From: a virus
IMG/VR virus record: IMGVR_UViG_3300047160_006900
Span: 32,001-96,000 of that record
Direction: 5' to 3' (one strand)
DNA length: 64,000 bases
Below the pieces are notes generated by a model, which searched no databases, was not told the origin of the DNA, and saw nothing but the letters and a program-made list of their open reading frames with translations. Positions 1 to 64,000 of the stretch are shown here, piece after piece. The position numbers were made by a program, and so were the translations under genes. Numbering within the stretch: the first letter of the stretch is position 1; every line of letters starts with the position of its first letter.

Positions 1-2
1 GG

Positions 3-107
3 GCGGTGTGTGGAGGGTTGTCCATGTACAGCGTCGCTGACCAGAAGACCTGTGCTCAGCGGCTGATCGACGCTGCCGGGGGCTCGTTGGCCCCCTGGGC
101 GGAGTAG
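3..107 (+). CDS. C-terminal fragment of an Rpf/lytic-transglycosylase-like protein (5' truncated by window)
   Basis: Hand translation AVCGGLSMYSVADQKTCAQRLIDAAGGSLAPWAE* resembles the Rpf end motif (GG...S.xxQ...A.RL...G...PW). Followed by a hairpin. Confidence 0.5.
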   Translation, partial: AVCGGLSMYSVADQKTCAQRLIDAAGGSLAPWAE

Positions 108-113
108 CCAGGT

Positions 114-143
114 GCCCCGGTCCTCCCCAGGGACCGGGGCCTT
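114..143 (+). terminator. Stem-loop, probable intrinsic terminator
   Basis: GCCCCGGTCC-TCCCCAG-GGACCGGGGC forms a 10-bp stem immediately after the stop at 107. Confidence 0.55.
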
Positions 144-159
144 GGTGTATCCTATTGAC

Positions 160-498
160 ATGCCGAGAGACGACACCTACCGCTTGCGAGAGGATCCCCG
201 CTGTGGCCCGTGGATCGTGACGGCGGCGTCGAGTCGGGTGGCCCGGTTTCGTTGGGATTACAACAACGACGTGATGCAGGTCCAGTGGCGGAACCAGAAG
301 AACATGGGATACCTGTATGACTGCGGGTATGAGGAGTTTCGGTCCATGTTGCGGATCAACTCCAAGGGGAAGCAGATCAACAACCCGCTCAACGGCTATA
401 CCTACCGGCCGATGGACCCCATCGAGTACGGGGCTCCGGTGGAACGGGACAACGCCCCGCTGTCTCGGGCCAGGGGTGTCACGGACATCCAGACTTGA
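160..498 (+). CDS. KTSC-domain-like protein
   Basis: SSRVARFRWDYNNDVMQVQWRN...YLYD...EEFRSML...SKGKQIN matches the KTSC pattern. ATG at 160 lies 6 nt after TG-TATCCT. Confidence 0.7.
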   Translation: MPRDDTYRLREDPRCGPWIVTAASSRVARFRWDYNNDVMQVQWRNQKNMGYLYDCGYEEFRSMLRINSKGKQINNPLNGYTYRPMDPIEYGAPVERDNAPLSRARGVTDIQT

Positions 499-749
499 AA
501 GAGTTCTGGATTCAGCGGCCCTGCTTCTACTGGGGCTATGACGATATCGATGAGGGCAAGCGGCTCAGTATGACCTGGATGGTTCATACCGAGCCGCCCT
601 TCTATCACGGGAGGGCTCTGCGGCTGCGGGTCCAGGATCGGGCCTATTGGTTCGGCCTCTACCGCAAGGCCAAGAAGCCGTTCGTGCGGGAGACCGAGAT
701 CCATCCGGAGGAGATCCGCTCATGGGTATACGACTCAAGAAGCCGCTGA
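495..749 (+). CDS. Hypothetical protein
   Basis: 84 aa ORF whose TTGA start overlaps the previous stop; aromatic-rich globular composition. Confidence 0.6.
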   Translation: MKEFWIQRPCFYWGYDDIDEGKRLSMTWMVHTEPPFYHGRALRLRVQDRAYWFGLYRKAKKPFVRETEIHPEEIRSWVYDSRSR

Positions 750-967
750 AGACCAACTCGGCGGTCCCGCCCCCGACCAAGCTGAAGTCCCTCTCGGGGG
801 ACGACCTCTACCTCTACGTGGAGTCGGGGTTGATGGCCTGCCAGCAGCGGCTGGCCGAGTTCCGCCAGGGTGACTTTTTGACCAAGCCGATTCGGCTGGA
901 GATGTTGGTGAGCGAGTTCGACGCCGTGACCGTCGGTCTCCAGGAGATGCAGGCTCGGACTGTCTAG
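722..967 (+). CDS. Hypothetical helical protein
   Basis: MGIRLKKPLK... with GGAGGAG upstream; tiles the gap between neighbours. Confidence 0.6.
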   Translation: MGIRLKKPLKTNSAVPPPTKLKSLSGDDLYLYVESGLMACQQRLAEFRQGDFLTKPIRLEMLVSEFDAVTVGLQEMQARTV

Positions 968-979
968 CGCTCCGAATAC

Positions 980-1008
980 TTGCACTTCTGGCTAGTGGTC
1001 GGTAAACT
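980..1008 (+). promoter_or_regulatory. SigA-type promoter TTGCAC-N17-TAAACT
   Basis: Exact 17-nt spacer; ATG follows at 1017 (near-leaderless). Confidence 0.65.
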
Positions 1009-1016
1009 GGTTGTTC

Positions 1017-1301
1017 ATGGAACAACTATCGTTACCCCTCATTACGGAGCAGGCATCGTCGTACGAAATCGTGCTGCTGCGGAACGACATCCCCATCCTG
1101 ACCCTGCACGCCGATGCCCTCGCAGAGGCCCAGAGCAAGCGACGGGACCTAGTCGATCTGCTCCAACGTGACCCTCGGAACCGCACGGTCTGGGAGGACA
1201 ACCCCCGTCCGACCGGGTGGTGGGGCCTCAGGCCCACGCCGCCGCTTGCTGCTGCGGTGTACAACATCCGCATCGAGTCCGTCAGGATCGGAGCATCGTG
1301 A
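1017..1301 (+). CDS. Hypothetical protein with N-terminal QLSLPL motif
   Basis: ORF directly downstream of the promoter; begins MEQLSLPL. Confidence 0.6.
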   Translation: MEQLSLPLITEQASSYEIVLLRNDIPILTLHADALAEAQSKRRDLVDLLQRDPRNRTVWEDNPRPTGWWGLRPTPPLAAAVYNIRIESVRIGAS

Positions 1302-1304
1302 GTC

Positions 1305-1721
1305 ATGAGCCACACCGAGATCCACATCAACGAGCCGGGGGCTTCCATCGAGGAGCGGGTTGCGGCTCTGGAGAAGCAGGTCGAATTCCTGTCCAAGGAC
1401 CGTCCTGGCCGTAAGATGAAGCCCAACATCACGTCCCAGCCCGGGGTCTGCGGTATCGACCCGGCTCGGGACTCCTCGATCTGTCCCGACGCCAGCATCT
1501 ACCGGTACCAGAACGGCTGTCAGGGTGACAAGTGCGTCCAGATCAACCGGGACTACTACTCCGACTACCGGGCCAAGCGACGGCAGAACACCAAGCCGAC
1601 GGCGGAGGCCGTAGTGGAGGATCTTCCCGCCTCGGTCAGTAACGGGGAGGCCAGCCATGAGCCCCCGTCGATGACGCCGCCCCCGCCAGCGCCGTTCGGT
1701 CTCGACATCGACGCTTCGTAA
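1305..1721 (+). CDS. Hypothetical Cys-containing protein
   Basis: 138 aa ORF with a short coiled coil (IEERVAALEKQV) and a C...C...YQNGCQGDKC motif. Confidence 0.65.
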   Translation: MSHTEIHINEPGASIEERVAALEKQVEFLSKDRPGRKMKPNITSQPGVCGIDPARDSSICPDASIYRYQNGCQGDKCVQINRDYYSDYRAKRRQNTKPTAEAVVEDLPASVSNGEASHEPPSMTPPPPAPFGLDIDAS

Positions 1722-1722
1722 C

Positions 1723-1875
1723 GTGGATTTCAGCGGCCATACACCAGATCCTACGGAGTATGACATCTACGTGGCGTGGTATGAGAAGCTGGTAGTCGAC
1801 GCTCTCTGGAAAGAGCGATACGGTTACGATCTCGTCACCGGAGGTATCCGTGGAGCCGACATCGACGCAGCCTGA
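1723..1875 (+). CDS. Small hypothetical protein (50 aa)
   Basis: Hand translation MDFSGHTPDPTEYDIYVAWYEKLVVDALWKERYGYDLVTGGIRGADIDAA*; fills the gap. Confidence 0.5.
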   Translation: MDFSGHTPDPTEYDIYVAWYEKLVVDALWKERYGYDLVTGGIRGADIDAA

Positions 1876-2098
1876 CGATGACACCGAGACTCTTCTATTG
1901 ATCTTGGAGTGGATCACGGAGCAGCGGAAGACCGATCAAGAGCAGTGGGAGGCCATCCATCGCCTCAAGCGGGTTCTCCGGCGTGTGCTGGAGAGGGTTA
2001 AGACCCTAGAGGAGGAGGTAGCAGCGCTACAGCCACCCACACCGCATCCTGCGGTAGCGGGTACAGTCAACTTCGGCACACCAGTGAAGAGGAGTTAG
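1850..2098 (+). CDS. Coiled-coil protein with C-terminal beta-strand tail
   Basis: GGAGG RBS; heptad region LKRVLRRVLERVKTLEEEVAAL; ends AVAGTVNFGTPVKRS. Confidence 0.7.
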   Translation: MEPTSTQPDDDTETLLLILEWITEQRKTDQEQWEAIHRLKRVLRRVLERVKTLEEEVAALQPPTPHPAVAGTVNFGTPVKRS

Positions 2099-2102
2099 GG
2101 CA

Positions 2103-2429
2103 ATGGCAGACGCAGTACTCAAGGACGACGAGGTATTCCCGACCGTGACCCTGTCGTGGACAGACGACCAGGGCAGTCCCACCACCTCCCCGACCACCAT
2201 CGCCGCCTCATCGTCCGACGAGGCCACGGTGACGGTGACCGAGAACTCCGACGGCAGCGGCAGCTATGCCGTCTCCTCGGTCGGTCCCGTCTCGACCGCC
2301 GACGTGACGGTCTCCTGGCTCGGGACGAACGACGACGGCAGCACGGTGACGGTCTCGGCGTTGGTCGCCGTGGTCTCCAGCGAGGCCGTGGGCGGTTCGG
2401 TGAACTTCGGAGAGCCCATCAAGCGCTGA
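2103..2429 (+). CDS. Small Ig-like beta-sandwich protein
   Basis: GAGGAG RBS; Ser/Thr/Val-rich strands with an SSSDEATVTV motif; ends AVGGSVNFGEPIKR. Confidence 0.7.
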   Translation: MADAVLKDDEVFPTVTLSWTDDQGSPTTSPTTIAASSSDEATVTVTENSDGSGSYAVSSVGPVSTADVTVSWLGTNDDGSTVTVSALVAVVSSEAVGGSVNFGEPIKR

Positions 2430-2430
2430 G

Positions 2431-2459
2431 TTGCACTCCCCGCAGGAGGGGAGTACAAT
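2431..2459 (+). promoter_or_regulatory. SigA-type promoter TTGCAC-N17-TACAAT overlapped by an inverted repeat
   Basis: 17-nt spacer; TGCACTCCCC / GGGGAGTACA dyad spans both boxes. Confidence 0.65.
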
Positions 2460-2465
2460 GAAAGC

Positions 2466-2553
2466 ATTCCGGTTCCTGGGTTCCTGGATTGGTCTCTGTG
2501 TGCTAGGAGCCGGAGTAAAGAGCCCCTCGGTCCACCGATCGGGGGGCTTCTTT
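2466..2553 (+). ncRNA. Candidate ~88-nt small RNA (14-bp hairpin plus terminator)
   Basis: ATTCCGGTTCCTGG (2466-2479) pairs with CTAGGAGCCGGAGT (2503-2516) allowing GU pairs, and starts at the predicted +1. Confidence 0.45.
2517..2553. terminator. Intrinsic terminator, possibly bidirectional
   Basis: AAAGAGCCCC-TCGG-TCCA-CCGA-TC-GGGGGGCTTCTTT. Confidence 0.75.
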
Positions 2554-2586
2554 ATGCCATAGTGGCGGGAGGATTCGATTAAAGGA

Positions 2587-3171
2587 GTGGGTCCAATGCC
2601 CGAATCACATTACGAACCGGCTCCAGCACTACAAGATCCAGCCCCAGACCTACCCCCTGACCCCACTCCTCCTCCTCCTCCGGACCCAACTCCTCCTCCG
2701 GACCCTGCTCCCGAACCTCCCCCTCCGCCACCGGACCCAGCCCCAGAACCCGATCCGACTCCGCCTCCGGACCCTGCCCCAGCCCCAGAACCCCCTCCTG
2801 AGCCCGCCCCTGAGCCTCCTCCGGCCCCCTCTGGGGACGACTCCGGCGACGAGCCGAAGTACATCGAGCCGGTACGGGACGACGTGGTCGATGTTCCTGA
2901 GGCTCCCCCGGCTCCGCTCGTACCTCCGGGGGACTCGGGTGGAATCGCCCCTGAGGATCAGCCCAATCCGGAACTCCCGGAACTGGAGCCCCAAGAACCC
3001 ATCTACGAGGGCGAGGGCGTTCCGGCCGATGAGCAGCAGCAGCAATTGGCCGAGGATGAGGCTCAGTTCCAGGAGACGTACGACCAGCAGCGGGATGAGC
3101 ACGAACAGGCCTGGCAGGACGAGCAGGCCCAGATTCTGCAGGAGCGCGTGAAGCGGCTGGAGGGTCAGTAG
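2587..3171 (+). CDS. Proline/acidic-rich low-complexity protein
   Basis: AAGGAG RBS; DP[AT]P repeats followed by an acidic helical C-terminus. Confidence 0.7.
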   Translation: MGPMPESHYEPAPALQDPAPDLPPDPTPPPPPDPTPPPDPAPEPPPPPPDPAPEPDPTPPPDPAPAPEPPPEPAPEPPPAPSGDDSGDEPKYIEPVRDDVVDVPEAPPAPLVPPGDSGGIAPEDQPNPELPELEPQEPIYEGEGVPADEQQQQLAEDEAQFQETYDQQRDEHEQAWQDEQAQILQERVKRLEGQ

Positions 3172-3196
3172 ATCGGGTATGCCATAGTTATCGGTA

Positions 3197-4756
3197 ATGA
3201 CGATCTACGACGAGCCCCCCCTCTTTGAGGAAGAAGTCGAGGAGGAAGAGGAAGAAGAACTCCTCAATCCTGACGACGCCGCCTTCGTAGACGAACTGGT
3301 CAAGCGGATCATCCTCTTCTGCGAGGAGTTCTCCGGTTATGAACTGCGCCCCTACCAGCGGGAAATGGCCTACCGAATCGTGGAGTCTCTTGTCCTCTGC
3401 GACGGTGAGGAAGTCACTGCTCTCTGGGCACGCCAGAGTGGAAAGTCTGAAACCCTCTCCATCATCGTCGCCGGGTGCATGGTCATTCTGCCCAAGCTGG
3501 CAATGTCCTTCGACATTCTGGAGCGGTTCAAGCGGGGCATGTGGGTCGGGGTGTTTGCCCCCGTTGACAGCCAGTCCGATTTCCTTCACGGACGAATCGT
3601 TGACAAGCTGACCTCCGACCAGGCCCTGGAGTTCTTTGCCGATCCGGAACTGGACGAGGCGGTAGACGGGAAGTCCAAGGTCATTCGTCTCCGTAGTGGT
3701 TCTCTCTGTCGGCGGTCGACGGCAAACCCCCGGGCCAAGATCGAGGGGGCCTCGTATCACCTCGTCGTGATCGATGAGGCCCAGGACGCCGACGACACGG
3801 TGGTCCGCAAGTCCATTCACCCCATGCTGGCTGCCTACGCCGGGTCCATGGTGAAGATCGGGACCCCCTCGTTCGTCAAGGGCGACTTCTACCGGGCCAT
3901 CCAGTTGAACAAGCGACGCAGCACGAACCGCAAGGGTCGTCTCAATCACTTTGAATATGACCATAAAGTGATATCGAAGTACAACAAGTACTACGCCAAG
4001 TTCATCGGGCAGGAGAAGATCCGTCTCGGAGAAGACAGCGACGAGTATCAGATGTCATATTGCTTGAAGTGGCAGTTGGAACGAGGCATGCTCATCACCG
4101 AGGAGGATCTGGACTATCTCTCCGATTCCTCCATGCCGCTCGTCCGATCCTGGCATCGGACGCCCTGCGTAGTGGGGATCGACCCGGCCCGGGTCAAGGA
4201 CTCCACCGTGGTGACGGTGTGTTGGGTGGACTGGGATTATCCTGATCCGGCCGGATACCGGGAACACCGGATTCTCAACTGGCTGGAGATCCACAACACC
4301 GAGTGGGAAGAGCAGTACTTCCAGATCGTGGATTTCCTCGACAACTACAACCTGGCTTTCGTGGGGGTGGATGCCCAGGGCATGGGAGGACCGGTTGCTG
4401 ATCGTCTCAAGCGACTGCTGGAACACCGATGTGAGGTCGTCCCCCTCTCCTCCGACCTCAAGACCCAGGCCGATCGGTGGCAACACCTGATCGCTCTGCT
4501 GCAGCGGCGCATGATCGTGTATCCCGGCCACTCCAAGGCCAAGCGGACCCGGACCTGGAAACGATTCCGACAGCAGATGGAAGATGCGGAGAAGGTGATC
4601 AAGAACAACTACATGATCATCCAAGCCCCGCCGGATGAGCGTGGGACTCACGACGATTTCGTGGATTCACTGGCGATCGCCTGTGCCATGTCGATGCAGG
4701 ACACCGTGCCCTACGTGGAAACCTTTGAAGCTCCTTGGTATAGCGAGAGCCGATAG
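3197..4756 (+). CDS. terL: Terminase large subunit
   Basis: LRPYQ adenine-binding motif, Walker A ARQSGKS, Walker B VVIDEAQD, GTP coupling motif, nuclease GIDPA and HDDFVDS. Confidence 0.96.
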   Translation: MTIYDEPPLFEEEVEEEEEEELLNPDDAAFVDELVKRIILFCEEFSGYELRPYQREMAYRIVESLVLCDGEEVTALWARQSGKSETLSIIVAGCMVILPKLAMSFDILERFKRGMWVGVFAPVDSQSDFLHGRIVDKLTSDQALEFFADPELDEAVDGKSKVIRLRSGSLCRRSTANPRAKIEGASYHLVVIDEAQDADDTVVRKSIHPMLAAYAGSMVKIGTPSFVKGDFYRAIQLNKRRSTNRKGRLNHFEYDHKVISKYNKYYAKFIGQEKIRLGEDSDEYQMSYCLKWQLERGMLITEEDLDYLSDSSMPLVRSWHRTPCVVGIDPARVKDSTVVTVCWVDWDYPDPAGYREHRILNWLEIHNTEWEEQYFQIVDFLDNYNLAFVGVDAQGMGGPVADRLKRLLEHRCEVVPLSSDLKTQADRWQHLIALLQRRMIVYPGHSKAKRTRTWKRFRQQMEDAEKVIKNNYMIIQAPPDERGTHDDFVDSLAIACAMSMQDTVPYVETFEAPWYSESR

Positions 4757-4771
4757 CAGATCGGTACTGCT

Positions 4772-4990
4772 ATGCAGGCCAGCAGCACGGCGGCGCAGGA
4801 CTTTTTTCTGGTGCTGATCTCGGTGGGCATCTCAGCGTTCCTCAGTGCTGCGGTGTGGATACTGGTCAAGGTCACTCGCAACGACGTGCGGCTGGATGAG
4901 CACGGTACCCATCTGGACAATCATGAGCACCGCATCCATGACCTGGAGCACGATCACGATCAGCGTCATGATGACGACGACGAGGACTGA
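4772..4990 (+). CDS. Small membrane protein with His-rich coiled coil (holin/XhlA-like)
   Basis: One hydrophobic helix followed by LDEHGTHLDNHEHRIHDLEH. Confidence 0.6.
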   Translation: MQASSTAAQDFFLVLISVGISAFLSAAVWILVKVTRNDVRLDEHGTHLDNHEHRIHDLEHDHDQRHDDDDED

Positions 4991-5031
4991 CACTCACCTG
5001 TGCCATACTGAGCCAATCAAGGAGGACCGAT

Positions 5032-5394
5032 ATGGCTTACGCTCCCGAGAGTGGGTACGAAACCGCAATCGCCAACAACACCCAGCGACGGGGTCCGCTG
5101 CGTTTTGAGGAGGGTGTCGCCACCGACACCGACATCCCGAACGACTTCGGTCGGGGGGCGTACAGCGACACCGCTGGGGACGCCCGTGGTCGTCAGACCA
5201 TGGCGGGCATGCTCAAGACGCCCCAGGAGACCATGGCGGAGCGGGTCCACATGGGCTCGGCGTCCTGGATCGAGGCTCCGTCGGAGCTATCGGAGTTTGT
5301 CCAGGGAGCGATGACGGATCACCCGTCGTTTGAGCGGGTCCAGGGCAGCGAGCGGCGGATCCTGCGACACAACCCCACCTGCGTCAACGACTGA
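5032..5394 (+). CDS. Phage hypothetical protein, probably virion-associated
   Basis: AAGGAGG RBS; RRGPLRFEEGVATDTD motif; lies between terminase and portal. Confidence 0.75.
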   Translation: MAYAPESGYETAIANNTQRRGPLRFEEGVATDTDIPNDFGRGAYSDTAGDARGRQTMAGMLKTPQETMAERVHMGSASWIEAPSELSEFVQGAMTDHPSFERVQGSERRILRHNPTCVND

Positions 5395-5401
5395 TCCCGT
5401 C

Positions 5402-5644
5402 ATGGCGTACGGGATCGACCCGCCGGGAGCCGTGACCGGCCGTCCGCAGGGTCGCCTGACACGCCCCAAGCCGGTCTTCGCTCTCCATCCGAACGCCCCT
5501 CAGATGCCGGAGTTCATCAAGACCGCCAAGGATCTGATGAACACCTATGGCACTAGCCAGTTACCCCCCGGGCTGATGCCCCGTTGGATGCGGAACAAGA
5601 CCAACCTCCACATCTCCAAGGGGATGACCAAGGGGGCGCAGTAG
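5402..5644 (+). CDS. Hypothetical protein
   Basis: 80 aa ORF starting MAYG; stop overlaps the next GTG. Confidence 0.6.
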   Translation: MAYGIDPPGAVTGRPQGRLTRPKPVFALHPNAPQMPEFIKTAKDLMNTYGTSQLPPGLMPRWMRNKTNLHISKGMTKGAQ

Positions 5645-7131
5645 TGGCGAAGAAGCTGAAGCCTGCTCAGGCCAGTCCGCCACCGGAGCGGAGACCCTGG
5701 GGATACTGGGATCAGAATATCGGCAGTAACCTCCGGCCTGCTCCCGAGGTCCCCCATGAGCCCCCGGAGGGGGAGAACCTCATGAAGCCCGGGGCCGGGG
5801 GTATCCCTCGGCCCGGGACGAAGTTCGCCAAGCCTCCGAAGCCCCCGACCCCGGAGCAGTCAGCGCAGATCACGCAGGCCAAGACCAGCCGACGGAATTG
5901 GGCACGGAGGAAAGAGGGTCAGGAACGCCTCCGTACTGCTCCCGAGTACTTTGCGAATCGGCCGGAGTCGGAGACCGGAGTTCCTCAACCGAGGCAGCAG
6001 ATGTCGGTCGGGATGCTGTACGCCTGGAAAGGCTGGACGGAGCAGACCGGGTCGGGTCCCAGTCACTGGGATCGCCAGCTTCCGGGAATGGCGGATCCCA
6101 ATGCCGCCCCTCGTCCACCGAGGTGGGAGGAGCTTCACCCTGATACTCGGGCTCATGTTGAGCGTGAGTTGGCCGAACGGGGGACCAGCGTCGAGCAGAT
6201 GGGGAAGGACTTCGGGGCGCAGTTGGATCAGGCCTACCTCCGGGCGGAGCAGTTCCGACCTGAGGTTCGGGAATCCCAGGTATTGGACGCTCAGCACTCC
6301 GGGGCCGCTATTCCTTCCTATGGCATGCACCCTTACGGGATGGACTTCTACTCCACCGGAGAGCCCCGTAAGGTGATCGATGAGTCGGCCAAGGAACTGG
6401 GTATCCCCCAGCCGGTCCATGCGGTGATGAACTCTCTCACCTCTCCGCAGACGAAGTTCCAACAGATCCACAAGACCGGAGAGGTCTCGTATCCCAACAA
6501 CGACGTGGCGATGCATGCCGTACGACACGCTCAGGCCGGAGGGACGTACGAGGACGTCTCCAATCAGATCACCGGGACCGAGAAGCGGCATCAGGGTTTC
6601 AAGACGAATCTTCGTAAGGCGGTTCGGGCCACGGAACAGCACATGGAAGGGGTGTCCCCCTCGGATTGGCGGGGCGTGCCTTCTAAGAGTAATCCGGAGG
6701 GATCGAGCCTCTGGGAGAACGCTCCGAAGACCGGTCCTTACGCCAACTCGTTCTCGGACACTCACCCGCAGTTCGTAGTGGGAGACGTCCATACCGGTGG
6801 GGGTGGAGGAGTCCCGCATCTCAGTAGTGACAAGCCGGTCCTACGTGATGCGGAAGGGAATCCTCGACTGAACAAAGAGGGCCGGGAGATTCGGGACAAG
6901 TCGGAGCGGGAGAAGGCGATTGCCGACGTGCCCTTCTACCACAGCGCCATGGACTACGCCGTGCGCCAGGAGATGATCAAGCGGAACCTTGGTTCGGTCC
7001 GGGATACCCAGGGGGCGGAGTGGGGAGAAGAGCAACTCTCCCGCAACCTGAAGAGCGGGCCGAAGGAGCATCAGGTCTACAAGCGGCAGGACGTGTTCCA
7101 CCAGCAAGCCCAGCAGGGGAAGCTCTTTTGA
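5644..7131 (+). CDS. Large hypothetical protein, C-terminal region possibly HhH DNA-glycosylase-like
   Basis: Motif order FY...SLTSPQ...N...KA...KTGPYANS...VVGDVH...Y...Q.AEW; ends QQGKLF. The ORF is solid, the function is inferred. Confidence 0.6.
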   Translation: MAKKLKPAQASPPPERRPWGYWDQNIGSNLRPAPEVPHEPPEGENLMKPGAGGIPRPGTKFAKPPKPPTPEQSAQITQAKTSRRNWARRKEGQERLRTAPEYFANRPESETGVPQPRQQMSVGMLYAWKGWTEQTGSGPSHWDRQLPGMADPNAAPRPPRWEELHPDTRAHVERELAERGTSVEQMGKDFGAQLDQAYLRAEQFRPEVRESQVLDAQHSGAAIPSYGMHPYGMDFYSTGEPRKVIDESAKELGIPQPVHAVMNSLTSPQTKFQQIHKTGEVSYPNNDVAMHAVRHAQAGGTYEDVSNQITGTEKRHQGFKTNLRKAVRATEQHMEGVSPSDWRGVPSKSNPEGSSLWENAPKTGPYANSFSDTHPQFVVGDVHTGGGGGVPHLSSDKPVLRDAEGNPRLNKEGREIRDKSEREKAIADVPFYHSAMDYAVRQEMIKRNLGSVRDTQGAEWGEEQLSRNLKSGPKEHQVYKRQDVFHQQAQQGKLF

Positions 7132-7661
7132 TGGCGGCCAGCCACCACCTCAGCCCGCTCCAGCTTGGGTCGCTAGCTGATCGATTGGCGGATCCGGAGC
7201 AGGCTGGGTTCAGTGCTCGGGCGTTTGGTCCCGGAGCGGGGGAGGAGCCTCCGGCCAACAGCTACATGGTGGCGACGCCGGGGCAGGGGCAGAACAACAT
7301 GATCATGCCGGTCTCAGCCGAGGAGATCGGGTCGTTCGCCAACAGTCGGACCGCAACCCTACGACCGGAGGGTCGATATTTGGGTGGTTGGAGCGTGGGG
7401 AAGGAGGCCTCGTTGGATGTATCGCAGGCCTACCCCTTCTCGCAGGGTCACCAGGCCATGAACCAGGGCATCGCCGGGAACGAGATCGGTATCGGGATGA
7501 TCGGGCGGCGAGGCCAGTACGTGGGGACCATGCCGGTGGTGGATCCTCGGAAGCTCTTGACTGATGTCAAGGGGCTTCAAAGTCGAGTTCGTCTATTGGG
7601 TAAAGGGCCTCGTCCAGCCCTCGGACCTGGACTCGGCGGTCGTTCGGGTCCGGCTCGGTAG
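7131..7661 (+). CDS. Hypothetical protein
   Basis: TGATG coupling; YMVA...YLGGW...LDVS motifs. 3' end overlaps the minus-strand gene. Confidence 0.65.
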   Translation: MAASHHLSPLQLGSLADRLADPEQAGFSARAFGPGAGEEPPANSYMVATPGQGQNNMIMPVSAEEIGSFANSRTATLRPEGRYLGGWSVGKEASLDVSQAYPFSQGHQAMNQGIAGNEIGIGMIGRRGQYVGTMPVVDPRKLLTDVKGLQSRVRLLGKGPRPALGPGLGGRSGPAR

Positions 7662-7818
7662 GGAGCAGACGATGTCCGTCCTTGTAGTGGAACACCGGCT
7701 TGTCGGGCTTGGGAGCCTGGTGGTGGGGTCGACAGGTGTTCCAGCCTTCGATGGAGACGCTGTTGCCCCAGTCGCCGCAGACTTCGCAGTAGTAGGTCCT
7801 GATCTTGTCGTGCACCAT
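7567..7818 (-). CDS. Small CxxC zinc-finger-like protein, the only convincing minus-strand gene
   Basis: MVHDKIRTYYCEVCGDWG...C; on the minus strand TGCTATACT lies 6 nt before the ATG. Confidence 0.6.
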   Translation of the reverse strand: MVHDKIRTYYCEVCGDWGNSVSIEGWNTCRPHHQAPKPDKPVFHYKDGHRLLPTEPDPNDRRVQVRGLDEALYPIDELDFEAP

Positions 7819-7835
7819 GAGGCGAGTATAGCAAA

Positions 7836-9503
7836 GTGTCAATAAACTTTTATCCTCCCTCCTACCGGGCGGCGGCCAGTGACTTGACCGTCGCCATTAG
7901 CCCGTTGGGCTTGGTCGAACTCGCCGACGAAGAATTCGAAGTCCATGGACCTCGGCTGAACCGCTACGCCAGCAACTGGGCCTGGTACTTAGGTCACCAT
8001 TGGGCTTACCGGCGGGAGTTGGGCGAGGCCCAACTGACGTTCAACTACGTCAAGGCGTTTGCCGACTACATGGTCAACTTCACCTTTGGCAAGGGGGTGG
8101 AGTTCTCCTCTGCCGAGGCCACCCAGGGGATCATCCCCTACATCCTCAAGCGAGCCTGGGAGCACGACAATGACAAGCAGACTCTCCTCTGGGAGATTGG
8201 TCAGTTGGGGTCTGTCTCCGGCGACTGCTTCGCCAAAGTCACCTACGAAGAGCCTTTTGTGGACTCAGTGGGTCGCCCGCATCCCGGGAAGTTCCGGATT
8301 CTTCCCCTCAATCCGGCTTTCTGCTTCCCCGAATGGCATCCCCATGACCGTCAGCGGCTCATCCGGTTCAAGCTGAAGTACAAGTTTTGGGGTACGGCGG
8401 CGGACGGGGCTCGGCAGGTATTCACCTACACCGAGATCCTCACCGAGGACATGATCGAGGAGTACATCAACGACGAGCGCATCGACATGCGCCCCAACCC
8501 GATCGGGGAGATACCGATCGCTTACTCCCAGAACATCCCGGTGGCGTCGAGCCCGTGGGGTCTGGCCGATATCACCGACATCATCAGCCTGAATCGGGAG
8601 TTCAACGAGAAGGCGACCGACGTCGGGGACATCATCAACTACCACGGGGCTCCCGTCACGGTGATCATCGGGGCCAAGGCCTCCAACCTGGAGAAGGGGC
8701 CGAAGAAGGTCTGGACCATCGGGACCAAGGACGCCAAGATCCAGAATCTCACGATGGACACTGACTTCCAGGGCATCCTCGGCTACATGGAACTGATCAA
8801 GCAGTCCATGCATGAGATGACCGGGGTCCCGGCTCAGGCCTTGGGCCAGCAGCAGCCCATCTCCAATACCAGCGGGACTGCGCTGGCGGTTCAGTATCAG
8901 CCGCTGATGCTGAAGTACGGGCTGAAGAAGACCCAGTACTCCCGGCTGTTCAAGCGCATCAACGAACTGATCCTCATGCATGCGGTGATCAAGGAACCGG
9001 ATGCGCTGGTCTACAACCCGTACATCTCCTCGGTGCCGTTGCTGCCGGGGCAGTATCCGGAGTTGGACCCTGCCGATCCCATCACCTATCAGTCCACCGT
9101 CCACTGGCCGGAGCCGTTGCCGGTGGACGTGCTGATCAAGATCAACGAGATCCAGGCCCGTATGGCGATGGGGCTGGAATCCAAGCGTGGTGCTCTTCGT
9201 GATCTCGGGGAGATGTTCCCCGAACAGAAGATGAACGAGATCAACGAGGAGATGCTGGAGGACATGAAGGAGCAGGCGGCGCTGAACCTCGTCCAGGCTC
9301 AGGCGGCGCAGTTCATCATCGGAGCCACGGGGATGTTGCCCGATGGCCAGCCGTTGATTCTCCCCGGTCAGGCCGGTCCTCCGGATGAAGAGGGCAATCC
9401 CACCGGTCCTGCTCCCGCCGTCGATCCCGTTTTGGCCCAGGAAATCATCCAACGGGCATATGCGGAAGTTCCGGCGGAGCGGGAATCGTTCGACAAGCAA
9501 TAG
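7836..9503 (+). CDS. Portal protein
   Basis: 555 aa helical protein with TFNYVKAF, GSVSGD, NPIGEIPI and SNTSGTAL portal-type motifs; located before the scaffold and capsid. Confidence 0.92.
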   Translation: MSINFYPPSYRAAASDLTVAISPLGLVELADEEFEVHGPRLNRYASNWAWYLGHHWAYRRELGEAQLTFNYVKAFADYMVNFTFGKGVEFSSAEATQGIIPYILKRAWEHDNDKQTLLWEIGQLGSVSGDCFAKVTYEEPFVDSVGRPHPGKFRILPLNPAFCFPEWHPHDRQRLIRFKLKYKFWGTAADGARQVFTYTEILTEDMIEEYINDERIDMRPNPIGEIPIAYSQNIPVASSPWGLADITDIISLNREFNEKATDVGDIINYHGAPVTVIIGAKASNLEKGPKKVWTIGTKDAKIQNLTMDTDFQGILGYMELIKQSMHEMTGVPAQALGQQQPISNTSGTALAVQYQPLMLKYGLKKTQYSRLFKRINELILMHAVIKEPDALVYNPYISSVPLLPGQYPELDPADPITYQSTVHWPEPLPVDVLIKINEIQARMAMGLESKRGALRDLGEMFPEQKMNEINEEMLEDMKEQAALNLVQAQAAQFIIGATGMLPDGQPLILPGQAGPPDEEGNPTGPAPAVDPVLAQEIIQRAYAEVPAERESFDKQ

Positions 9504-9587
9504 CTGATACCCCGTGATACCTCGTATCAGCCGGAAAGTGTGCTATATCAGTGAGACGTAAAACTCTTCGTTGAAGGAATCCATCCC

Positions 9588-10424
9588 ATGCCAGAGGAAC
9601 AGCAGGTAGCGGACACCGGTAGTGGGTTCATCGTGGGAACCGACCCGAAGGAACCGCCCCGCACAAATGCGGAATGGCGGGAAGTTCAGGTCGAGAACCT
9701 GGCGGGTCCCATTGGTACACCGGCCACTCCACCGCCTCCTCCGGCCCCGGAACCCAACGGCTACCAACCCCAGCACTTCTACACCGACGAGGACCTGGAA
9801 CGGGTTCGCCGGGAGGAGAAGGACAAGCTCTACGGACGCATCCAGACCATGGACGAGCAACTCAAGACGCTGACCCGGGAACGTGAGGAAGCGGCTGCCG
9901 CACGGCAGGCCGAACTCGACCGGCAGGCGGAAGAGGCCCGTGTGAAGGAAGAGTCCGAGATGGAGGTTCGGGAACTCCTCATCAAGAAGGAAGAGGAGTG
10001 GCAGAACCAACTGGCCGCGATTGAGGCCAGGTACGAGCAAGACCGGGCGGTGTTTGAGCGGGAACGTCGGTTCCAGGAGGTACTGGCATACCGGCAGGCT
10101 CGTCTGGATCAGGAAGCGGAGTACATCATCCCTGAGCTTCGGGATCTGGTGAAAGGGAACTCAGAGACCGAGGTGGATGCGTCCATCGAGGAAATGAAGC
10201 AACGTACTGAGGCGATCATGCGTCAGCTAGACCAGACGGTGACGCAGCAGCGGCAAGGAATGCGGGGAGCGGCCCCTACTGCTCCTCCTGTTGGGCCAAT
10301 GGAGCAAATGGAGTCGTACGAAACGCTGACGCCGCAAGACATTGCGACTATGGACATGGAAACGTACAAGAAGTTTCGGACGGACCTCATCAACGCCACC
10401 GGTCGTCAGTACCGGGGCGGCTAG
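9588..10424 (+). CDS. Capsid scaffolding protein
   Basis: Glu/Arg-rich coiled coil with a YTDEDLERVRREEKDKLY motif and C-terminal MDMETYKKFR; directly precedes the capsid gene. Confidence 0.85.
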   Translation: MPEEQQVADTGSGFIVGTDPKEPPRTNAEWREVQVENLAGPIGTPATPPPPPAPEPNGYQPQHFYTDEDLERVRREEKDKLYGRIQTMDEQLKTLTREREEAAAARQAELDRQAEEARVKEESEMEVRELLIKKEEEWQNQLAAIEARYEQDRAVFERERRFQEVLAYRQARLDQEAEYIIPELRDLVKGNSETEVDASIEEMKQRTEAIMRQLDQTVTQQRQGMRGAAPTAPPVGPMEQMESYETLTPQDIATMDMETYKKFRTDLINATGRQYRGG

Positions 10425-10466
10425 TTAGCTCCCAAACTTCATCCTGGTCCATAGGAGGACTACCCC

Positions 10467-11789
10467 ATGGCGTTCCAACTGCCCACGGGGTCAAACGTCA
10501 CGGGTACGAACCGTGTGGCCGGTGGTCTGACCGGTTCTGCGTACAGTGCCCCTGCCGGATATGACCTCACCGGTTCCGGAGCCAACATCGTCGGCGGTTA
10601 CGGTGCTGGCCTGACATCTGGGACGAGCCTGCTCGGTCCCGCCATCCAGACCGTCTGGTCGAAGGAGATTCTCTTCCAGGCGATGCCCGTGCTCCGTTTT
10701 GAGCAGTTCGCCGTGAAGAAGACCGAACTGGGAGTCATGCCCGGTTTGACCGTCAACTTCATGCGCTACAACAACCTGCCCATCCCATCAGGTCCCCTGG
10801 TGGAAGGCATTCGCATGAAGACCTACGGGATCACGGCGCAGCAGTACCGGATCACCGTGGCCGAGCACGGCTTCGCCATCGCCGTCTCGGAACTGCTGCT
10901 CAACGCCTCCTTCGATGACGTGATGGCCTCGGCCTCCCGTCTCCTGGGCCGCAACATGGCGCTGTACATGGACACCCAAGCTCGGGAGACCATCCAGTCA
11001 GCGACCTCCATCGTGTACGGGTACTCCCCGCCCACGGACCTCACCACCGGCTACGGCATCTACTCCAGAGGAACCCAGGCCACCTCCGGCACGATCGGCA
11101 ACGGCGGGTTCAACCTCACTCCAGCGGCGGTCAAGGACAGCGTCTTGGAGTTGTCCTCCAAGAACATCCCCAGGCTGGGGGAGACGTACGTCTGCTTCAT
11201 CCATCCGGCGCAGTCACGGCAGCTTCGTGACACCCCGGAGTTCATCGAAGTGAGCAAGTACGCCGCTCCGGGGAACTTCATGCTGGGGGAGATCGGGCGT
11301 CTCTTCGACGTGGTGTTTATCGAGACCACCCAGGTGGGCCGTCCGCTGACCACCCCGGCCAACTTCATCAACCAGGCGTACGACACTGGTGGGGCGGTGG
11401 CCTGGCGTGGTGTGGACTCCGAGACCAACCCGCTGGCTGGGGCCACTGGGTCGATGGGGTCCACCGGACCGAACACGCTGGCGGCGGGTCCTCCGACCCT
11501 CTCCGGCAACACGGGGGTGCAGGTCACCACGGCGGAGCCCGACGCCACGGCGACCCCGGGCTGGGACCAGCACTGGCCGTCGGACTTCACCGTGGTTCCG
11601 GACACGGAGCAGTTCGAAGCCCTCATGCTGGGCGACAACGCCTTCGGCCACGCCATCTCCCTCCCGGTGGAACTCCGGGACGGCGGCGTGCTCGACTTCG
11701 GTCGTGAGCACGCCCTGGCGTGGTACAGCATCTGGGGCTTCGGTCTGATCACCGACTCCGCCGTGGTGAAAATCCGTACCAACGGCTGA
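10467..11789 (+). CDS. Major capsid protein (N4 gp56-like HK97 fold)
   Basis: AGGAGG RBS, strong codon bias, motifs FIHPAQ, GEIGRLFDVVFIET and DFGREHALAWY. Confidence 0.93.
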   Translation: MAFQLPTGSNVTGTNRVAGGLTGSAYSAPAGYDLTGSGANIVGGYGAGLTSGTSLLGPAIQTVWSKEILFQAMPVLRFEQFAVKKTELGVMPGLTVNFMRYNNLPIPSGPLVEGIRMKTYGITAQQYRITVAEHGFAIAVSELLLNASFDDVMASASRLLGRNMALYMDTQARETIQSATSIVYGYSPPTDLTTGYGIYSRGTQATSGTIGNGGFNLTPAAVKDSVLELSSKNIPRLGETYVCFIHPAQSRQLRDTPEFIEVSKYAAPGNFMLGEIGRLFDVVFIETTQVGRPLTTPANFINQAYDTGGAVAWRGVDSETNPLAGATGSMGSTGPNTLAAGPPTLSGNTGVQVTTAEPDATATPGWDQHWPSDFTVVPDTEQFEALMLGDNAFGHAISLPVELRDGGVLDFGREHALAWYSIWGFGLITDSAVVKIRTNG

Positions 11790-11811
11790 TTTGGCTCTGC
11801 GTACTGAGCAG

Positions 11812-11849
11812 GTATACAGGGGATGGGCGCTGGTCCATCCCCTGTATGC
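11812..11849 (+). terminator. 17-bp hairpin after the capsid gene
   Basis: GTATACAGGGGATGGGC-GCTG-GTCCATCCCCTGTATGC. Confidence 0.7.
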
Positions 11850-11885
11850 GATACTGCTTTCCAACTATCAATAGGAGAATCCACC

Positions 11886-12224
11886 GTGCCAGAAGAGAAG
11901 CGAGTCAACCCACAAGTCGAAGTTCGGGATGTGGAAACCGAGGGTGAGATCGGAACCCTGAGCGGTATCGCTACTGGCCCACAGGGTCCGCAGGGTCCGC
12001 AGGGTCCGCTGCTCCCCGAGGTCGAAGTGGATCAGATCGTGGAATCCCCTCGTCTGCCACAGGGGGTCCCAATGGTGACCATCAGGGTCAACGAGGACGT
12101 CGAGGAGATGTCCTACGTGGCCGGTGGTCGGGTCGAGCGATACACCTTTGAAGCGGGAGTTCGGTACAACGTGCCGATCTACATCGCCGCTGAGCTTGAA
12201 GGTATCGGTCGGATCTGGCATTAA
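11886..12224 (+). CDS. Head-associated hypothetical protein
   Basis: AGGAG RBS with GTG start; short GPQ x3 repeat; ends YTFEAGVRYNVPIYIAAELEGIGRIWH. Confidence 0.75.
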   Translation: MPEEKRVNPQVEVRDVETEGEIGTLSGIATGPQGPQGPQGPLLPEVEVDQIVESPRLPQGVPMVTIRVNEDVEEMSYVAGGRVERYTFEAGVRYNVPIYIAAELEGIGRIWH

Positions 12225-12236
12225 GGAGCCCTGCCC

Positions 12237-12530
12237 ATGAGTATCGCGACGGTTCACTACCTCTCCATGAACGTCCACTCTGGGCAAGTCACGTTGCCTG
12301 CCACGCCGACGCACGGCGTCGCCGGGTCCTTCACCTTCGCCAGTCTGACTCCGTCGCTCGGCCATACGGTCAACTGGGGAGATGCCACGGCCAACTCCAC
12401 GGGCACGACGGACACGAATGGTTCGCTCACGGTGTCCCACACCTACTCCGCTGCCGGGACGTACACCATCGTCGTCACGGAGACCGTGGGAGGACGGGTG
12501 GTGGCGTCAAAGGCGGTCACGGAGGCGTGA
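12237..12530 (+). CDS. PKD/Ig-like decoration protein
   Basis: VNWGD...SHTYSAAGTYTIVV is a PKD signature. Confidence 0.8.
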   Translation: MSIATVHYLSMNVHSGQVTLPATPTHGVAGSFTFASLTPSLGHTVNWGDATANSTGTTDTNGSLTVSHTYSAAGTYTIVVTETVGGRVVASKAVTEA

Positions 12531-13897
12531 CTCGTCCGGGGTTCATCATCCCGAATGCGAACCTCGTAGCCCCTGACGTTCAGGCTGCCCAGCCGGATCA
12601 GGGTGACTTCCTGATTCTGGGGAACGGGCATTACGGCGTAGTGGTGGGCTGCAAGCTCTTCTTGAGCTTCCCGACGGTCTCCCTGGCTCCGGATCAGGAC
12701 GACACCACGGCGAACATCCTGATCTGTGCGGGGCAGGCCTTTCTCCTGACCTCCGGTATCACGACTCAACTGGCCCAACAGGGAGCACAAGGTCGTTGGG
12801 ACCTGATCGTCTTCGACCGCAAGAACGGTGGATTCAGGGCCATCGGCGGGGTCCCGGCTGACAACCCGGCCTACCCCGATATCACTGACACTATGACGGT
12901 TCTGGGAGCGGTTTCGGTCCCAGCAGCCGCTAGTGGGGCAACCCCCACGCTGATCGACAAGCGGTTGTTCATCCCTTCGACGCAGGTATCTGACGCAACG
13001 TCGAACTCGATCATGCGGACGTACGACAACAACGCTTCTCCCTCCCGCATCGTGCTGAATATCGATGGTCAGGGCACGATCACCTGGGGTCCGCTGACGA
13101 AGCTGGCGGCCACCGCCCCGGGTGTGCTGACGGTGACCAGCGAGCTTGATGCGACCAACATTCGTGCCGACCACCTGTGGGTGGGGGGTATCGAGGTCAC
13201 TACGGCCCAGCACATCGTGTGGGGGAATACCCGTCCCGGATCCGGGGACCGTATCGGAGATATCTATGTCAATACCGATACGGGAGACATCAGTATCTGG
13301 AAAACCGGGAGTTGGAACTCTCTCGATACCAGCACGCCTGCGGGCACGGTCATCATGTCGTTCGTGCCCCCCGCCCAGATGCCGGGGTGGTTGGCGCTGC
13401 AGGGCCAGACGGTCGATGTGGGGCTTGCTGGAGATCTCCCGTCGATCTTCCCCGACTGGGTTAATGGGAGTTTGATCACTCTCCCGGACATGCGAGGGCG
13501 GATGCCGGTGGGTGGTGGGTTCCGTGACTCCGGAACTCCGGGGTTCGTGAATGGAACGAACCCTTCCGGCACGCTGGTGGATGATCACGGGACAACGAGT
13601 GCCACGATCGGTATCGATCAACTTCCTGCTCATGTCCATCAGACCGGGAACGCCACCGGGGCCGGTGGACAACACCGTCATGCCATCCCGATCTGGGCAC
13701 CTTTTCAACCTCAGGGTGGGGTGGTCTCCAACGTCGGGTCGGCCAACACTAACGGGGTCGTGATCGACAGCCTGACCACGACGGATCTTGGTGGAGATCA
13801 TGCTCACAACCTCCCCGTCCACAACTCAGTGGGTGGGGGACAACCGTTGCAGCTAACGCCGCCGACCCTGAGCCTCTACTTCTACATCAAGGTCTAG
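12527..13897 (+). CDS. Fibre protein with tail-collar domain
   Basis: PAGTVIMS...PGWLALQGQ...LPDMRGRMPVG collar motif; HxH repeats; ends LYFYIKV. Confidence 0.85.
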   Translation: MTRPGFIIPNANLVAPDVQAAQPDQGDFLILGNGHYGVVVGCKLFLSFPTVSLAPDQDDTTANILICAGQAFLLTSGITTQLAQQGAQGRWDLIVFDRKNGGFRAIGGVPADNPAYPDITDTMTVLGAVSVPAAASGATPTLIDKRLFIPSTQVSDATSNSIMRTYDNNASPSRIVLNIDGQGTITWGPLTKLAATAPGVLTVTSELDATNIRADHLWVGGIEVTTAQHIVWGNTRPGSGDRIGDIYVNTDTGDISIWKTGSWNSLDTSTPAGTVIMSFVPPAQMPGWLALQGQTVDVGLAGDLPSIFPDWVNGSLITLPDMRGRMPVGGGFRDSGTPGFVNGTNPSGTLVDDHGTTSATIGIDQLPAHVHQTGNATGAGGQHRHAIPIWAPFQPQGGVVSNVGSANTNGVVIDSLTTTDLGGDHAHNLPVHNSVGGGQPLQLTPPTLSLYFYIKV

Positions 13898-13899
13898 CC

Positions 13900-14571
13900 A
13901 TGGCTGTCTCGCCGGTCGTCTATCGAGTGCCCACGCTGGTTCCCAGCACGGTGACGAGAACGGCGGAGCTTCGACCGGAGGATATGGAGCGCATCCCCTA
14001 CGCCCTGGGGGAATCGGCCGGATCTTCCGACGAGAATTGGCCTCCGGCAGGATTCACGGGAGTGACCGGTATGACGAACACCAACGGTTCTGTCGATACC
14101 ACCAGCTTGCTTCCGCAGCCCTACAACATCGAGTGGGTGCAGGGAGATACGGCGATCTTCATGTTCCTGTTCACTGACATCCTGTGGACGGATACGGATC
14201 CCGGGTTCACGGATCCGGCCGCTCCGACCTGGGTGCAGAACACTTGGGCTGCTCAGGTCCGGAATCCGTACATCTACTCCACCTATGCCGCTGACTATTG
14301 GGTTCCGGCTTACGGGTATCAATACAACTGGTGGAGGGGTCACAGCGTCGTGGCGAACTTCACGGTCACGGCGAACGGGATCGTGGTTCCGGATTCCAGT
14401 CCTACGCAGTGGGCCACGGAAGTCACTTTGACGTTGGCCGATACCGATAGTGCCAACATCCTGCCCGGGAACTGGTATCGCTGGGATCTCCAGACTCGGT
14501 CGGCCAACAATGTCGTCATGACCCATCTCCGGGGTAAGTCTCGGATCATCACGGAATGGACCGTGGCCTGA
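13900..14571 (+). CDS. Virion structural protein (fibre adaptor-like)
   Basis: IEWVQGDT...AAQVR...VTLTL...YRWDLQ...LRG pattern, seen upstream of collagen fibres. Confidence 0.65.
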
Positions 14572-16265
14572 TGCCAGTCATTCCCGGCCCGGGTCACGGC
14601 GAGGTCACAGTCTCTCCGATCCTGTATGGCCCCAAGGGGGCCACGGGGGCCTCCGGCCCCAAGGGAGCAACGGGGGCTCCTGGGCCGAACGTCGTAGGAG
14701 CTACGGGTCCTCCGGGTGCTTCGGGGCCGGTAGGACCGACCGGTCCTGCCGGTGGGAACACTGGTCCGTCGGGGCCGTCCGGACCTGTTGGCCCGACGGG
14801 TATTCCTGGAGAAACCGGGGTCACGGGATCAACTGGTGATCCTGGTGGTCCGACGGGTGCTACTGGAATCAAGGGTTCCACGGGTGTTACTGGGTCGACC
14901 GGGGTTACGGGATCGACTGGTGTTACTGGAGATATAGGTATCCAAGGAGCGACCGGTCCTGGTGGTGGTGCTCAGGGGAATACCGGTGTCCAGGGAGCGA
15001 CCGGTATCCAGGGATCGACGGGCGTCACTGGTAATACCGGTGTCACGGGGTCTACAGGCGCTCAAGGGGCCACTGGGGTTACGGGCTCTACAGGGGTTAC
15101 CGGATCGACGGGTCCTGTTGGGCCGACCGGTATCACCGGATCCACCGGGGCCAAGGGAGATTCCGGGAATACCGGGGTCACGGGGGCGATGGGATCGGTA
15201 GGACCGACCGGAGCAACTGGCCCGAAGGGTGATACCGGGACCACCGGAGATCTTGGCCCTACCGGGGCCACGGGTCCCACTGGAAATATCGGGGCTACGG
15301 GGAGTGGAGCGACCGGAACCACGGGAGCTACGGGGGTCACCGGTTCACAGGGTAATACCGGAGTTCAGGGTTCGACCGGAGTGGGGAATACCGGACCGCT
15401 GGGAAATACCGGCGTGGTTGGTCCAGCCGGAGCTACGGGAGTCACTGGTGGTACGGGTGTTGGGAGCACTGGTATCACCGGATCCACGGGTCCGACCGGG
15501 GCTACTGGTCCTACGGGATTCACGGGTCCCCAGGGATTCAACGGGGCAACCGGTATCGGTGCTACCGGTGTGACCGGAGCCACCGGTCCCCAGGGGACGC
15601 AGGGCTCGATTGGCCCGACCGGTCCCCAAGGAAACACCGGGGTTCCCGGTGCTACGGGGGTAGTGGGATCTACGGGAACCACGGGATCCGTTGGACCAGC
15701 CGGTGCTACGGGAAGCGTCGGCGCTCTTGGTCCGACTGGTCCCACCGGAGTCACTGGGTCGACCGGAACTATTGGTCCGACCGGAACGGGAGCCTCTGGA
15801 CCCACCGGAGCAACGGGTCCATCAGGTGCTACCGGAGTAGTCGGGGCGACGGGGACCGGTTCTCAGGGAGCTACGGGGCCAGTGTCCAGCTACGTGGCGC
15901 AGATCGACGTCACCGACCCGAATGCGTCCTTGTCCCTCCAGGTGGGGAACGGCAAGGCCTACTACCGGATCAACTCGCTGATCAACGGGCTGAAGCTCAC
16001 TGCGGTGGCCATGCACGTCACCACTGTTTCCACCTCGGGGCTCCCGTCGTTCCAGATCTACAACGTCACGCAATCCCGCAACATGCTCACCACGGTGGTG
16101 TCGTGTGACGCCACCGAGAAGGACTCGTCCACTGCTGCCACGGCTGCGGTGATTGATACGGCGTCCTCTCACGATGTGGTATCTACGGGGGACGAGCTTC
16201 GGCTGGACTGCACCGTGGCCGGGACCGGGACCAAGGGCGTGATCATCGATTTGACGTTCGGCTGA
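14571..16265 (+). CDS. Collagen-like fibre protein 1 (Gly-X-Thr)
   Basis: Long [12 protein letters not shown] triplet run with a C-terminal beta-rich globular domain. Confidence 0.92.
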
Positions 16266-16276
16266 TTGGATACGAG

Positions 16277-16750
16277 ATGGGTTGGGCTCCATATGTCATC
16301 ACAGCGACCTCCGGGGGGTTGACCACTGCCACGAACGCCTACGTGACTGGGAACCAGTTGGGGACCGAGATCACGCTCACGGCGGCGGCAGCGGGAAACA
16401 ACGGGCACGGAGCCATCGTGGGGGTCGAACTCATCGACTACGCCAACATCGTCGGAGCAATCGACGTGCTCTTGTTCAGCGATACCACCACCCCTGCTGC
16501 GGACCGTGCAGCGGCGGCGTGGTCGGATGCGGATTCCAACAAGTCGATCGCTGGAACACCGATCACGCTCCCGGGTCCTACCTCGTTGACCAACAACCGG
16601 ATCTCTGGAGTGGGAAATATCTGGATCCCCTATCAGAGCGGATCTAGTCACGCCAACCTGTACTGCGATCTCATCACTCGCTCTGGGCATACCTTCTTCG
16701 GGGCTGTGACCGATCTTCACCTGACTATCAACGTGATGAGGTTCAGCTAA
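16277..16750 (+). CDS. Probable virion structural protein
   Basis: 157 aa beta-rich ORF in the fibre cluster. Confidence 0.7.
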   Translation: MGWAPYVITATSGGLTTATNAYVTGNQLGTEITLTAAAAGNNGHGAIVGVELIDYANIVGAIDVLLFSDTTTPAADRAAAAWSDADSNKSIAGTPITLPGPTSLTNNRISGVGNIWIPYQSGSSHANLYCDLITRSGHTFFGAVTDLHLTINVMRFS

Positions 16751-17536
16751 GTGGTCGACGTCTTCCAAAGCTCTACCCCGGACATGATCCACGGGCGCAC
16801 GCTGCTCCACGCACTGTTCTCGCAGACGGATAACTCCGGGTTGACCCCTGATCCGTCCCGATTCACGAACCCTAGTGGGAACGCCGGATACTCCATCGGT
16901 TGTGCCAATAATGAAGCGCTGCAACTGACGACCGGCACTGTGAACACGAATGCCTGCAACATCTTCGTGACCCAGCAGCGATGGCCCTCCAACATCGGCT
17001 GCCTGGTGTTGTGGTCCTCTCCGAGCTTGGGCAACCTGACATGGTTATTGGGGTTGCGGGCGACGACGACGACGCTCACCAGTCAGTCCAACCCGACGGA
17101 CTTTTACGCCCTCAAGCCGTTCTCAAATAGCACGGTCAATAGTGGGGCACCGAGTTTCGAACTGTGGAAGGTGATCAATAGTTCGGCAGCGACCATGGCC
17201 TCGCAGCCCGCCATTACGAACTATTCGGATGGTACTCATTACTGGCTGCGATTCGAGATCGTAGGTTCGGTATTGACAGGGAAGCTCTGGGCCGCAAGCT
17301 CTCCGGAATCGAGTGCTCAAGTGATCACGGTGTCGGACACGTCGTTCACGGCTGGGGGATATTCCACGATCACTGCTCGTAACTTCGTCGCTGCGCCCAA
17401 ATCGGTGGATATCTACGAGTACGTGCTCTACGAGCCGAACACCCTGCGAACCCCGGCGGCGACCATCCTCAATATCATTGATCCTCAGGAGTACGCTCCC
17501 TACCCTCGGACAGTTACGCTGTCAAAGAAAACTTGA
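16751..17536 (+). CDS. Lectin/ConA-like beta-sandwich protein
   Basis: YWLRFEIVGSVLTGKLWA...VSDTSFTAGG; codon usage more AT-rich than its neighbours. Confidence 0.6.
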   Translation: MVDVFQSSTPDMIHGRTLLHALFSQTDNSGLTPDPSRFTNPSGNAGYSIGCANNEALQLTTGTVNTNACNIFVTQQRWPSNIGCLVLWSSPSLGNLTWLLGLRATTTTLTSQSNPTDFYALKPFSNSTVNSGAPSFELWKVINSSAATMASQPAITNYSDGTHYWLRFEIVGSVLTGKLWAASSPESSAQVITVSDTSFTAGGYSTITARNFVAAPKSVDIYEYVLYEPNTLRTPAATILNIIDPQEYAPYPRTVTLSKKT

Positions 17537-17565
17537 TTCGTCGTAACTACTGAAAGGCACTCATC

Positions 17566-18168
17566 ATGGCTGGCTGGACGACGGAGGACCACCAGTATTA
17601 CGAGCAGGGGTGGTGGGGGAACTGTGTCAACACCTTCTCCGAGGAGACCAAGCAGATCACCTACGCCTGGAACATGGGTCTTTCCAACGTCCCCGACTCC
17701 TACACCGGCCGTTGGCCGCAGTACGACCTGGCGGGCAAGTCGGTGCTGGACATCGGCGGTGGTCCAAGTTCGATCCTGCTGAAGACGGTCAACGGGCAGG
17801 GCCTCGTCGTGGCGGATCCCTGTCCCTACCCGGCGTGGGTGGAAGCCCGCTACGCCGCTATGGGGATCTCGCAGTTTCGGGAGCCGGGGGAGACGTTCAA
17901 CGCCGGTCGGCTCTTCAGTGAGGTCTGGATCTACAACGTGCTCCAGCACGTCGAGGACCCCCAGAAGATCATCGCCAACGCCCATCGACATGCCCCTATC
18001 CTGCGGATGTTCGAATGGGTGAACTGCGAACCCACTCTGGGGCATCCCTGGAAGCTCACCAAAGAGGATCTGGATGACTGGATCGGGAACGGGGCCGATG
18101 GCACGGTGGCGTTCGTGAATGAGAACACCGCTGTCGGTGAGGCCTATTTCGGGGTGTTTCCGCTGTGA
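17566..18168 (+). CDS. Class I SAM-dependent methyltransferase-like protein
   Basis: KSVLDIGGGP motif I; YNVLQHVEDP motif. Confidence 0.85.
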   Translation: MAGWTTEDHQYYEQGWWGNCVNTFSEETKQITYAWNMGLSNVPDSYTGRWPQYDLAGKSVLDIGGGPSSILLKTVNGQGLVVADPCPYPAWVEARYAAMGISQFREPGETFNAGRLFSEVWIYNVLQHVEDPQKIIANAHRHAPILRMFEWVNCEPTLGHPWKLTKEDLDDWIGNGADGTVAFVNENTAVGEAYFGVFPL

Positions 18169-19286
18169 GTGACAAGCTCAGATTCCATATCGTTTCCTTG
18201 CCGCATACCCAGACCACCAAGGAGTACTCCTGGTGTGCCTACACCGAGAAAGTGAGGAAATTCTGCGGGATGATGATGTCCCTCGGCCATGAGGTCTATC
18301 TCTACGCTGGGGAGGAGAACGAGGCCGACTGCACGGAACTCGTCACGGTGATCACGAAGGCCGAGGTGGAGCAGTGGTTCGGCCATCTCGACTGGCAGAA
18401 GGATCTCTTCCCCGCTGACGGCTGGGACCCGGATAAGCCATGGTGGCAAATCGGGAACACCCGATCGATCAAGGAGATCGCTAAGCGGCAGCAGCCGGGG
18501 GATCTGGTGGGCACGATCATGGGTCGGGATCAGGCAATGATTGCCGACGCCTTCCCGGAGATGTTGCCCTGTGAGTGGGGCATCGGGTACGAGGGGACGT
18601 ATGCCAACTATCGGGTCTTTGAGTCCTACACCTGGCTGCATCACGTCCATGGGGTTCAGCGGGACTCCAACGGGCGGTTCTTCGACGCCGTCATCCCCAA
18701 CAGCTTTGAGCTAGAGGACTTCCCCTACGGGGAGGGCGACGGCGGGTACTACCTCTTCCTTGGCCGGGTCATCCTCCGCAAGGGGCCGCATATCGCTGCG
18801 GAGGTCTGCAAGAAGCTGGATGAGAAGCTCCTCGTCGCCGGTCAGGGCGTCTGGCAGGAGGAACCCGGCAAGCTCTACGGGCTCGACAACGTGGTGATGA
18901 CCCATGACAACATGGAATACGTCGGAGTGGTACAGCCCCAGGAACGGGCCAAGCTGCTGGGAGGGGCCAAGGCTGTCTTCATGCCCACCCTGTATCTGGA
19001 GCCCTTCGGCGGCGTGGCTTGCGAGGCCATGCTGTGCGGGACACCCGTGATCGCCACCGACTGGGGGGCGTTCACCGAGACCATCGTGGAGGGCGAGACC
19101 GGATACCGCTGTCGCATGTTCCGGGAGTTCGTGGAAGCGGCGGAGAAGGTCCCCTCTCTGGACCGCAAGGCCATCCGGGAGCACGCCCTGCGCTATACCA
19201 CCGACACCATCAAGCACGAATACGACTACTACTTCCGTCGGCTCGCTACCCTCCGGGATGAGGGCTGGTACCAAATGGAGTACTAA
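18165..19286 (+). CDS. Glycosyltransferase (GT-B fold, GT4 family)
   Basis: YLFLGRVILRKG and EPFGGVACEAMLCGTPVIATDWGAFTE (E-X7-E). Confidence 0.93.
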   Translation: MSDKLRFHIVSLPHTQTTKEYSWCAYTEKVRKFCGMMMSLGHEVYLYAGEENEADCTELVTVITKAEVEQWFGHLDWQKDLFPADGWDPDKPWWQIGNTRSIKEIAKRQQPGDLVGTIMGRDQAMIADAFPEMLPCEWGIGYEGTYANYRVFESYTWLHHVHGVQRDSNGRFFDAVIPNSFELEDFPYGEGDGGYYLFLGRVILRKGPHIAAEVCKKLDEKLLVAGQGVWQEEPGKLYGLDNVVMTHDNMEYVGVVQPQERAKLLGGAKAVFMPTLYLEPFGGVACEAMLCGTPVIATDWGAFTETIVEGETGYRCRMFREFVEAAEKVPSLDRKAIREHALRYTTDTIKHEYDYYFRRLATLRDEGWYQMEY

Positions 19287-19525
19287 TGGACGAATGGGCA
19301 GTGACCTGCATCGTGCTCGACACCGAGGGCTGCGTGGTCATGCCGGAGACGGCGTTCGCTCGTCGTCCGTTTGAGATACGACAAGCGGTCTCTCCTCGGT
19401 TCCTTGTTGGACTCATGGTGGACGATACTGACCCTTCCATGCCGCTCACTATCAGAACTGCTACTGCCCTGTACGAGCGCACCAGGGGCGATGGCGTCCT
19501 GATCTATCGTCGCAACGAGGCCTGA
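19286..19525 (+). CDS. Hypothetical protein
   Basis: 79 aa ORF coupled by TAATG to the glycosyltransferase. Confidence 0.55.
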   Translation: MDEWAVTCIVLDTEGCVVMPETAFARRPFEIRQAVSPRFLVGLMVDDTDPSMPLTIRTATALYERTRGDGVLIYRRNEA

Positions 19526-19527
19526 TA

Positions 19528-19701
19528 ATGGATGTATCGATCGAGAACAGTGTCCTGTTGGACGAACTGCTGAAGATGTATGCGGAACTCCTGAAGGAGA
19601 ACCTGCTCCTGAAGCAGGTGGTCAAGAAACTGACCGAAGACCGGCCCTCAGAGCCGATGTATCCGTCAGAATCGATTGATATCCCGATAGCCGCTCCCTG
19701 A
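19528..19701 (+). CDS. Small coiled-coil protein (57 aa)
   Basis: Hand translation MDVSIENSVLLDELLKMYAELLKENLLLKQVVKKLTED... Confidence 0.55.
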   Translation: MDVSIENSVLLDELLKMYAELLKENLLLKQVVKKLTEDRPSEPMYPSESIDIPIAAP

Positions 19702-19726
19702 CCACTGACTGCTGTATCATCCCGAT

Positions 19727-20548
19727 ATGGCAGCGCTCACGGACGTTTCTGGGGTTGCTCGTCAGTTGAGCCGGGATTTCGGGGTGTTCTTTGAGTCGAA
19801 CTTCGGACCCCCGAATATCGGCAGCACCCTGCGGCTCCCACATCCCCTGGTTGAGCCCTCCTCAGTCACGGTCCTGGACAACCAGGACGGGACTGATATC
19901 TCCCAGCAAGTAGCGATCAATGCCCGCAATGGCTTGCTGAAGATCCAGAACTTCGCTCAGTACGTGAGCGGCGTCTATGTCTCGGGGATGTACTTCAACT
20001 GGTTCCTGGACGAGGATCTGGCGTTCTTTTCCCAGTTGATCGTCACGGAGCACATGCAGGGCCGTCCTGGGGTCACTCTGGAGTCCATCGAGGGAACCGA
20101 AGTCGAGGTCATGGGCATCGGGGCGCTGGTCTTCGCCCTCTGGTCCCTGATGAGCGAGTTCGCCACCGATATCGACGTGGCCGGTCCCGAGGGCCTGAGC
20201 ATCCCAGCCCACCAGCGGTATCAGCAGATGCAGACGTTGGTCCAGTACTGGCAGGCTCAGTACGACCACAAGGCGGCGATGCTTAACGTCGGGCTGAACA
20301 AGATCGACATCTTCACCCTGCGGCGGATTTCCCGGCTCACCAACCGGTACCCACCGCTGTATCGGGGTCGGGAGATCGACAATCCCCGCCCGCCGATTCG
20401 TATCCGTCCTCCCATCCCACCTGAGGTATCAACGCCCTTTGAGGACGAGGAAGCCTTCTGGGCCATGGGTTCGGACAGCGTGACGACCGAGTCCTGGGAC
20501 TTCGGCTGGGGCGGGTGGGGGACCCTGGGCACGGGCGGTGCTCCGTGA
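19727..20548 (+). CDS. Head-to-tail adaptor (neck protein)
   Basis: WFLDEDL, DIDVAGPEGLSIPAHQRYQQ and VGLNKIDIFTLRRISR motifs; position after the head genes. Confidence 0.7.
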   Translation: MAALTDVSGVARQLSRDFGVFFESNFGPPNIGSTLRLPHPLVEPSSVTVLDNQDGTDISQQVAINARNGLLKIQNFAQYVSGVYVSGMYFNWFLDEDLAFFSQLIVTEHMQGRPGVTLESIEGTEVEVMGIGALVFALWSLMSEFATDIDVAGPEGLSIPAHQRYQQMQTLVQYWQAQYDHKAAMLNVGLNKIDIFTLRRISRLTNRYPPLYRGREIDNPRPPIRIRPPIPPEVSTPFEDEEAFWAMGSDSVTTESWDFGWGGWGTLGTGGAP

Positions 20549-20988
20549 GTCGTCCGGTCATGGAGCGGCTGCTGGAACGGGTCGAGATCGACCTGGACAC
20601 CGAGTGCTGGATCTGGCAGGGATCGGCGGACTCCAAGGGCTACGGCAAGATCCTGGTGGGGTCACGGGTTGACGGCTCCCGGAGGTACCCCGGGACTCAT
20701 CTTGTGGTCTACGAGCATCTGGCGGGGTTAGTCCCTGACGGACAGGAGCTTGATCACCTGTGTCGACGTCGGCTCTGTTGTAACCCGGATCACCTAGAGC
20801 CCGTCTCGCATACGGTCAACATCCAGCGAGGAGAGTGGCGGAATCGGTACGGACCTCGTACGCATTGTGAGCAGGGGCATCCGTTCGATGAGGCGAACAC
20901 GATGGTCCGACCGGATGGTGGGCGTCGCTGCAAGACGTGCAAGAACGAGCGTGAGCGGGCTCGTTACCGGACAGGTGGGGCTCCGTGA
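20545..20988 (+). CDS. HNH homing endonuclease
   Basis: CWIWQG...GYG...LDHLCRRRLCCNPDHLEPVSHTVN plus THCEQGHPF...RRCKTC. Confidence 0.93.
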   Translation: MSRPVMERLLERVEIDLDTECWIWQGSADSKGYGKILVGSRVDGSRRYPGTHLVVYEHLAGLVPDGQELDHLCRRRLCCNPDHLEPVSHTVNIQRGEWRNRYGPRTHCEQGHPFDEANTMVRPDGGRRCKTCKNERERARYRTGGAP

Positions 20989-21125
20989 GAGGCGTCTGCA
21001 ATCATTGCGGTCATCCCGAGCGGGACCACCGGGCGAACGGCGCTTGCGTGGCGGTCGTGACCGGTGGGCGTTTCGGTGACGTCGTCTGCCCGTGCAACAA
21101 CTATGACGACGGCGGCATCACCTGA
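20985..21125 (+). CDS. Small Cys/His zinc-binding protein (46 aa)
   Basis: Hand translation MRGVCNHCGHPERDHRANGACVAVVTGGRFGDVVCPCNNYDDGGIT*; overlap-coupled at both ends. Confidence 0.65.
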   Translation: MRGVCNHCGHPERDHRANGACVAVVTGGRFGDVVCPCNNYDDGGIT

Positions 21126-21712
21126 TGGACGCACGTCGAGAGGTCGAGCACGTCTTCAAGGAGTTCAACCGCTACCAGACCAAGGTCGGGGAGGCGGTGA
21201 TCTGGTTCAAGTACGACCTGACCTCCACGTACGACGACGTGTATGACGAGGCCAACCGGACCTATCAGCCGGGGTTGGCGCTGGAGATCTTGTGGGTCGA
21301 CCAGCAGGAGGACCCGGAGAACTACTCCCCCGAGGGGCGTCGGCCCACTCAGCGCATCCGTTTCGCCTGTTCGGCTCGGGCCATGAACGAGGTGGGGATT
21401 GGGTCCACTGAGGCTCATGGGGGACGGCTCTGGGACCCCAAGCCCTACGGGAAGCCGTGGTGGGATGACCGGCTGAACGACATCCTCTACTACGACGGCC
21501 GTTGGTATGAGGTCAGTGATTTCCAGATCCGAGGCCGTGCTCGCCAGGACACGGTAGTGGGGGTGACCGGGATCGAGACCCAGCCCATGGACGAGCGGAT
21601 CTACGACCTCTTCCCCCGTGACCCACAGCCACAGTACGTGCCCAATGTGCTGATCGGTGAAGACGGACAGCCGCTTCTCGATGAAGACGGCATCACCCCG
21701 TTGACCCCGTAG
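21125..21712 (+). CDS. Head closure / stopper-like neck protein
   Basis: YDDVYDE and [16 protein letters not shown] motifs; position in the neck cluster. Confidence 0.65.
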
Positions 21713-21720
21713 GAGCTTCT

Positions 21721-23373
21721 ATGCCCGTCTCGTCAGACCCCAATCTTCCCCCCGATCAGCTTGCCCCCGAGGATCTCATTCCTGTCGTGGACGTGTCGGC
21801 CACCGGGCCGACGAACCCTGGGGGGACCAACAAGAACGTCACTGTGGGTGGACTTGCCACTGTGGTGGCCAGTGGAGGGCCGGTCACACAGGGACCGACC
21901 GGCCCGTCGGGACCGGTTGGGGCTACCGGGGTTGGGGACACTGGTCCTGCAGGAGATACCGGACCTCGGGGTTACGGAGGACCGATTGGACCGTCCGGGC
22001 TGAAAGGTTCGACCGGAGTCCCGGGGGTTTCCGGTCATATCGGGTCCACCGGCTCTCCGGGAGTGCAAGGAGCTACGGGAGCCCAGGGTATTGCTGGTCG
22101 AGCGGGGGCTCCGGGACTCGTCGGGGCCACCGGAGCAGGACTCCCGGGGATGCCGGGAGCCACGGGTCCTGGTGGTGGAGAAACCGGGCCTCCAGGTCCA
22201 ACCGGACCTCCAGGAGCAACGGGGACGCCCGGGGCTACGGGGGCGGGGCAAGCGGGAGCGTGTGGTCCGAAGGGTGCTACCGGTGATCTAGGGGCTACCG
22301 GGGTTCTTGGCCCTACTGGACCGCCGGGTCTCATTGGTATTACTGGCCCCATGGGGGCCACTGGTCCTGTTGGAGCAACCGGAGGCGGGGCTACCGGGGC
22401 TCCGGGACCTACTGGTTCACAGGGATTCCAGGGTCTTTCTGGAGCGACTGGTCCGCAAGGGTCCATCGGTGTCATCGGACCGACCGGGCCATCGGGGCCG
22501 ACTGGTGGGCTGGGAGTATCGGGAGCGACCGGTATCACGGGAGCGACCGGTATTACCGGGGCTACCGGAGTCGGAGTGACGGGCATCACCGGCATCACTG
22601 GCCCTGCGGGAGCTACGGGTGTTACCGGATTCACGGGACCAGTCGGAGCGACTGGGGTAGTCGGTCCAACCGGCTTGGCCGGGGCGACTGGGGTGACCGG
22701 CGCTACTGGTTCCGGGGCTACGGGGGCAGTAGGACCGACCGGTCCCGGCGGCGGAGCAACCGGTCCGCAGGGTTATACCGGGGTCACGGGGCAGACCGGA
22801 CCCGGCGGTGGAGCTACGGGGCCTCAGGGCGCTACGGGAATCACCGGAGCTACTGGTATCACGGGTTCGGCGGGAGCGACGGGGGTCGGGACTCAGGGGA
22901 TCCAAGGGATCCAAGGAATCCAAGGATTTCAGGGAGCAACGGGAGTCACGGGATCGGTCGGAGGCCAGGGTCCCCAGGGTGTCCAGGGACCCGTTGGATC
23001 CACTGGGCCTTTGGGATCTACCGGTATCACTGGATCTACTGGCCCGACCGGAGTATCAGCAGCCCAGGTACTAAATGCACAAACCGGTACTTCATACACA
23101 CTAGTCGCAGGAGACATCCTCAAGCTCATCACTCTCAGTAACACCGCTGCTATCTCTGTAACAGTGCCACAGGACTCTGCGGTTTCGTGGGCTATCGGAT
23201 ACTGGTGTGAGTTGTACCAGTTGAACACCGGGCAGGTGACCGTAGTGGCGGGGACGGGGGCCACCCTGCGGGCCACCCCCACAGCCAAGGCTCGGGCTCA
23301 GTTCTCCCGGCTGTTTATTCAGAAGATCGCCGCCAATACGTGGGCGTTGAGCGGGGACGTGGCAGCGTCATGA
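21721..23373 (+). CDS. Collagen-like fibre protein 2
   Basis: Gly-X-Thr run; N-terminal DLIPVVD...TNKNVTV; C-terminal [10 protein letters not shown]...GQVT...RAQFS...WALSGD domain. Confidence 0.92.
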
Positions 23374-24227
23374 GTCGGACAGCGGTCTACATCCGGGACA
23401 ACCCCAACGCCACCGGGGACTGCGACTGGATCGACGTCACCAACAACTGGCGGGACGCTGACGCTACGTGGCTGCAGGAGCGCTCGATCGTCCGGGTCAC
23501 CACCACCCCGGATGCCGAGATTGACGTGGTCAACACCCATGAGGGACGGGTGTTCTACTCCACCAACGACAAGGTGCTGTACCTCAGCACCACGGGGAGT
23601 GCCCCCTTCGACAGGATCATGTCGTCGGAGTTCCTGGTCGTGGACGAGTCGGTCTCGGGATCATCCCAGGTTGGGATCAGTGGTCATGAGGCCTACGGGA
23701 TTGCTTTCGATACCTCTAGTGGCTTCGTCACCATCGGCAACCTTACGGTCTCGACACTGGGTGGCGTCGGCTTGCTGAATGTCAACACCGTGGATGCCGG
23801 GACCGTGTCTGTGGGGAGCGGTGGACTCACCATCGAGACCGACGGGTCCCACAGCGTGGTCATGACGACCGGGGCCGACGGGTTGTTGCTGAGCACCGGG
23901 CTGGACGTGGCAGGTCCAGTCAGCGCTCCGACCGGGGACTTTGGGTTCCTCTCCGCAGTGGGGCCGACCAGTCTGGCAACGACGACGATCGCCAGCACGT
24001 TGACGGTGGGGACATCGACCATCACCCCGACCGTGACTTCCCCGTCCTCCGGGGATCTGACCATCCAGATCCAACCGGGGAGAAGTATCCGTTTCACGGG
24101 TGCTGTAGCGGATACCAATCTGTACTTCGGGTCCAATATCAATGTCCGGGTGGCCTGGGTGGTGGTCGGAGCTATTGATCCCGGAGTCGGGAATGTTCCT
24201 GAGGGCACGATCTGGATCCAGCCGTGA
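23370..24227 (+). CDS. Fibre-associated structural protein
   Basis: Ser/Thr/Gly-rich beta repeats; ends PEGTIWIQP. Confidence 0.7.
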
Positions 24228-24388
24228 GTGTGGCTCAGGTCAAGCACAACGGATCCTGGGTTCCGTTTAATACCGGAAGCGTCCGGGTGAGGGCTGCTCC
24301 TGATGGGATCATCTATTGGGTTCGGCCCGCAGCTATCTATGTCAAGCACAACGGGGCCTGGGTTCGGACCGTCTTGCACTGGGGCTGA
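24224..24388 (+). CDS. Small VKxNGxW-repeat protein (54 aa)
   Basis: Hand translation [15 protein letters not shown]...IYVKHNGAWVRTVLHWG*; GTGA overlap with the previous gene. Confidence 0.65.
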   Translation: MSVAQVKHNGSWVPFNTGSVRVRAAPDGIIYWVRPAAIYVKHNGAWVRTVLHWG

Positions 24389-24416
24389 TACCACCGCTGA
24401 TACTTCCGACTGATGT

Positions 24417-24842
24417 ATGCTCCCCGAAGATTTAGCTGCGCGGCTGAATCCTCATATGATCAGTGCCGGGAGAGGCATGGCGGAGATGCTCCACATCGGT
24501 GGAGGTTTCTTGACCGCCCTGGAGTCATACGTCCAGGCGGTAGCTGATACCGCTCCCGAAGCCCAGGAAGCCGCTACGCAGACCCTGGTGGGGGATCTCC
24601 AACAGCGGGCACAGCAGCATCCTCGTTGGGAACCGATCGCTCATGAGATCGAGGCCTGGGAGGACTCTCGCGGTCTCCGGGTCGGAGTGCGGAGATCCGT
24701 GGCGGCTGCTCGACAGGCGGAATATGGGGATCAAGAACATGGACCCGTACCGCTGCTGCGGCATATGCCAGGATCGGCCAAGTTGGCTGGGGAAGCCATG
24801 GGTGACGTCTTTCGGACCAGCCTCGGGATTCCGACGCCATGA
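24417..24842 (+). CDS. Neck/tail completion protein (HK97 gp10-like)
   Basis: A..AEYG....P.PLLR motif; precedes the tail terminator. Confidence 0.6.
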   Translation: MLPEDLAARLNPHMISAGRGMAEMLHIGGGFLTALESYVQAVADTAPEAQEAATQTLVGDLQQRAQQHPRWEPIAHEIEAWEDSRGLRVGVRRSVAAARQAEYGDQEHGPVPLLRHMPGSAKLAGEAMGDVFRTSLGIPTP

Positions 24843-25627
24843 CCACCCCCTGGAACAACGATCTGGCGATTGGGGAGATTGATCTTCCGGCCCATACCGG
24901 CTTCCTGCTGGCTGAGGACGAGGCCCTGAAGACCTATCTCAGTGGCCTGGAGGTTCCTGACCGGGAGACCAATATCGATGTCGGGGTGTGGTTCCGGTGG
25001 CCGGAGGGAGAACGGCGGATTAAGTACCCGTTCATCACCATCGATTTCCTGGCTGTGGACCCTGATCCCATCCGTTGGACCAGCCAGTGGAATGTCCCGG
25101 ACGACTACTGCATTTATCTTGACCCGCTGACCGGTCTTCCCACCGGCAAGACTGGGATGTATATCCCCTCGACCGCTCCGGAACTCCCTGCACTCACCAG
25201 TGATGAGTTTGGATATCACATCGATCCGCCGCTGATGCACATCATCTCGTATCAAGTGGCGGTGCATTCCCGGTCGGCTCTCCACGATCGGTATCTGGCG
25301 AGTCGATTCATGGTGGATGTCTTCCCTCCCCGGCCATTCTTCATCCCGGTGGATGCGGACATGACCTATCGGCGCTGTGATCTCCTTGATATGACGCAGG
25401 CCGATACCCAGGAGACGACGGAGTCGGGTAGCAAACGCATCTTCCGGAAGATCTACACCCTCGCTATGGATGCTGAGATCCCGCTCACCAAGATCTACGA
25501 ACTCAAGAAAGCGCAAAGGCTTCACATCGATATCTATGCCGATACCGCTCTGCGGGAGCCTGAGAACCACAAGTACAACGATCCGCACACGATTGCGGAG
25601 CCCGTCACGGTCCTCCCGGAGGTCTAA
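24839..25627 (+). CDS. Tail terminator / sheath stabiliser
   Basis: EDEALKTYLSGL...VWFRWPE...YPFITID...KRIFRKIYT. Confidence 0.7.
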   Translation: MTTPWNNDLAIGEIDLPAHTGFLLAEDEALKTYLSGLEVPDRETNIDVGVWFRWPEGERRIKYPFITIDFLAVDPDPIRWTSQWNVPDDYCIYLDPLTGLPTGKTGMYIPSTAPELPALTSDEFGYHIDPPLMHIISYQVAVHSRSALHDRYLASRFMVDVFPPRPFFIPVDADMTYRRCDLLDMTQADTQETTESGSKRIFRKIYTLAMDAEIPLTKIYELKKAQRLHIDIYADTALREPENHKYNDPHTIAEPVTVLPEV

Positions 25628-25630
25628 GAA

Positions 25631-27517
25631 ATGGTTGACACGATTGGAGCAACCGGAGCCACTGGTCCTCGGGGACTCGGTGGTCCGGTCGGACCCCGTG
25701 GCTACACGGGTCCTGCAGGAGCCACGGGCCCGCAAGGGATCAAGGGTTCCACTGGTGTTCCCGGCACGGTCGGCCCTCCGGGAGCCGGAGCAGACGGTCA
25801 GCCAGGACCCACTGGACCGCAAGGGGCCACTGGCCCTGGCGGTGGTGATCCGGGAGCGACTGGTGTAGTTGGCCAAACGGGAGCGACCGGTCCTCGGGGA
25901 GCAACTGGTGCTGGTGGTCCGGGAGCCACTGGTCCGCAGGGAGCTACGGGTCAGCCGGGATCCGACGGTTCTAATGGTGTCGATGGTCTTCCTGGCCCCA
26001 CGGGACCTACTGGTGTTGTGGGAGCGACGGGCTCCAACATCGGTATCACCGGTCCGATAGGTCCGACTGGTCCGCAGGGCATCACCGGCCCGATCGGATA
26101 CACCGGGGTCCAGGGCAATACGGTTGCAGGGCCGACTGGCCCGCAAGGGATCGCCGGTCCGGTGGGCTCCACCGGGACCCAGGGGCCTGCCGGTACCGGC
26201 TCGACCGGTCCGACCGGTGTCCAGGGCATCCAGGGCATGACGGGTGTCACGGGTGGTGTGGGAGCCACTGGTGTCGTAGGACCCACTGGTCCTCAGGGAT
26301 CAGGGGCCACGGGGGCAGTGGGTCCGACCGGTGTGGCCGGTCCTTCCGGAGCCACAGGTCCCCAAGGTGCTACCGGTGACCCCGGTGGTCCGACCGGAGC
26401 AACCGGTGCCGTTGGAGCAACCGGGCCTGGCGGGGGCGCTACCGGTCCTCAGGGAGCTACTGGTCCTGCCAACGTCGGCTTCACCGGGGTCACCGGAGCA
26501 ACGGGTACGGCTGGTATCCAGGGCACGCAGGGAGCTACCGGTTCTGGTGGTCCCGCCGGGGCCACTGGTGCTGGCATCGTGGGTCCCACCGGAGCCACGG
26601 GTGCCGTCGGTGCTCCGGGTATCCAGGGCATCCAGGGTGGGCTTGGGCCAACTGGAGCCACCGGTCCCTTCGGACCCCAGGGCTTCACTGGCCCGCAGGG
26701 CATCCAGGGGACCACGGGTCCCACCGGCCCAGTGGGGTCGGCGGGTGCCCAGGGTATTCAGGGTGCTGCTGGTGCTGTCGGAGCCACGGGGACGACCGGA
26801 GCCACTGGTTCGGGAGCCACGGGGACGGCCGGGGTTGTCGGGGCCACTGGTCCTTCCGGAGCCACCGGGGTCACGGGAGCGGTCGGAGCCACCGGTATCA
26901 CCGGGGCGGAGTCGGTCAACTCTCGGTCGGACTCGTACATCCTGGCCCTGTCGGACGCCAACAACATCGTGGAGATGACCAAGGCCACGGCCTCGGCCGT
27001 TACCGTGCCCAACAACACCGACGTGGCCTTCGCCGTCGGGACCAACTGCGACATCATCCAGATGGGTGCTGGTCAGGTCTCGGTTGTGGCAGCAGCGGGG
27101 GTGACGCTCGACACATCGTCCACCCTCAAGCTCCGTCAGCAGTACTCGGCGGGCACGTTGCTGAAGGTGGCCACCAACGAGTGGGTGTGGCTGGGAGACA
27201 CCGAGCCTCCGGGTCAGACCATCCAGACCAAGACCGCCAACTACACCTTGGCCATCACCGACGCCTGGACGTTCATCGAAATGAGTGCCGCTGGGGCGCT
27301 CACGTTGACCATTCCGGCCAACTCGGTGGTGGCGTTCCCGATCGGTACCCACGTCGATATCGGGCAGTGGGGAGCCGGTCAGGTGACCGTGGCGATCACC
27401 ACTGACACCCTGCGAGCAACCCCGACAGCGAAGCTGCGGGCTCAGTACTCCACCGCCACGCTCATCAAGGTGGCGGCGACGGAGTGGGCTGTCATGGGGG
27501 ACATGGCTGCGTCATGA
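25631..27517 (+). CDS. Collagen-like fibre protein 3 with duplicated C-terminal domain
   Basis: Gly-X-Thr run followed by two tandem copies of the YxL...GAGQV...LRxQYS...EW..GD domain also present in fibre 2. Confidence 0.92.
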
Positions 27518-28284
27518 GCATGTTCACGTCGGGCGTCCCAGGAATCATGGCGAGCGAGGAGATGCAGGGGACTGGGCTCGTCACGGTCGCCAGTAAGACG
27601 AACTGGGGTAGCAACGCTGATGCCTCGTCGTACGTCTCGTCGTCAGTCACCACGACCGCAGGGGCTCTCTGCATTCTGGTGGGGATGTGGACCGTCGCAT
27701 CCCCATCAGTTGCCAACGCAACGATTTCGGGGGCAACGTGCTTGAGCAACCTCAATGGCGTGTCGAACGCTGCGTTCAACTCCGTCGGAGCCCCGCTCTA
27801 TGAGATCGAGGTGTGGATCGCCAAGGGGACCGGGACGGCAAGCACGATCACGGCGTCATTTGGTGGGACGCAGACTTCCGGGTTCTTCGTCCTGTTCCAA
27901 TGTTCCAACGTCAACGTGGCCGGAGGTCCGATCTGGGGTGGTACCGGAGGAACGAACTACGGCGTGCAGCAGGTCCAGACCATCAACGACGGGCTTGTGT
28001 ATGACATGACCCGAGCAACGGGAACCGGTATCGGCTGCCCCTTGAACCCGTTCACCAGTATCAACAACGGGACCTTCTCTGTGGTGGGCGTGGACTACCC
28101 CCCGACCTGGGATCCCAACATCGTGAAGCCGGGATGGACCTGTCCATGGTCTCCGGCCTGGGTCAACCCGTCAGCCGGGGCTGCGGCTGCGTGGACGGCA
28201 TACAACGATCAGACCCCGAAGTTCTATGCCAACGCCACGTCCCAGAAATTTGCTGGCGTGTCCATGGAGTTGGTCTCCATCTGA
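27514..28284 (+). CDS. Fibre-tip associated beta-rich protein
   Basis: ATGA-coupled to fibre 3; begins [14 protein letters not shown]; Ser/Thr-rich. Confidence 0.7.
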
Positions 28285-28297
28285 TGAGGGTTGCCTG

Positions 28298-31200
28298 ATG
28301 CGAGGAAATCGGGTCTCTAGCTACAAGCAGTGGCGACGTCCTCATCCGTCCCTGGAAGTTCCTGGTCCTCCGGCTTCCAATCAGCCCAACATGATCATCA
28401 CCGGGGTGACGTCCAACCCTACAGCCCCGGTGGCTGGCGATCATGTGGTCTTCACGGCCACGGTGCAGAACATTGGCGGAGCGTCGACTCCCGCTGGGAC
28501 TGTCGTGGACGTGCTGTTTGACCCAAACGGTGTCGTAGCGGCTGGTCAGCCCACTACCGCTGTCACTTGGGAGGACACATATACGACCGCTATTCCTCCT
28601 GGAGGAACCGTTGTCCTGACTGCCACGGGTGGATCGGTTGGATACTCGGCGGGTCCCCCGGTTGTTCCGGGACAGAACTATTGGGTGGCGGTGTCGGGAA
28701 CATACCCAATCCACTGCACGGTCAACAGCAACAACCGGTTCCCGGAATCGAATCTGGCTGACAATACCTTCGATCTGAGTCTCGTCGTGGCCCCGTCGAG
28801 CGTGGCAACGCCTCCGGCGGCTCCGACCCTGACTGCGACTCCGGGGAACGCCACTGTTGGGTTGTCCTGGACGGTGCCGAACAACAACGGCTCTGCGATC
28901 ACTAGCTACAACATCTACAAGAACACCGTGCTGTTGACCTCCGTGGCATCGACGGTCACGACCTACACCGACAATGCCGTTACCAATGGGACGTCGTACT
29001 CCTATGTGGTATCGGCCGTGAATGCGATCGGGGAGGGGTCCAAGTCCATCGCTGTTTCAACGACTCCGAACGTGACCTCGCCGCCCTCGGCTCCGACGCT
29101 GAACGGGACGAGCGGCAATGCCGTGAACCACCTGACTTGGACGGCCCCATCGGCTGGGGCTCCGTTCACGGGGGTCTGGGTATATCGGGGCGGGGCTTCG
29201 TACAACCACATCACTACGACCCCGTTGCCCACGACACAGGATGACGTCGGGGTCACGAACGGCACGACCTACAGCTACACCGTGGCTTACGAGAACGCCG
29301 TCGGTATCGGGACTCAGTCCAACACCATTACTTTGACGCCGGTCAGTGTTCCTGCCGCTCCGGTGCTCACCGCTACATCCGGATCAGCGCAGGTGGGCTT
29401 GTCGTGGACGACTCCGGCGGCGAACGGGTCCACGATCACCGGCTACAAGGTGTACCGCAACGGGACGTTGCTCGCTTCCCCGACAGCCTCGCCGTACACG
29501 GATACCACCGGAACCGTGGGGACGTCGTATTCCTACACCGTCAGTGCGGTGAACTCGATCGGGGAAGGCCCACAGTCGACCGCACAGTCGGCGGCTTCGA
29601 CGGCCATCACGGTCCCTGCCGCTCCGGTGCTCATGGTGCAGTCGGTGGGCAGCAACTCTGTGTCGTTGTCCTGGACGATCCCGGCGAACAACGGATCGGC
29701 CCTGGTCAACTACAAGGTCTACCGCAACAGCGCTCTGATCTACACGCAGACCCAGTTCCTCGATTCACCGGCTTATGGGGACGGTGGGGCGGTCAACGGC
29801 ACCACATACACGTATCAGGTCTCAGCTACCAATGGGATCGGGGAAGGTCCCAGGTCCAACACGGTGACCGCCACGCCGTCGGCAGTCGGTATCCCCTCGA
29901 TCCCGGCTGACGTCGTGGCCGGGGTACCGGGGAGTGATGTCGTCTCGTTCGGTGGGATCGGACATAGCTTCCAGTCGCAAGCGAACTATCAGACCTGGAA
30001 GTCTTGGCACTTCAACGGGCACACCATGGTCCCCAATGGGTCGGGGAACGCTCAGACCTCGTCGCAGCGATTCAAGGGTGCTTCCTCCCAGAACGACACC
30101 ACTCCGGGGATCTACGACTCTCAACGACTCACGGAAGGGTGGGGCGTTGCAGCCCTGAATGGGGGTTCACAGAACTCCCCCAACAACAACCTCGGGGCGA
30201 TCAACGCTTTTCGGAATGGGACCATCAAGTACGTCGGGTTCTTCATTGGCGTCGGCCCGGGTACCAATGATCTTCCGAACATCTATGACACCACCCAACG
30301 GGCGAAGGCTGCTCAGCGGGTCGCTGATATCGCTGCCTTCATGAAGTACATCCATCCGACTCGGACCTTCATTCAAAACGACTGGGAAGTTTCGGATTGG
30401 AGTAAGACCTCGTCAAATAACAACTCTCATACCCTGGCGGATTTCCAGACGACGTATGAGCAGTGGGGCTATGAGATCGGGACGGCGATCTACAGCACAG
30501 CGGGGCATACCGGGGCTATCTGGGGGCTCTACAACTTTGAGGTCTACGGCATGTGGATCTCACTCGTTCGGGCCAATAACGCTTCGCAGGCAGCAGGGCA
30601 TGGCCCGTTGGCGGCTCCATACACGCCGGATACTACGAGCACTCCTGCTCCGGTCCCGAACTACACCGTGGTCGGGGGCGCTGCCATGGATGGCAAGACC
30701 CTGTGTATGGCGGGGCTGATGCGTGCCCATGCTCAGTTTCAGGCTACGGGACCGATTCTCAAGACCGACGACATGTTTTATCGGCCTCCGCAGTATGGCG
30801 GGGCGTCCTATGACACGGCGCTGAAGTGGAATACCCAGGGCTGGATGGATTTCTGGTCCCACTACTTGCCGCAGTCGACGTGGGATCAGGTAGCCCCCTA
30901 TCTCGGTATCGTCCCCTTCACCTGGAGCGGGACTGACCGGAGCACGTTCTCGACCGATACCCAGTTCCCGGAGCCGACGCAGACCAACCTGTGGGCATCG
31001 TGCCGGAAGTACAGCATGTTCGGGTTGCGGATGGATTACACCTACGGGGGCTATTTCGGAACCCCGGGCCTGGTCGGAAATCCTCCGTACACACAGACTG
31101 ACAGTTACTCGGGCGGCGAGGGTCTCTGGGGGGTGTATTCGGTCAAGATCGGGACCACCACCGTCTACGCCAACGATCATACGCAGCCGCAGGCGAATGA

Positions 31201-31867
31201 GGCCCAGGTCAACTCCGCTGTCCAGATCACCGTGCCGCATGTTCCGGCTGGGACCGGCATTGTCGATGTCGTGGTCACCACCTCCAAGGGTGGGACGAAC
31301 GGCTGGGGTGGAGTCAGTGCCCGGGGTGGGGCAGCGAAGTTCAACTACGGGGACGGTGGTCCTGATACTTCGACCACCGGAGCGGCGACTGGACCGTCTC
31401 CACCCACGATTACGAGTATCAGCCCGTCGACCGGAGCGGCGAACTCCCAGATCGTCATCACCGGTACGAACTTCATGGGGAACGACTATCAGACCCCGTC
31501 TGGTCGTATCGCTGCCATGCAGCCGACGATCGACCCCACGCCGCAGGACACTACTGCGATCACGGTGGGGACGATCACCCAGGCTCGTAGTGGGACCACG
31601 GTCACGCTGACCTTCAACATGCAGCATCCGTTTGGGATGCATCACGCCACCTGGCTGCTCTACTCCACGGATGGAGTACTGGTGACCGCCCAGGGTGAGG
31701 CCAGGCTGACGTACAACCTGGGGGGTGGGAGTCCGACCGGGGGGATTCCGAACTCCTCCATGGACTGTGTAGCCACGATCCCCAACGCCACGGCGGGACT
31801 CTACGTCATCCTCACCTGCGTCTCCGCCATCGGCCAGCGGACGTCACGAAGGATTCAGTTGGCATGA
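28298..31867 (+). CDS. FN3-repeat protein A: CARDB-like + 4 FN3 + glycoside-hydrolase-like module with inserted IPT/TIG
   Basis: FTATVQNIG...FPESNLADN (CARDB); four LSW...Y.VYR...Y.Y.VSA.N..GEG repeats; FIQNDWE motif. Confidence 0.85.
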   Translation: MRGNRVSSYKQWRRPHPSLEVPGPPASNQPNMIITGVTSNPTAPVAGDHVVFTATVQNIGGASTPAGTVVDVLFDPNGVVAAGQPTTAVTWEDTYTTAIPPGGTVVLTATGGSVGYSAGPPVVPGQNYWVAVSGTYPIHCTVNSNNRFPESNLADNTFDLSLVVAPSSVATPPAAPTLTATPGNATVGLSWTVPNNNGSAITSYNIYKNTVLLTSVASTVTTYTDNAVTNGTSYSYVVSAVNAIGEGSKSIAVSTTPNVTSPPSAPTLNGTSGNAVNHLTWTAPSAGAPFTGVWVYRGGASYNHITTTPLPTTQDDVGVTNGTTYSYTVAYENAVGIGTQSNTITLTPVSVPAAPVLTATSGSAQVGLSWTTPAANGSTITGYKVYRNGTLLASPTASPYTDTTGTVGTSYSYTVSAVNSIGEGPQSTAQSAASTAITVPAAPVLMVQSVGSNSVSLSWTIPANNGSALVNYKVYRNSALIYTQTQFLDSPAYGDGGAVNGTTYTYQVSATNGIGEGPRSNTVTATPSAVGIPSIPADVVAGVPGSDVVSFGGIGHSFQSQANYQTWKSWHFNGHTMVPNGSGNAQTSSQRFKGASSQNDTTPGIYDSQRLTEGWGVAALNGGSQNSPNNNLGAINAFRNGTIKYVGFFIGVGPGTNDLPNIYDTTQRAKAAQRVADIAAFMKYIHPTRTFIQNDWEVSDWSKTSSNNNSHTLADFQTTYEQWGYEIGTAIYSTAGHTGAIWGLYNFEVYGMWISLVRANNASQAAGHGPLAAPYTPDTTSTPAPVPNYTVVGGAAMDGKTLCMAGLMRAHAQFQATGPILKTDDMFYRPPQYGGASYDTALKWNTQGWMDFWSHYLPQSTWDQVAPYLGIVPFTWSGTDRSTFSTDTQFPEPTQTNLWASCRKYSMFGLRMDYTYGGYFGTPGLVGNPPYTQTDSYSGGEGLWGVYSVKIGTTTVYANDHTQPQANEAQVNSAVQITVPHVPAGTGIVDVVVTTSKGGTNGWGGVSARGGAAKFNYGDGGPDTSTTGAATGPSPPTITSISPSTGAANSQIVITGTNFMGNDYQTPSGRIAAMQPTIDPTPQDTTAITVGTITQARSGTTVTLTFNMQHPFGMHHATWLLYSTDGVLVTAQGEARLTYNLGGGSPTGGIPNSSMDCVATIPNATAGLYVILTCVSAIGQRTSRRIQLA

Positions 31868-34677
31868 GGAATATCCGGACTGGCAGCTACAAGAGCTTCC
31901 GTCGACCGTGGCCCCGAACCGAGATCCCTGGCCCTCCGGTGGGCGTGGCTGTGGCTAACCCCCCGATTCTGCAGGCCGCTGCCGGAAATGCTTCCGTGGT
32001 CTTGACGTGGACTGTGCCCTTCGGAGCGGGGAGCACCGTTACTGGCTACAAGGTGTACAAGAACGGTTCCCTGCTCAGCCAGGTGACCGGTTTGACCCTC
32101 ACCGACAACTCCGTGACCAACGGGACGACGTATTTCTATGCCGTCTCGGCGCTGAACGCCATTGGGGAGAGCCTGACCTCACCCCCAGTGAGTGCGACTC
32201 CCTCCGGCACGCAGCCGACGGCTCCTCCGGCCCCGGTGATCACGGGGACGGCAGGGGACAAAACCGCCGCTGCTCACTGGGGCACTTTGGTAACCGGGGG
32301 ATCCCCCATCACCCACTTGCAGCCGCTCCTGAATGGGTCGGCAGTGGACGATTTCTCTGACCCGAACAACATCAACGGTGGGATCGCCACTTACACCAAT
32401 CTGACCAACGGTACCTTGTACGCCCTCAGCATCAAGGTGATCAATGCTGTCGGCTCTGCTACTTCCAACGTGGTGAATGTGACCCCGGTGGGGGCAGCGA
32501 CGGCTCCGTCGGCCCCGGTCCTGCAACTCACGGCGGGGAACACGCAGAACACCTTGACGTGGAATACCCCGGCCAATGGTGGGTCTGCCATCACGGGGTA
32601 CAAGCTGTATCGGAACACGGTTGCCTTGCTCACCCTGGGCGTGGTGACGACCTACACCGATACCGGGCTGACCAATGGGACGCTGTACACCTACACGATC
32701 ACCGCCCTCAATGCGGTAGGGGAGAGCGTTCAGTCGGCGGCGGTGGCCGGGACTCCGACTGGTACCCAGACTGTCCCCGGGGCTCCGGTGTTGTCCGGGA
32801 CGGTCGGAGACACCTTCGTCAACCTGACCTGGACGGTCCCGGCGACGGGGGGTGCAGCCCTCACTGGCTACAAGATCTATCGGGGTGGGGTGTTGGTCAC
32901 CAGCACGGTCCCGGGAACGACCTACACGGATTCAGGCCTGACCAACGGCACGGCCTATACGTACACCGTGTCGGCGGTCAACAGCGTCGGAGAAGGGCCA
33001 CTGTCGAATGCCCTGGTGCGGACCCCGGTGGCTGCCACCGGTTCACCCACTCTCCCCGCCAACCAACTGGTGGGTCAGCCCTCGTATCGGGCGATCTCCT
33101 GGGGCGGGGCGAACTTCGTGGACGTCAGTCAATCCGAGATGGATACCTGGAAGGGTTGGGGGTTCTATGCGACATCCACCGCTGGGATCGCTGGTTATAT
33201 CGGTCAAGCGCTGAGTGGGTCTGGACAGCTTCCTATTGATACGCCGAATCATGCGGGGTCTCAGTATCAGTGGCAGCGAGCCTTTGAGGGGTACACGGTC
33301 AGTGGGGTTAACACCTCAGGTCCGGATTCCAACGTCATCCTGGGTCTGGGTCCCTTCTATCGAACGAAGATCCATAACGACCCGACCTATGAGTCGTATC
33401 TCTCGGTCCATCCGGATACCTATCCGACCGGCGTATCCCCAGTCCTGCATGACTGGTGGGACGACACTTGGTGGGCCAACACAGCGGCATGGTTTGGAAT
33501 GGTGGCTCGGGATCTCAAGAATGTCCTGGGGGGATCCGGTATCGGCTTCGATACTGAGAGCGGAGCCTGGGGCACGCTGGTAGCAGGCCATACCTGGGAT
33601 CAGCAGAACCAGCAGGTCTTTAACCGTGGCTATCAGTGCGCCACGGCGTTCTGGCAGAACTTCCCGGATGGGAAGGTCTTCACCTACGACTACCGCCACT
33701 CCGGTGGCTGGCAGGAATACCTCTCTGGGTTCTACAACTCGGGTGATACCCGAACCATGCGTGCTAGCGGAGCCCAGACGTACTGGCATCTCGGTTGGGT
33801 CAAGGCGATGTGTGACTTTGGGAGTGTCAACTCCCGGCACATGACCATGGACGCCGTGTTCTACGTCTGGGGGGAATACGGATATCAGGCTGCGAACGGG
33901 ACCGACTGTCGAATCGCCCGCTTGAAGATCAACTGCGAGAGCGGCATGTCGCTGATGTCCCAGGAATATCCCTACGGGGTCGGGCAGGCGTCCTGGAGCA
34001 AGGGTGGGGACCGGATCCGGTTCATCCCGGCGTCCTGGCCTGATGGCGCTTCCGACAAGACCACCATGACTTCTCCGGCGACCTGGGCAGTGCAGACCGC
34101 TGCTGACCGGGAAGGAAGCATGGGGGAGTGGCGGTGTGTCTACCACGGAACTGAATCTGGTTCCGCTGGATGGCCGGGAGGGACTCCGGGTGGAACGTTC
34201 TACTCCGTCTACGGGAATACCAGTAGTGCGGTCTGGGGTATGGGGACGACGCATCTTGCGGCGAACCAGGCTGCAGCGAACCCGGCTGCGCTCACTGGTG
34301 ATACCCAGGTAGCGACCTGTATCAACCTCTCCTGGACCGGATCGACGTTGACCTGTCGTGCCGCCCACAAGTACGGCATCTGGTATGTCGAGGTCTTCAA
34401 CGGGGCCGCCTTCAACCCGGCCAACCCTGAGGCCTCCCGGCTGGGGCTCATGCAAATGTCCTGGGGGCGTCCGTCGTGGCCGGAGTATGTCGGGGCTGCT
34501 GGGAGTGCCGGGGGGTCTCCGTCGAACGCCAACATGTACACGACGGGAGCCATGGTTGCGGACAGCTACGTGGACTGCACCTTCCCCACCTCGGGAGCGG
34601 TCGGGGACTGGCGGGTGCTCAAGGTCATGACGGCCAAGATGGACACGTCCTGGTTCAAGGTGCAGCGGACGTCATGA
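31864..34677 (+). CDS. FN3-repeat protein B: 4 FN3 + glycoside-hydrolase-like module
   Basis: Four FN3 repeats; GGSGIGFDTE (DxE); Trp/Tyr-rich C-terminal half. Confidence 0.85.
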   Translation: MRNIRTGSYKSFRRPWPRTEIPGPPVGVAVANPPILQAAAGNASVVLTWTVPFGAGSTVTGYKVYKNGSLLSQVTGLTLTDNSVTNGTTYFYAVSALNAIGESLTSPPVSATPSGTQPTAPPAPVITGTAGDKTAAAHWGTLVTGGSPITHLQPLLNGSAVDDFSDPNNINGGIATYTNLTNGTLYALSIKVINAVGSATSNVVNVTPVGAATAPSAPVLQLTAGNTQNTLTWNTPANGGSAITGYKLYRNTVALLTLGVVTTYTDTGLTNGTLYTYTITALNAVGESVQSAAVAGTPTGTQTVPGAPVLSGTVGDTFVNLTWTVPATGGAALTGYKIYRGGVLVTSTVPGTTYTDSGLTNGTAYTYTVSAVNSVGEGPLSNALVRTPVAATGSPTLPANQLVGQPSYRAISWGGANFVDVSQSEMDTWKGWGFYATSTAGIAGYIGQALSGSGQLPIDTPNHAGSQYQWQRAFEGYTVSGVNTSGPDSNVILGLGPFYRTKIHNDPTYESYLSVHPDTYPTGVSPVLHDWWDDTWWANTAAWFGMVARDLKNVLGGSGIGFDTESGAWGTLVAGHTWDQQNQQVFNRGYQCATAFWQNFPDGKVFTYDYRHSGGWQEYLSGFYNSGDTRTMRASGAQTYWHLGWVKAMCDFGSVNSRHMTMDAVFYVWGEYGYQAANGTDCRIARLKINCESGMSLMSQEYPYGVGQASWSKGGDRIRFIPASWPDGASDKTTMTSPATWAVQTAADREGSMGEWRCVYHGTESGSAGWPGGTPGGTFYSVYGNTSSAVWGMGTTHLAANQAAANPAALTGDTQVATCINLSWTGSTLTCRAAHKYGIWYVEVFNGAAFNPANPEASRLGLMQMSWGRPSWPEYVGAAGSAGGSPSNANMYTTGAMVADSYVDCTFPTSGAVGDWRVLKVMTAKMDTSWFKVQRTS

Positions 34678-36557
34678 AAGGCCTCCGGACCGCTGCGAGC
34701 TATCGGTCGTGGAAGGTTCCACGGCCGTCCCTGGAGGTCCCTGGGCCTCCGGTGGGTGGGGCGGTGGTTCCAGCGGCTCCGTCGTTGGTGGGTACGGCCG
34801 GAGTCGGGCAGGCGAATCTGTCGTGGACCGTTCCCGCTAATGGGGGCAGCACAATCACCAGCTACAACATCTATCGCAATGGGGTGTTCTTGGCCTCGGT
34901 CGCCAACAACCCCATTCCGATGATTCCCGCTGATGTGGTAGCAGCGACTCCAACCTGGCAGTTCATCAGCCAGGGCAGCTACGAGAACTACAACGCCAGC
35001 GCTGCCAACTATCAGACCTGGAAGGGTTGGGGTATCGGCGGTCATGTGTTCCGGCTGGGCGCTGCCGGTGACAACATGACGCAGATCGGGCAGGGCACCA
35101 CCACCGCCAACGTGTTGGATGACCCCCACAAGTGGCAGCACGCCATGGAGGGTTACGCCTACAACGGGATCAACACGACCAACCCGACGTCGAACGTGCA
35201 GCAAAACATGGGGATCAAGATCGCCCATGACACCGATCCGTCGATCGAGTTGTGGATGTGGATCCAGCTCATGTTGCCGGGTGATCCGTGGGACGACGCC
35301 GCCTGGTCGGCATGGGCGACGTTCATGGCTGGTCGGGCGGCGTGTCTGAAGTTCTTCGGCGGGACTGGGTTCTTCACTGATACTGAGCGGCCCGGGAAGG
35401 GCAACGGGACCACCCAGTTCTCGCAGGGTGTGTGTTGGGACGTCAACGCCCAGCCGACCAGTCCCGGTCACATCGTCAATCCGGCCGACACGGGCCACAC
35501 GTTCTCCCAGATGTGTACGCAGATGGAAGCTCGGGGCTATCAGGTCGGCCAGCAGATCTACGCCGCTTTTCCTGATATCTCGATCGGCTACTACGACACG
35601 ATCCCCACCGGGTCGTGGGTGAACATGAACGTCTACCCGCAGACCGACGGGACGACCACCACCCCGCAGGTGCTCCCCGACCCGGGGACCGGCTATCGGG
35701 GTGGGTACGACGGCTGCACGCAGAACGCCTACAACCCGAAGATGCAGTTGCTGCTGGGGATGCTCCGGGCAGGTATGGAGGCGAACACCAAGGGCACCTT
35801 TACGTTCGTGGATCATCGTCTCGGCTACTACCTGGGTGCTGCGGCTACTGGTAATAGCTCCGTCGACTACCAGACAGCATGGAAGTGGAGCAATCACTAC
35901 ATACTCGCCCATTTCAGCCAGGAGTTGTCCCAACCGATGCGGGACTTCTGGATGTCCAAGTTGCACAACACGTTCAACACCTGGGGGAACGCCGAATCGG
36001 TGAGCACCTTCTCCCAGCAAAACGAGGTGAGCGAGGCGGGGTACAACACGCAACTGACCTATGCCCGGAAATGGGCGACGAGTACCCGTATGTTCAACTT
36101 CCAGAACTGGCCTCGTCCTGACGGCATCACTCCGGCCGGGACCGGGTTGTGGTCGGGGCAATGCCCCTACACTTACCCGACGACCCGTATCCCAGCGATG
36201 CAGACGCTGGCGTCGCAGACGCAGAATGTCGATTCGACGCCGATCACGGTGGGGACGATCGGCCAGGCTCGGAGTGGGACCACGGTGACGCTCACCTTCT
36301 CCTGCTCGCATGTCATTGGGATCCATCACGTCCACTGGACGTTGTACGCCTCGGATGGGAACACCATCGCTGGACAAGGCGAAGCGGTGATGACCGTCAA
36401 CCTGAATGGGGCTACGACCACTACACCGATAGCCAGCTTTAACCCGTCGATGGATTGCACGGTGACGGTACCGAACGCCATCGCCGGTCTCTACGTCATC
36501 CTGGACGTGTACTCCATCAAGGACCAACGCACGTCTCGACTAGTGCAGGTGACGTGA
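34674..36557 (+). CDS. Protein C: N-terminal half-FN3 + A-type hydrolase-like module
   Basis: Shared N-terminal motif; the FN3 stops after YRNGVFLASVA; GFFTDTE motif; C-terminal domain paralogous to protein A. Confidence 0.85.
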   Translation: MKGLRTAASYRSWKVPRPSLEVPGPPVGGAVVPAAPSLVGTAGVGQANLSWTVPANGGSTITSYNIYRNGVFLASVANNPIPMIPADVVAATPTWQFISQGSYENYNASAANYQTWKGWGIGGHVFRLGAAGDNMTQIGQGTTTANVLDDPHKWQHAMEGYAYNGINTTNPTSNVQQNMGIKIAHDTDPSIELWMWIQLMLPGDPWDDAAWSAWATFMAGRAACLKFFGGTGFFTDTERPGKGNGTTQFSQGVCWDVNAQPTSPGHIVNPADTGHTFSQMCTQMEARGYQVGQQIYAAFPDISIGYYDTIPTGSWVNMNVYPQTDGTTTTPQVLPDPGTGYRGGYDGCTQNAYNPKMQLLLGMLRAGMEANTKGTFTFVDHRLGYYLGAAATGNSSVDYQTAWKWSNHYILAHFSQELSQPMRDFWMSKLHNTFNTWGNAESVSTFSQQNEVSEAGYNTQLTYARKWATSTRMFNFQNWPRPDGITPAGTGLWSGQCPYTYPTTRIPAMQTLASQTQNVDSTPITVGTIGQARSGTTVTLTFSCSHVIGIHHVHWTLYASDGNTIAGQGEAVMTVNLNGATTTTPIASFNPSMDCTVTVPNAIAGLYVILDVYSIKDQRTSRLVQVT

Positions 36558-39133
36558 TGCCGGTCCCGACGACCTACACCGATACCGCTGTGACCGGCGG
36601 AATCTCGTACTCCTACGCTGTGTCGGCGGTGAATGCGGTCGGGGAGGGTTCTCGATCGAACACGGTCTCAGTGATCCCTACCACGGTGGCGACCGCTCCC
36701 CCCGCCCCCACCATCACGGTGACGGCGGGAAATGCTTCGGCCACTATCCACTGGACGTGGCCGTTGGCCGACGGTGGGTCTCCGATCACCCACCTGCAGC
36801 CCTTTATGAACGGGGTGCAGATCGATGATTTGTCGGCACCGTCCTCGTTGTCCGCAGGGGTCTACACGTTCAACAACCTGACCAACGGGACGTCCTACAG
36901 CTTCTTCATCCGGGTCGTGAACGCCATCGGGACCAGCCCGAACTCCAACACTGTGTCGGCCACCCCGGTGGCGGCTGCTACGGCCCCGTCGGCTCCGGTG
37001 TTGTCAGGGACGGCCGGGAATGCCCAGGCGGTGTTGAACTGGACTACTCCCGCCAATGGGGGATCGGCCATCACCGGATACAAGGTGTATCGGGGTGGGG
37101 GTCTCATCACCACGTTGGGCGTGGTGAACACCTACACCAACACTGGCCTGACCAACGGGACGGGATACAACTACACGGTCACGGCGATCAATGCGGTGGG
37201 AGAGAGCACTCAATCCAACACGGTGACGCTCACGCCATCGGCTCCAGTTATCACCGTGCCCTCGGCTCCGGTGTTGTCGGGGACGGCGTCCAGCACCCAG
37301 GTCAGTCTGTCCTGGACGACGCCTTCCTCCAATGGTGGAGCAGCGATCACCGGGTACAACCTCTATCGGGGTGGGGCTCAACTGGTGATCCTGGGCGTGG
37401 TGACGTCCTACAACGACACCGGCCTGATCAATGGGACGGCCTACTCCTATTCCGTGACGGCGGTTAACAGCCAGGGGCAGAGTGCTCAATCGAACACGGT
37501 GACGTTGACCCCCTCCGTGGTGTCCTCACCGACGCTGCCTGCCAATCAGATCGTCGGCCAGCCGTCGTGGAAATCAACTTCCTGGGGCGGCTACGGGTAC
37601 ATCTACGCCTATACCGCTCTGATCGATAGCTGGGTACCGTGGGGGTTCGTCGGTCAAGCCGTCTTCAGCCCCGCCACCCACTTGGGCCTCGGAATGACGG
37701 GAAGCTCCCAGCTAGCGACCGATGTGCCGAACACTCCGGGTTCCCAATACGCCGACCAACGAAGTCAGGAGGGGCTGGCCAATGGGACGGTCGGGATCGC
37801 TGGTCGGGGTTCCTTCTACAACCAGAAGACCCATGACCCGACCAATGAGACGTACCTGAAGTTCTATACCAATAACCAACAGAACACGGGGACGTATCCA
37901 CCGTTCCACGATTGGTTCGATGACGCTTTCTGGACGAACACCGGGTATCCCTGGTTCGCCATGATCGGTCGGGATGTCAAGAACCTTGGGGGTTCTGGGA
38001 TCGGATTCGATACCGAACCTGCGGACTGGTCCAAGCTGGCTCCCGGGAAGACCGCAGCCCAACAAGAGCAGCAAGTGTTCAACGTCGCCTATGAATGCGC
38101 CCGTCAGTTCTACACGAACTTCCCGAACGGCGGGGAACTCTCCTACATGTGGAACTCCCCGCAGGGTGGGTTCGGGCACTGGCTTCGTGGCTGGTACTAC
38201 AACGGCGATACCCGGATCGGCACGACTCAGATTGGTGCAAACGCCACTTGGTACTTCGCCTGGTTGAAGGGGATGTGTGATTTCGGGGGGCCGGGCGCAA
38301 AGGTCATCCACATGCAGGCCGATTTCTATTCCCTCGGGGAGGGTTCGGCGGGCATGAATGGGGAGTCGAATCAGTACAACACCCGGTTGGCGAAGCTGAA
38401 GATGCAGGCCGAGGGGATTTATGCGTGCTTGTCACAGCCCTATCCCCTGGGGCTTGGGGCAACGTCGTGGAATAACGGCTGCGACAAGATCTATTTCGTC
38501 CCATCCGCATGGGCGGCGGGATACACCACGAACCCGAGGATGAACCCGTCGCAGTGGATGACCATGATGACCTGTGACCGTGTCGGCAGTATTGGGCCGT
38601 ACAAGAACACCTACATGGGTGGCGATGCGGGTGGTCTTTCCTCCACACCGGATTCGAAGTGGTACGCCATCGCTGGTGATTCCACTTCGGCGGTCCAGGG
38701 CTTCGGTACCACCCACAATGCCGCCTGTGTAGCGGGGGCGGATCAGACGCCGATCCCGACCGTAGCTCCTACCTGTACGAACCTGTCCTGGACCGGTTCC
38801 ACGATCTCCTGTCGGGCAGCGCATCAGTACGGGGTCATCTACGTCAAGGTCTACAACGGGGCTGGGTTCGACCCAGCGAATCCTGACCCCAACTATCTCG
38901 GGGCCATGCAGATGGTCTGGAATCACCCCAGCCTGCCTGACTACGTCGGGATCGCCGGGAACGCCCCTGGAGGTAGTAATCCCGGCGCTAGTGCTATCAC
39001 GCTGGCCAAGATGGCTGATACTTATCAGCAATGCACGTACCCGACTACGGGGAACTTGGGAGATTGGCGGGTCCTGAAAGTGGTCTCCGCCAAGATGGAT
39101 GTGGGCTGGTTCAAGGTCCAACGCACGTCATGA
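36557..39133 (+). CDS. Protein D: C-terminal half-FN3 + 3 FN3 + B-type hydrolase-like module
   Basis: Begins MPVPTTYTDTAVTGGISYSYAVSAVN; GGSGIGFDTE; ends WFKVQRTS like protein B. Confidence 0.85.
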   Translation: MPVPTTYTDTAVTGGISYSYAVSAVNAVGEGSRSNTVSVIPTTVATAPPAPTITVTAGNASATIHWTWPLADGGSPITHLQPFMNGVQIDDLSAPSSLSAGVYTFNNLTNGTSYSFFIRVVNAIGTSPNSNTVSATPVAAATAPSAPVLSGTAGNAQAVLNWTTPANGGSAITGYKVYRGGGLITTLGVVNTYTNTGLTNGTGYNYTVTAINAVGESTQSNTVTLTPSAPVITVPSAPVLSGTASSTQVSLSWTTPSSNGGAAITGYNLYRGGAQLVILGVVTSYNDTGLINGTAYSYSVTAVNSQGQSAQSNTVTLTPSVVSSPTLPANQIVGQPSWKSTSWGGYGYIYAYTALIDSWVPWGFVGQAVFSPATHLGLGMTGSSQLATDVPNTPGSQYADQRSQEGLANGTVGIAGRGSFYNQKTHDPTNETYLKFYTNNQQNTGTYPPFHDWFDDAFWTNTGYPWFAMIGRDVKNLGGSGIGFDTEPADWSKLAPGKTAAQQEQQVFNVAYECARQFYTNFPNGGELSYMWNSPQGGFGHWLRGWYYNGDTRIGTTQIGANATWYFAWLKGMCDFGGPGAKVIHMQADFYSLGEGSAGMNGESNQYNTRLAKLKMQAEGIYACLSQPYPLGLGATSWNNGCDKIYFVPSAWAAGYTTNPRMNPSQWMTMMTCDRVGSIGPYKNTYMGGDAGGLSSTPDSKWYAIAGDSTSAVQGFGTTHNAACVAGADQTPIPTVAPTCTNLSWTGSTISCRAAHQYGVIYVKVYNGAGFDPANPDPNYLGAMQMVWNHPSLPDYVGIAGNAPGGSNPGASAITLAKMADTYQQCTYPTTGNLGDWRVLKVVSAKMDVGWFKVQRTS

Positions 39134-39216
39134 ACACGTTGCAACGCCGCCTGGCTCGTAGATCTACCTCATGGAGTACTCATCGCCTAACCCGAGCACT
39201 CATCTAGGAGCCTGCT

Positions 39217-41067
39217 ATGTCAACTGATCTCCGGAAGCCCGGTGTCTACGTCGAGGAGTCGCTGCTCCTCGGGACGCCCGACGTCTCTGCGGCCACATCG
39301 GTGGCGCTGTTCGTGGGAGCGGCCGGGAAAGGACCGATCTCCTACCCGGTGCTGCTTAACTCCTGGTCGGACTACGTCCTGAGTTTCGGGGCGTTCGACA
39401 CCATGGTGGGACCGGCGGGGGACACCAACGTTTACACCACGTACCTGCCCTACGCCGTGTACTCGTACTTCCAGAACGGTGGACAACCGGCCTACGTGTA
39501 CCGGGCCGTGGGCTCGACTTCCGGAGGCGCTGCTGAACTCACCGTGACCGACGGGCAGAGTGAGTTCGCCACGGTCCAGTCGGTGCAGTTCACGGCGGGG
39601 ACCGGCCAGGACACCGGGACTGGTCGGGTCACGATCACCACCGTGGGGCCGCACGGCTATGACGCCGAGGACATGGTGTCCACCGTGGTGGACACCAACA
39701 CCTTCGTGAACGCCACTGCCGGTGTCTCGGTCATCTCCGACACCAAGTACGCCTACTACATCACGTCGGACCACATCGATATGACCGACACTCCGGACAC
39801 GGGTGTCGCCTCCACCACGGGTGAAGAGGTCTTCACGGTCTCGGCCAACAGCGTTGGCTCGGGAGGGAACTCCCTCGGGATCACCATCCAGATCGTGGAT
39901 CCCATCAACGGGGTGTTCAACCTCAGCATCTACAGCAACACTACTGAGGTCGAGCGGTTCCAGTACCTGACCATGACCGGGGACACCCCCGGGACCCGCA
40001 AGCTGGATGCGGCGATCAACGACCCCTACTCCGGCTCCACGTTGGTGAGGGTGTCGAACCCCGACAGCACCCTGGTCCCGGCCAGTATCTCCAACATCAT
40101 GAATCTCTACGGTGGGGTGGACCCCGGCCTGCCCGACCCGGCCACCGACTTCATCACCACTGCCCAGGCAGCGGCGGGGGTCATCGATGGGCCGATCATC
40201 GTCAACCTCGTCGGCTACACCACCAACACCAACGACCCGGATGCGTTCCAGATCCCGGCGGCGGTGTCCTCGGCCACCTTCGGGGACCGGGGAGACATCT
40301 TCGTGGTTAATGACGGGGCCAAGCAGCGTCCGTACAACCTGTCCCCGGCGGCGTACAAGACCAGCCTCAGCGCCACGCTGGGCCAGAACGCCGGGGACTC
40401 GTACACGGCCTCGTTCACCCCGTGGATCATCATCCCCGACCCCAAGAGCGCAGGGGCCACGATCACCGTCCCTCCGGGTGGTGCCGTGGCTGGGGTCATC
40501 AGTCGGGTTGATAGCACTATCGGGGTGTTCCGTGCCCCAGCGGGCATCGTGGCCCAGGTCACCAACGCTGTCGGGGTGGACACCAAGTTCTCCGACAACG
40601 ACCTGGGGGATCTCAACGTCTCCAATATCAATGTCATCCGGCCCGTGCAGGGGCAGGGCATCGCCGTCATGGGGGCCCGGACTCGCAAGCTGTACGGAGC
40701 GGACCGCTACATCTCCGGTCGCCGCACGCTCATCTACATCAAGGAGAGTCTGCGACGGTCCACGCAGTACGCATTGTTTGAGAACAACGACCAGCGGTTG
40801 TGGTCGCAGTTGATCATGACCGCCGAGCGACTGCTCCGGCCGCTGTGGGAGGCCGGTGGTCTGCGGGGCAACAACGCTACCCAGGCGTACTACATCCAGT
40901 GCGACGACGTGATCAACACCCCCGCCATGATCCAGTCAGGCGAGGTTCGGATGGAGGTCGGGGTGTCGCTGGAGTACCCCGCCGAGTTCATCGTTATCCG
41001 GGTCACGCAGTTTGAGAGTGGTGGAACCACCGCCGAAGTCATCCAGCCCGTTGGACCAACCGGTTAA
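39217..41067 (+). CDS. Contractile tail sheath protein
   Basis: KPGVYVEE N-terminus; VPPGGAVAG, GVFRAPAG, GART, FENNDQRLW and YPAEFIVIRV. Confidence 0.96.
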   Translation: MSTDLRKPGVYVEESLLLGTPDVSAATSVALFVGAAGKGPISYPVLLNSWSDYVLSFGAFDTMVGPAGDTNVYTTYLPYAVYSYFQNGGQPAYVYRAVGSTSGGAAELTVTDGQSEFATVQSVQFTAGTGQDTGTGRVTITTVGPHGYDAEDMVSTVVDTNTFVNATAGVSVISDTKYAYYITSDHIDMTDTPDTGVASTTGEEVFTVSANSVGSGGNSLGITIQIVDPINGVFNLSIYSNTTEVERFQYLTMTGDTPGTRKLDAAINDPYSGSTLVRVSNPDSTLVPASISNIMNLYGGVDPGLPDPATDFITTAQAAAGVIDGPIIVNLVGYTTNTNDPDAFQIPAAVSSATFGDRGDIFVVNDGAKQRPYNLSPAAYKTSLSATLGQNAGDSYTASFTPWIIIPDPKSAGATITVPPGGAVAGVISRVDSTIGVFRAPAGIVAQVTNAVGVDTKFSDNDLGDLNVSNINVIRPVQGQGIAVMGARTRKLYGADRYISGRRTLIYIKESLRRSTQYALFENNDQRLWSQLIMTAERLLRPLWEAGGLRGNNATQAYYIQCDDVINTPAMIQSGEVRMEVGVSLEYPAEFIVIRVTQFESGGTTAEVIQPVGPTG

Positions 41068-41077
41068 GGAGTAATCA

Positions 41078-41668
41078 ATGGCAACTACCAGCCTGTCGGA
41101 ACGTACCCGGTTGGTTGCTGACCCGCTGCGGAACTTCAAGTTCCAGTTGGAGATCTTCCACAGCGATGGTCAGCTTCAGTCGGACATCGGGAAGATGGGG
41201 TTCACTTCCGTCGAAGGTCTCAACATGTCGACGGAGATGATCCCCTACCGTGAGGGTGGTTGGAACACCAACCCGCACAAGATGCCGGGGATGACCGACT
41301 TCTCTCCGGTCACCCTCAGCAGCGGGGTGTTCTACCAGAAGCCCGGGATGTGGAATCTGGCGAAGCAGATGTTCGCCGTCCAGTGGGGCAACGGCACCAT
41401 CGGTGCCCTACAGGACTATCGCTTCGACATGCTCATCCGGGTCTTCGACCACCCGGTCACCACCGGTCCCGGCGCTGCCGTCCGAGGGGATGTCACGGGA
41501 GCGGTGCTGGCGTATCAGGTCTACAACGCCTGGGTCGCCAACATCGCCTTCTCGGGCCTCAACTCCATGGACAACGCCATCCTGGTCGAGCAGATGACCG
41601 TCCACCACGAAGGGTTGGACGTGTTCTGGGGGACTCAGGAGACTGCCACACTGCGTCACTCGGTCTAG
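41078..41668 (+). CDS. Tail tube protein (T4 gp19-like)
   Basis: DPLRNFKF, GFTSVEGL, YREGG, KMPG and VEQMTVHHEG motifs. Confidence 0.95.
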   Translation: MATTSLSERTRLVADPLRNFKFQLEIFHSDGQLQSDIGKMGFTSVEGLNMSTEMIPYREGGWNTNPHKMPGMTDFSPVTLSSGVFYQKPGMWNLAKQMFAVQWGNGTIGALQDYRFDMLIRVFDHPVTTGPGAAVRGDVTGAVLAYQVYNAWVANIAFSGLNSMDNAILVEQMTVHHEGLDVFWGTQETATLRHSV

Positions 41669-41683
41669 TCAGGAGAACCAACC

Positions 41684-42541
41684 GTGGTACAAGCAGCAGC
41701 GGCCAAACATACGGTCGTGGAAGAGGTCTCCCTGGAGGAACCCGAAGAGACTCCGGAGCAGAAGCTCCAGAAGGCTTCCAAGGTCATCGCCGGGGAGGTC
41801 CCGCTCATTCCGGCTGCCCCCGATACTTTGATCCATCTGCCTCGGGGGCTCTACACCGGGTCCAAGTGGGAAACCGAGGTCGAGATCCGAGAACTGACCG
41901 GGGCCGATGAGGAGGCTCTGGCCCGGTTCAAGGAGGCGCACGACTTCTTCAACGGCGTCCTGGTGTATGGGATCGCCCGTATTGGCTCCGAGGACCTGGA
42001 GAGGGAACCGTTCGCAGAGCGGTCCTCCACTCTGGCCGGGTTGCTGATCGGGGAACGAGAGCAGTTGTTCCTCCACATCGCCCGCATCACGTATGGGGAC
42101 GAAAAGGAGATCACTCATACCTGCCCATACTGCGGCGTGGAGGTCAACACCACGTTGCTGCTGTCGGAGGACATCACCGTCCCCGAGATGACGAATCCCC
42201 AGATGACCACCGACACGTTGACCACCTCCAAGGGGGCGACGCTCACGTATCGGTTGGCGACGGGGGCCGACCAGATGTTGGTGTTCTCCAAGAAGGGGGC
42301 CAACGTCGCTGAGCAGAACACCATCATGATCAGCCAGTGCGTGACCCAGATCGACAACAAGCCGGTGGTCAACCCGATGGAGATGGCTCGCAGCCTGTCC
42401 ATGGGCGACCGCCGCAAGCTCTTGGACCTGTTGATCACTGCCCAGCCGTCCCCCGACTTCAATCTCAAGGTCGACTGCGTGAGTTGTGGAGAGGAGATGA
42501 CCCTGCCGATCTCCTGGCAGGACATTTTTCGCTTCCAGTGA
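41684..42541 (+). CDS. Tail assembly chaperone / baseplate hub assembly protein
   Basis: IRELTGADEEAL, two CxxC pairs, ends DIFRFQ; lies between tube and tape measure. Confidence 0.85.
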   Translation: MVQAAAAKHTVVEEVSLEEPEETPEQKLQKASKVIAGEVPLIPAAPDTLIHLPRGLYTGSKWETEVEIRELTGADEEALARFKEAHDFFNGVLVYGIARIGSEDLEREPFAERSSTLAGLLIGEREQLFLHIARITYGDEKEITHTCPYCGVEVNTTLLLSEDITVPEMTNPQMTTDTLTTSKGATLTYRLATGADQMLVFSKKGANVAEQNTIMISQCVTQIDNKPVVNPMEMARSLSMGDRRKLLDLLITAQPSPDFNLKVDCVSCGEEMTLPISWQDIFRFQ

Positions 42542-42683
42542 GCCCCTGCTGTACATCGAGTACGACGTGATCTCCAAGGAGTACCCGGGGTGGGGGCTAG
42601 CGGATATTAGGAATCTCACCCGGAGAGAACGGACCTACTGGCAGGCCCTCTTGAAGTACCGACGAGCGCAGTATCATGGCTAA
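42528..42683 (+). CDS. +1-frame extension of the chaperone (frameshift product)
   Basis: The +1 frame reads FASSEPLLYIEYDVISKEYPGWGLADIRNLTRRERTYWQALLKYRRAQYHG*, with no ATG/RBS of its own. Confidence 0.65.
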   Translation, partial: FASSEPLLYIEYDVISKEYPGWGLADIRNLTRRERTYWQALLKYRRAQYHG

Positions 42684-45288
42684 CGGCGAGGAACGAAGCG
42701 CAGCACAACAGCAGTTGTTCGATCCCGGTCCTGCGGTAAAAGGTCGGAGATCCTCATCGAGAACTGCTGTCTCCTCGTCGGTCGATATCAGCCTGCCCAA
42801 GCTGAACGAGTTCAGCGACAGCATCGGCAACCTGCTGACCAAGCTGACGGAGTTGCGGGAGACGATGCTCTCCTTCTCCACCAAGCAGGCCGGGACCAAA
42901 ATGGCCCAGCAGATCGATGCTGCCACTAGTGCGGCCAAGGGGATCAGCGGAGGAGCCTCGACCGGGTACAACCCTCATGGCGGAGCGAAGCCGAACGTCT
43001 TCCAAGCCGGGGGTGACCTGCCCAGCACGGTCAAGCTCGCCCCCGGGGGTGGGGGGGCCAATCTTCTTCCGACTGGAGTGTCGTCGGCCGAGCTTCCTTC
43101 GGCCGAAAGCGCCGGGGGTGGTATCGGTCGGGTCGCTACCCAACTCGGGGGTGGTGCTGGTCTCGGCGGGCTGATCCAGGGTCTGATGATGGGGTTGCCG
43201 GAGATCGGTGGGGCGCTGGCTGGAAGCAGCCTGGCGTACACCTATAACCGCATCAACGGCCCCCAAGGGAACATGAACGCCATGCTTCAGTTGGCGCAGA
43301 CGATGGCTCCCAACGTCACCATGATGAATGCGGCCGGAGGAGGTCCTTCTGGCCCGCTCACCATCCAGAGTGCGATCCAGGGGCTGGGTCAGCGCATGCC
43401 GGTCATGGGCACGCAGCAGGACATGCTCCAGACCATCCTGGCGGGGCAGAGCGTCGGAGCCCTGATGGCGGGGACGCCGGGGCGGAACGGGTTCTTTGAG
43501 TCCGTCCGTCAGGCTCAGGCGCTGATGCCGGGGCAGGCTCCGGGCACGATCTCCGGGAACATCGCCGGATACCTCGGGAACGTGGGCGCTCAGCAACGAG
43601 GGGCCATGTTCGGTGAAGGAGCCTTCACCATGGTTGGCCAGGGGGGCAGCTACAAGACCCTCTCCGAGTGGGCCAAGGGCATCACCGCCTTCTTGGAGCA
43701 GCACCGGCCGGGTGGGTCGCAGGGGAAGGCCTTCACCAAGGCTGAACTCATCACCCAGAACTTCCCGGGATCAAACATCAATACATGGTTCCAGTTCATG
43801 GGTGTGCCTCAGAACATGGTCGACTACTGGTGGCAATACGTCCTCACGCAGGGAGCCAACGAGGGGACGGATCAGGTCACCTCCGACATGCTCCAGAAGA
43901 ATGTGCAGCAGCAGCGGGGGATGAACCTGGGCTTTGAGCAGTTGCGGACGGCGACCGCGTCGACCCAACGGGACATGCTGTTCGGGAATCAGATGTATGG
44001 CATGTATGGGCTGAACGCAGCGGCCAATCGCAACTTCAACCAGGCCATGGCACAAACGGATCAGGCTCTGGCAGCGCAGATCAAGGGATCCAATCTGGGT
44101 CAGATGCTGGCTCTGATGCCGACGCCGGTCATGGAAATGTTGATGCCCATCCTGTCCCAGTTCTTCTCCAGCCCGGTGGGAGCAGGGATGTCGGCTCTGG
44201 GTGGGGCGCTGGGCATCGACTTCTCCAAAGGCACGGTGGGTGGAGGAGGTCCGGGATTATTTGAGTCGGCGGGGAATGCTTTGAACACTTTGGGTATCCC
44301 GGGGGCAGGACTGGCAGGAAAGGCGGCGCAGACCGGGTGGGAAGGTCTGCAATCGTTGAACCCGTTCGGTGACCCGATGCCTTACGGGGACAAGGGTGGA
44401 AACACCACAGCCCATCTCAGCCCCGACCTGGCCCGACGGGTCAACGCCATGCTGGCTGCCAATCCCAATCTGCGGGTCTCCTCTGGCTATCGGGACACCG
44501 TGACCCAGAATCGCTTGCGGAGGAATGGTGGGCCGGTAGCTCCAGCGTCTCGGAGTGCTCATACCCGAGGTTGGGCTGCGGATATCGGTCCCGCCAGTCA
44601 GTCGGGCTGGCTCATGCAGAACGCCGGGAAGTTCGGGCTCCAGACCGCTGCCGGGTACGGGGAACCCTGGCACGTTCAGATGGCCGGGACTCCGATGGGT
44701 GATCCGATGCCCTATGGAGACGCCACTGACTTCATTACTGGTCCGATCTCGGACTTCCTGAGTCAAGGGCTCAATGACGTTGCCAAGGGCATTATCCAAG
44801 GACTTGGGAGCATGTTCCAGTCGATCATGCAGCCGTTGTTGACGCCGATCCAGGACCTGTTGAAGCAGTTCATCGGCAAGGGCGGCTACTCAGATCTTCT
44901 CCAGGGGGCCACCAACTTCTTCTCCAAGCTGCTCACTGCTCCGATGTCCGGGATGATGAAGATCTTCGGTCCTGGTCCTGCGATGAGTAACAGCGACATC
45001 TTGGGGATGATCGATCAGCCCCAGAACCTGACTGTGCCGGTCGTGGGGGCGTTCAAGGGCGCTGGCGGTGGTGGGGCTTCCGGCGGGCAGATCTTTGGGG
45101 ACCCGATGAGCTTGCTGTCGATGGCTCCGTCGTCCGGAGGTGGTGGGGGTGGTACCCCGGTCCTGATCTTCCACGCTCCGATCACCATCCAGGGCGGGGG
45201 AAGCGGGATCGACGCCCGTCAGATGGCATCCACGATTGCGAGTCATCTGGAAGAAGAGGCCAACAAGCGGCAATGGCTGGTGCAGTGA
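42676..45288 (+). CDS. Tape measure protein with M15-type (LAS) zinc peptidase domain
   Basis: Gly/Ala/Gln-rich helical protein; SGYR...Q..L...VAP...SAHTRGWAAD...FGL...EPWH. Confidence 0.88.
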   Translation: MANGEERSAAQQQLFDPGPAVKGRRSSSRTAVSSSVDISLPKLNEFSDSIGNLLTKLTELRETMLSFSTKQAGTKMAQQIDAATSAAKGISGGASTGYNPHGGAKPNVFQAGGDLPSTVKLAPGGGGANLLPTGVSSAELPSAESAGGGIGRVATQLGGGAGLGGLIQGLMMGLPEIGGALAGSSLAYTYNRINGPQGNMNAMLQLAQTMAPNVTMMNAAGGGPSGPLTIQSAIQGLGQRMPVMGTQQDMLQTILAGQSVGALMAGTPGRNGFFESVRQAQALMPGQAPGTISGNIAGYLGNVGAQQRGAMFGEGAFTMVGQGGSYKTLSEWAKGITAFLEQHRPGGSQGKAFTKAELITQNFPGSNINTWFQFMGVPQNMVDYWWQYVLTQGANEGTDQVTSDMLQKNVQQQRGMNLGFEQLRTATASTQRDMLFGNQMYGMYGLNAAANRNFNQAMAQTDQALAAQIKGSNLGQMLALMPTPVMEMLMPILSQFFSSPVGAGMSALGGALGIDFSKGTVGGGGPGLFESAGNALNTLGIPGAGLAGKAAQTGWEGLQSLNPFGDPMPYGDKGGNTTAHLSPDLARRVNAMLAANPNLRVSSGYRDTVTQNRLRRNGGPVAPASRSAHTRGWAADIGPASQSGWLMQNAGKFGLQTAAGYGEPWHVQMAGTPMGDPMPYGDATDFITGPISDFLSQGLNDVAKGIIQGLGSMFQSIMQPLLTPIQDLLKQFIGKGGYSDLLQGATNFFSKLLTAPMSGMMKIFGPGPAMSNSDILGMIDQPQNLTVPVVGAFKGAGGGGASGGQIFGDPMSLLSMAPSSGGGGGGTPVLIFHAPITIQGGGSGIDARQMASTIASHLEEEANKRQWLVQ

Positions 45289-46574
45289 TGACTGCCCCCG
45301 AGACCAACGTCTTCCGCCCCGCCGTGGTAGCGCAGAGTATCTCGACTCAGTTGGTTCCCGACCCGGTCACCCCCTCCCAGTACGCCCAGGAGCGGTTCCT
45401 GGCGACGTCCACCAATACGGCCAACCCCAACTTCGCTCTGACCAGTGACCGCAACAAGCTGGTGGAGAACGGCGGTCCGATCTCCCGGGGATATATCCGC
45501 CGTTCCGATATCAACGTTGGAGATGCGACCAGCAGCTACCGCCTCTACTTCATGTTCAATCCGGAGACCATCCAGCGGAGCTACATCGCCTACCTCGATC
45601 AGGCAGCGTTGGACCCGGGCAATGCGGTGTTTGGATCCAACAACATGGCTGCGGCCCCGGGGATCGTCCAGTTCACCTTTGAACTGCTGTTCGACCGGCA
45701 GTTGGAGGTAGCGCAGGACCCCTCGCATCCCGGAACCAAGGTCGATTACGACTACTTCGACATCGTGGTCCGGGGGATCGTGCCCGATAGTACCGATACC
45801 GGCAATGCCATCCCCGACAACGGGATCATGATGGTGAACCCCCACAACATCCTGGTGGTGTTCGGAGAGGATCTCTCGGTCCAGGGTCGGGTCCGAGATG
45901 CGGCGGTCAACTTTGAGAAGTTCAACAACGCCATGGTGCCGACCCGGCTGCGGATTCAACTCAACATGATGGCGCTCTACATCGGCCCGGTGCAGACGGT
46001 CCCGAACTACTCGCTGTACAGCAGCGAGGCGACGTCAGCGGCCACGATTCCATTTGAGAAAACGGGCGTTCTCACAGTGACTCAAGAGTCGGTGCAGTTC
46101 GCCAAGGTCAATGCGATTCAGCTAGCGACGACCAACTCCCCGTTTGTTTCCGGCGTGGTATCGCCCATCACCGGGTCGGGAATCGTCACCGGTTCCACAG
46201 ACATGACCACCTTTGCCCACCACCTGCTGCAGAGTCTGAACGTCCCCGACAACGAGAGCAACGTCCAGGCTCTCATCGCCTGGGAGCAGGCCGAGGGCGG
46301 CATTGTCCACAACAACCCGATGAACTGCACTCTGGACCTGCCGGGGGCGACCAACTGGAACAGCATCGGGGTGAAGACTTACGTGTCTCTGGACCAGGGT
46401 CTGCAGGCCACGGTGATGATGATCGTGGATCATCCGGGATATCCGGCCATCTATAACGCCTTGAAGGACGGAACCTCCTCCTGTGCGGTGGGGAAGGCCG
46501 TGGTGTATGGACTGAATGTCAATGGAGAAGCCTGGGGAACCAGCAAACTGCTGCTCGACATCCTGGGGTGCTGA
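45288..46574 (+). CDS. Tail tube initiator-like protein with C-terminal muralytic (lysozyme-like) domain
   Basis: RLYFMFNPE...FELLFDR N-domain; AWEQAEGG...NNPMN...NSIGVKTY...GLQATV C-domain. Confidence 0.7.
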   Translation: MTAPETNVFRPAVVAQSISTQLVPDPVTPSQYAQERFLATSTNTANPNFALTSDRNKLVENGGPISRGYIRRSDINVGDATSSYRLYFMFNPETIQRSYIAYLDQAALDPGNAVFGSNNMAAAPGIVQFTFELLFDRQLEVAQDPSHPGTKVDYDYFDIVVRGIVPDSTDTGNAIPDNGIMMVNPHNILVVFGEDLSVQGRVRDAAVNFEKFNNAMVPTRLRIQLNMMALYIGPVQTVPNYSLYSSEATSAATIPFEKTGVLTVTQESVQFAKVNAIQLATTNSPFVSGVVSPITGSGIVTGSTDMTTFAHHLLQSLNVPDNESNVQALIAWEQAEGGIVHNNPMNCTLDLPGATNWNSIGVKTYVSLDQGLQATVMMIVDHPGYPAIYNALKDGTSSCAVGKAVVYGLNVNGEAWGTSKLLLDILGC

Positions 46575-48037
46575 TGACGACCAATACGTTCGTGCCGCTG
46601 GCGATCACCTCGTCACCAGCGGGGCAATCCACCAACCCCAACCCCCAGGCCATCGATTTGGCGCTGTCGGCGCAGCAGAACTTCTCCACTCTGCTGCGGA
46701 ATCGGTCCTATGCCCGCCTGGATGCTTCCAGTATCACCAAGGCCAACCCGGAGTTCGATACCGGAGCGGCAGGACGAGTGTTGTCCTCGATCACCAATAG
46801 CAATCGGGGAAACGACTTTCGTATCAGTCGGGGATATATCCGTCGGTCGGTGATTGATTCCGGAGATCCCACTAGTGGATACCGGCTCTACTTCATGTTC
46901 AACCCCGAGATGATTCAGCGGAGCTACCAGTCCTATCTGGATCAGCAGGCCTTGGACCCGTTCAACACCATCTTCGGCTCCAACAACCTCGTAGCACCCC
47001 CGGGAGCACTCAGTTTCGGATTCGATCTGTTCTTCGATCGCCAGACGGAGAACGCCTCCGGTGTCATGCCTCGGGGGGTTCTGGAGGATTTCGACTACTT
47101 CAACCTCGTTGTCCGGGGGGTAGTGCCTGACCCCCAACAGCCTGACCTCCCGGACAACGGCATCATGATGATCAACCCCCGTAACTGCACGGTGGTCTTT
47201 AGCCCGCAGCTATCGGTCCAGGGACGTCCGAACACGGCGTACGTGCAGTACCTGAAGTTTGATTCCAGTATGCGGCCGACCCGCATGATGATCCATATCG
47301 ACATGATGGCCCTCTACATCGGGCCGGTGCGGACGGACTTCACCTTCGCCCAGTCCAAGGTGGAGGGAACGGTCTCGGCCACGGTCCCCTATGAGGACAG
47401 CAATACATACCAACTCACTCAAGAGCAGGTGCAGTTCGCCAAGGTTCAGGCCATCGCCTTTGCGACCTCCGGAGGCGCAGACGCAGCCAACCCCGTGAAC
47501 AGTGTGAATGGGGTCATTGCTGGACCGAACTCCGCCCTCCGTATCAATGCCATGGGCTTTGCCGAGTACATCTTGGGTGATCACCGGATCCGGTACACCG
47601 GTTCTCCGGGATCCCCGGTCCCGGTGGACCTCAGTCAGGGTGGGACCGACTGTGCGGGATTGGTCTACTGGGGCTATCGATCCACCGGGGCGTTGGCTGC
47701 GTTGTTGGGATCTCCGACGTCACCGCCGGGGGAATACGCCAGCGGCAATGTCATGTGGGATGCGGCCCGCCGCATGGGGACCATCGTGGCGGAGAACAAC
47801 ACCTTCAACCCGGACTTCTTCAACAACGGGCTGCAGCCGGGGGACATCATGATCGGAGCCCCCCATGTGGCCTGGTGTCACTCCGTGCCCGGGGACGGCA
47901 CGATCATCACCTATGAATGCAACCCGCCCGATGGGGTCTGCCATGAGGTCTTCCCTTACTCCCAGATCACGGGCGGGCCGAACTATCACCGAGTGGCAAT
48001 CCGCCCCGGTATCAACAACACGGTGACGAACCCATGA
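46574..48037 (+). CDS. Tail tube initiator-like paralog with C-terminal NlpC/P60 domain
   Basis: Same N-domain as the previous gene; GTDCAGLVYWGY...LQPGDI...PHVA. Confidence 0.8.
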   Translation: MTTNTFVPLAITSSPAGQSTNPNPQAIDLALSAQQNFSTLLRNRSYARLDASSITKANPEFDTGAAGRVLSSITNSNRGNDFRISRGYIRRSVIDSGDPTSGYRLYFMFNPEMIQRSYQSYLDQQALDPFNTIFGSNNLVAPPGALSFGFDLFFDRQTENASGVMPRGVLEDFDYFNLVVRGVVPDPQQPDLPDNGIMMINPRNCTVVFSPQLSVQGRPNTAYVQYLKFDSSMRPTRMMIHIDMMALYIGPVRTDFTFAQSKVEGTVSATVPYEDSNTYQLTQEQVQFAKVQAIAFATSGGADAANPVNSVNGVIAGPNSALRINAMGFAEYILGDHRIRYTGSPGSPVPVDLSQGGTDCAGLVYWGYRSTGALAALLGSPTSPPGEYASGNVMWDAARRMGTIVAENNTFNPDFFNNGLQPGDIMIGAPHVAWCHSVPGDGTIITYECNPPDGVCHEVFPYSQITGGPNYHRVAIRPGINNTVTNP

Positions 48038-48408
48038 TTACGAGCGACTCCCGATACGCCGATGCGGCCCATGAGAATGCCCTCACCCATCTCTACGATG
48101 CCCTGGGCACACCGGAGACGGTGACGGTGACCGACCAAGCCATCCCGCTGGCTGGGTCCACCACTACGCTGCCCTTGGTGGGGGACACGCTGACCGAGAT
48201 CAGTCGGGACACCACGTACCTGTTGACCACCGTTCCGGGCTCGACGCTTCCTCGGAGCTATATGGCGAAGATGACCGACAACATGCAGTTGTTGGCCTAT
48301 CAGTCCTTGCAGGATCCCACTCGTTGGTGGGTCATCGCTGATGCCAACCCGCAGCTTCGTTACCCGTTCGATCTCACGACGGGCGATGTCATTCATCTCC
48401 CGGGGTGA
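48034..48408 (+). CDS. LysM-like baseplate protein (gp53/gpX-like)
   Basis: SRY N-terminus; LAYQSLQDPTRWWVIADANP...GDVIHLP. Confidence 0.85.
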   Translation: MITSDSRYADAAHENALTHLYDALGTPETVTVTDQAIPLAGSTTTLPLVGDTLTEISRDTTYLLTTVPGSTLPRSYMAKMTDNMQLLAYQSLQDPTRWWVIADANPQLRYPFDLTTGDVIHLPG

Positions 48409-48411
48409 TCC

Positions 48412-49704
48412 GTGCCTGTTGCCGTCACGAACCCAGCACTCTCCGCTCTGGCGGGGCTGCTGGTCTACGACGTCCTGATCAACGACGAGGCGGTCAACCT
48501 CACGTCGTCGGAGATTTCCCAAGTCGGCGTCACCAACGCCGAGGGCCAACACGAAGCAGCCGTGGTCACTACGCAACTGACCAAGCCGCAGATCTCTCGG
48601 TTCGTGGACAAGCCGATCTCATTCAATTATGGGAGCAGTATCAATAGCAATACATTCTACGGCTACGTGGTCGCCATCACGCCGAACCAGAACTACCAGG
48701 ACGACTCCATTGTGGACATCGCCTGCATCGGGGTGACCTGGCCGATGCAGAACGGGACCCAGAAGTTCGTCCGTAACATCACCGCCCCCGACATGTTCGC
48801 CGCCATCGTGACCGGAGGGTTCCGTCAAGACGTCTCCACCGGATACAACCTGGGGGCTCAGGTCGATACCCACTCCTATGTCTGGCCCATCCTGGCCCAG
48901 AGCAACGAGAGCGACTGGGAGTACCTGCTCACGCTGGCCGAGCGGGTGGGGTATGCGGTCTACAACTATCGGGGCGTGGTGAGGATGGTGAAGCCCCTGC
49001 GGATCCTCACCGAGACCCCGGTGTTCGCCAGCTTCATCAAGGGTGACCAGATCTTGGATCAGACCCGGACCCTGTTGGATTGGCAGGCCACCACTCAGTC
49101 GCTCAACGTGCGGCAGAACATCCTCCCTTCCTTCGGATTCTTCGACGGGACGACGGCGGCGACCAGCCTGACCCCTACCTCGGCGGGCGTCCTTTCGGCC
49201 TTCCCGCAGGGATCCTCTCCGGTAGCAGCGATCCCGGTGATCCCTGCTACCTCTTCAACGAGCCAGTCGAATCTGATCTCTCCGTATTCGGTACGGACTG
49301 ATACCCCGGTCAAAGACCGGGGCATGGCGGATACGTATAGCCAGGCCTGGAAGAACCGGATCGACTTCTGGAACGAACAGGCCGAGGCTCGTATCAATGG
49401 GAATGCCAGGATCGTGCCTGGAGTGAACATCTCGGTCCAAGTCAGCGGGGTCCAGAATGCGGTCAATGACTATGACGGAGTGTGGATGGTCCGGGGGGTC
49501 AAGCACACCCTGACTCACTCGTCCTTCCAGACCCTGTTGGACCTGGCCCGGGATACCACCTCTAAGCCGGTGAATGCCACTGACAACTGGTTCTGGAATG
49601 TGCCTCGGGGAGCCCCCAAGGTGATCCGTGATCCGGCCACCAATAAGTGGAAGTCTTCTTGGGGATCATCCCCTGAGTTCATCCAGACCACATTGGCGTC
49701 CTGA
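48412..49704 (+). CDS. Baseplate hub protein (gpD/VgrG-like)
   Basis: FYGYV, QSNESDWEYLLTLAERVG, GNARIVPG and DGVWMVRGVKH motifs. Confidence 0.85.
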   Translation: MPVAVTNPALSALAGLLVYDVLINDEAVNLTSSEISQVGVTNAEGQHEAAVVTTQLTKPQISRFVDKPISFNYGSSINSNTFYGYVVAITPNQNYQDDSIVDIACIGVTWPMQNGTQKFVRNITAPDMFAAIVTGGFRQDVSTGYNLGAQVDTHSYVWPILAQSNESDWEYLLTLAERVGYAVYNYRGVVRMVKPLRILTETPVFASFIKGDQILDQTRTLLDWQATTQSLNVRQNILPSFGFFDGTTAATSLTPTSAGVLSAFPQGSSPVAAIPVIPATSSTSQSNLISPYSVRTDTPVKDRGMADTYSQAWKNRIDFWNEQAEARINGNARIVPGVNISVQVSGVQNAVNDYDGVWMVRGVKHTLTHSSFQTLLDLARDTTSKPVNATDNWFWNVPRGAPKVIRDPATNKWKSSWGSSPEFIQTTLAS

Positions 49705-49714
49705 AAGGACCGTA

Positions 49715-50098
49715 ATGCTTGCGCTCACCGACCCGATGGCGATCATCAACGGGGGCGTCGCTACCACCACGGTCTACGACAAGATCGTGCAGGACCAGTT
49801 GGTCGATGCGGTGATGACGAACCAGGGCGAGCGGATCATGCATCCCACCTGGGGCTGCAACATCCAGGGCTTGCTCTATGACCCGGCGTCGTCCTTGGAG
49901 CGACAGGATGCCGCCTCTTATATCCGGGATCTTCTTATTCACATGGTCCCCCGAGCCATTGTGATGTCGGTGGATGTCAGCGTGGAGCAAGGAGCCCCCA
50001 ACGTCGTCCACATTGATATCGTCTATAAAACGTCCAACTACTCTCCCGCTTCCTCGGTATCGGTAGCGGTGGATACGACCGCAGGAGTCACCCAATGA
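49715..50098 (+). CDS. Baseplate wedge gp25-like sheath initiator
   Basis: TNQGERIMHPTWGCNI motif. Confidence 0.9.
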   Translation: MLALTDPMAIINGGVATTTVYDKIVQDQLVDAVMTNQGERIMHPTWGCNIQGLLYDPASSLERQDAASYIRDLLIHMVPRAIVMSVDVSVEQGAPNVVHIDIVYKTSNYSPASSVSVAVDTTAGVTQ

Positions 50099-52689
50099 GC
50101 ACGACTCCGCAGGTTGTCGATACCTCCAAGCGGGTCATCCTCGACTACACCAGTCGGGACTACAAGGCCATCCGGTCCATGCTGGTGGGCCTGGCCGGTG
50201 GTCTGCTCCCGGACTGGGAGACGGTGGGCGAGACCGGTGACTTCGGCACCCTGCTGCTGGAGTTGTACGCCTACACGGGCGACGTCATGAACTACTACGT
50301 CGATCGGGTGGCCTCGGAGGCCTTCCTGGGCACGGCGGTCCGACGGCAGAGCGCTCTTTACATCGCTGACATGCTGGGGTACCAGCCCATGGGCCAGCGG
50401 GCGGCGTCCGTGCCCATCACCTTCACCTGGACCTGGGACACCAACAACCTGACTGGTGGAGTCATCCCGATCTCCACCTATGCCGTTGCTTCAGCCACCG
50501 CCACGAATGGGGTAGCGACGGTGGGGGTCACCAGCGATACCTTCTCGGTGGTCCTGGTCCCTGGTCAGACCGTCACCATCTCTGGGGTGGGGTCTCCCTT
50601 CGACGGCCGCTTCGTGGTGAGGTCGGTGACCGACGCCACTGCCACCACACCGCTGTTGATCACCTACAACATCACCGACCCGGCGGTGTTCACTGGGACG
50701 ATCGGGGGTTCCTCCCAGATCACCACCGGGTCGGTGGTCATCGTCCTCGCCGGGACCCGCCTCTCCTCCGCTCCCGATGCCAGTGGGCAGGTCTACACCT
50801 TTGAGACCGATATCGACGTCACCCTGGACACCGCCGCCGGGAAGAGCACGCCTGCTGCTCCTACGGTGTTCACCGTCACCTTCGCCACCACGGCGTCCGA
50901 GGGTCTGACCGTGGCTCCCTACCTGCTGGGGACCAGCCAGGGTATTCCCAACGCCGAGTATGTGATCAGTGACGTGGGGGTCATCGACCGCACGGTCCAG
51001 GTGTTCACCAAGGAGGGTGGGGCGGTCATCACCTGGGCCAGTCTGCAGAAGATCGCCCAGGCCAGCCCCACCCAGTCGTCCTACGCCACCTACATCGATG
51101 ACCAGAACTTCACCCACATCATGTTCGGGGACGGGACGTCCGGTCGGATCCCTCCGGCCAATGCCGAGATCTACGTCGGCTATCGCTTCGGCTCTGGGGC
51201 AGCGGCCAACAACCTGGGTATCGGGTCGATCAATGTCCTGAACAACGATTTCGCTACCAGTCTGGGGGTGTCGGTCTCCAACCCAGGGGCTCCGGTGGGG
51301 GGAGCGGACGTGGAGTCGGTGGACTCCATGCGCTTCTCCATCCCCCGTTCCAATGCCCTCAAGCAGCGGGCGGTCACGCTGGATGACTACACCAGCCTGG
51401 CCCTCCAGGTACCAGGGATTACCAAGGCCACGGCCTATGGGCAGAACTACACCTCGGTGTACGTGCGGATTGCTTCCAGCCCCCAGTCGCAGGGCTACGT
51501 GGTCACCGACGTCACTGGGCTGTACGTGTCGACGGCGACCATCCCGGCCCAGGTCACCGTGCCCCTGAACAACGACTACGCCCTGGTCTTGGGGGAGTTC
51601 TTCTTCCTCGACAACGTGCGTGACGACCTGGATGGGACGCAGACCCCGACCAATGTCTGGCTGTCCTCCAGCACCCAGACCGTGGTCACGGCAGCCTCGT
51701 TGACCAGCTACGTGGTCACCCTCACCACCGCCACGGTTCATACCTATCAGCAAGGTCAGCCCATCGTCGTGTCCGGGGTCAACCAGGCGGTGTTCAACGG
51801 GGTCCAGGTCATCTCGGCCGTGCCCGATGCCAACACCGTGCAGTATCTGGTGGCTACCGCAGGACCGACGACGGGGATCATCAGCGGGACGGCAGCCATC
51901 ACCGCCGAGCCCGGGATCACCTTTGAGTCCGATACCACGACCGATACCACCCCCGGTGGGGGAGCAGGACCAGTGGTGGAAACGGTCTCGGACACGGCCA
52001 CGACCACCAGCATTGACCCGGAGATGCAGAAGCTGATCAACGCCTTGGAGTCCTATCTGGTCGACAAGAAGCTCATCGGCTCCGTGGTGTACGGGGAGCC
52101 GGTGCAGTGGACCGATACCGATATCAATATGAACGTGGTCGTACGCCCGCTCTACAACCGGGAGAGCGTGCGCTCCGCCGTGCAGTCGGCGGTGATGTCG
52201 GTGTTCGACTACACCAACGTGGACTTCGGACGACGGGTCAGCATCGGGGATGTATACCGGGCGGCGCTGGCGGTGGACGGGGTCGACTACGTCGTCATGA
52301 ACCGACTGGCCGAGACCGTGTCCTCGTCCTACAACGTGGTCAAGGACATCAACGGGACCGACGATTATGTCTTGACCGTGACCCGAGCCCAGATGGACGC
52401 CGGGGTGGTCACCCTCAACGTCCATGAGACGCTCAACCTCAAGGTGGGGGACACGGTCACGGTCACGAATGTGGGCTCCTACTTCGACGGCCAGTTCGTG
52501 GTCACCACCATTGTGAGCGAGATGCGCTTCACCTACGCCACGCTCACCGGGCTGACCTTCGCCTCATTCCCGACCACCAACGCCACGGCGACCCGGGACG
52601 ACTCGCAGAACCTGTACCGGATCCCCCGGATCAATCCCAACCTGGCCCTGCCCTGGGTCACGGCGACCGGCGGGCTGGTGAACACCTAG
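50095..52689 (+). CDS. Baseplate wedge protein (gpJ/gp6-like) with inserted beta modules
   Basis: DYTSRDY, EAFLGTA, FGDG..GRIP, GGADVES, RAVTLDDY and VDGVDYV motifs. Confidence 0.92.
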   Translation: MSTTPQVVDTSKRVILDYTSRDYKAIRSMLVGLAGGLLPDWETVGETGDFGTLLLELYAYTGDVMNYYVDRVASEAFLGTAVRRQSALYIADMLGYQPMGQRAASVPITFTWTWDTNNLTGGVIPISTYAVASATATNGVATVGVTSDTFSVVLVPGQTVTISGVGSPFDGRFVVRSVTDATATTPLLITYNITDPAVFTGTIGGSSQITTGSVVIVLAGTRLSSAPDASGQVYTFETDIDVTLDTAAGKSTPAAPTVFTVTFATTASEGLTVAPYLLGTSQGIPNAEYVISDVGVIDRTVQVFTKEGGAVITWASLQKIAQASPTQSSYATYIDDQNFTHIMFGDGTSGRIPPANAEIYVGYRFGSGAAANNLGIGSINVLNNDFATSLGVSVSNPGAPVGGADVESVDSMRFSIPRSNALKQRAVTLDDYTSLALQVPGITKATAYGQNYTSVYVRIASSPQSQGYVVTDVTGLYVSTATIPAQVTVPLNNDYALVLGEFFFLDNVRDDLDGTQTPTNVWLSSSTQTVVTAASLTSYVVTLTTATVHTYQQGQPIVVSGVNQAVFNGVQVISAVPDANTVQYLVATAGPTTGIISGTAAITAEPGITFESDTTTDTTPGGGAGPVVETVSDTATTTSIDPEMQKLINALESYLVDKKLIGSVVYGEPVQWTDTDINMNVVVRPLYNRESVRSAVQSAVMSVFDYTNVDFGRRVSIGDVYRAALAVDGVDYVVMNRLAETVSSSYNVVKDINGTDDYVLTVTRAQMDAGVVTLNVHETLNLKVGDTVTVTNVGSYFDGQFVVTTIVSEMRFTYATLTGLTFASFPTTNATATRDDSQNLYRIPRINPNLALPWVTATGGLVNT

Positions 52690-54804
52690 ATGCCTGACCC
52701 CTCGGCCTACAGCCCTTCGTTCCAGGTTGATACCGATACCGTCGGGGCAGCGCTTGAGGCCAGTATCGCAGCGATTGATACCGGTGGTCCGAAGGGTGGT
52801 CCTACGATCACCATCACCACCACCGCTGCCCACCACTTCGGAGTGGGTTGGGAAGTCACCATCCAGGGGCTGACCGGAGACTACGAGGTCATCAACGGGG
52901 TCTACTCGATCATCGAGATCCCCTCCGCCACGACGTTCCGGTTCTCTCTCACCACCAACCTGGCCCCCCGGAATGTGGTCGAGGGGAAAGCGCTCTCTCC
53001 TTCCCCCTCATATATCCGATACATCCCCCACGACACGCTCATCAGTAGCGTCACCAATCACACCACGTTGTACGTGGAGCCGTGGGACTACAACACCATC
53101 CGGGTCACTTGGGGGACGGACGTCACGCTCAACGATCGAGCCGTTCGGGATATCAACAACGGTCATACCCCGTTGGTGGTGATCACTCGATCGGGTTTCG
53201 GGTATCCCTCCACCCCTATCGATGGCGTTCAGGTCCTGGCCGGTCACTACCACGACTACATCGTGGACGACGCCCACCCCCGCCCGGTGGAGTACGTCGA
53301 GACCATGCCCGTCAACACCCAGAACGACTGGACCCGACAGGTCCCTCCCGTTCAGGGGCTCTACGACCGCAACCTGCCGCAGGGGCACTGGTTCTACTAC
53401 ACGGTGTTCTTCTACCTGGGGTCCTATGACGACCTCACCCAGGACTTCCTCGGGCAGGTGTGGGTCAAGTCGGCATCCATGGACGCCGTTACCCCCGTGA
53501 ATCACCACCACGCCGAGCGGCTCTACGATCTGGTCCCGGAGTACTACCAGTTCAAGGACTCGGAGTTCCTGGCCGGGACCGGGCGGAGGGGTGTCGTTGA
53601 ACGGTTTCTCCAGGTCATCGGATTCGATCTCGACTACACCCTCACTCTGGCGGACGGCATTGAGCACGTCTACGACGTCGACACCACCCACGACGACCTG
53701 CTACATAGTCTGGGAGTCTTCAATTTTGGCGTACCTGTTGAAGACGGACTGGGAGATATCCGATACCGATCCCTCCTAGCGACCGTCAGTCGGCTGTACG
53801 AGGAGCGGGGCAGCGCAGCGGGGCTGCAGCAGATGACCAATGCGGCGACCAAGTATCGCTGCAAGGTCCTGGAAGGCCCCAACATGATGAACCTGGCGGA
53901 CGATGCCGAGTTCGCCAGCGGGACCGGGTCTTGGGGCAACCCGGTGAATGCCTACGCCGATGAGATCCACGCCATGGACTGGTTGGGGAGGACGATCTCC
54001 AGCTTCAACGCCGTGTCGATGGAGTCGGTCCCTCTGCTCACCACCCCCGAGGGAGGCCAGGGCTCCCTGGTCGTCCGGCGGAACGCCATGGAGGTGGGGG
54101 TCAAGACCCTCCCGGCGGGGTTCGATGAGCGGCTGACCCACTTCGATGCGGCGTCCCCGTTCGACGGGGTGGCCCCGACGTCGGTCTCCGGGGAGGACAT
54201 CGGGTTCGACGCCGACCTCCCCTTCGACTACATCGTGGACTTTGACGGGGCAGGCTCGATCTCGGACGCCGTGCTGCTGACCTGTGGGTTGGGGGAGGGG
54301 ATCACCCAGGGTCGACGGCACGAAGAGATGCTGGTGAACTTCTATCCCCGGTTGCACGGAATCCGCTGCATGCCGGAGAAGACCTACACCTTCTCGGGCT
54401 ACTCCGTGCTGTCGACCACCCCGCCGCTGGTGGGCAACGCCGCCGTGGGCATCATGTGGTTCAACGAGGACGAGGACGGGATCTTCACCTTCAACCAGGA
54501 CTTCATCTCCAAGGACGAGTCGGTCCGGGGCTTGGAGGCCACCTCCGCTGATGACAATGTCCCTGGTCCCTTCCGGCGCTTCTCCATCGACTCGATCGCT
54601 CCGTTGGCCCTGCGGGGAGAGAACTACGTCTTCGCCGTGCCCTACTGGGTGTTCACCGACTCCCAGGCCCGATACATCTCGGCCTGCATGTTCCATCCCC
54701 AGGTCAATACCTCTCAGACGTTCGCTCTGCCGACCGTGCAGTACCTGCGGCTGGGTATGCCTCGGGAGACGTTGGATTCCGGGTTCGTGTTGGGGTCGCC
54801 GTGA
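52690..54804 (+). CDS. Baseplate wedge protein (P2 gpI-like region)
   Basis: LYDLVPEYY...ERFLQVIGFDLD...LYEERGSAAGL. Confidence 0.75.
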   Translation: MPDPSAYSPSFQVDTDTVGAALEASIAAIDTGGPKGGPTITITTTAAHHFGVGWEVTIQGLTGDYEVINGVYSIIEIPSATTFRFSLTTNLAPRNVVEGKALSPSPSYIRYIPHDTLISSVTNHTTLYVEPWDYNTIRVTWGTDVTLNDRAVRDINNGHTPLVVITRSGFGYPSTPIDGVQVLAGHYHDYIVDDAHPRPVEYVETMPVNTQNDWTRQVPPVQGLYDRNLPQGHWFYYTVFFYLGSYDDLTQDFLGQVWVKSASMDAVTPVNHHHAERLYDLVPEYYQFKDSEFLAGTGRRGVVERFLQVIGFDLDYTLTLADGIEHVYDVDTTHDDLLHSLGVFNFGVPVEDGLGDIRYRSLLATVSRLYEERGSAAGLQQMTNAATKYRCKVLEGPNMMNLADDAEFASGTGSWGNPVNAYADEIHAMDWLGRTISSFNAVSMESVPLLTTPEGGQGSLVVRRNAMEVGVKTLPAGFDERLTHFDAASPFDGVAPTSVSGEDIGFDADLPFDYIVDFDGAGSISDAVLLTCGLGEGITQGRRHEEMLVNFYPRLHGIRCMPEKTYTFSGYSVLSTTPPLVGNAAVGIMWFNEDEDGIFTFNQDFISKDESVRGLEATSADDNVPGPFRRFSIDSIAPLALRGENYVFAVPYWVFTDSQARYISACMFHPQVNTSQTFALPTVQYLRLGMPRETLDSGFVLGSP

Positions 54805-56480
54805 ACACCACCATGACTACGTCCTGGTTTCGGGAGAACTATCACTCCATCAACTGGTCGGCGCTGCCGCAGGTGGAGGTGAAGTTCTTCGGGCGGGCTC
54901 CCTCGTTCACCGTTGATGCCCAGGCGGTCTTCGATACCTATGAATCGCTGAGCGATATCGAGGGACTGGTGGAGTGGGTCCCGATCGTCAGCGGCATCGT
55001 GTCCCTGCCGACAGCGATCCATGCCAAGGAGTATGTGGAGAACGATCTCGTCGGGCTGCAGCTAGTGGACCCCTCGGGAGCGGTGGCGGCGATCGATGGG
55101 CCAACCTCCTATGGCTGGGTGTTCTATGACCCGCACAGCGTAGGGGTCCAGGAGATCGTCTCGGTGGTGGTCTTCTATCTCTTCGGGACCGTCAACGGGG
55201 TGGTCAATCCGATCATCTGTGCGACCACCCAGGGCATCGGGGAGGGGACGGTCGTCCACGTCGACTCCCTCTTCGGTCAGTACCAGGACTTCGCCGTCAC
55301 CCGGGGGAAGGTCCGCTTCCTCACCGTGGACGAGACCGCCATCCCGACCACCTTCACTGCGGCCTACATCCTATTGAAGCCTGCCCTCCCCACCTGGGAG
55401 AGCGCTCACGCCCAGCACCTGTGGTTGGAACCCCAGCGGACCAACCTGATCGTCAACCCGTCGTTTGAGGCTCCGACCGACGTGGGGGTCCCGGGCTGGC
55501 GATATTCCGGGACCCACGGGGAACAGTTCCCGGGCGGGGTGGATCTCCATCGCCCGCTGTGTGGGCACTTCACGGACCCAGCCCCGATCATCGTGGAATC
55601 CAACTACTTCCCCGCCCTCGGGACCTGGCTCTCGTTCAGTACCTATCTCTCGGTGGCTGCGATAGGTACTCAGGCCGATATCACTTTCGGCCTTGTCGGA
55701 TTCGATGCCAGCTACACCCGGACCACGTTCTACTGTTCGGATACACCGATCCAGTCCCGGATCATCGGGGTAGAACGACTGGATGATCAGGTGACGTTCG
55801 TAACCGACGGTCCGCACGGATACTTCACGACCGAGTCGGTGCTGATCGAGGACATTGGTCCTTTCAACGGGTCGTACTCGGTGGTGGATGTCCCTTCGGA
55901 CGTGAGCTTCACGATCTCCTTGCCGGGATCCGATGTACTGATGGAGGCCGCCAGTGGCCGAGCCACCGTGCAGAAACAACTCCATGCCAGCGGGGGATCC
56001 CCGATCAGCGGGTTCCTGCAGTATCAAGGCATGATTCAGACTCCGGTCGACACCATCGAAATGTGCATGCGGATCGAGGTCACTGGAGCCAGTGAGATCT
56101 GGATCGACAATGCGATGGTCGATCCCCATGAGGGGCAGTTCGGATACTTCGACGGGAACTCGATCGATAGTTTCCCCGATGACTACCGCTGGATGGGCGG
56201 GAGAACGAATCGGCATTTCTCCTGCTGGTATTCCAACTACCTGAATACCCACAACCGATTGTTCTCGGATTGGGACGAGAACGAACAGCGGTACAAGGCG
56301 GGGTTGGTGGAGGAGTGGGCTCCCACCGGAGCCAGCATCATCGATCACTGGGACGCCGTGACCAGCTTCACGCCCCTGAACTGGGCCGGGGATGCGTACT
56401 ACCCGGTCAACGAGGTTGCGGGAACGCCGCTGACGACCCCGACCTCCCGGGTGAGCTTCAAGAATCTCCCTTTGTCCTAA
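54801..56480 (+). CDS. Minor tail / baseplate protein with CBM-like domain
   Basis: RTNLIVNPSFE...IWIDNAMV...YFDG. Confidence 0.7.
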   Translation: MNTTMTTSWFRENYHSINWSALPQVEVKFFGRAPSFTVDAQAVFDTYESLSDIEGLVEWVPIVSGIVSLPTAIHAKEYVENDLVGLQLVDPSGAVAAIDGPTSYGWVFYDPHSVGVQEIVSVVVFYLFGTVNGVVNPIICATTQGIGEGTVVHVDSLFGQYQDFAVTRGKVRFLTVDETAIPTTFTAAYILLKPALPTWESAHAQHLWLEPQRTNLIVNPSFEAPTDVGVPGWRYSGTHGEQFPGGVDLHRPLCGHFTDPAPIIVESNYFPALGTWLSFSTYLSVAAIGTQADITFGLVGFDASYTRTTFYCSDTPIQSRIIGVERLDDQVTFVTDGPHGYFTTESVLIEDIGPFNGSYSVVDVPSDVSFTISLPGSDVLMEAASGRATVQKQLHASGGSPISGFLQYQGMIQTPVDTIEMCMRIEVTGASEIWIDNAMVDPHEGQFGYFDGNSIDSFPDDYRWMGGRTNRHFSCWYSNYLNTHNRLFSDWDENEQRYKAGLVEEWAPTGASIIDHWDAVTSFTPLNWAGDAYYPVNEVAGTPLTTPTSRVSFKNLPLS

Positions 56481-56502
56481 TAGAGAAAATCTTCTCTAGG
56501 AC

Positions 56503-56531
56503 TTGCACATTCTGTGGTTGATAGGTATGGT
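56503..56531 (+). promoter_or_regulatory. SigA-type promoter TTGCAC-N17-TATGGT
   Basis: 17-nt spacer in an AT-rich intergenic gap; TAGAGAA/TTCTCTA dyad just upstream (56481-56498). Confidence 0.6.
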
Positions 56532-56570
56532 ACTTCGTTACCAGAACTTCTTCGTGATATCAACTTCAGG

Positions 56571-57209
56571 ATGGAGCAACCATTGAACGTGCAGTGGGCG
56601 CAGATCGAAGCCGAGTGCGATGGGTATCGTGCCGGGTTCGTAGCGGTGTTCAGGAAGTACGAAGGCCAGTCCACCGACGAGAAGGACGCTCAGGGTCGTA
56701 TCGTCAAGGTGACGGCCTCATCGTTCGCTCTCCACATGGGTGTCGCAATAACCACCTTCAAAGGATGGATGAAGCAAATCGACGGCGTGCGTCGATCTGG
56801 TCTTCAACCAAGCCAGACGCCAGCCACCACCCGCACTGGTCAGATGGGACGGCAGATCGCCAAGAGCCCGACGACCACTGTCGATGACAAGGTCGGCATG
56901 TTGGAGGATCTCATCTCCGACAAGAAGGTCCTCAAGGCCTATCGGGAGAAGCGGGCTCCAGACGTGTCGGAGCACGACGCCAAGGCTGCCGAAGCGGCAG
57001 CGGAGGCCTTCGCCCACACGGTCGGTCAGTCCTTCACGGGACTGGAAGTGCCGATGTGGATCAACGAGATCAAGGACATCACCAAGACCCTGTCCGAGTA
57101 CGAGTACGACGAGGACACGATCACCAAGCTGGCCCAGGTGGTCCGCAAGCTGATGGACGAGATCGAGATCCAGCAGTTCCGCCTCGGTCTGATCGAGGAG
57201 GTCCAGTGA
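56571..57209 (+). CDS. Hypothetical helical protein, possible HTH
   Basis: SSFALHMGVAITTFKGWM looks HTH-like; start uncertain (ATG 56571 or TTG 56583). Confidence 0.7.
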   Translation: MEQPLNVQWAQIEAECDGYRAGFVAVFRKYEGQSTDEKDAQGRIVKVTASSFALHMGVAITTFKGWMKQIDGVRRSGLQPSQTPATTRTGQMGRQIAKSPTTTVDDKVGMLEDLISDKKVLKAYREKRAPDVSEHDAKAAEAAAEAFAHTVGQSFTGLEVPMWINEIKDITKTLSEYEYDEDTITKLAQVVRKLMDEIEIQQFRLGLIEEVQ

Positions 57210-57673
57210 TGGCGACTGATCCTCAGTCCGTGTGGGAGATCTTTGAACAGGACTACCTCGATCTCCTGGGACCGGGGGGAAGGTTCAGCGCCACGTCCCT
57301 TGCTCGTTCCGCTGGGGTCGAGCCATCTGAGGCAACCCGGTGGATCCAGGCGTACAAGTTGGCTCAGCGGGGGAAGCGTTCCCGTACCCGTTACGTGTTG
57401 ACCCGGAAGAACCGAACCTCCGCAGCCATCTGGACGATCGGGACCAAGCTCAAGGATTCTCAGTTGGTGGTCGGCCAGTTCGGTCGGGACCTCCAGAACA
57501 CGCTGCGGCAGGCGGTGCTGCGGGACCTGAATCGTTACGGGAAGATCACCCCGCAAATCCGAAACGCCATCACCGCCAGCCTGGAGCCGATGTTGGAGGG
57601 TATGGGCAAGATGGTCGAGTCGATGTTGGCGACTGCCCATCAGGCCAACGACCCGATCTGGGAAGTGGTCTGA
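57209..57673 (+). CDS. Hypothetical winged-helix-like protein
   Basis: FSATSLARSAGVEPSEATRWI; TGATG coupling to the previous gene. Confidence 0.7.
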   Translation: MATDPQSVWEIFEQDYLDLLGPGGRFSATSLARSAGVEPSEATRWIQAYKLAQRGKRSRTRYVLTRKNRTSAAIWTIGTKLKDSQLVVGQFGRDLQNTLRQAVLRDLNRYGKITPQIRNAITASLEPMLEGMGKMVESMLATAHQANDPIWEVV

Positions 57674-57689
57674 AAGATCCCAGGAAATG

Positions 57690-57720
57690 GAAAGGCCCCT
57701 GCTCCAGCGGGGGCCTTTCT
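57690..57720. terminator. Intrinsic terminator
   Basis: GAAAGGCCCCTGC-TCCA-GCGGGGGCCTTTCT. Confidence 0.8.
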
Positions 57721-57722
57721 AC

Positions 57723-57751
57723 TTGCAGGAAGCAACTATAGGGGATATCCT
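57723..57751 (+). promoter_or_regulatory. SigA-type promoter TTGCAG-N17-TATCCT
   Basis: 17-nt spacer directly after the terminator; heads the replication module. Confidence 0.55.
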
Positions 57752-57761
57752 TGATCTCCCC

Positions 57762-58055
57762 ATGGTGGCGTACCTGTTCATCACCTTCGCGGTGTTCTGG
57801 ATCCTCAAGTTCCTCTGGTTGTGGATCGATGTGACGGACAATGCGGAGTGGATACGTTTCGTGATCACCCCCATCGTGGCGGCGTTGACGCTGATTCCCT
57901 GGAATCAGGGGTGGATACATTGGTATTCGCCGTTCGCCATCGCCGCGTTCGTGTACTTCCTGCAACGACTCGAAGATCTGCTGATGGTGAAAGCAGACGA
58001 AGCACTCATCGCCGTGATGAAAGCGAGGGCATCGGCTACCCGTCGTCCTCGCTGA
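57762..58055 (+). CDS. Small multi-pass membrane protein
   Basis: Three hydrophobic segments and a basic C-terminus. Confidence 0.65.
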   Translation: MVAYLFITFAVFWILKFLWLWIDVTDNAEWIRFVITPIVAALTLIPWNQGWIHWYSPFAIAAFVYFLQRLEDLLMVKADEALIAVMKARASATRRPR

Positions 58056-58065
58056 AGGAGAACTC

Positions 58066-59091
58066 ATGCTGTACACGCTGGTCGGTAACGGCACTGCCAA
58101 TCCCATCGAAATCATCGCCTCGCTCATGTCCCTCCGGGATGCGGTCGGGGCCAAGGATCCCACCGACGAGTTCTGGGTCATCGTCCAGGATCAGGACGAG
58201 CCCAGTGAGACGATCAAGACCGTCGTGGCCTGGCTGAACGACGCCGGGATCTACTTTGAGACCGTCTCGCCTGCTGGTGGTCCGGTCGGGCAGCCCTACA
58301 GCAAGGCCGACGAGATCCATCTGGCCCGCAAGCCGCTCGACATGATGCTGCGACTCACCAAGGGGCGGCTGCAGCCCAACGAGAAGTCGGCCATCCTCCT
58401 GCTGTCCGATAACCTGGCCGAGGATCGGGATGCCCAGTACGCCATCGAGCGGGCGACCGCCGACGACATCCCGGTCTATGACCTGGGTGGGCAGATGGTC
58501 CAGGTCCAGTTGGAGGAGTCTGAGGAGATCACCCCCCCGATCCCCGAGGCGACCACCATCACGATCCCCGAGACCGCTCCCCAGATGGAGGCAGTGGCAG
58601 AGGGAGTGGAACTCCGTCCCCACGTCAACGGGGACTCCTCGCTGGAGCCGGTGGTCACCCATGCGACCGGTCCACTGACCTACACCCTGCTCGACCTGGA
58701 GGATCTCACTCGGGACGAGTTGAAGGCCTTGGTCAAGACCCAGGGCGTCACCCCTTCTGACATGCGGTCCAAGGACTCCATGATCCAGGCCCTCATGGGG
58801 GTGATGGGTACTCCCCGTCAGGTTCCAGGGGAGCCATACGTCACCAAGACCGGCAAGGTGCTCACCGACGAAGACATCCAGGCGCTGGCTGACGAGGCGG
58901 AGCAGGGCTATGACGTGAGTCAGGCGGTCAAGTACGACGAGGCCGAAGCCTCCGCCTTTGAGGCCTTTCAGATCGTGGCCGAGATTCAGAGCGCCTACCT
59001 CCTGCGGGTCGGCAGCAGCGGTGAGGTCATTCTCCAACCCATCCCGCCCTCCAAGATGATGCTCATCGACACCCTGCTCGACGGTGACTAG
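58066..59091 (+). CDS. Multi-domain hypothetical protein (alpha/beta N-domain, Rho-N/SAP-like helix pair)
   Basis: AAGGAG RBS; LEDLTRDELKALVKTQGV...SKDSMIQALM. Confidence 0.75.
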   Translation: MLYTLVGNGTANPIEIIASLMSLRDAVGAKDPTDEFWVIVQDQDEPSETIKTVVAWLNDAGIYFETVSPAGGPVGQPYSKADEIHLARKPLDMMLRLTKGRLQPNEKSAILLLSDNLAEDRDAQYAIERATADDIPVYDLGGQMVQVQLEESEEITPPIPEATTITIPETAPQMEAVAEGVELRPHVNGDSSLEPVVTHATGPLTYTLLDLEDLTRDELKALVKTQGVTPSDMRSKDSMIQALMGVMGTPRQVPGEPYVTKTGKVLTDEDIQALADEAEQGYDVSQAVKYDEAEASAFEAFQIVAEIQSAYLLRVGSSGEVILQPIPPSKMMLIDTLLDGD

Positions 59092-59221
59092 CGGAGTGGC
59101 GACCGAGGAGTGCCCCTCAGGGGGGCTGCATATCTGGAGATATGACGCCCACCTGGGCGGGCTGGCCTACCTCTACTGCAAAAAGTGCGGGAAGGAGGTA
59201 CCCACCGAAGACGACGATTGA
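59084..59221 (+). CDS. Small zinc-ribbon protein (45 aa)
   Basis: Hand translation MTSGVATEECPSGGLHIWRYDAHLGGLAYLYCKKCGKEVPTEDDD*. Confidence 0.55.
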   Translation: MTSGVATEECPSGGLHIWRYDAHLGGLAYLYCKKCGKEVPTEDDD

Positions 59222-59228
59222 GGCAAGA

Positions 59229-59669
59229 ATGAACGAGATGACGTGGAAGACCAAGGCAGCCTGTCGGGATGTGGACCCCTCCCTGTTCTTCCCCGACGGG
59301 GACTACGAACTGGCCGAGCAGAACTGGCGAGCCAAGCGGGTGTGTATGTCCTGCCCCGTGTTGGCCGAGTGCTACGACGCCTACAAGGACGAACGCTACG
59401 GGATCTTCGGTGGGACCACCGCCCCCGAGCGGCTGAACCACATCTCCAAGCGCAGGACCACGGTCGAGAAGGTGTGGGCCAAGAACCGACAGCGTCTCGG
59501 GATGCCTGAGGTGGTGATCCCCGTCTCCGCCCAGCGGCGGTCGGAGATCCGTGACGACGTGCTCTACCTGCACGCCCACGGCTGCGACAACAAGGAGATC
59601 AGCGAGAAGCTGGACCTCCCCCGCTCCACGGTGTGGTCGATCATCAACCGGTCACAAAGGGTTGCGTAG
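59229..59669 (+). CDS. whiB: WhiB-family transcription factor fused to a C-terminal HTH
   Basis: W...AAC...LFFP...AKRVCMSCPVLAEC...YGIFGG (4 Cys); EISEKLDLPRSTVWSII HTH. Confidence 0.93.
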   Translation: MNEMTWKTKAACRDVDPSLFFPDGDYELAEQNWRAKRVCMSCPVLAECYDAYKDERYGIFGGTTAPERLNHISKRRTTVEKVWAKNRQRLGMPEVVIPVSAQRRSEIRDDVLYLHAHGCDNKEISEKLDLPRSTVWSIINRSQRVA

Positions 59670-59702
59670 CCGCTCGTCCGGGTGTTAACTAGCCCGACAC
59701 AT

Positions 59703-59735
59703 GAAGAAGCCCCGGGGACGAACCGGGGCCTCTTC
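59703..59735. terminator. Hairpin upstream of the replication initiator
   Basis: GAAGAAGCCCCGG-GGACGAA-CCGGGGCCTCTTC. Confidence 0.55.
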
Positions 59736-59759
59736 CAGAACCCCTGAGAAGGAGGGGCT

Positions 59760-60770
59760 ATGACTGCTGTCGATAGTACCACACCCGACGGGCAGCGCAA
59801 GTATTACAACCTTGTGCTTTTCGATGCTATTGCCTGTGGGTGGGCATCATCCCTCGGCCTTTCCCTCCGTGAGACGCAGGTCCTGCTCTGGATCGCCAAG
59901 CGGGGGATCCTGACGGAAGAGAACTTCGTCGGGCCGTCCTGGTTCACGCCGCATGGGCAGGCGGAGTGGGCAGCGTGTCTCCATATGTCTCATGACCACC
60001 TGCGAAAGGTCCTGGAGCGGCTACGACGGAAGGGTCTGCTGACCGATGTCCGCAGTCGGAGATTCCGGAAGGCCCCCGGGTATGGAATACCGATACATGT
60101 GATTGACGATGCACAACGCTGGTGTGACGAGCCGTCACATTATGAGAGTGAGGATGTGACGGCTGGTCACATGGAATGTGACGACCTGTCACATGAAAAC
60201 CCCTACGACCCTTATGGGAGTAGGGCTATCGGGCCGCAAGGATATATACCAAACCTAGAAAGAAGAGAAACGATGCCCCTAAAGGGGGAGGCCTCCGGCC
60301 TCCCAGAGAAAGACTGGGAAACCCCGCCTCCTGTAACCCAGTGGGATTACGAGAAGCATCAAGAGGAGTGGTTCGACCCCAAGGGGGAGGGGGAGGACCT
60401 GGAGTGGTCACGTCCTCGGGACAACAGGACTCCTCAGCAACGACAACCAACGACCCGGCTCGCTGGCTACTTCTGGGAGCGCTGGTTGCACTCCCGAGAG
60501 TCCAACACCATGTTGGCTCTGCCCTGGAGTACCAAGAAGGGCGGGTTCATGAAGAACCTCAAGCTCATGCTGCTGGAATACTCCGAGCGTGAACTGTACG
60601 ATATGATTGACAGGTTCTTCACCTGGGGTGTAGATCAGAAGGGCCTGGTGCTGAAGAGCGACGAACTCTGGTTGGACTTCCTCTTCGCCAAGGCCAAGCT
60701 CTATCAGCAGACCCGGCGACCGACGATCCGGGACTACACAGCACACAACGCAGCACTGGAGGACGAGTGA
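59760..60770 (+). CDS. Replication initiator (wHTH, lambda O-like position)
   Basis: QAEWAACLHMSHDHLRKVLERLRRKGLL wHTH; internal DNA repeats; upstream of the loader and helicase. Confidence 0.75.
   Translation: MTAVDSTTPDGQRKYYNLVLFDAIACGWASSLGLSLRETQVLLWIAKRGILTEENFVGPSWFTPHGQAEWAACLHMSHDHLRKVLERLRRKGLLTDVRSRRFRKAPGYGIPIHVIDDAQRWCDEPSHYESEDVTAGHMECDDLSHENPYDPYGSRAIGPQGYIPNLERRETMPLKGEASGLPEKDWETPPPVTQWDYEKHQEEWFDPKGEGEDLEWSRPRDNRTPQQRQPTTRLAGYFWERWLHSRESNTMLALPWSTKKGGFMKNLKLMLLEYSERELYDMIDRFFTWGVDQKGLVLKSDELWLDFLFAKAKLYQQTRRPTIRDYTAHNAALEDE
60123..60193. repeat. Three palindromic 17-bp repeats TGTGAC-N5-GTCACA (candidate origin iterons)
   Basis: TGTGACGAGCCGTCACA at 60123, TGTGACGGCTGGTCACA at 60155, TGTGACGACCTGTCACA at 60177. 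Confidence 0.85.
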
Positions 60771-61354
60771 TCCGCAGCGAGACCGGCAAAGGACATGACG
60801 TCGGATCCGAGGTCCCCACGCACTTGGTTCCTGAGGATCCCGAGCAGGCACTCCAGAAGTACTCGGTGGGGGTTCGGGACATGGTGGAGTCGTACTGGGA
60901 GCAGCGGAGGTGGCAACGAGGTATCGGTGTCCTCATCATTGGCCCTCCCGACTCGGGGAAGACCACATTGGGCCTCACCATCGGTCAGGGGGCATACCTG
61001 ATCGAGGAGTATGCCAACGCCTTCTGGACCGAGCAGGACTTCATCGCTGATCTCCGGGCGTTCTGGACGTGGCAGGACATGATCTCCCGGATGCCCAAGG
61101 ATGACTCCCTCTGGACGTCCTACACCGATTGGGAGCGCCAACTCTGGGACTACAAGGACACCCAGGTCCTGCTCTTCGACGCCTGCTGTCGGGGCTACAC
61201 CCCGATGCACTGGTACGAGTCGGAGGGATTGCTGCGTTTCCGGAGTGATCGCAATCTCCCCACCACGATGACGGTGGATCGAGGACTGCTGGAGGGAGCT
61301 TCGGCCAGCATGCGGAGCATCATGATGAAGCACAACATCGTGATCGACCTATGA
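60767..61354 (+). CDS. DnaC/IstB-like helicase loader ATPase
   Basis: GVLIIGPPDSGKT Walker A; VLLFD; LLRFR....LPT. Confidence 0.75.
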   Translation: MIRSETGKGHDVGSEVPTHLVPEDPEQALQKYSVGVRDMVESYWEQRRWQRGIGVLIIGPPDSGKTTLGLTIGQGAYLIEEYANAFWTEQDFIADLRAFWTWQDMISRMPKDDSLWTSYTDWERQLWDYKDTQVLLFDACCRGYTPMHWYESEGLLRFRSDRNLPTTMTVDRGLLEGASASMRSIMMKHNIVIDL

Positions 61355-61869
61355 CCACCGAGACCAAGAACGTCATCTTCGTGGCCCTGTGTGCGGTGAT
61401 CTTCATCTCCATCGTGGCCATCGGCCTGATCCTGACCCGGAACGACGGCAGTGCTCCGCTTCAGGTCTCGGCAGCCGATCACCCCACCACGACGAAGCCG
61501 GTGACCACCACCACGACGGTCCCCGTCCCCTTCGTGGCCCCGACGACGGAGGCTCCGCCCACCACGCTGTTCAGCCAGGTCGCTGCCCCGACGACGACCA
61601 CAACCCCCACGACCTTGACCGCCGGGAAGGCGGGGTCACCGATCATCATCGTGGCCCCGTCCCCTACCACGGCTCCGCCGACGACGGCGAAGCCGCCGGT
61701 AACCAGCACGGTTCCAGCCACCACGACGACGGCTCCGCCGACCACGACGGTACCCCTGACCACCGTTCCGCCAACCACGGTGCCTCCGACGACCGTGCCC
61801 CCCACCACGGTCCCGCCGACGACCACCACCAAGCCGGTGGTCCCGACCACGATGCCCCCGGCCCCCTGA
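61351..61869 (+). CDS. Membrane-anchored Thr/Pro-rich (mucin-like) protein
   Basis: N-terminal transmembrane helix followed by TTVPP repeats. Confidence 0.8.
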   Translation: MTTETKNVIFVALCAVIFISIVAIGLILTRNDGSAPLQVSAADHPTTTKPVTTTTTVPVPFVAPTTEAPPTTLFSQVAAPTTTTTPTTLTAGKAGSPIIIVAPSPTTAPPTTAKPPVTSTVPATTTTAPPTTTVPLTTVPPTTVPPTTVPPTTVPPTTTTKPVVPTTMPPAP

Positions 61870-62291
61870 TGGAGCACGGGGATCTAGGAACCTGGGTCGA
61901 TCACGGGGTCCTGGTCGTGCTGGAGGGGGTGCTGGCCCAGATCCCCCCGCCGGAGACCGAAGGGTGGTTCCGCAAGCGGCTCATCTGGACCACACCTGAC
62001 CACTGGGGCTGGTCCCGACACGCCATGAAGGTGATCAACGACAAGGCGTACCGGCTCAGCCTCCCCATGGAGGTGATCACCTTCACCGACCCGTGGGTGG
62101 CCGAGGAGGCGACTGAGTGGCTGGACAAGTACTCCGTGGCCGTAGCGGGTTGCCAGCACTACGTCTTCGACTACTTCTGTGAGTCCCTGACCTGGCGACC
62201 GAACGTCCAGGCCATCGTGGATTCCGACCCCAACCGGATCCATCGATACGGGCAGCGGGGGTATCAGACGGTATGGGGAGGAGAGTTCTAG
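61869..62291 (+). CDS. Hypothetical protein, possible degenerate HAD-like fold
   Basis: TGATG coupling; VLVVLEGVLA; abuts the helicase gene. Confidence 0.7.
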   Translation: MEHGDLGTWVDHGVLVVLEGVLAQIPPPETEGWFRKRLIWTTPDHWGWSRHAMKVINDKAYRLSLPMEVITFTDPWVAEEATEWLDKYSVAVAGCQHYVFDYFCESLTWRPNVQAIVDSDPNRIHRYGQRGYQTVWGGEF

Positions 62292-63599
62292 GTGGACACG
62301 CAGGAAGCCTGTCTATCGAAGATCGTCTTGGAAGCGGATCTCACTCCGTTCATCGATGCCCGTATCACGGGGAAGTTCTTCCCTGATCCCAAACATCGCA
62401 AGATTTGGGACATGGTGATGGATCACTTCAAGAAGTACGGGAAACCCCCGGACGAGACCGTGATCCACAAGGCTTACCCGACCTACACCTTCACGAAGTA
62501 CATCGAACCCACGGTCTTCTATCTCCAACAACTCCAGCAGGATCGGAAGAAAGAGATCCTCACCAAGTACGTCCAGTCCTACATCGACCGTATCAACGAG
62601 GAGGAAGGCCCCACCATCGGGGATGAGTTGGAGAGCATCCTGCGGCATGGGATGACCCAGGCTGCTCATGAGATTTCTCAAGGTCGAGATACCGATTTCT
62701 ACCCTTCCGGATCTCTGGTCAAGGCCAAGATCCAGGAGCGGGTGTTGATGGAGGGGAAGCTGAGGGGTATCAGCACCGGCTTCCACGGTATGGACCACCT
62801 CACCAGCGGCCTGCAACCCGAGCAGTTGATCTGCGTGGTGGGCACGGCCAAGGCAGGAAAGTCCTCCATGTTGTTGAAGATGGCGTTCAACGCCCATCGT
62901 CACGGCAGTCGAGTGTTGTTCGTGACCTTTGAGATGTCGATCAGCGAACAAGAAGACCGGCTGGTTTCCCTGCTCACCGGTATCGGGCTCTCCAAGATCC
63001 TCAACGGGAATCTCGATGCGCCTGAGCAGCAGGCGGTCAACAAGGTGTTGGACCTGCGGGAGAGTATGGAGGGGCTCATTCTCTCCAGTGACATCGACGG
63101 GGCGATCACGATCTCCGGGATCCAGGCCAAGATCCAGCAGTACGCTCCGGATCTGGTGCTCATCGATGGGCTGTATCTGATGGATGACGAGACCGGGCAC
63201 GACAAGGGATCCCCCCAGGCCCTCACTGCATTGACCCGCAGCTTCAAGCGGCTAGCTCAGACCGCCCGCAAGCCCATCGTGATCACCACCCAGGCCATGG
63301 ACTACCGCTCCAAGGGCGGGTTGAATATCGGCAGTATCGGATACTCCTCCAGCTTCGCCCAGGACTCCGACATCGTGTTCGGGGTCGAGCCCCACAAGGA
63401 TCTGGACAAGGTCTCCAAGTTTCACGTCCTGGCCTCCCGTTCCACTCCCCGAGGGCATGTCCATTTCCGATTCGATTGGTCACAGGGGATGGTGGAGGAG
63501 ATGGATGACATCGAGTACGAGCAGGCTCTGAACAATCTGCCTCCGGCGAGCACCACGTTGGGGAAGAAGAAGAACAAGGGTGGGTATGGCCGATCTTGA
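62292..63599 (+). CDS. dnaB: DnaB-like replicative helicase
   Basis: GISTGF, GLQPEQL, GTAKAGKS, FEMS, VLIDGLYLM and SFAQDSD motifs. Confidence 0.95.
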   Translation: MDTQEACLSKIVLEADLTPFIDARITGKFFPDPKHRKIWDMVMDHFKKYGKPPDETVIHKAYPTYTFTKYIEPTVFYLQQLQQDRKKEILTKYVQSYIDRINEEEGPTIGDELESILRHGMTQAAHEISQGRDTDFYPSGSLVKAKIQERVLMEGKLRGISTGFHGMDHLTSGLQPEQLICVVGTAKAGKSSMLLKMAFNAHRHGSRVLFVTFEMSISEQEDRLVSLLTGIGLSKILNGNLDAPEQQAVNKVLDLRESMEGLILSSDIDGAITISGIQAKIQQYAPDLVLIDGLYLMDDETGHDKGSPQALTALTRSFKRLAQTARKPIVITTQAMDYRSKGGLNIGSIGYSSSFAQDSDIVFGVEPHKDLDKVSKFHVLASRSTPRGHVHFRFDWSQGMVEEMDDIEYEQALNNLPPASTTLGKKKNKGGYGRS

Positions 63600-64000
63600 G
63601 GGAGCGCTGGCCGAGCTAGGGATCGAGGTCGCCAGCGTCAGTGGCAAGGAGTACTGGGCGCACTGCCCCGGGCATGCGGCCCGGACGGGGAAGCCCGACA
63701 ACAAGCCGTCCTGGTCCATCAACGGGGAGTCCCTGGCCCACCACTGCTTCTCCTGTGGATACTCGGGGAACCTCGTCACCCTGTATCGGGATCTGATCGG
63801 GAAGGCTCCCGACAACCTGGAGTGGGAACTCGCCAAGCAGGGAGTCCTGCGGGCGATGGAGCCCACGGCCAAGATGGACGAGGGACCCAAGGTCAGCGAG
63901 TGGACCCTGAAGCAGTTCGTGGACGTCCCCGACCGGCTGCTGCAGCATCGGTATCTCCAGCGGGAGTCGGTGGACTTCTATGGCGTCCGCTGGGATCCGG
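63586..64000 (+). CDS. dnaG: DNA primase, N-terminal CHC2 zinc finger (3' truncated by window)
   Basis: Hand translation MADLEGALAELGIE...HCPGH...DNKPSWSIN...HHCFSCGYSGNL. Confidence 0.88.
   Translation, partial: MADLEGALAELGIEVASVSGKEYWAHCPGHAARTGKPDNKPSWSINGESLAHHCFSCGYSGNLVTLYRDLIGKAPDNLEWELAKQGVLRAMEPTAKMDEGPKVSEWTLKQFVDVPDRLLQHRYLQRESVDFYGVRWDP

Follow-up and report, generated by a model that had tools for sequence, protein, structure and literature searches.

Two adjacent genes of an uncultured phage raise the question of why otherwise unrelated proteins should end in nearly the same short peptide, and what that peptide does. The genes lie in a stretch of 64,000 nucleotides (hereafter the window), bases 32001-96000 of an IMG/VR virus record that is 117,405 bp long and has direct terminal repeats; its G+C content is about 62% and its + strand carries nearly all of the long ORFs. 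The upstream gene encodes a small protein, here called the carrier, that is laid out as an acidic N-end, a long helix, a Pro linker, and a putative donor strand. The downstream gene follows after 4 nt and encodes an Ig-like protein (Table 1). The carrier ends in AVAGTVNFGTPVKRS and the Ig protein in AVGGSVNFGEPIKR, each directly followed by a stop codon, and the last 14 residues of the two proteins are identical at 10 positions. Reading of the sequences revealed no signal peptide or lipobox at the start of either protein.

Table 1. Features of the carrier and Ig genes, with positions counted in the window.
Feature	Positions	Strand	Basis and remarks
Helical carrier gene, 82 aa, GTG start	1850..2098	+	ORF; GGAGG at 1840-1844, 5 nt upstream
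Carrier Pro-rich linker, residues 61-67, QPPTPHP	2030..2050	+	From translation
Carrier donor-strand tail (putative), residues 68-82	2051..2095	+	Shared peptide; predicted interface
Ig-like protein gene, 108 aa, ATG start	2103..2429	+	ORF; GAGGAG at 2089-2094, 8 nt upstream
Predicted acceptor strand, Ig residues 11-20	2133..2162	+	Complex prediction, lowest-error contacts
Ig protein's own C-terminal strand tail, residues 95-108	2385..2426	+	Beyond canonical domain end
Terminator-like hairpin, 13 bp, G+C-rich, then T-rich run	2520..2549	+	RNA fold

An original prediction, made from this DNA alone, had described the two proteins as unrelated neighbours that share a C-terminal motif written in differing codons, and this description holds. 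BLASTP of the carrier against the Ig protein gives a single match, at the C-terminal ends (13/25 identities, E 8e-07), and the tail peptide motif occurs exactly twice in six frames, in the window and in the whole genome alike. The 14 shared codons (42 bases) show 16 base differences, of which 10 fall on third positions, and for six of the ten identical residues the codons differ. When 16 random base changes were simulated, at least 10 identical residues were kept in a fraction of 0.00012 of 200,000 trials. The shared tail is not a recent DNA repeat; because the differences are mostly at third positions and the residues are retained, both copies of the tail are under purifying selection on the peptide.

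These figures bear on the possibility that the shared tail is a relic of partial duplication or recombination at the 3′ end of an Ig gene, with no function in the carrier. The carrier tail is of the type found at the ends of Ig proteins, with an Ala-Val-x-Gly lead-in, and is unlike the type usual in donor strands upstream of Ig domains; it probably descended from an Ig gene's end, as sequence comparison suggests, and tandem Ig genes occur in relatives. Both points fit a relic. However, the substitution pattern (P 0.00012 for keeping 10 of 14 residues) argues for long divergence under selection on the peptide, and in a second, unrelated carrier family, described below, the tail has stayed similar to that of the accompanying Ig protein. 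We therefore hold a functionless relic to be very improbable.

The original prediction had also proposed that the carrier consists of a coiled coil and a Pro linker. The linker can be read directly in the translation; for the coiled coil, a sub-threshold SlyX match to residues 22-63 is the sole support besides reading of the sequence. A search of 5.8 billion proteins with the carrier returned nothing but its own copy, and a carrier without relatives yields no co-variation evidence for the window pair itself. Fusion of the two products by read-through or frameshifting was considered and is unsupported: in the Ig frame a TGA stands 18 nt ahead of the ATG, the sequence offers no evident slippery site, and the stops at other split loci are mostly TAA. 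Beyond its TAG stop, the carrier frame runs without a further stop through the Ig gene and gives an Arg-rich ORF (2156-2461), which we take to be a high-G+C shadow frame.

By sequence comparison, the Ig protein is a member of a large, unnamed, virus-only family of Big_2-like domains. Word-based and BLAST searches with it found no relatives; an exhaustive phmmer search found 18 at E <= 0.001, and a profile built from 13 of these matched 203 proteins. Three long multi-repeat proteins in the phmmer list (P0005-P0007) proved on checking not to be genuine relatives. Two subfamily alignments used as queries against IMG/VR yielded overlapping sets of 266 and 213 confirmed relatives, IMG/VR pattern scans with the Ig protein and with P0004 confirmed none, and in metagenomes, where a 3-row alignment served as query, none of 597 pattern matches was confirmed. 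The nearest Atlas clusters are 93-100% viral and unnamed. One of 13 family members matched one PHROGs family (E 0.00013), and the sole named-phage match is ORF216 of Ralstonia phage RP13 (E 1e-3), whose neighbours, small hypothetical genes and tRNAs, are uninformative on function. Against 50,697 phage records, neither megablast of positions 1300-4800 nor tblastn of the Ig protein gave a match. Family members are about 102-112 aa long, or 146-230 aa when they are extended at the N-terminus.

That the second protein is a small Ig-like domain, as originally predicted, is borne out by weak family matches to the Invasin_D3, Big_2, and Big_1 profiles and by the structural model of a relative. The window Ig protein matches Invasin_D3 with 17.2 bits, below the Pfam gathering cut-off of 33, and its FlgD_ig match is likewise below cut-off. 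When 13 members were compared with Pfam at E <= 0.1, five matched Invasin_D3 and four matched Big_2; among four other family proteins scanned (P0093, P0040, P0016, and P0009), only P0093 passes the Big_2 threshold (26.9 vs 22.8). Folded without an alignment, the window Ig protein gave a poor model (pLDDT 47.5). An AlphaFold2 model of a fused relative (L023:5845-6309, from a 117-row alignment) has a mean pLDDT of 85.5 and strands at residues 52-138. VIA places this model at Z 10-11 to Big_2-type domains: Z 11.0 to the phage SU10 fibre Ig domain (rmsd 1.7, 75 aligned), 10.9 to SbsC, and, for the lambda gpV C-domain, 10.2 to 7T4F (rmsd 2.4 over 79 residues) and 8.6 to 2L04. The best PDB match by Foldseek is the C-terminal Big_2 domain of lambda gpV (E 1.4e-4), and other structural matches include Lig and phage fibre Ig domains. 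A Big_2-like family fold, superposing on solved Big_2-type domains, is thus supported by modelling.

The tail extends beyond this fold and recurs throughout the phmmer and profile matches, which makes it a family-wide feature. Past the last long strand, nearly all members end in Ala-Val or Ala-Ser, alternating hydrophobics, Gly, Pro, and a final Lys, Arg, or Gln, and the C-terminal tail accounts for two of the nine columns that are nearly invariant in the 117-row family alignment. The start of the domain is unusual as well. Wherever Pfam Ig profiles align, the first residue of the Ig proteins extrapolates to position 6-11 of the Big_2, Big_1, and Invasin_D3 profiles, and the profiles end at least 15 residues before the C-terminus; in the window Ig protein, the 98-position Invasin_D3 profile is matched to position 93 by residue 84. 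Structural matches span residues 50-144 of the L023 model and stop 11-17 residues before its C-terminus. Conversely, solved gpV and Lig domains have 13-18 N-terminal residues that the model leaves unmatched; in 2L04, 13 N-terminal residues of the 91-residue chain are without a counterpart in the ordered part of the model. From these profile and structural coordinates, the family looks like a Big_2 domain minus its first strand and plus an extra strand at its end: members seem to start about one beta-strand late and to finish in a conserved additional one. Judging from Big_2 and Lig repeats and from a LigA alignment, this extra strand resembles the Pro-ended first strand that comes after the last strand in tandem Big_2/Lig arrays.

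To what, then, might the carrier tail bind? Prediction of the complex between the carrier and the Ig protein (62-row alignment) gave ipSAE values of 0.64, 0.61, and 0.65, and the best control gave 0.00. The runs agreed in at least 95% of their contacts and the partner pLDDT was at least 76. Of the 80 solved complexes used to calibrate the predictor, 58 reach the mark, as do 2 of the 110 mismatched pairs, rates that are approximate here, where our own alignment was used. The whole predicted interface lies on carrier residues 65-81 and on Ig residues 3-30, 57-59, and alternate residues of 70-86. The best contacts follow i + j of about 90, so that carrier residues 70-79 run antiparallel to Ig residues 20-11, and we read the alternate contacts at 70-86 as inward-facing core residues of the opposite sheet. 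In the original prediction the terminal strand completes the fold of the next subunit; in this calculation the carrier tail does dock on the Ig domain.

The docking model, a single method, supports binding between the carrier and the Ig protein. Two considerations temper the score. Docking onto an edge strand is an easy solution for predictors, which counts against its weight, and because Ig-type strand complementation is common among solved structures, part of the score may reflect likeness to them. In addition, the AlphaFold2 model of the fused L023 protein does not dock the upstream strand in cis (pLDDT about 55), and this counts against the strand-donation reading.

Further evidence comes from the regions upstream of the Ig domain in related loci. 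We translated these in three frames in 79 loci, drawn from 80 related loci and the window after dropping those with an Ig start 150 nt or less from the locus end. A strict motif (hydrophobic-x-hydrophobic-Gly-Pro-hydrophobic, within 45 residues upstream of the Ig domain) occurs in 18 of the 79, against 1.1 expected; 10 of these loci have it fused in frame to the Ig domain without a stop, and eight have it on a separate upstream ORF. A looser C-terminal motif ends 12 of 82 immediately upstream ORFs compared with 23 of 8736 background ORFs. The 12 two-gene junctions have TAA (six), TAG (five), or TGA (one) stops and gaps of 1-69 nt to the Ig start codon, several of which contain an AGGAG-like ribosome-binding site; real stops together with ribosome-binding sites indicate true split genes. 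With ORFs taken from their first start, the loci divide into 55 fused, 20 in which a separate ORF is adjacent, and six of neither kind, the fused class being possibly overcounted since first starts over-extend.

Ahead of the donor strand, many related loci have a stretch rich in Pro and Lys. The N-terminal parts are mutually unrelated; they comprise coiled coils, some hydrophobic helices, and amphipathic helices, often with Cys and basic residues after the latter. Membrane anchoring was rejected as a general rule: 12 of 75 N-terminal parts contain a strongly hydrophobic segment of 19 residues, and so do 122 of 803 background ORFs. One other subfamily has an N-terminal extension with two or three strand-like segments, so the anatomy varies. 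Comparison of the loci shows the window pair to be the split form of a one-chain helix-linker-strand-Ig-tail protein that most relatives seem to make. The original idea that the terminal peptide is donated as a strand to a different protein thus finds backing both in the predicted docking and in the recurrence of upstream donor strands, fused or separate.

On this basis we favour, by a modest margin over doubt, the reading that the carrier and Ig genes are two halves of one functional protein in which the carrier tail clips the Ig domain, likely as a module of the virion surface. The carrier strand would lie antiparallel against the Ig domain's first long strand (residues 11-20), and the carrier is predicted to hold that domain through inter-chain strand donation. 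In a fused protein the same two strands would form a hairpin, and the window genes would represent a cut in the hairpin loop. The near-identical tail of the Ig protein would stay free and could plug into a further such acceptor to form a dimer or a chain; we infer that it is a second donor able to engage such an acceptor. The module may sit on the virion surface as a pb10- or Hoc-like decoration or whisker, judging from its layout and its frequent portal and terminase neighbours. Support for these elements decreases from strand donation by the carrier, through the identity of the pair as a split form, to the Ig tail as second donor and finally the virion role.

Sharing of tails in homologous gene pairs had been set beforehand as a test, and a second set of pairs shows it: in L065/L066, L077, L083, and L071, a helical upstream protein of 127-132 aa, unrelated to the window carrier, has an end that resembles its own locus's Ig tail. 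Compared within a locus, the two tails score 54 in the window, 41 in L077, and 33 in L065/L066; across 8020 between-locus comparisons, the 99.9th percentile is 27 and the maximum 36. Co-variation of the tails across other phages, which the original prediction had proposed to check, is present in part. Over 19 loci, obtained by collapse at 60% Ig identity, the donor strand scores a mean of 16.4 against its own Ig tail and 13.1 against other tails (permutation p 0.00085). With the window left out the effect is weak (14.4 vs 12.8, p 0.018), and seven of the 19 loci show no excess likeness of the donor strand to their own Ig tail. Most loci pair a Gly-Pro-Val type donor strand with a Gly-x-Pro-Glu type Ig tail; since the two types differ in most loci, identical tails are the exception.

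The same peptide on two unrelated proteins also has the look of a shared address tag. The two tails could each dock independently on one and the same third partner, for instance a capsid, neck, or tail socket, with the carrier and the Ig protein as alternative or neighbouring decorations; the pair adjoins the head-gene module, and Ig-like decoration proteins with a separate anchoring part, such as pb10, are known. This arrangement sits poorly with the predicted docking of the carrier tail directly on the Ig protein (0.64 against 0.00 for controls) and with the 10 related loci in which the strand is internal, directly before the Ig domain, unlike a C-terminal tag. Nor did the family profile find a second acceptor-like Ig copy in the genome, where it detects one copy only. 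We consider docking tags improbable, less so than a relic.

What the free tail of the Ig protein does is a further matter. In the original prediction, the Ig protein polymerises head-to-tail into an open filament and the carrier fills the first slot as initiator or anchor. Several observations are in keeping with this. Since the carrier tail, which is predicted to dock, differs little from the Ig tail, a second Ig copy should be able to receive the Ig tail in the same slot; the Ig tail lies beyond the canonical last strand, and it resembles the Pro-ended first strand of tandem Big_2 arrays. Tandem Ig-sized ORFs are present in L050 and L061. Type V pili polymerise through C-terminal donor strands that replace an N-terminal strand (PMC13655056). 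On the other hand, the C-terminal tail of the L023 model is confident (pLDDT about 90) yet forms no beta ladder by DSSP, and a tail that is unpaired in the monomer model may pack in cis. Fused relatives, moreover, would fill the slot with their own strand, in cis, and their tail would lack a partner unless a shorter Ig product is also made. Nothing would limit filament length, and the genome has a single Ig copy. We judge an open filament to be unlikely, if clearly less so than independent docking tags. As to the tandem ORFs themselves, the family profile matched the second L061 copy, whose tail ends in a similar way, and the second Ig-sized ORF of L050 is inferred from the gene map only.

Returning to the two-halves reading, its virion component draws partly on the genomic setting. 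The pair sits just upstream of a head module: the Ig gene is followed 768 nt downstream by the start of the large terminase gene (3197-4756; 45-46% identity to the large terminases of Streptomyces phages BRock and LuckySocke), and then by the portal gene (7836-9503) and the major head gene (10467-11789). After the Ig gene, the RNA of positions 2425-2590 is strongly folded (-79.9 kcal/mol, z -4.38), and a simple terminator scan did not list the hairpin within it. This folded stretch and its hairpin indicate that the carrier and Ig genes close a transcription unit of small unknown genes.

Neighbourhoods of the relatives are diverse. BLAST clustering of the ORFs of 81 loci (80 related loci and the first 12 kb of the window) gave a largest neighbour family present in six loci and none that was recurrent. 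We annotated 30 large neighbours picked by size, which comprise portal (five loci), large terminase (five, one of them weak), DNA metabolism (five), tail (two), lysis (two), and other proteins (two), with no match in nine; because selection by size favours portal and terminase, the 10 of 30 in these two classes are only suggestive. In L023, the fused gene follows a lambda-type portal gene. By analogy in layout, a role on the virion is probable, but the diverse neighbourhoods, including DNA-metabolism and lysis genes, count against a firm one, which is not established.

These features invite comparison with known strand-donation systems. In chaperone-usher pili, subunits lack their last (G) strand, the donor is an N-terminal extension, and assembly uses a periplasmic chaperone and an usher. 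The system proposed here is alike in that an incomplete Ig-like subunit is, by prediction, completed by a strand from another chain. The polarity is reversed, with the donor at the C-terminus and the first strand apparently missing, so the chaperone-usher analogy drawn by the original prediction is wrong in detail; no chaperone or usher was found among the 30 annotated large neighbours.

A closer precedent is the baseplate of Lactococcus phage Tuc2009, in whose solved structure a C-terminal beta-hairpin of BppU completes the beta-sandwich of BppA domain 2, the composite resembling a titin-like Ig domain (PMC4742702). In both systems a C-terminal extension of one phage protein completes, here by prediction, the sandwich of a separately encoded second protein. 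Unlike the two-strand hairpin of Tuc2009, the donor here is a single strand on a small helical protein, and is predicted only. A further difference from the described baseplate is that the acceptor carries its own donor-like tail and belongs to a small stand-alone family found in many unrelated phages.

The donor polarity is that of type V pili of Bacteroidia (FimA, Mfa1), in which a C-terminal donor strand takes the place of the N-terminal strand of the acceptor (PMC13655056). The arrangement proposed here is alike: the donor is C-terminal and would replace the first strand, and an anchor subunit would stand at one end of the chain. The pilins are exported lipoproteins with two transthyretin-like domains and a slot opened by a protease (PMC13655056). 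In contrast, the Ig proteins are single Big_2-like domains of about 105 aa with no lipobox or signal peptide, in which the first strand is apparently absent genetically and no protease is implied; the C-terminal donor polarity is the one pilin trait that they share.

In overall architecture, the nearest likeness is to T5 pb10, which combines a helical capsid-binding domain, a poly-Pro linker, and a solvent-exposed Ig-like domain in one chain of 164 aa (PMC5292684). The layout and size agree, fused relatives being about 146-190 aa. The pb10 gene (T5.151) lies between the portal and protease genes, and the L023 gene follows a portal gene as in T5. Unlike the family here, pb10 has no donor-strand tail, and the likeness is one of layout alone: hhalign of the family alignment against T5.151 gave a probability of 0.5% with six aligned columns in the Pro linker and thus no sequence relation. 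The Big_2 domain of lambda gpV is covalently attached to the tube protein, unlike the Ig protein here.

Strand donation between separately encoded phage proteins is already known from Tuc2009, and the donor polarity from type V pili. At the level of abstracts, literature on strand complementation, donor strands, beta-strand augmentation, and type V strand exchange contained no such joint for a small phage Ig protein. What is new is a very large unnamed family built on a strand-donation joint, with fused and split forms across unrelated phages, interchangeable anchors, and an acceptor that itself ends in a donor.

If true, the two-halves reading would offer a way into a very large group of phage proteins now labelled 'hypothetical' (at least 203 clusters by protein search), and it would provide, from phages, a case of beta-strand donation that has type V pilus polarity. 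The same joint, fused or split across many unrelated phages, would be a natural experiment in protein fragmentation, and a peptide of 14 residues that attaches proteins to an Ig domain of 90 residues could serve as a convenient self-assembling tag. Should the proteins be virion decorations, the joint would also bear on the display of adhesive Ig domains by phages. A more far-reaching picture, which we judge unlikely, about as probable as the open filament, is a phage plug-and-socket system in which widespread Ig subunits, one strand out of register, are chained non-covalently onto interchangeable anchors. Each subunit would lack its own first strand and end in the first strand of the 'next' domain, and the anchors would be coiled coils or amphipathic or hydrophobic helices. 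Were this so, phages would build tandem-Ig fibres on virions or in infected cells without a long gene, a chaperone, or a protease, and the window pair, with the same donor peptide on anchor and subunit, would be the clearest example.

In many relatives of the Ig protein, the Ig domain is fused in one chain to an N-terminal extension, and these fused proteins, such as those encoded at related phage loci L023:5845-6309, L062:736-1179 and L037:5854-6420, retain a Met where the stand-alone Ig proteins begin. It is conceivable that translation also starts internally in these genes, yielding the short Ig form as well. In one subfamily (loci L098-L164, for example L161:2878-3306), the extension contains two or three strand-like segments and ends in a conserved Gly-Asp just ahead of the Ig domain's Met; here, the sandwich may gain more than one strand from the extension. 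Many N-terminal parts (those of loci L086-L089 and L105, and of family proteins P0097, P0100 and P0101) consist of an amphipathic helix followed by a Cys cluster and a basic patch, for which a metal site, a disulfide or membrane contact are candidate roles.

Two of the related loci (L061:6001-6641 and L050:6001-6641) carry a tandem pair of Ig-sized ORFs separated by 8 nt. In L061, the second of these matches the family profile, and both Ig copies share an unusual ending of the tail, the conserved C-terminal strand segment. These tandem ORFs are candidates for a natural two-subunit chain.

Within the window, an Arg-rich 101-aa ORF (2156-2461) spans the Ig gene in another frame; we regard this ORF as a high-G+C shadow frame rather than a gene. 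The spacer 3′ of the Ig gene is predicted by RNA folding to be unusually stable (-79.9 kcal/mol, z -4.38). The N-terminal half of the 194-aa ORF is almost wholly a Pro-rich repeat, and its C-terminal half is acidic and Gln-rich; the ORF faintly matches the small terminase of Sf6 (E 0.054) and may itself encode an unusual protein of this kind.

Features downstream of the Ig gene
Feature	Window position	Remark
Spacer hairpins	within 2431-2586	three in all
14-bp stem with large loop	within 2431-2586	one of the three hairpins
13-bp terminator-like hairpin	within 2431-2586	one of the three hairpins
194-aa ORF	2587-3171	immediately upstream of the large terminase gene

Among named, cultured phages, only Ralstonia phage RP13 yielded a member of the family: its ORF216 (locus L004, record 143884-144231) has 38% identity to family protein P0040 (E 1e-3). 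This protein would offer the most convenient experimental entry to the Ig family.

Follow-up and report, generated by a model that had tools for sequence, protein, structure and literature searches.

Branched receptor-binding arms widen the host range of phages and find use in phage engineering. In KP32, K11 and KP34, podophages of Klebsiella, a first receptor-binding protein (RBP1) combines an anchor with a branching domain, and a second one (RBP2) carries a conserved N-terminal docking peptide (PMC13352976, PMC6872550). In the available text of the first of these papers, it is the folded branching domain that binds the docking peptide (PMC13352976). Genes C and D of the phage described here resemble this arrangement, since a presumably anchored protein and an enzyme-like protein lacking the presumed anchor are encoded side by side and the N-terminus of the second protein would dock just behind the anchor of the first. 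As far as the available text of the Klebsiella work goes, the joint itself differs: KP32-type proteins use a complete branching domain and a short peptide, whereas C and D are proposed to build one FN3 domain from four plus three strands of two chains. The heads also differ, being β-helix tailspikes in the KP32 type, whereas the modelled head of the present array, that of C, looks like a TIM-barrel glycosidase.

In the central fibre of phage T5, FNIII domains form strings of five, of which the BHP pb3 supplies two and pb4 three, and the pb3-pb4 joint was ruled out as a precedent for a split domain because, in the available text of that report, complete FNIII domains meet there (PMC10038345). 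T5 is like the C/D pair in that an FN3 string passes from one tail protein to the next; it is unlike it in that pb3 and pb4, as the accessible account describes them, make contact through loops and the N-terminus of complete FNIII domains and share no domain.

Chaperone-usher pili rely on donor-strand complementation, in which one strand is donated and a chaperone and an usher are needed. In work by Dutta and colleagues from 2005, engineered FN3 fragments reportedly complement one another with high affinity. Both cases are like the arrangement proposed for C and D, in that another chain supplies the strands missing from an Ig-like sandwich. Pili donate a single strand, whereas D would donate three (E, F and G), and the half domain of C is followed by a 547-aa head. 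Word searches of an open-access library brought up no paper on an FN3 domain that is naturally split in a fibre of a phage, which is not proof of absence.

Organization of the fibre gene array

The window, meaning the whole 64-kb stretch of DNA that was analysed, is part of the complete 117-kb genome of an uncultured soil phage. In this genome the tail sheath gene is preceded by four tandem genes, here called A to D, that encode heads on FN3 stalks. The features discussed below are the following.

28298..31867, plus strand: gene A, 1189 aa, with N-terminal motif, CARDB-like domain, four FN3 matches and A-type head
31864..34677, plus strand: gene B, 937 aa, with N-terminal motif, four FN3 domains and B-type head
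34674..36557, plus strand: gene C, of 627 aa and a stop, whose start ATG overlaps the stop of B as ATGA
34674..34751, plus strand: shared N-terminal motif of C (residues 1-26, ...SYRSWKVPRPSLEVPGPP), from alignment and motif scan
34764..34910, plus strand: split FN3, first half, made up of strands A, B, C and C' and ending in FLASVANN, from half-domain HMM and alignment
34911..36554, plus strand: nested cassette of linker PIPMIPADVVA, (beta/alpha)8-barrel-like head (residues ~92-516) and C-terminal beta-sandwich (residues ~520-627)
36555..36559, plus strand: TGATG, in which the stop of C and the start of D overlap by one base
36557..39133, plus strand: gene D, 858 aa plus stop, with no N-terminal motif
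36557..36709, plus strand: split FN3, second half, made up of strands E, F and G, MPVPTTYTD...SVIP, from half-domain HMM and alignment
36692..37540, plus strand: three intact FN3 domains of D, from Pfam and half-domain HMMs, with pLDDT 80-90 in the D model
37529..39130, plus strand: B/D-type head of D (residues 325-858), 63% identical to its closest homologue, P0002

Pfam fn3 matches in D (2.2e-28), A (4.2e-23) and B (2.7e-28) all come from intact repeats. The motif E[VI]PGPP has three six-frame matches, in A, B and C only, and D is the sole member of the array that lacks the N-terminal motif. In C this motif is presumed to be a virion-docking peptide and would provide the anchor. The order in C is the motif (residues 1-26), then PAAPSLVGTAG...YRNGVFLASVANN, then PIPMIPADVVA and the head module. 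The half FN3 is all that lies between motif and head, with no domain that Pfam recognises, although domains outside Pfam may be present; C matched no Pfam family, whole-domain PF00041 included, at E≤0.01 or at E≤0.1.

Gene D begins at ATG 36557 within TGATG, opening with MPVPTTYTDTAVTGGISYSYAVSAVNAVGEG, and a Shine-Dalgarno-like AGGTGA lies 4 nt upstream of this ATG. We infer that D is expressed from this start, and the TGATG overlap together with AGGTGA would fit coupled translation of C and D. A scan of 27000-41500 gave neither a promoter-like site nor, on the plus strand, a terminator-like one.

Gene B is the intact counterpart of the N-terminus of C joined to D. The preliminary description had proposed this relation, and it holds along both parts: residues 1-76 of C are 47% identical to residues 1-74 of B, and residues 6-858 of D are 50% identical to residues 78-937 of B (438/872), including the distinctive GGSPITHLQP.

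Complementary halves of one FN3 domain

Half-domain HMMs were made from the FN3 repeats of the window itself, and the whole 117-kb genome was scanned with them in six frames. The first-half HMM matches C at 34764-34904 (E 1.6e-22) and the second-half HMM matches D at 36557-36709 (E 3.7e-19), which bears out the earlier reading that C carries the shared motif, only the first half of an FN3 and then a head, and that the motif-less, TGATG-coupled D opens with the missing half. Ten other first halves occur in the genome, and a second half lies directly behind each one. The halves in C and D are therefore the only unpaired FN3 halves of this genome, one of each kind, on the same strand and 1.65 kb apart.

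Aligned to the 10 intact repeats, the two halves abut with no gap and no overlap, and no residue is lost or duplicated; jointly they cover strands A-G of one FN3 (PF00041). For both halves the nearest intact domain is the first FN3 of gene A, a context paralog (61% for the C half, 59% for the D half). The mean identity of the C half to eight intact repeats is 0.51, against 0.41-0.55 among the intact repeats themselves, and that of the D half is 0.48, against 0.44-0.52. The halves retain all 8 + 8 invariant FN3 columns, counted in an alignment in which C and D helped to define the invariants. Neither half thus appears decayed, and their divergence is no greater than that of intact repeats, in agreement with the preliminary statement that both keep their consensus residues.

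Heads carried by genes C and D

The module inserted in C had been described as A-type. This holds for the IPxIPADVVA linker, common to the heads of A and C, and for the last 128 aa, which are 55% identical; the remainder is 24% identical. Since the C head is only distantly A-like and is also 29% like the B head, the heads of A, B, C and D form one superfamily.

The AF2 model of C has a mean pLDDT of 71.3 and a pTM of 0.78. In VIA comparisons its head resembles 5oq3 (Cwp19; Z 15.9, rmsd 4.4 Å over 287 residues), the GH5 structure 5d9n (Z 15.2, rmsd 3.8 Å over 276 residues) and PgaB 4p7q (Z 14.1), and Foldseek relates it to beta-amylase and mannanases with probability 1.0 and TM 0.3-0.45. The C head, and of the array only this head, is accordingly modelled as a TIM-barrel of the clan GH-A-like glycosidase class. 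Searches of its sequence gave no PDB match at E≤1 and no Pfam family over the head, so that by sequence it appears to stand outside the described GH families. In C numbering, D236, E238 and E159 are invariant across nine aligned heads, and E238, at the end of a predicted strand (232-238), is a candidate catalytic residue.

For D, the model has a mean pLDDT of 54.6, below 50 in the head, and does not resolve the fold. An Atlas look-up with this poor model gave sub-0.9 leads only, with TIM-barrel-like rows at TM 0.37-0.54, and the profile of the D and B heads (alignment A1) matched FN3 only.

Relatives of the array proteins

The preliminary description had suggested a search of related phages for the same split or for a fused form. 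None of 23 head homologues is split: eight have FN3 domains with all halves paired, and 15 have no FN3. The split thus appears to be a lineage-specific event that the relatives do not date, and the good state of the halves may reflect no more than a recent origin.

What one of the relatives does contain is a nested insert in cis. P0108, a distant B/D-type metagenome relative (31% identical to B, E 2e-68), carries an insert of about 207 aa in its first FN3, between the two halves and no more than a few residues from the C/D split point. P0108 and C/D belong to one protein family, and in both an entire additional domain breaks the first FN3 behind the N-terminus at the C'-E corner; unlike C/D, P0108 is a single chain with an insert of another kind and no stop and restart. 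Its insert shows no likeness to the ORF at 27484-28284. As a point of feasibility, P0108 has the C'-E corner interrupted in cis, and it suggests that FN3 domains of this kind can accommodate large inserts at this corner, a pointer of value for protein design.

In a crude half-domain census of 157 proteins, 117 first halves and 65 second halves were flagged as unpaired, nearly all of which, by eye, are divergent FN3 domains or truncated gene calls. P0108 and P0060 alone have the look of true interruptions in this census, the latter with three first-half/second-half pairs whose members stand 210-227 aa apart. At the place of the half FN3 of C, P0089 has a whole FN3.

When 34000-39200 was compared by Megablast with 50,697 phage records, no match came up, and tblastn of D reached seven records, every one of them through FN3 only. 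Scans with A1 gave FN3-level matches in viral contigs (L006) and metagenome contigs (L007) and nothing in genome contigs; a single-protein scan with D gave nothing, and a C-terminal alignment (A6) found nothing in viral or genome contigs. A protein search with a whole-length alignment (A7) returned 4240 matches, swamped by FN3 proteins and none informative. P0002 and P0007 are encoded on one 15.6-kb metagenome contig.

Origin of the split and possible assembly of C and D

The arrangement probably goes back to a single event in which a head cassette entered the first FN3 of a B-like gene at its C'-E corner, an origin that we hold with good confidence. The ancestor would have been a B-like fibre gene with an N-terminal docking motif, four FN3 domains and a B/D-type head, and the insert, foreign or paralogous, would have brought a linker, then a TIM-barrel-like head with a beta-sandwich, and finally a stop codon. 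The part upstream would have become gene C, with the docking motif, strands A-C' and the new head, and the downstream part gene D, with strands E-G, three FN3 domains, the old head and a restart ATG overlapping the stop of C.

From one transcript, C and D would be produced by coupled translation, and the three strands of D would close the open four-strand sandwich of C, giving one FN3 from two chains. Through this rebuilt domain the motif-less D would be held on C, and a single docking peptide would then bear two distinct glycosidase-like heads on a branched arm. Coupled translation, a domain rebuilt in trans and a branched C-D arm are quite possible, though tentative. That a single insertion created the two-chain FN3, and that one baseplate site would show two glycosidase-like heads, is possible and is put forward with reserve. 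If true, the rebuilding of a small domain out of two chains would amount to a novel, highly compact principle of joining, and it would give receptor-binding proteins of phages a branch point made of a split domain; modular gene shuffling would be a route to branched arms, and an insertion that splits a gene would not need to kill it.

Refolding of the halves in trans as a natural split-domain connector had been the central proposal of the preliminary description, whose interpretation is borne out in part, namely in the split itself, the clean complementarity of its halves and the whole head module nested between them. A complex model of C 28-92 with D 1-50 reached an ipSAE of 0.52 in 3/3 runs, against 0.00 for the best of three controls, a score in a band (passes ≤0.60) that the tool cautions is more often wrong than right unless the complex was likely beforehand, and that may reflect memory of the FN3 fold. 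The partner pLDDT is 75, no contacts are reported, and the tool's verdict is "weak support", which is also the weight we give the model as an argument for refolding in trans. The proposal is not helped by the lack of any split among the 23 relatives.

The same insertion may instead have left a non-functional recombination relic, an alternative already named in the preliminary description and still a live one, nearly as likely as assembly in trans. The half FN3 of C would then be a floppy spacer and D would be unanchored, its fate possibly that of a free glycosidase released at lysis or of a gene heading to decay. Four relatives (P0082, P0028, P0014 and P0079) carry a Gly/Ala/Pro-rich, disordered linker at the place of the half FN3, which suggests that C could work with an unfolded spacer, and residues 1-60 of C fall below pLDDT 50 when C is modelled alone. 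By its gene call P0002 also starts without the motif, so that D-type heads may be used unanchored. Counts of unique changes in the D head versus P0002 with five outgroups (60:47, 60:41, 57:36, 56:38 and 42:34; chi2 0.84-4.74) suggest a mild rate acceleration in D relative to this homologue. The absence of the split from relatives and the weak complex model point the same way.

Against a relic stand the full FN3 core pattern of both halves and their unremarkable divergence. An exposed half sandwich at the N-terminus of D would be a folding liability, yet the start of D has not shifted downstream to drop it and lies exactly at the junction, behind the Shine-Dalgarno-like AGGTGA. The 858-codon frame of D is intact and all invariant head columns of A1 are kept, D itself being one of the rows that define them. 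The C/D arrangement is also unchanged in contigs of several soil runs, which are identical to the window and may come from one campaign or source sample.

Other readings of the split

A programmed -1 frameshift near the stop of C would yield C and D as a single chain, with the head nested in cis. The frame of D is indeed -1 relative to C and open from 36443, and P0108 provides the cis-nested form within the family. This reading is nevertheless very improbable: no X XXY YYZ heptamer occurs in 36443-36556, the sole heptamer in the frame of C lies at 35681, where the frame of D is closed, and an Rfam search of 34500-36800 had no match at E≤1.

Even less credible is an excisable or mobile cassette, either an intron or a repeat-flanked element, whose removal in part of the population would leave a fused gene. 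The insert does have clean borders, and joining its flanks in frame would give back a B-like gene; the preliminary description had listed this possibility. The longest exact word common to both junction neighbourhoods is nevertheless only 6 nt, the same Rfam search found no intron or other RNA family, and the head encoded in the insert is a homologue of the heads of A, B and D. Logan contigs of other soil runs were also aligned to the window, and none has an in-register 34910/36560 junction, at a cover of 2-4x contigs with holes where absence proves nothing. One X3 contig joins 34871 to 36919, with 27 nt on the shorter side; this joint is out of frame with D, the contig continues into unlike sequence, and it was taken as the FN3 gene of another organism.

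The two junctions that make the split are real. The 5' junction is bridged by an X2 contig (34753-35024) and an X4 contig (34800-35055), the C/D junction by an X2 contig (36388-36892) and the B/C junction by X1, X2 and X4 contigs, all with 0 differences. An assembly chimera can practically be dismissed, for although misjoins are known to arise at FN3 repeats and fragments of the paralogous A and B partly aligned to C and D, independent metagenome contigs span both junctions of the split and the FN3 paralogs are only 56-71% identical in DNA, with synonymous sites that look saturated. From yet another assembly, the 249-aa fragment P0012 contains the start of C, is 100% identical to its residues 1-249 and has the 5' junction in the same form.

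A fibronectin type III domain divided between adjacent genes

Four tandem genes upstream of the tail sheath gene encode proteins A to D, in which FN3 stalks carry C-terminal heads of two kinds, A/C-type and B/D-type:

28298-31867, + strand, gene A, shared N-terminal motif at its start
31864-34677, + strand, gene B, motif at its start
34674-36557, + strand, gene C, motif at its start
36557-39133, + strand, gene D

The motif, presumed to dock the proteins on the virion, reads ...SY[KR]x[FW][KR]xPxPxxE[VI]PGPP at the starts of A, B and C. Its core, E[VI]PGPP, occurs in the genome at these three sites only (six frames), which bears out the preliminary description of D as lacking it. After the motif, C continues with PAAPSLVGTAG...LSWTVPANGGSTITSYNIYRNGVFLASVANN, followed at once by PIPMIPADVVA and a 547-aa head; the start codon of D is the ATG within TGATG (36555-36559), and its protein begins MPVPTTYTDTAVTGGISYSYAVSAVNAVGEG.

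Two half-domain HMMs, based on repeats of the window itself (alignments A2 and A3), were used in a six-frame scan of the whole genome. They matched 11 first halves and 11 second halves, all within A-D. Every first half directly precedes a second half except that of C (34764-34904, E 1.6e-22), whose sole free partner is the start of D (36557-36709, E 3.7e-19). Aligned with the ten intact repeats, C stops after strand C' and D starts 2-3 residues before strand E, giving a split FN3 with nothing lost or doubled. The division of one FN3 between C and D, first noticed by reading the sequence, is thus confirmed and lies far beyond chance. The N-terminus of C joined to D also makes a paralog of B, as had been proposed: C residues 1-76 are 47% identical to B residues 1-74, and D residues 6-858 are 50% identical to B residues 78-937, an alignment that also covers the unusual second repeat, which carries GGSPITHLQP. 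The intact domain closest to both halves is the first FN3 of A (61% and 59%).

Junctions and gene starts

Logan contigs from other metagenome runs cross each junction with 0 differences: the 5' junction in X2 (34753-35024) and X4 (34800-35055), the C/D junction in X2 (36388-36892), and the B/C junction in X1 (34266-34711), X2 (34487-34722) and X4 (34441-34769). In addition, P0012, a 249-aa fragment from another assembly, is identical to C residues 1-249 and has the same start Met. These contigs and P0012 rule out an assembly artefact, the chimera that the preliminary description had considered.

A database gene call (P0008, 545 aa) places the start of C at Met83. Met1 is the preferred start, because its ATGA overlap with the stop of B mirrors the A/B junction, because the head shares its reading frame with the motif and half FN3, and because no Shine-Dalgarno-like word precedes Met83 when the sequence is read by eye. 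Another call, P0004 (874 aa), begins B at about residue 64, within its first FN3. With such shortened calls, which drop 34674-34919 of C and 31864-32052 of B, automatic annotation hides the N-terminal motifs and, in C, the half FN3.

A separate contig from run X3 (34871/36919) joins 27 nt of C's half FN3 to 28 nt of D's third FN3 and goes on for 221 nt with unlike sequence; its probable source is an FN3 gene in a related soil phage.

Relatives and nested domains

A full HMMER scan with C returned 519 proteins at E<=0.001, mostly FN3 proteins. From this and another protein search, the 23 external proteins that match within a head were taken, FN3-only matches being left out, and were scored with the half HMMs. 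Fifteen have no FN3; in the other eight (P0002, P0005, P0006, P0007, P0018, P0022, P0089 and P0108) all first halves are paired. The arrangement of C or of D was found in 0 of the 23, so the search for the same split in relatives suggested earlier came back empty. P0089 is the intact counterpart of C, with the motif, one whole FN3 and an A/C-type head, also in 627 aa; P0007 has the motif, a whole FN3, an IPT/TIG domain and a B/D-type head. In P0082, P0028, P0014 and P0079 the motif leads through a 20-60-aa Gly/Ala/Pro-rich linker to the head, so the spacer is interchangeable and a folded FN3 would not be required for C to function. P0002 (960 aa), D's closest homologue with a head 63% identical, has no motif ahead of its CARDB-like domain, whose first strand is where the protein starts; its start may be mis-called, or P0002 may be a second anchor-less D-type protein. 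P0002 and P0007 probably lie on one 15,628-bp JGI contig.

P0108 (1178 aa), a B/D-type protein, aligns with B at 31% identity along about 700 aa (E 2e-68). The first FN3 of this single chain is interrupted: about 207 aa of unrelated sequence separate a first half (residues 37-77) from a second half (296-343). By alignment, the break is in strand C' or immediately behind it, at most a few residues from the point where C and D divide. Pfam matched only the next, intact FN3 of P0108 and left the nested domain unmatched. P0060 (residues 1941-3076) has three first-half/second-half pairs spaced 210-227 aa apart. From these sequences, the C'-E corner evidently tolerates whole-domain inserts in such proteins.

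Proposed assembly of the domain in trans

The preliminary description proposed that the halves refold in trans, so that one docking site carries two heads. A trans-completed FN3 is plausible, and we propose it, giving its formation from C and D a chance close to even, on the lower side. Both halves keep all invariant core positions, and their mean identities to the intact repeats (0.51 for C, intact range 0.41-0.55; 0.48 for D, 0.44-0.52) are within those ranges, so the claim that they retain their consensus residues stands. The cis-nested P0108 shows the topology to be feasible and counts for trans-assembly. Modelled as a complex, C 28-92 and D 1-50 scored 0.52 in 3/3 runs and three controls 0.00, a result graded as weak support on a calibration in which scores <=0.60 occurred in just 7 of 80 solved complexes and in both mismatched pairs that passed. 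Since FN3 is a much-solved fold, this pass may come from the predictor's memory of it.

The competing explanation, that D is unanchored, as a relic or a free enzyme, is also a serious possibility, somewhat under an even chance. The split is unique among the 23 relatives, the half in C could be a spacer and is disordered in a model of C alone, and P0002 too starts without the motif, by gene call. Compared with P0002, the head of D shows mild acceleration (unique changes 60:47 to 57:36, chi2 0.84-4.74), and the low complex score fits this explanation as well. Against it, the halves are as near to the intact repeats as these are to one another. Moreover, D, the sole motif-less member of the array, is intact, and it starts right at the junction, its ATG preceded by AGGTGA and sharing one base with the stop codon of C. 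For the refolding proposal, these points and the contrast with the controls stand in its favour, and the grade of the model, the 0 of 23 relatives and the interchangeable spacer weigh against it.

Relation to known systems

In pilus donor-strand complementation one strand is given, whereas C/D would give three. Engineered FN3 fragments were reportedly found to complement by Dutta et al. in 2005. Word searches of the open-access literature found no description of a natural split FN3 in a phage fibre. The nearest functional analogue of C/D is the branched receptor-binding protein (RBP) system of Klebsiella podophages, where the branching domain of an anchored RBP1 holds RBP2 via a conserved N-terminal peptide (PMC13352976); that joint is a domain-peptide pair, and the proposed C/D joint is a shared domain. 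In the T5 central fibre, an FNIII string continues from pb3 into pb4 through loop contacts between whole domains (PMC10038345), unlike a domain split over chains. If true, a trans-completed FN3 would be a new variant of branched RBP architecture.

Origin of the split

The gene split is real, lineage-specific and caused by a nested head cassette. A single insertion into a B-like gene, at the C'-E corner, very probably accounts for the C/D layout: the cassette would have dropped in with its 5' edge exactly at the linker that every head conserves (PxxPA[DN]...) and its own stop as 3' edge. No donor closer than about 40-55% was found. Any model beginning with an A-B-A'-B' duplication requires two exactly complementary deletions. 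At the DNA level the halves and the first FN3 of A are 56% and 71% identical and differ at many synonymous sites, which rules out recent gene conversion; the paralogs are old, an age that does not date the insertion.

ALTERNATIVES tested were a frameshift fusion of C and D, an intron or RNA element, and repeat-mediated excision of the insert. The frame of D is -1 to that of C and open from 36443, but the open stretch lacks a slippery heptamer, the sole one in C's frame being at 35681. An Rfam search of 34500-36800 returned nothing at E<=1, against an intron or RNA element. The excisable cassette suggested earlier likewise gains no support, the neighbourhoods of the two junctions sharing no word longer than 6 nt and no in-register deletion contig being seen under thin cover.

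The heads

Pfam found no match in the heads, and PDB sequence searches with them returned FN3 matches only, or none. The model of C (21 aligned homologues; mean pLDDT 71.3, pTM 0.78) alternates strands and helices over residues ~92-516 and ends in a beta-sandwich at 530-625. Foldseek paired the C head with TIM-barrel glycosidases at a probability of 1.0, with a low TM of 0.3-0.45; VIA matched it to C. difficile Cwp19 (Z 15.9, 287 residues aligned at an rmsd of 4.4 A), GH5 glucanases and mannanases (Z 15.2-14), and GH164 and the PgaB C-terminal domain (Z about 14). Together with D236, E238 and E159, invariant across nine aligned heads of both types, these matches support the earlier term enzyme-like module for C at the level of predicted fold; for D, whose head model gave no fold, the term gains nothing. 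Identity over the barrel is 24% between the C and A heads and 29% between those of C and B, and the last 128 aa of C and A are 55% identical, so that the four heads are distant members of one superfamily. Relative to C, A has an extra IPT/TIG-like segment of ~110 aa (...PPTITSISPSTGAANSQIVITGTNF...; residues ~935-1060, 31100-31480) just before the shared C-terminal sandwich, and P0057 carries the same insert.

Genomic setting

The window covers positions 32001-96000 of a virus record that spans 117,405 bp and has direct terminal repeats and a completeness rating of 100%; GC stays at ~0.61 throughout. No close cultured phage was found: megablast against 50,697 records gave no match, and tblastn with D matched 7 records, all at FN3 level only. 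Fragments of the stretch are present in 21 soil-metagenome runs (share of sampled words 0.25-0.54), possibly one campaign with the source sample among them. Around the array lie:

18165-19286, GT4-like glycosyltransferase within the structural region (phrog_3408, E 5.6e-81)
21721-23373 and 25631-27517, two collagen-like tail-fibre genes upstream of the array (PHROG tail-fibre and collagen-like minor-tail families, E 1e-59 to 1e-70)
39217-41067, tail sheath, downstream of A-D
41078-41668, tube, downstream of A-D

With no promoter-like or plus-strand terminator-like site in 27000-41500, A-D look like one late operon. Before the sheath gene, at 39130-39207, an ATG overlapping D's stop (ATGA) opens a 25-codon basic ORF (MNTLQRRLARRSTSW...), which may be what is left of the leader of a lost fifth gene of the array, or may have arisen by chance.
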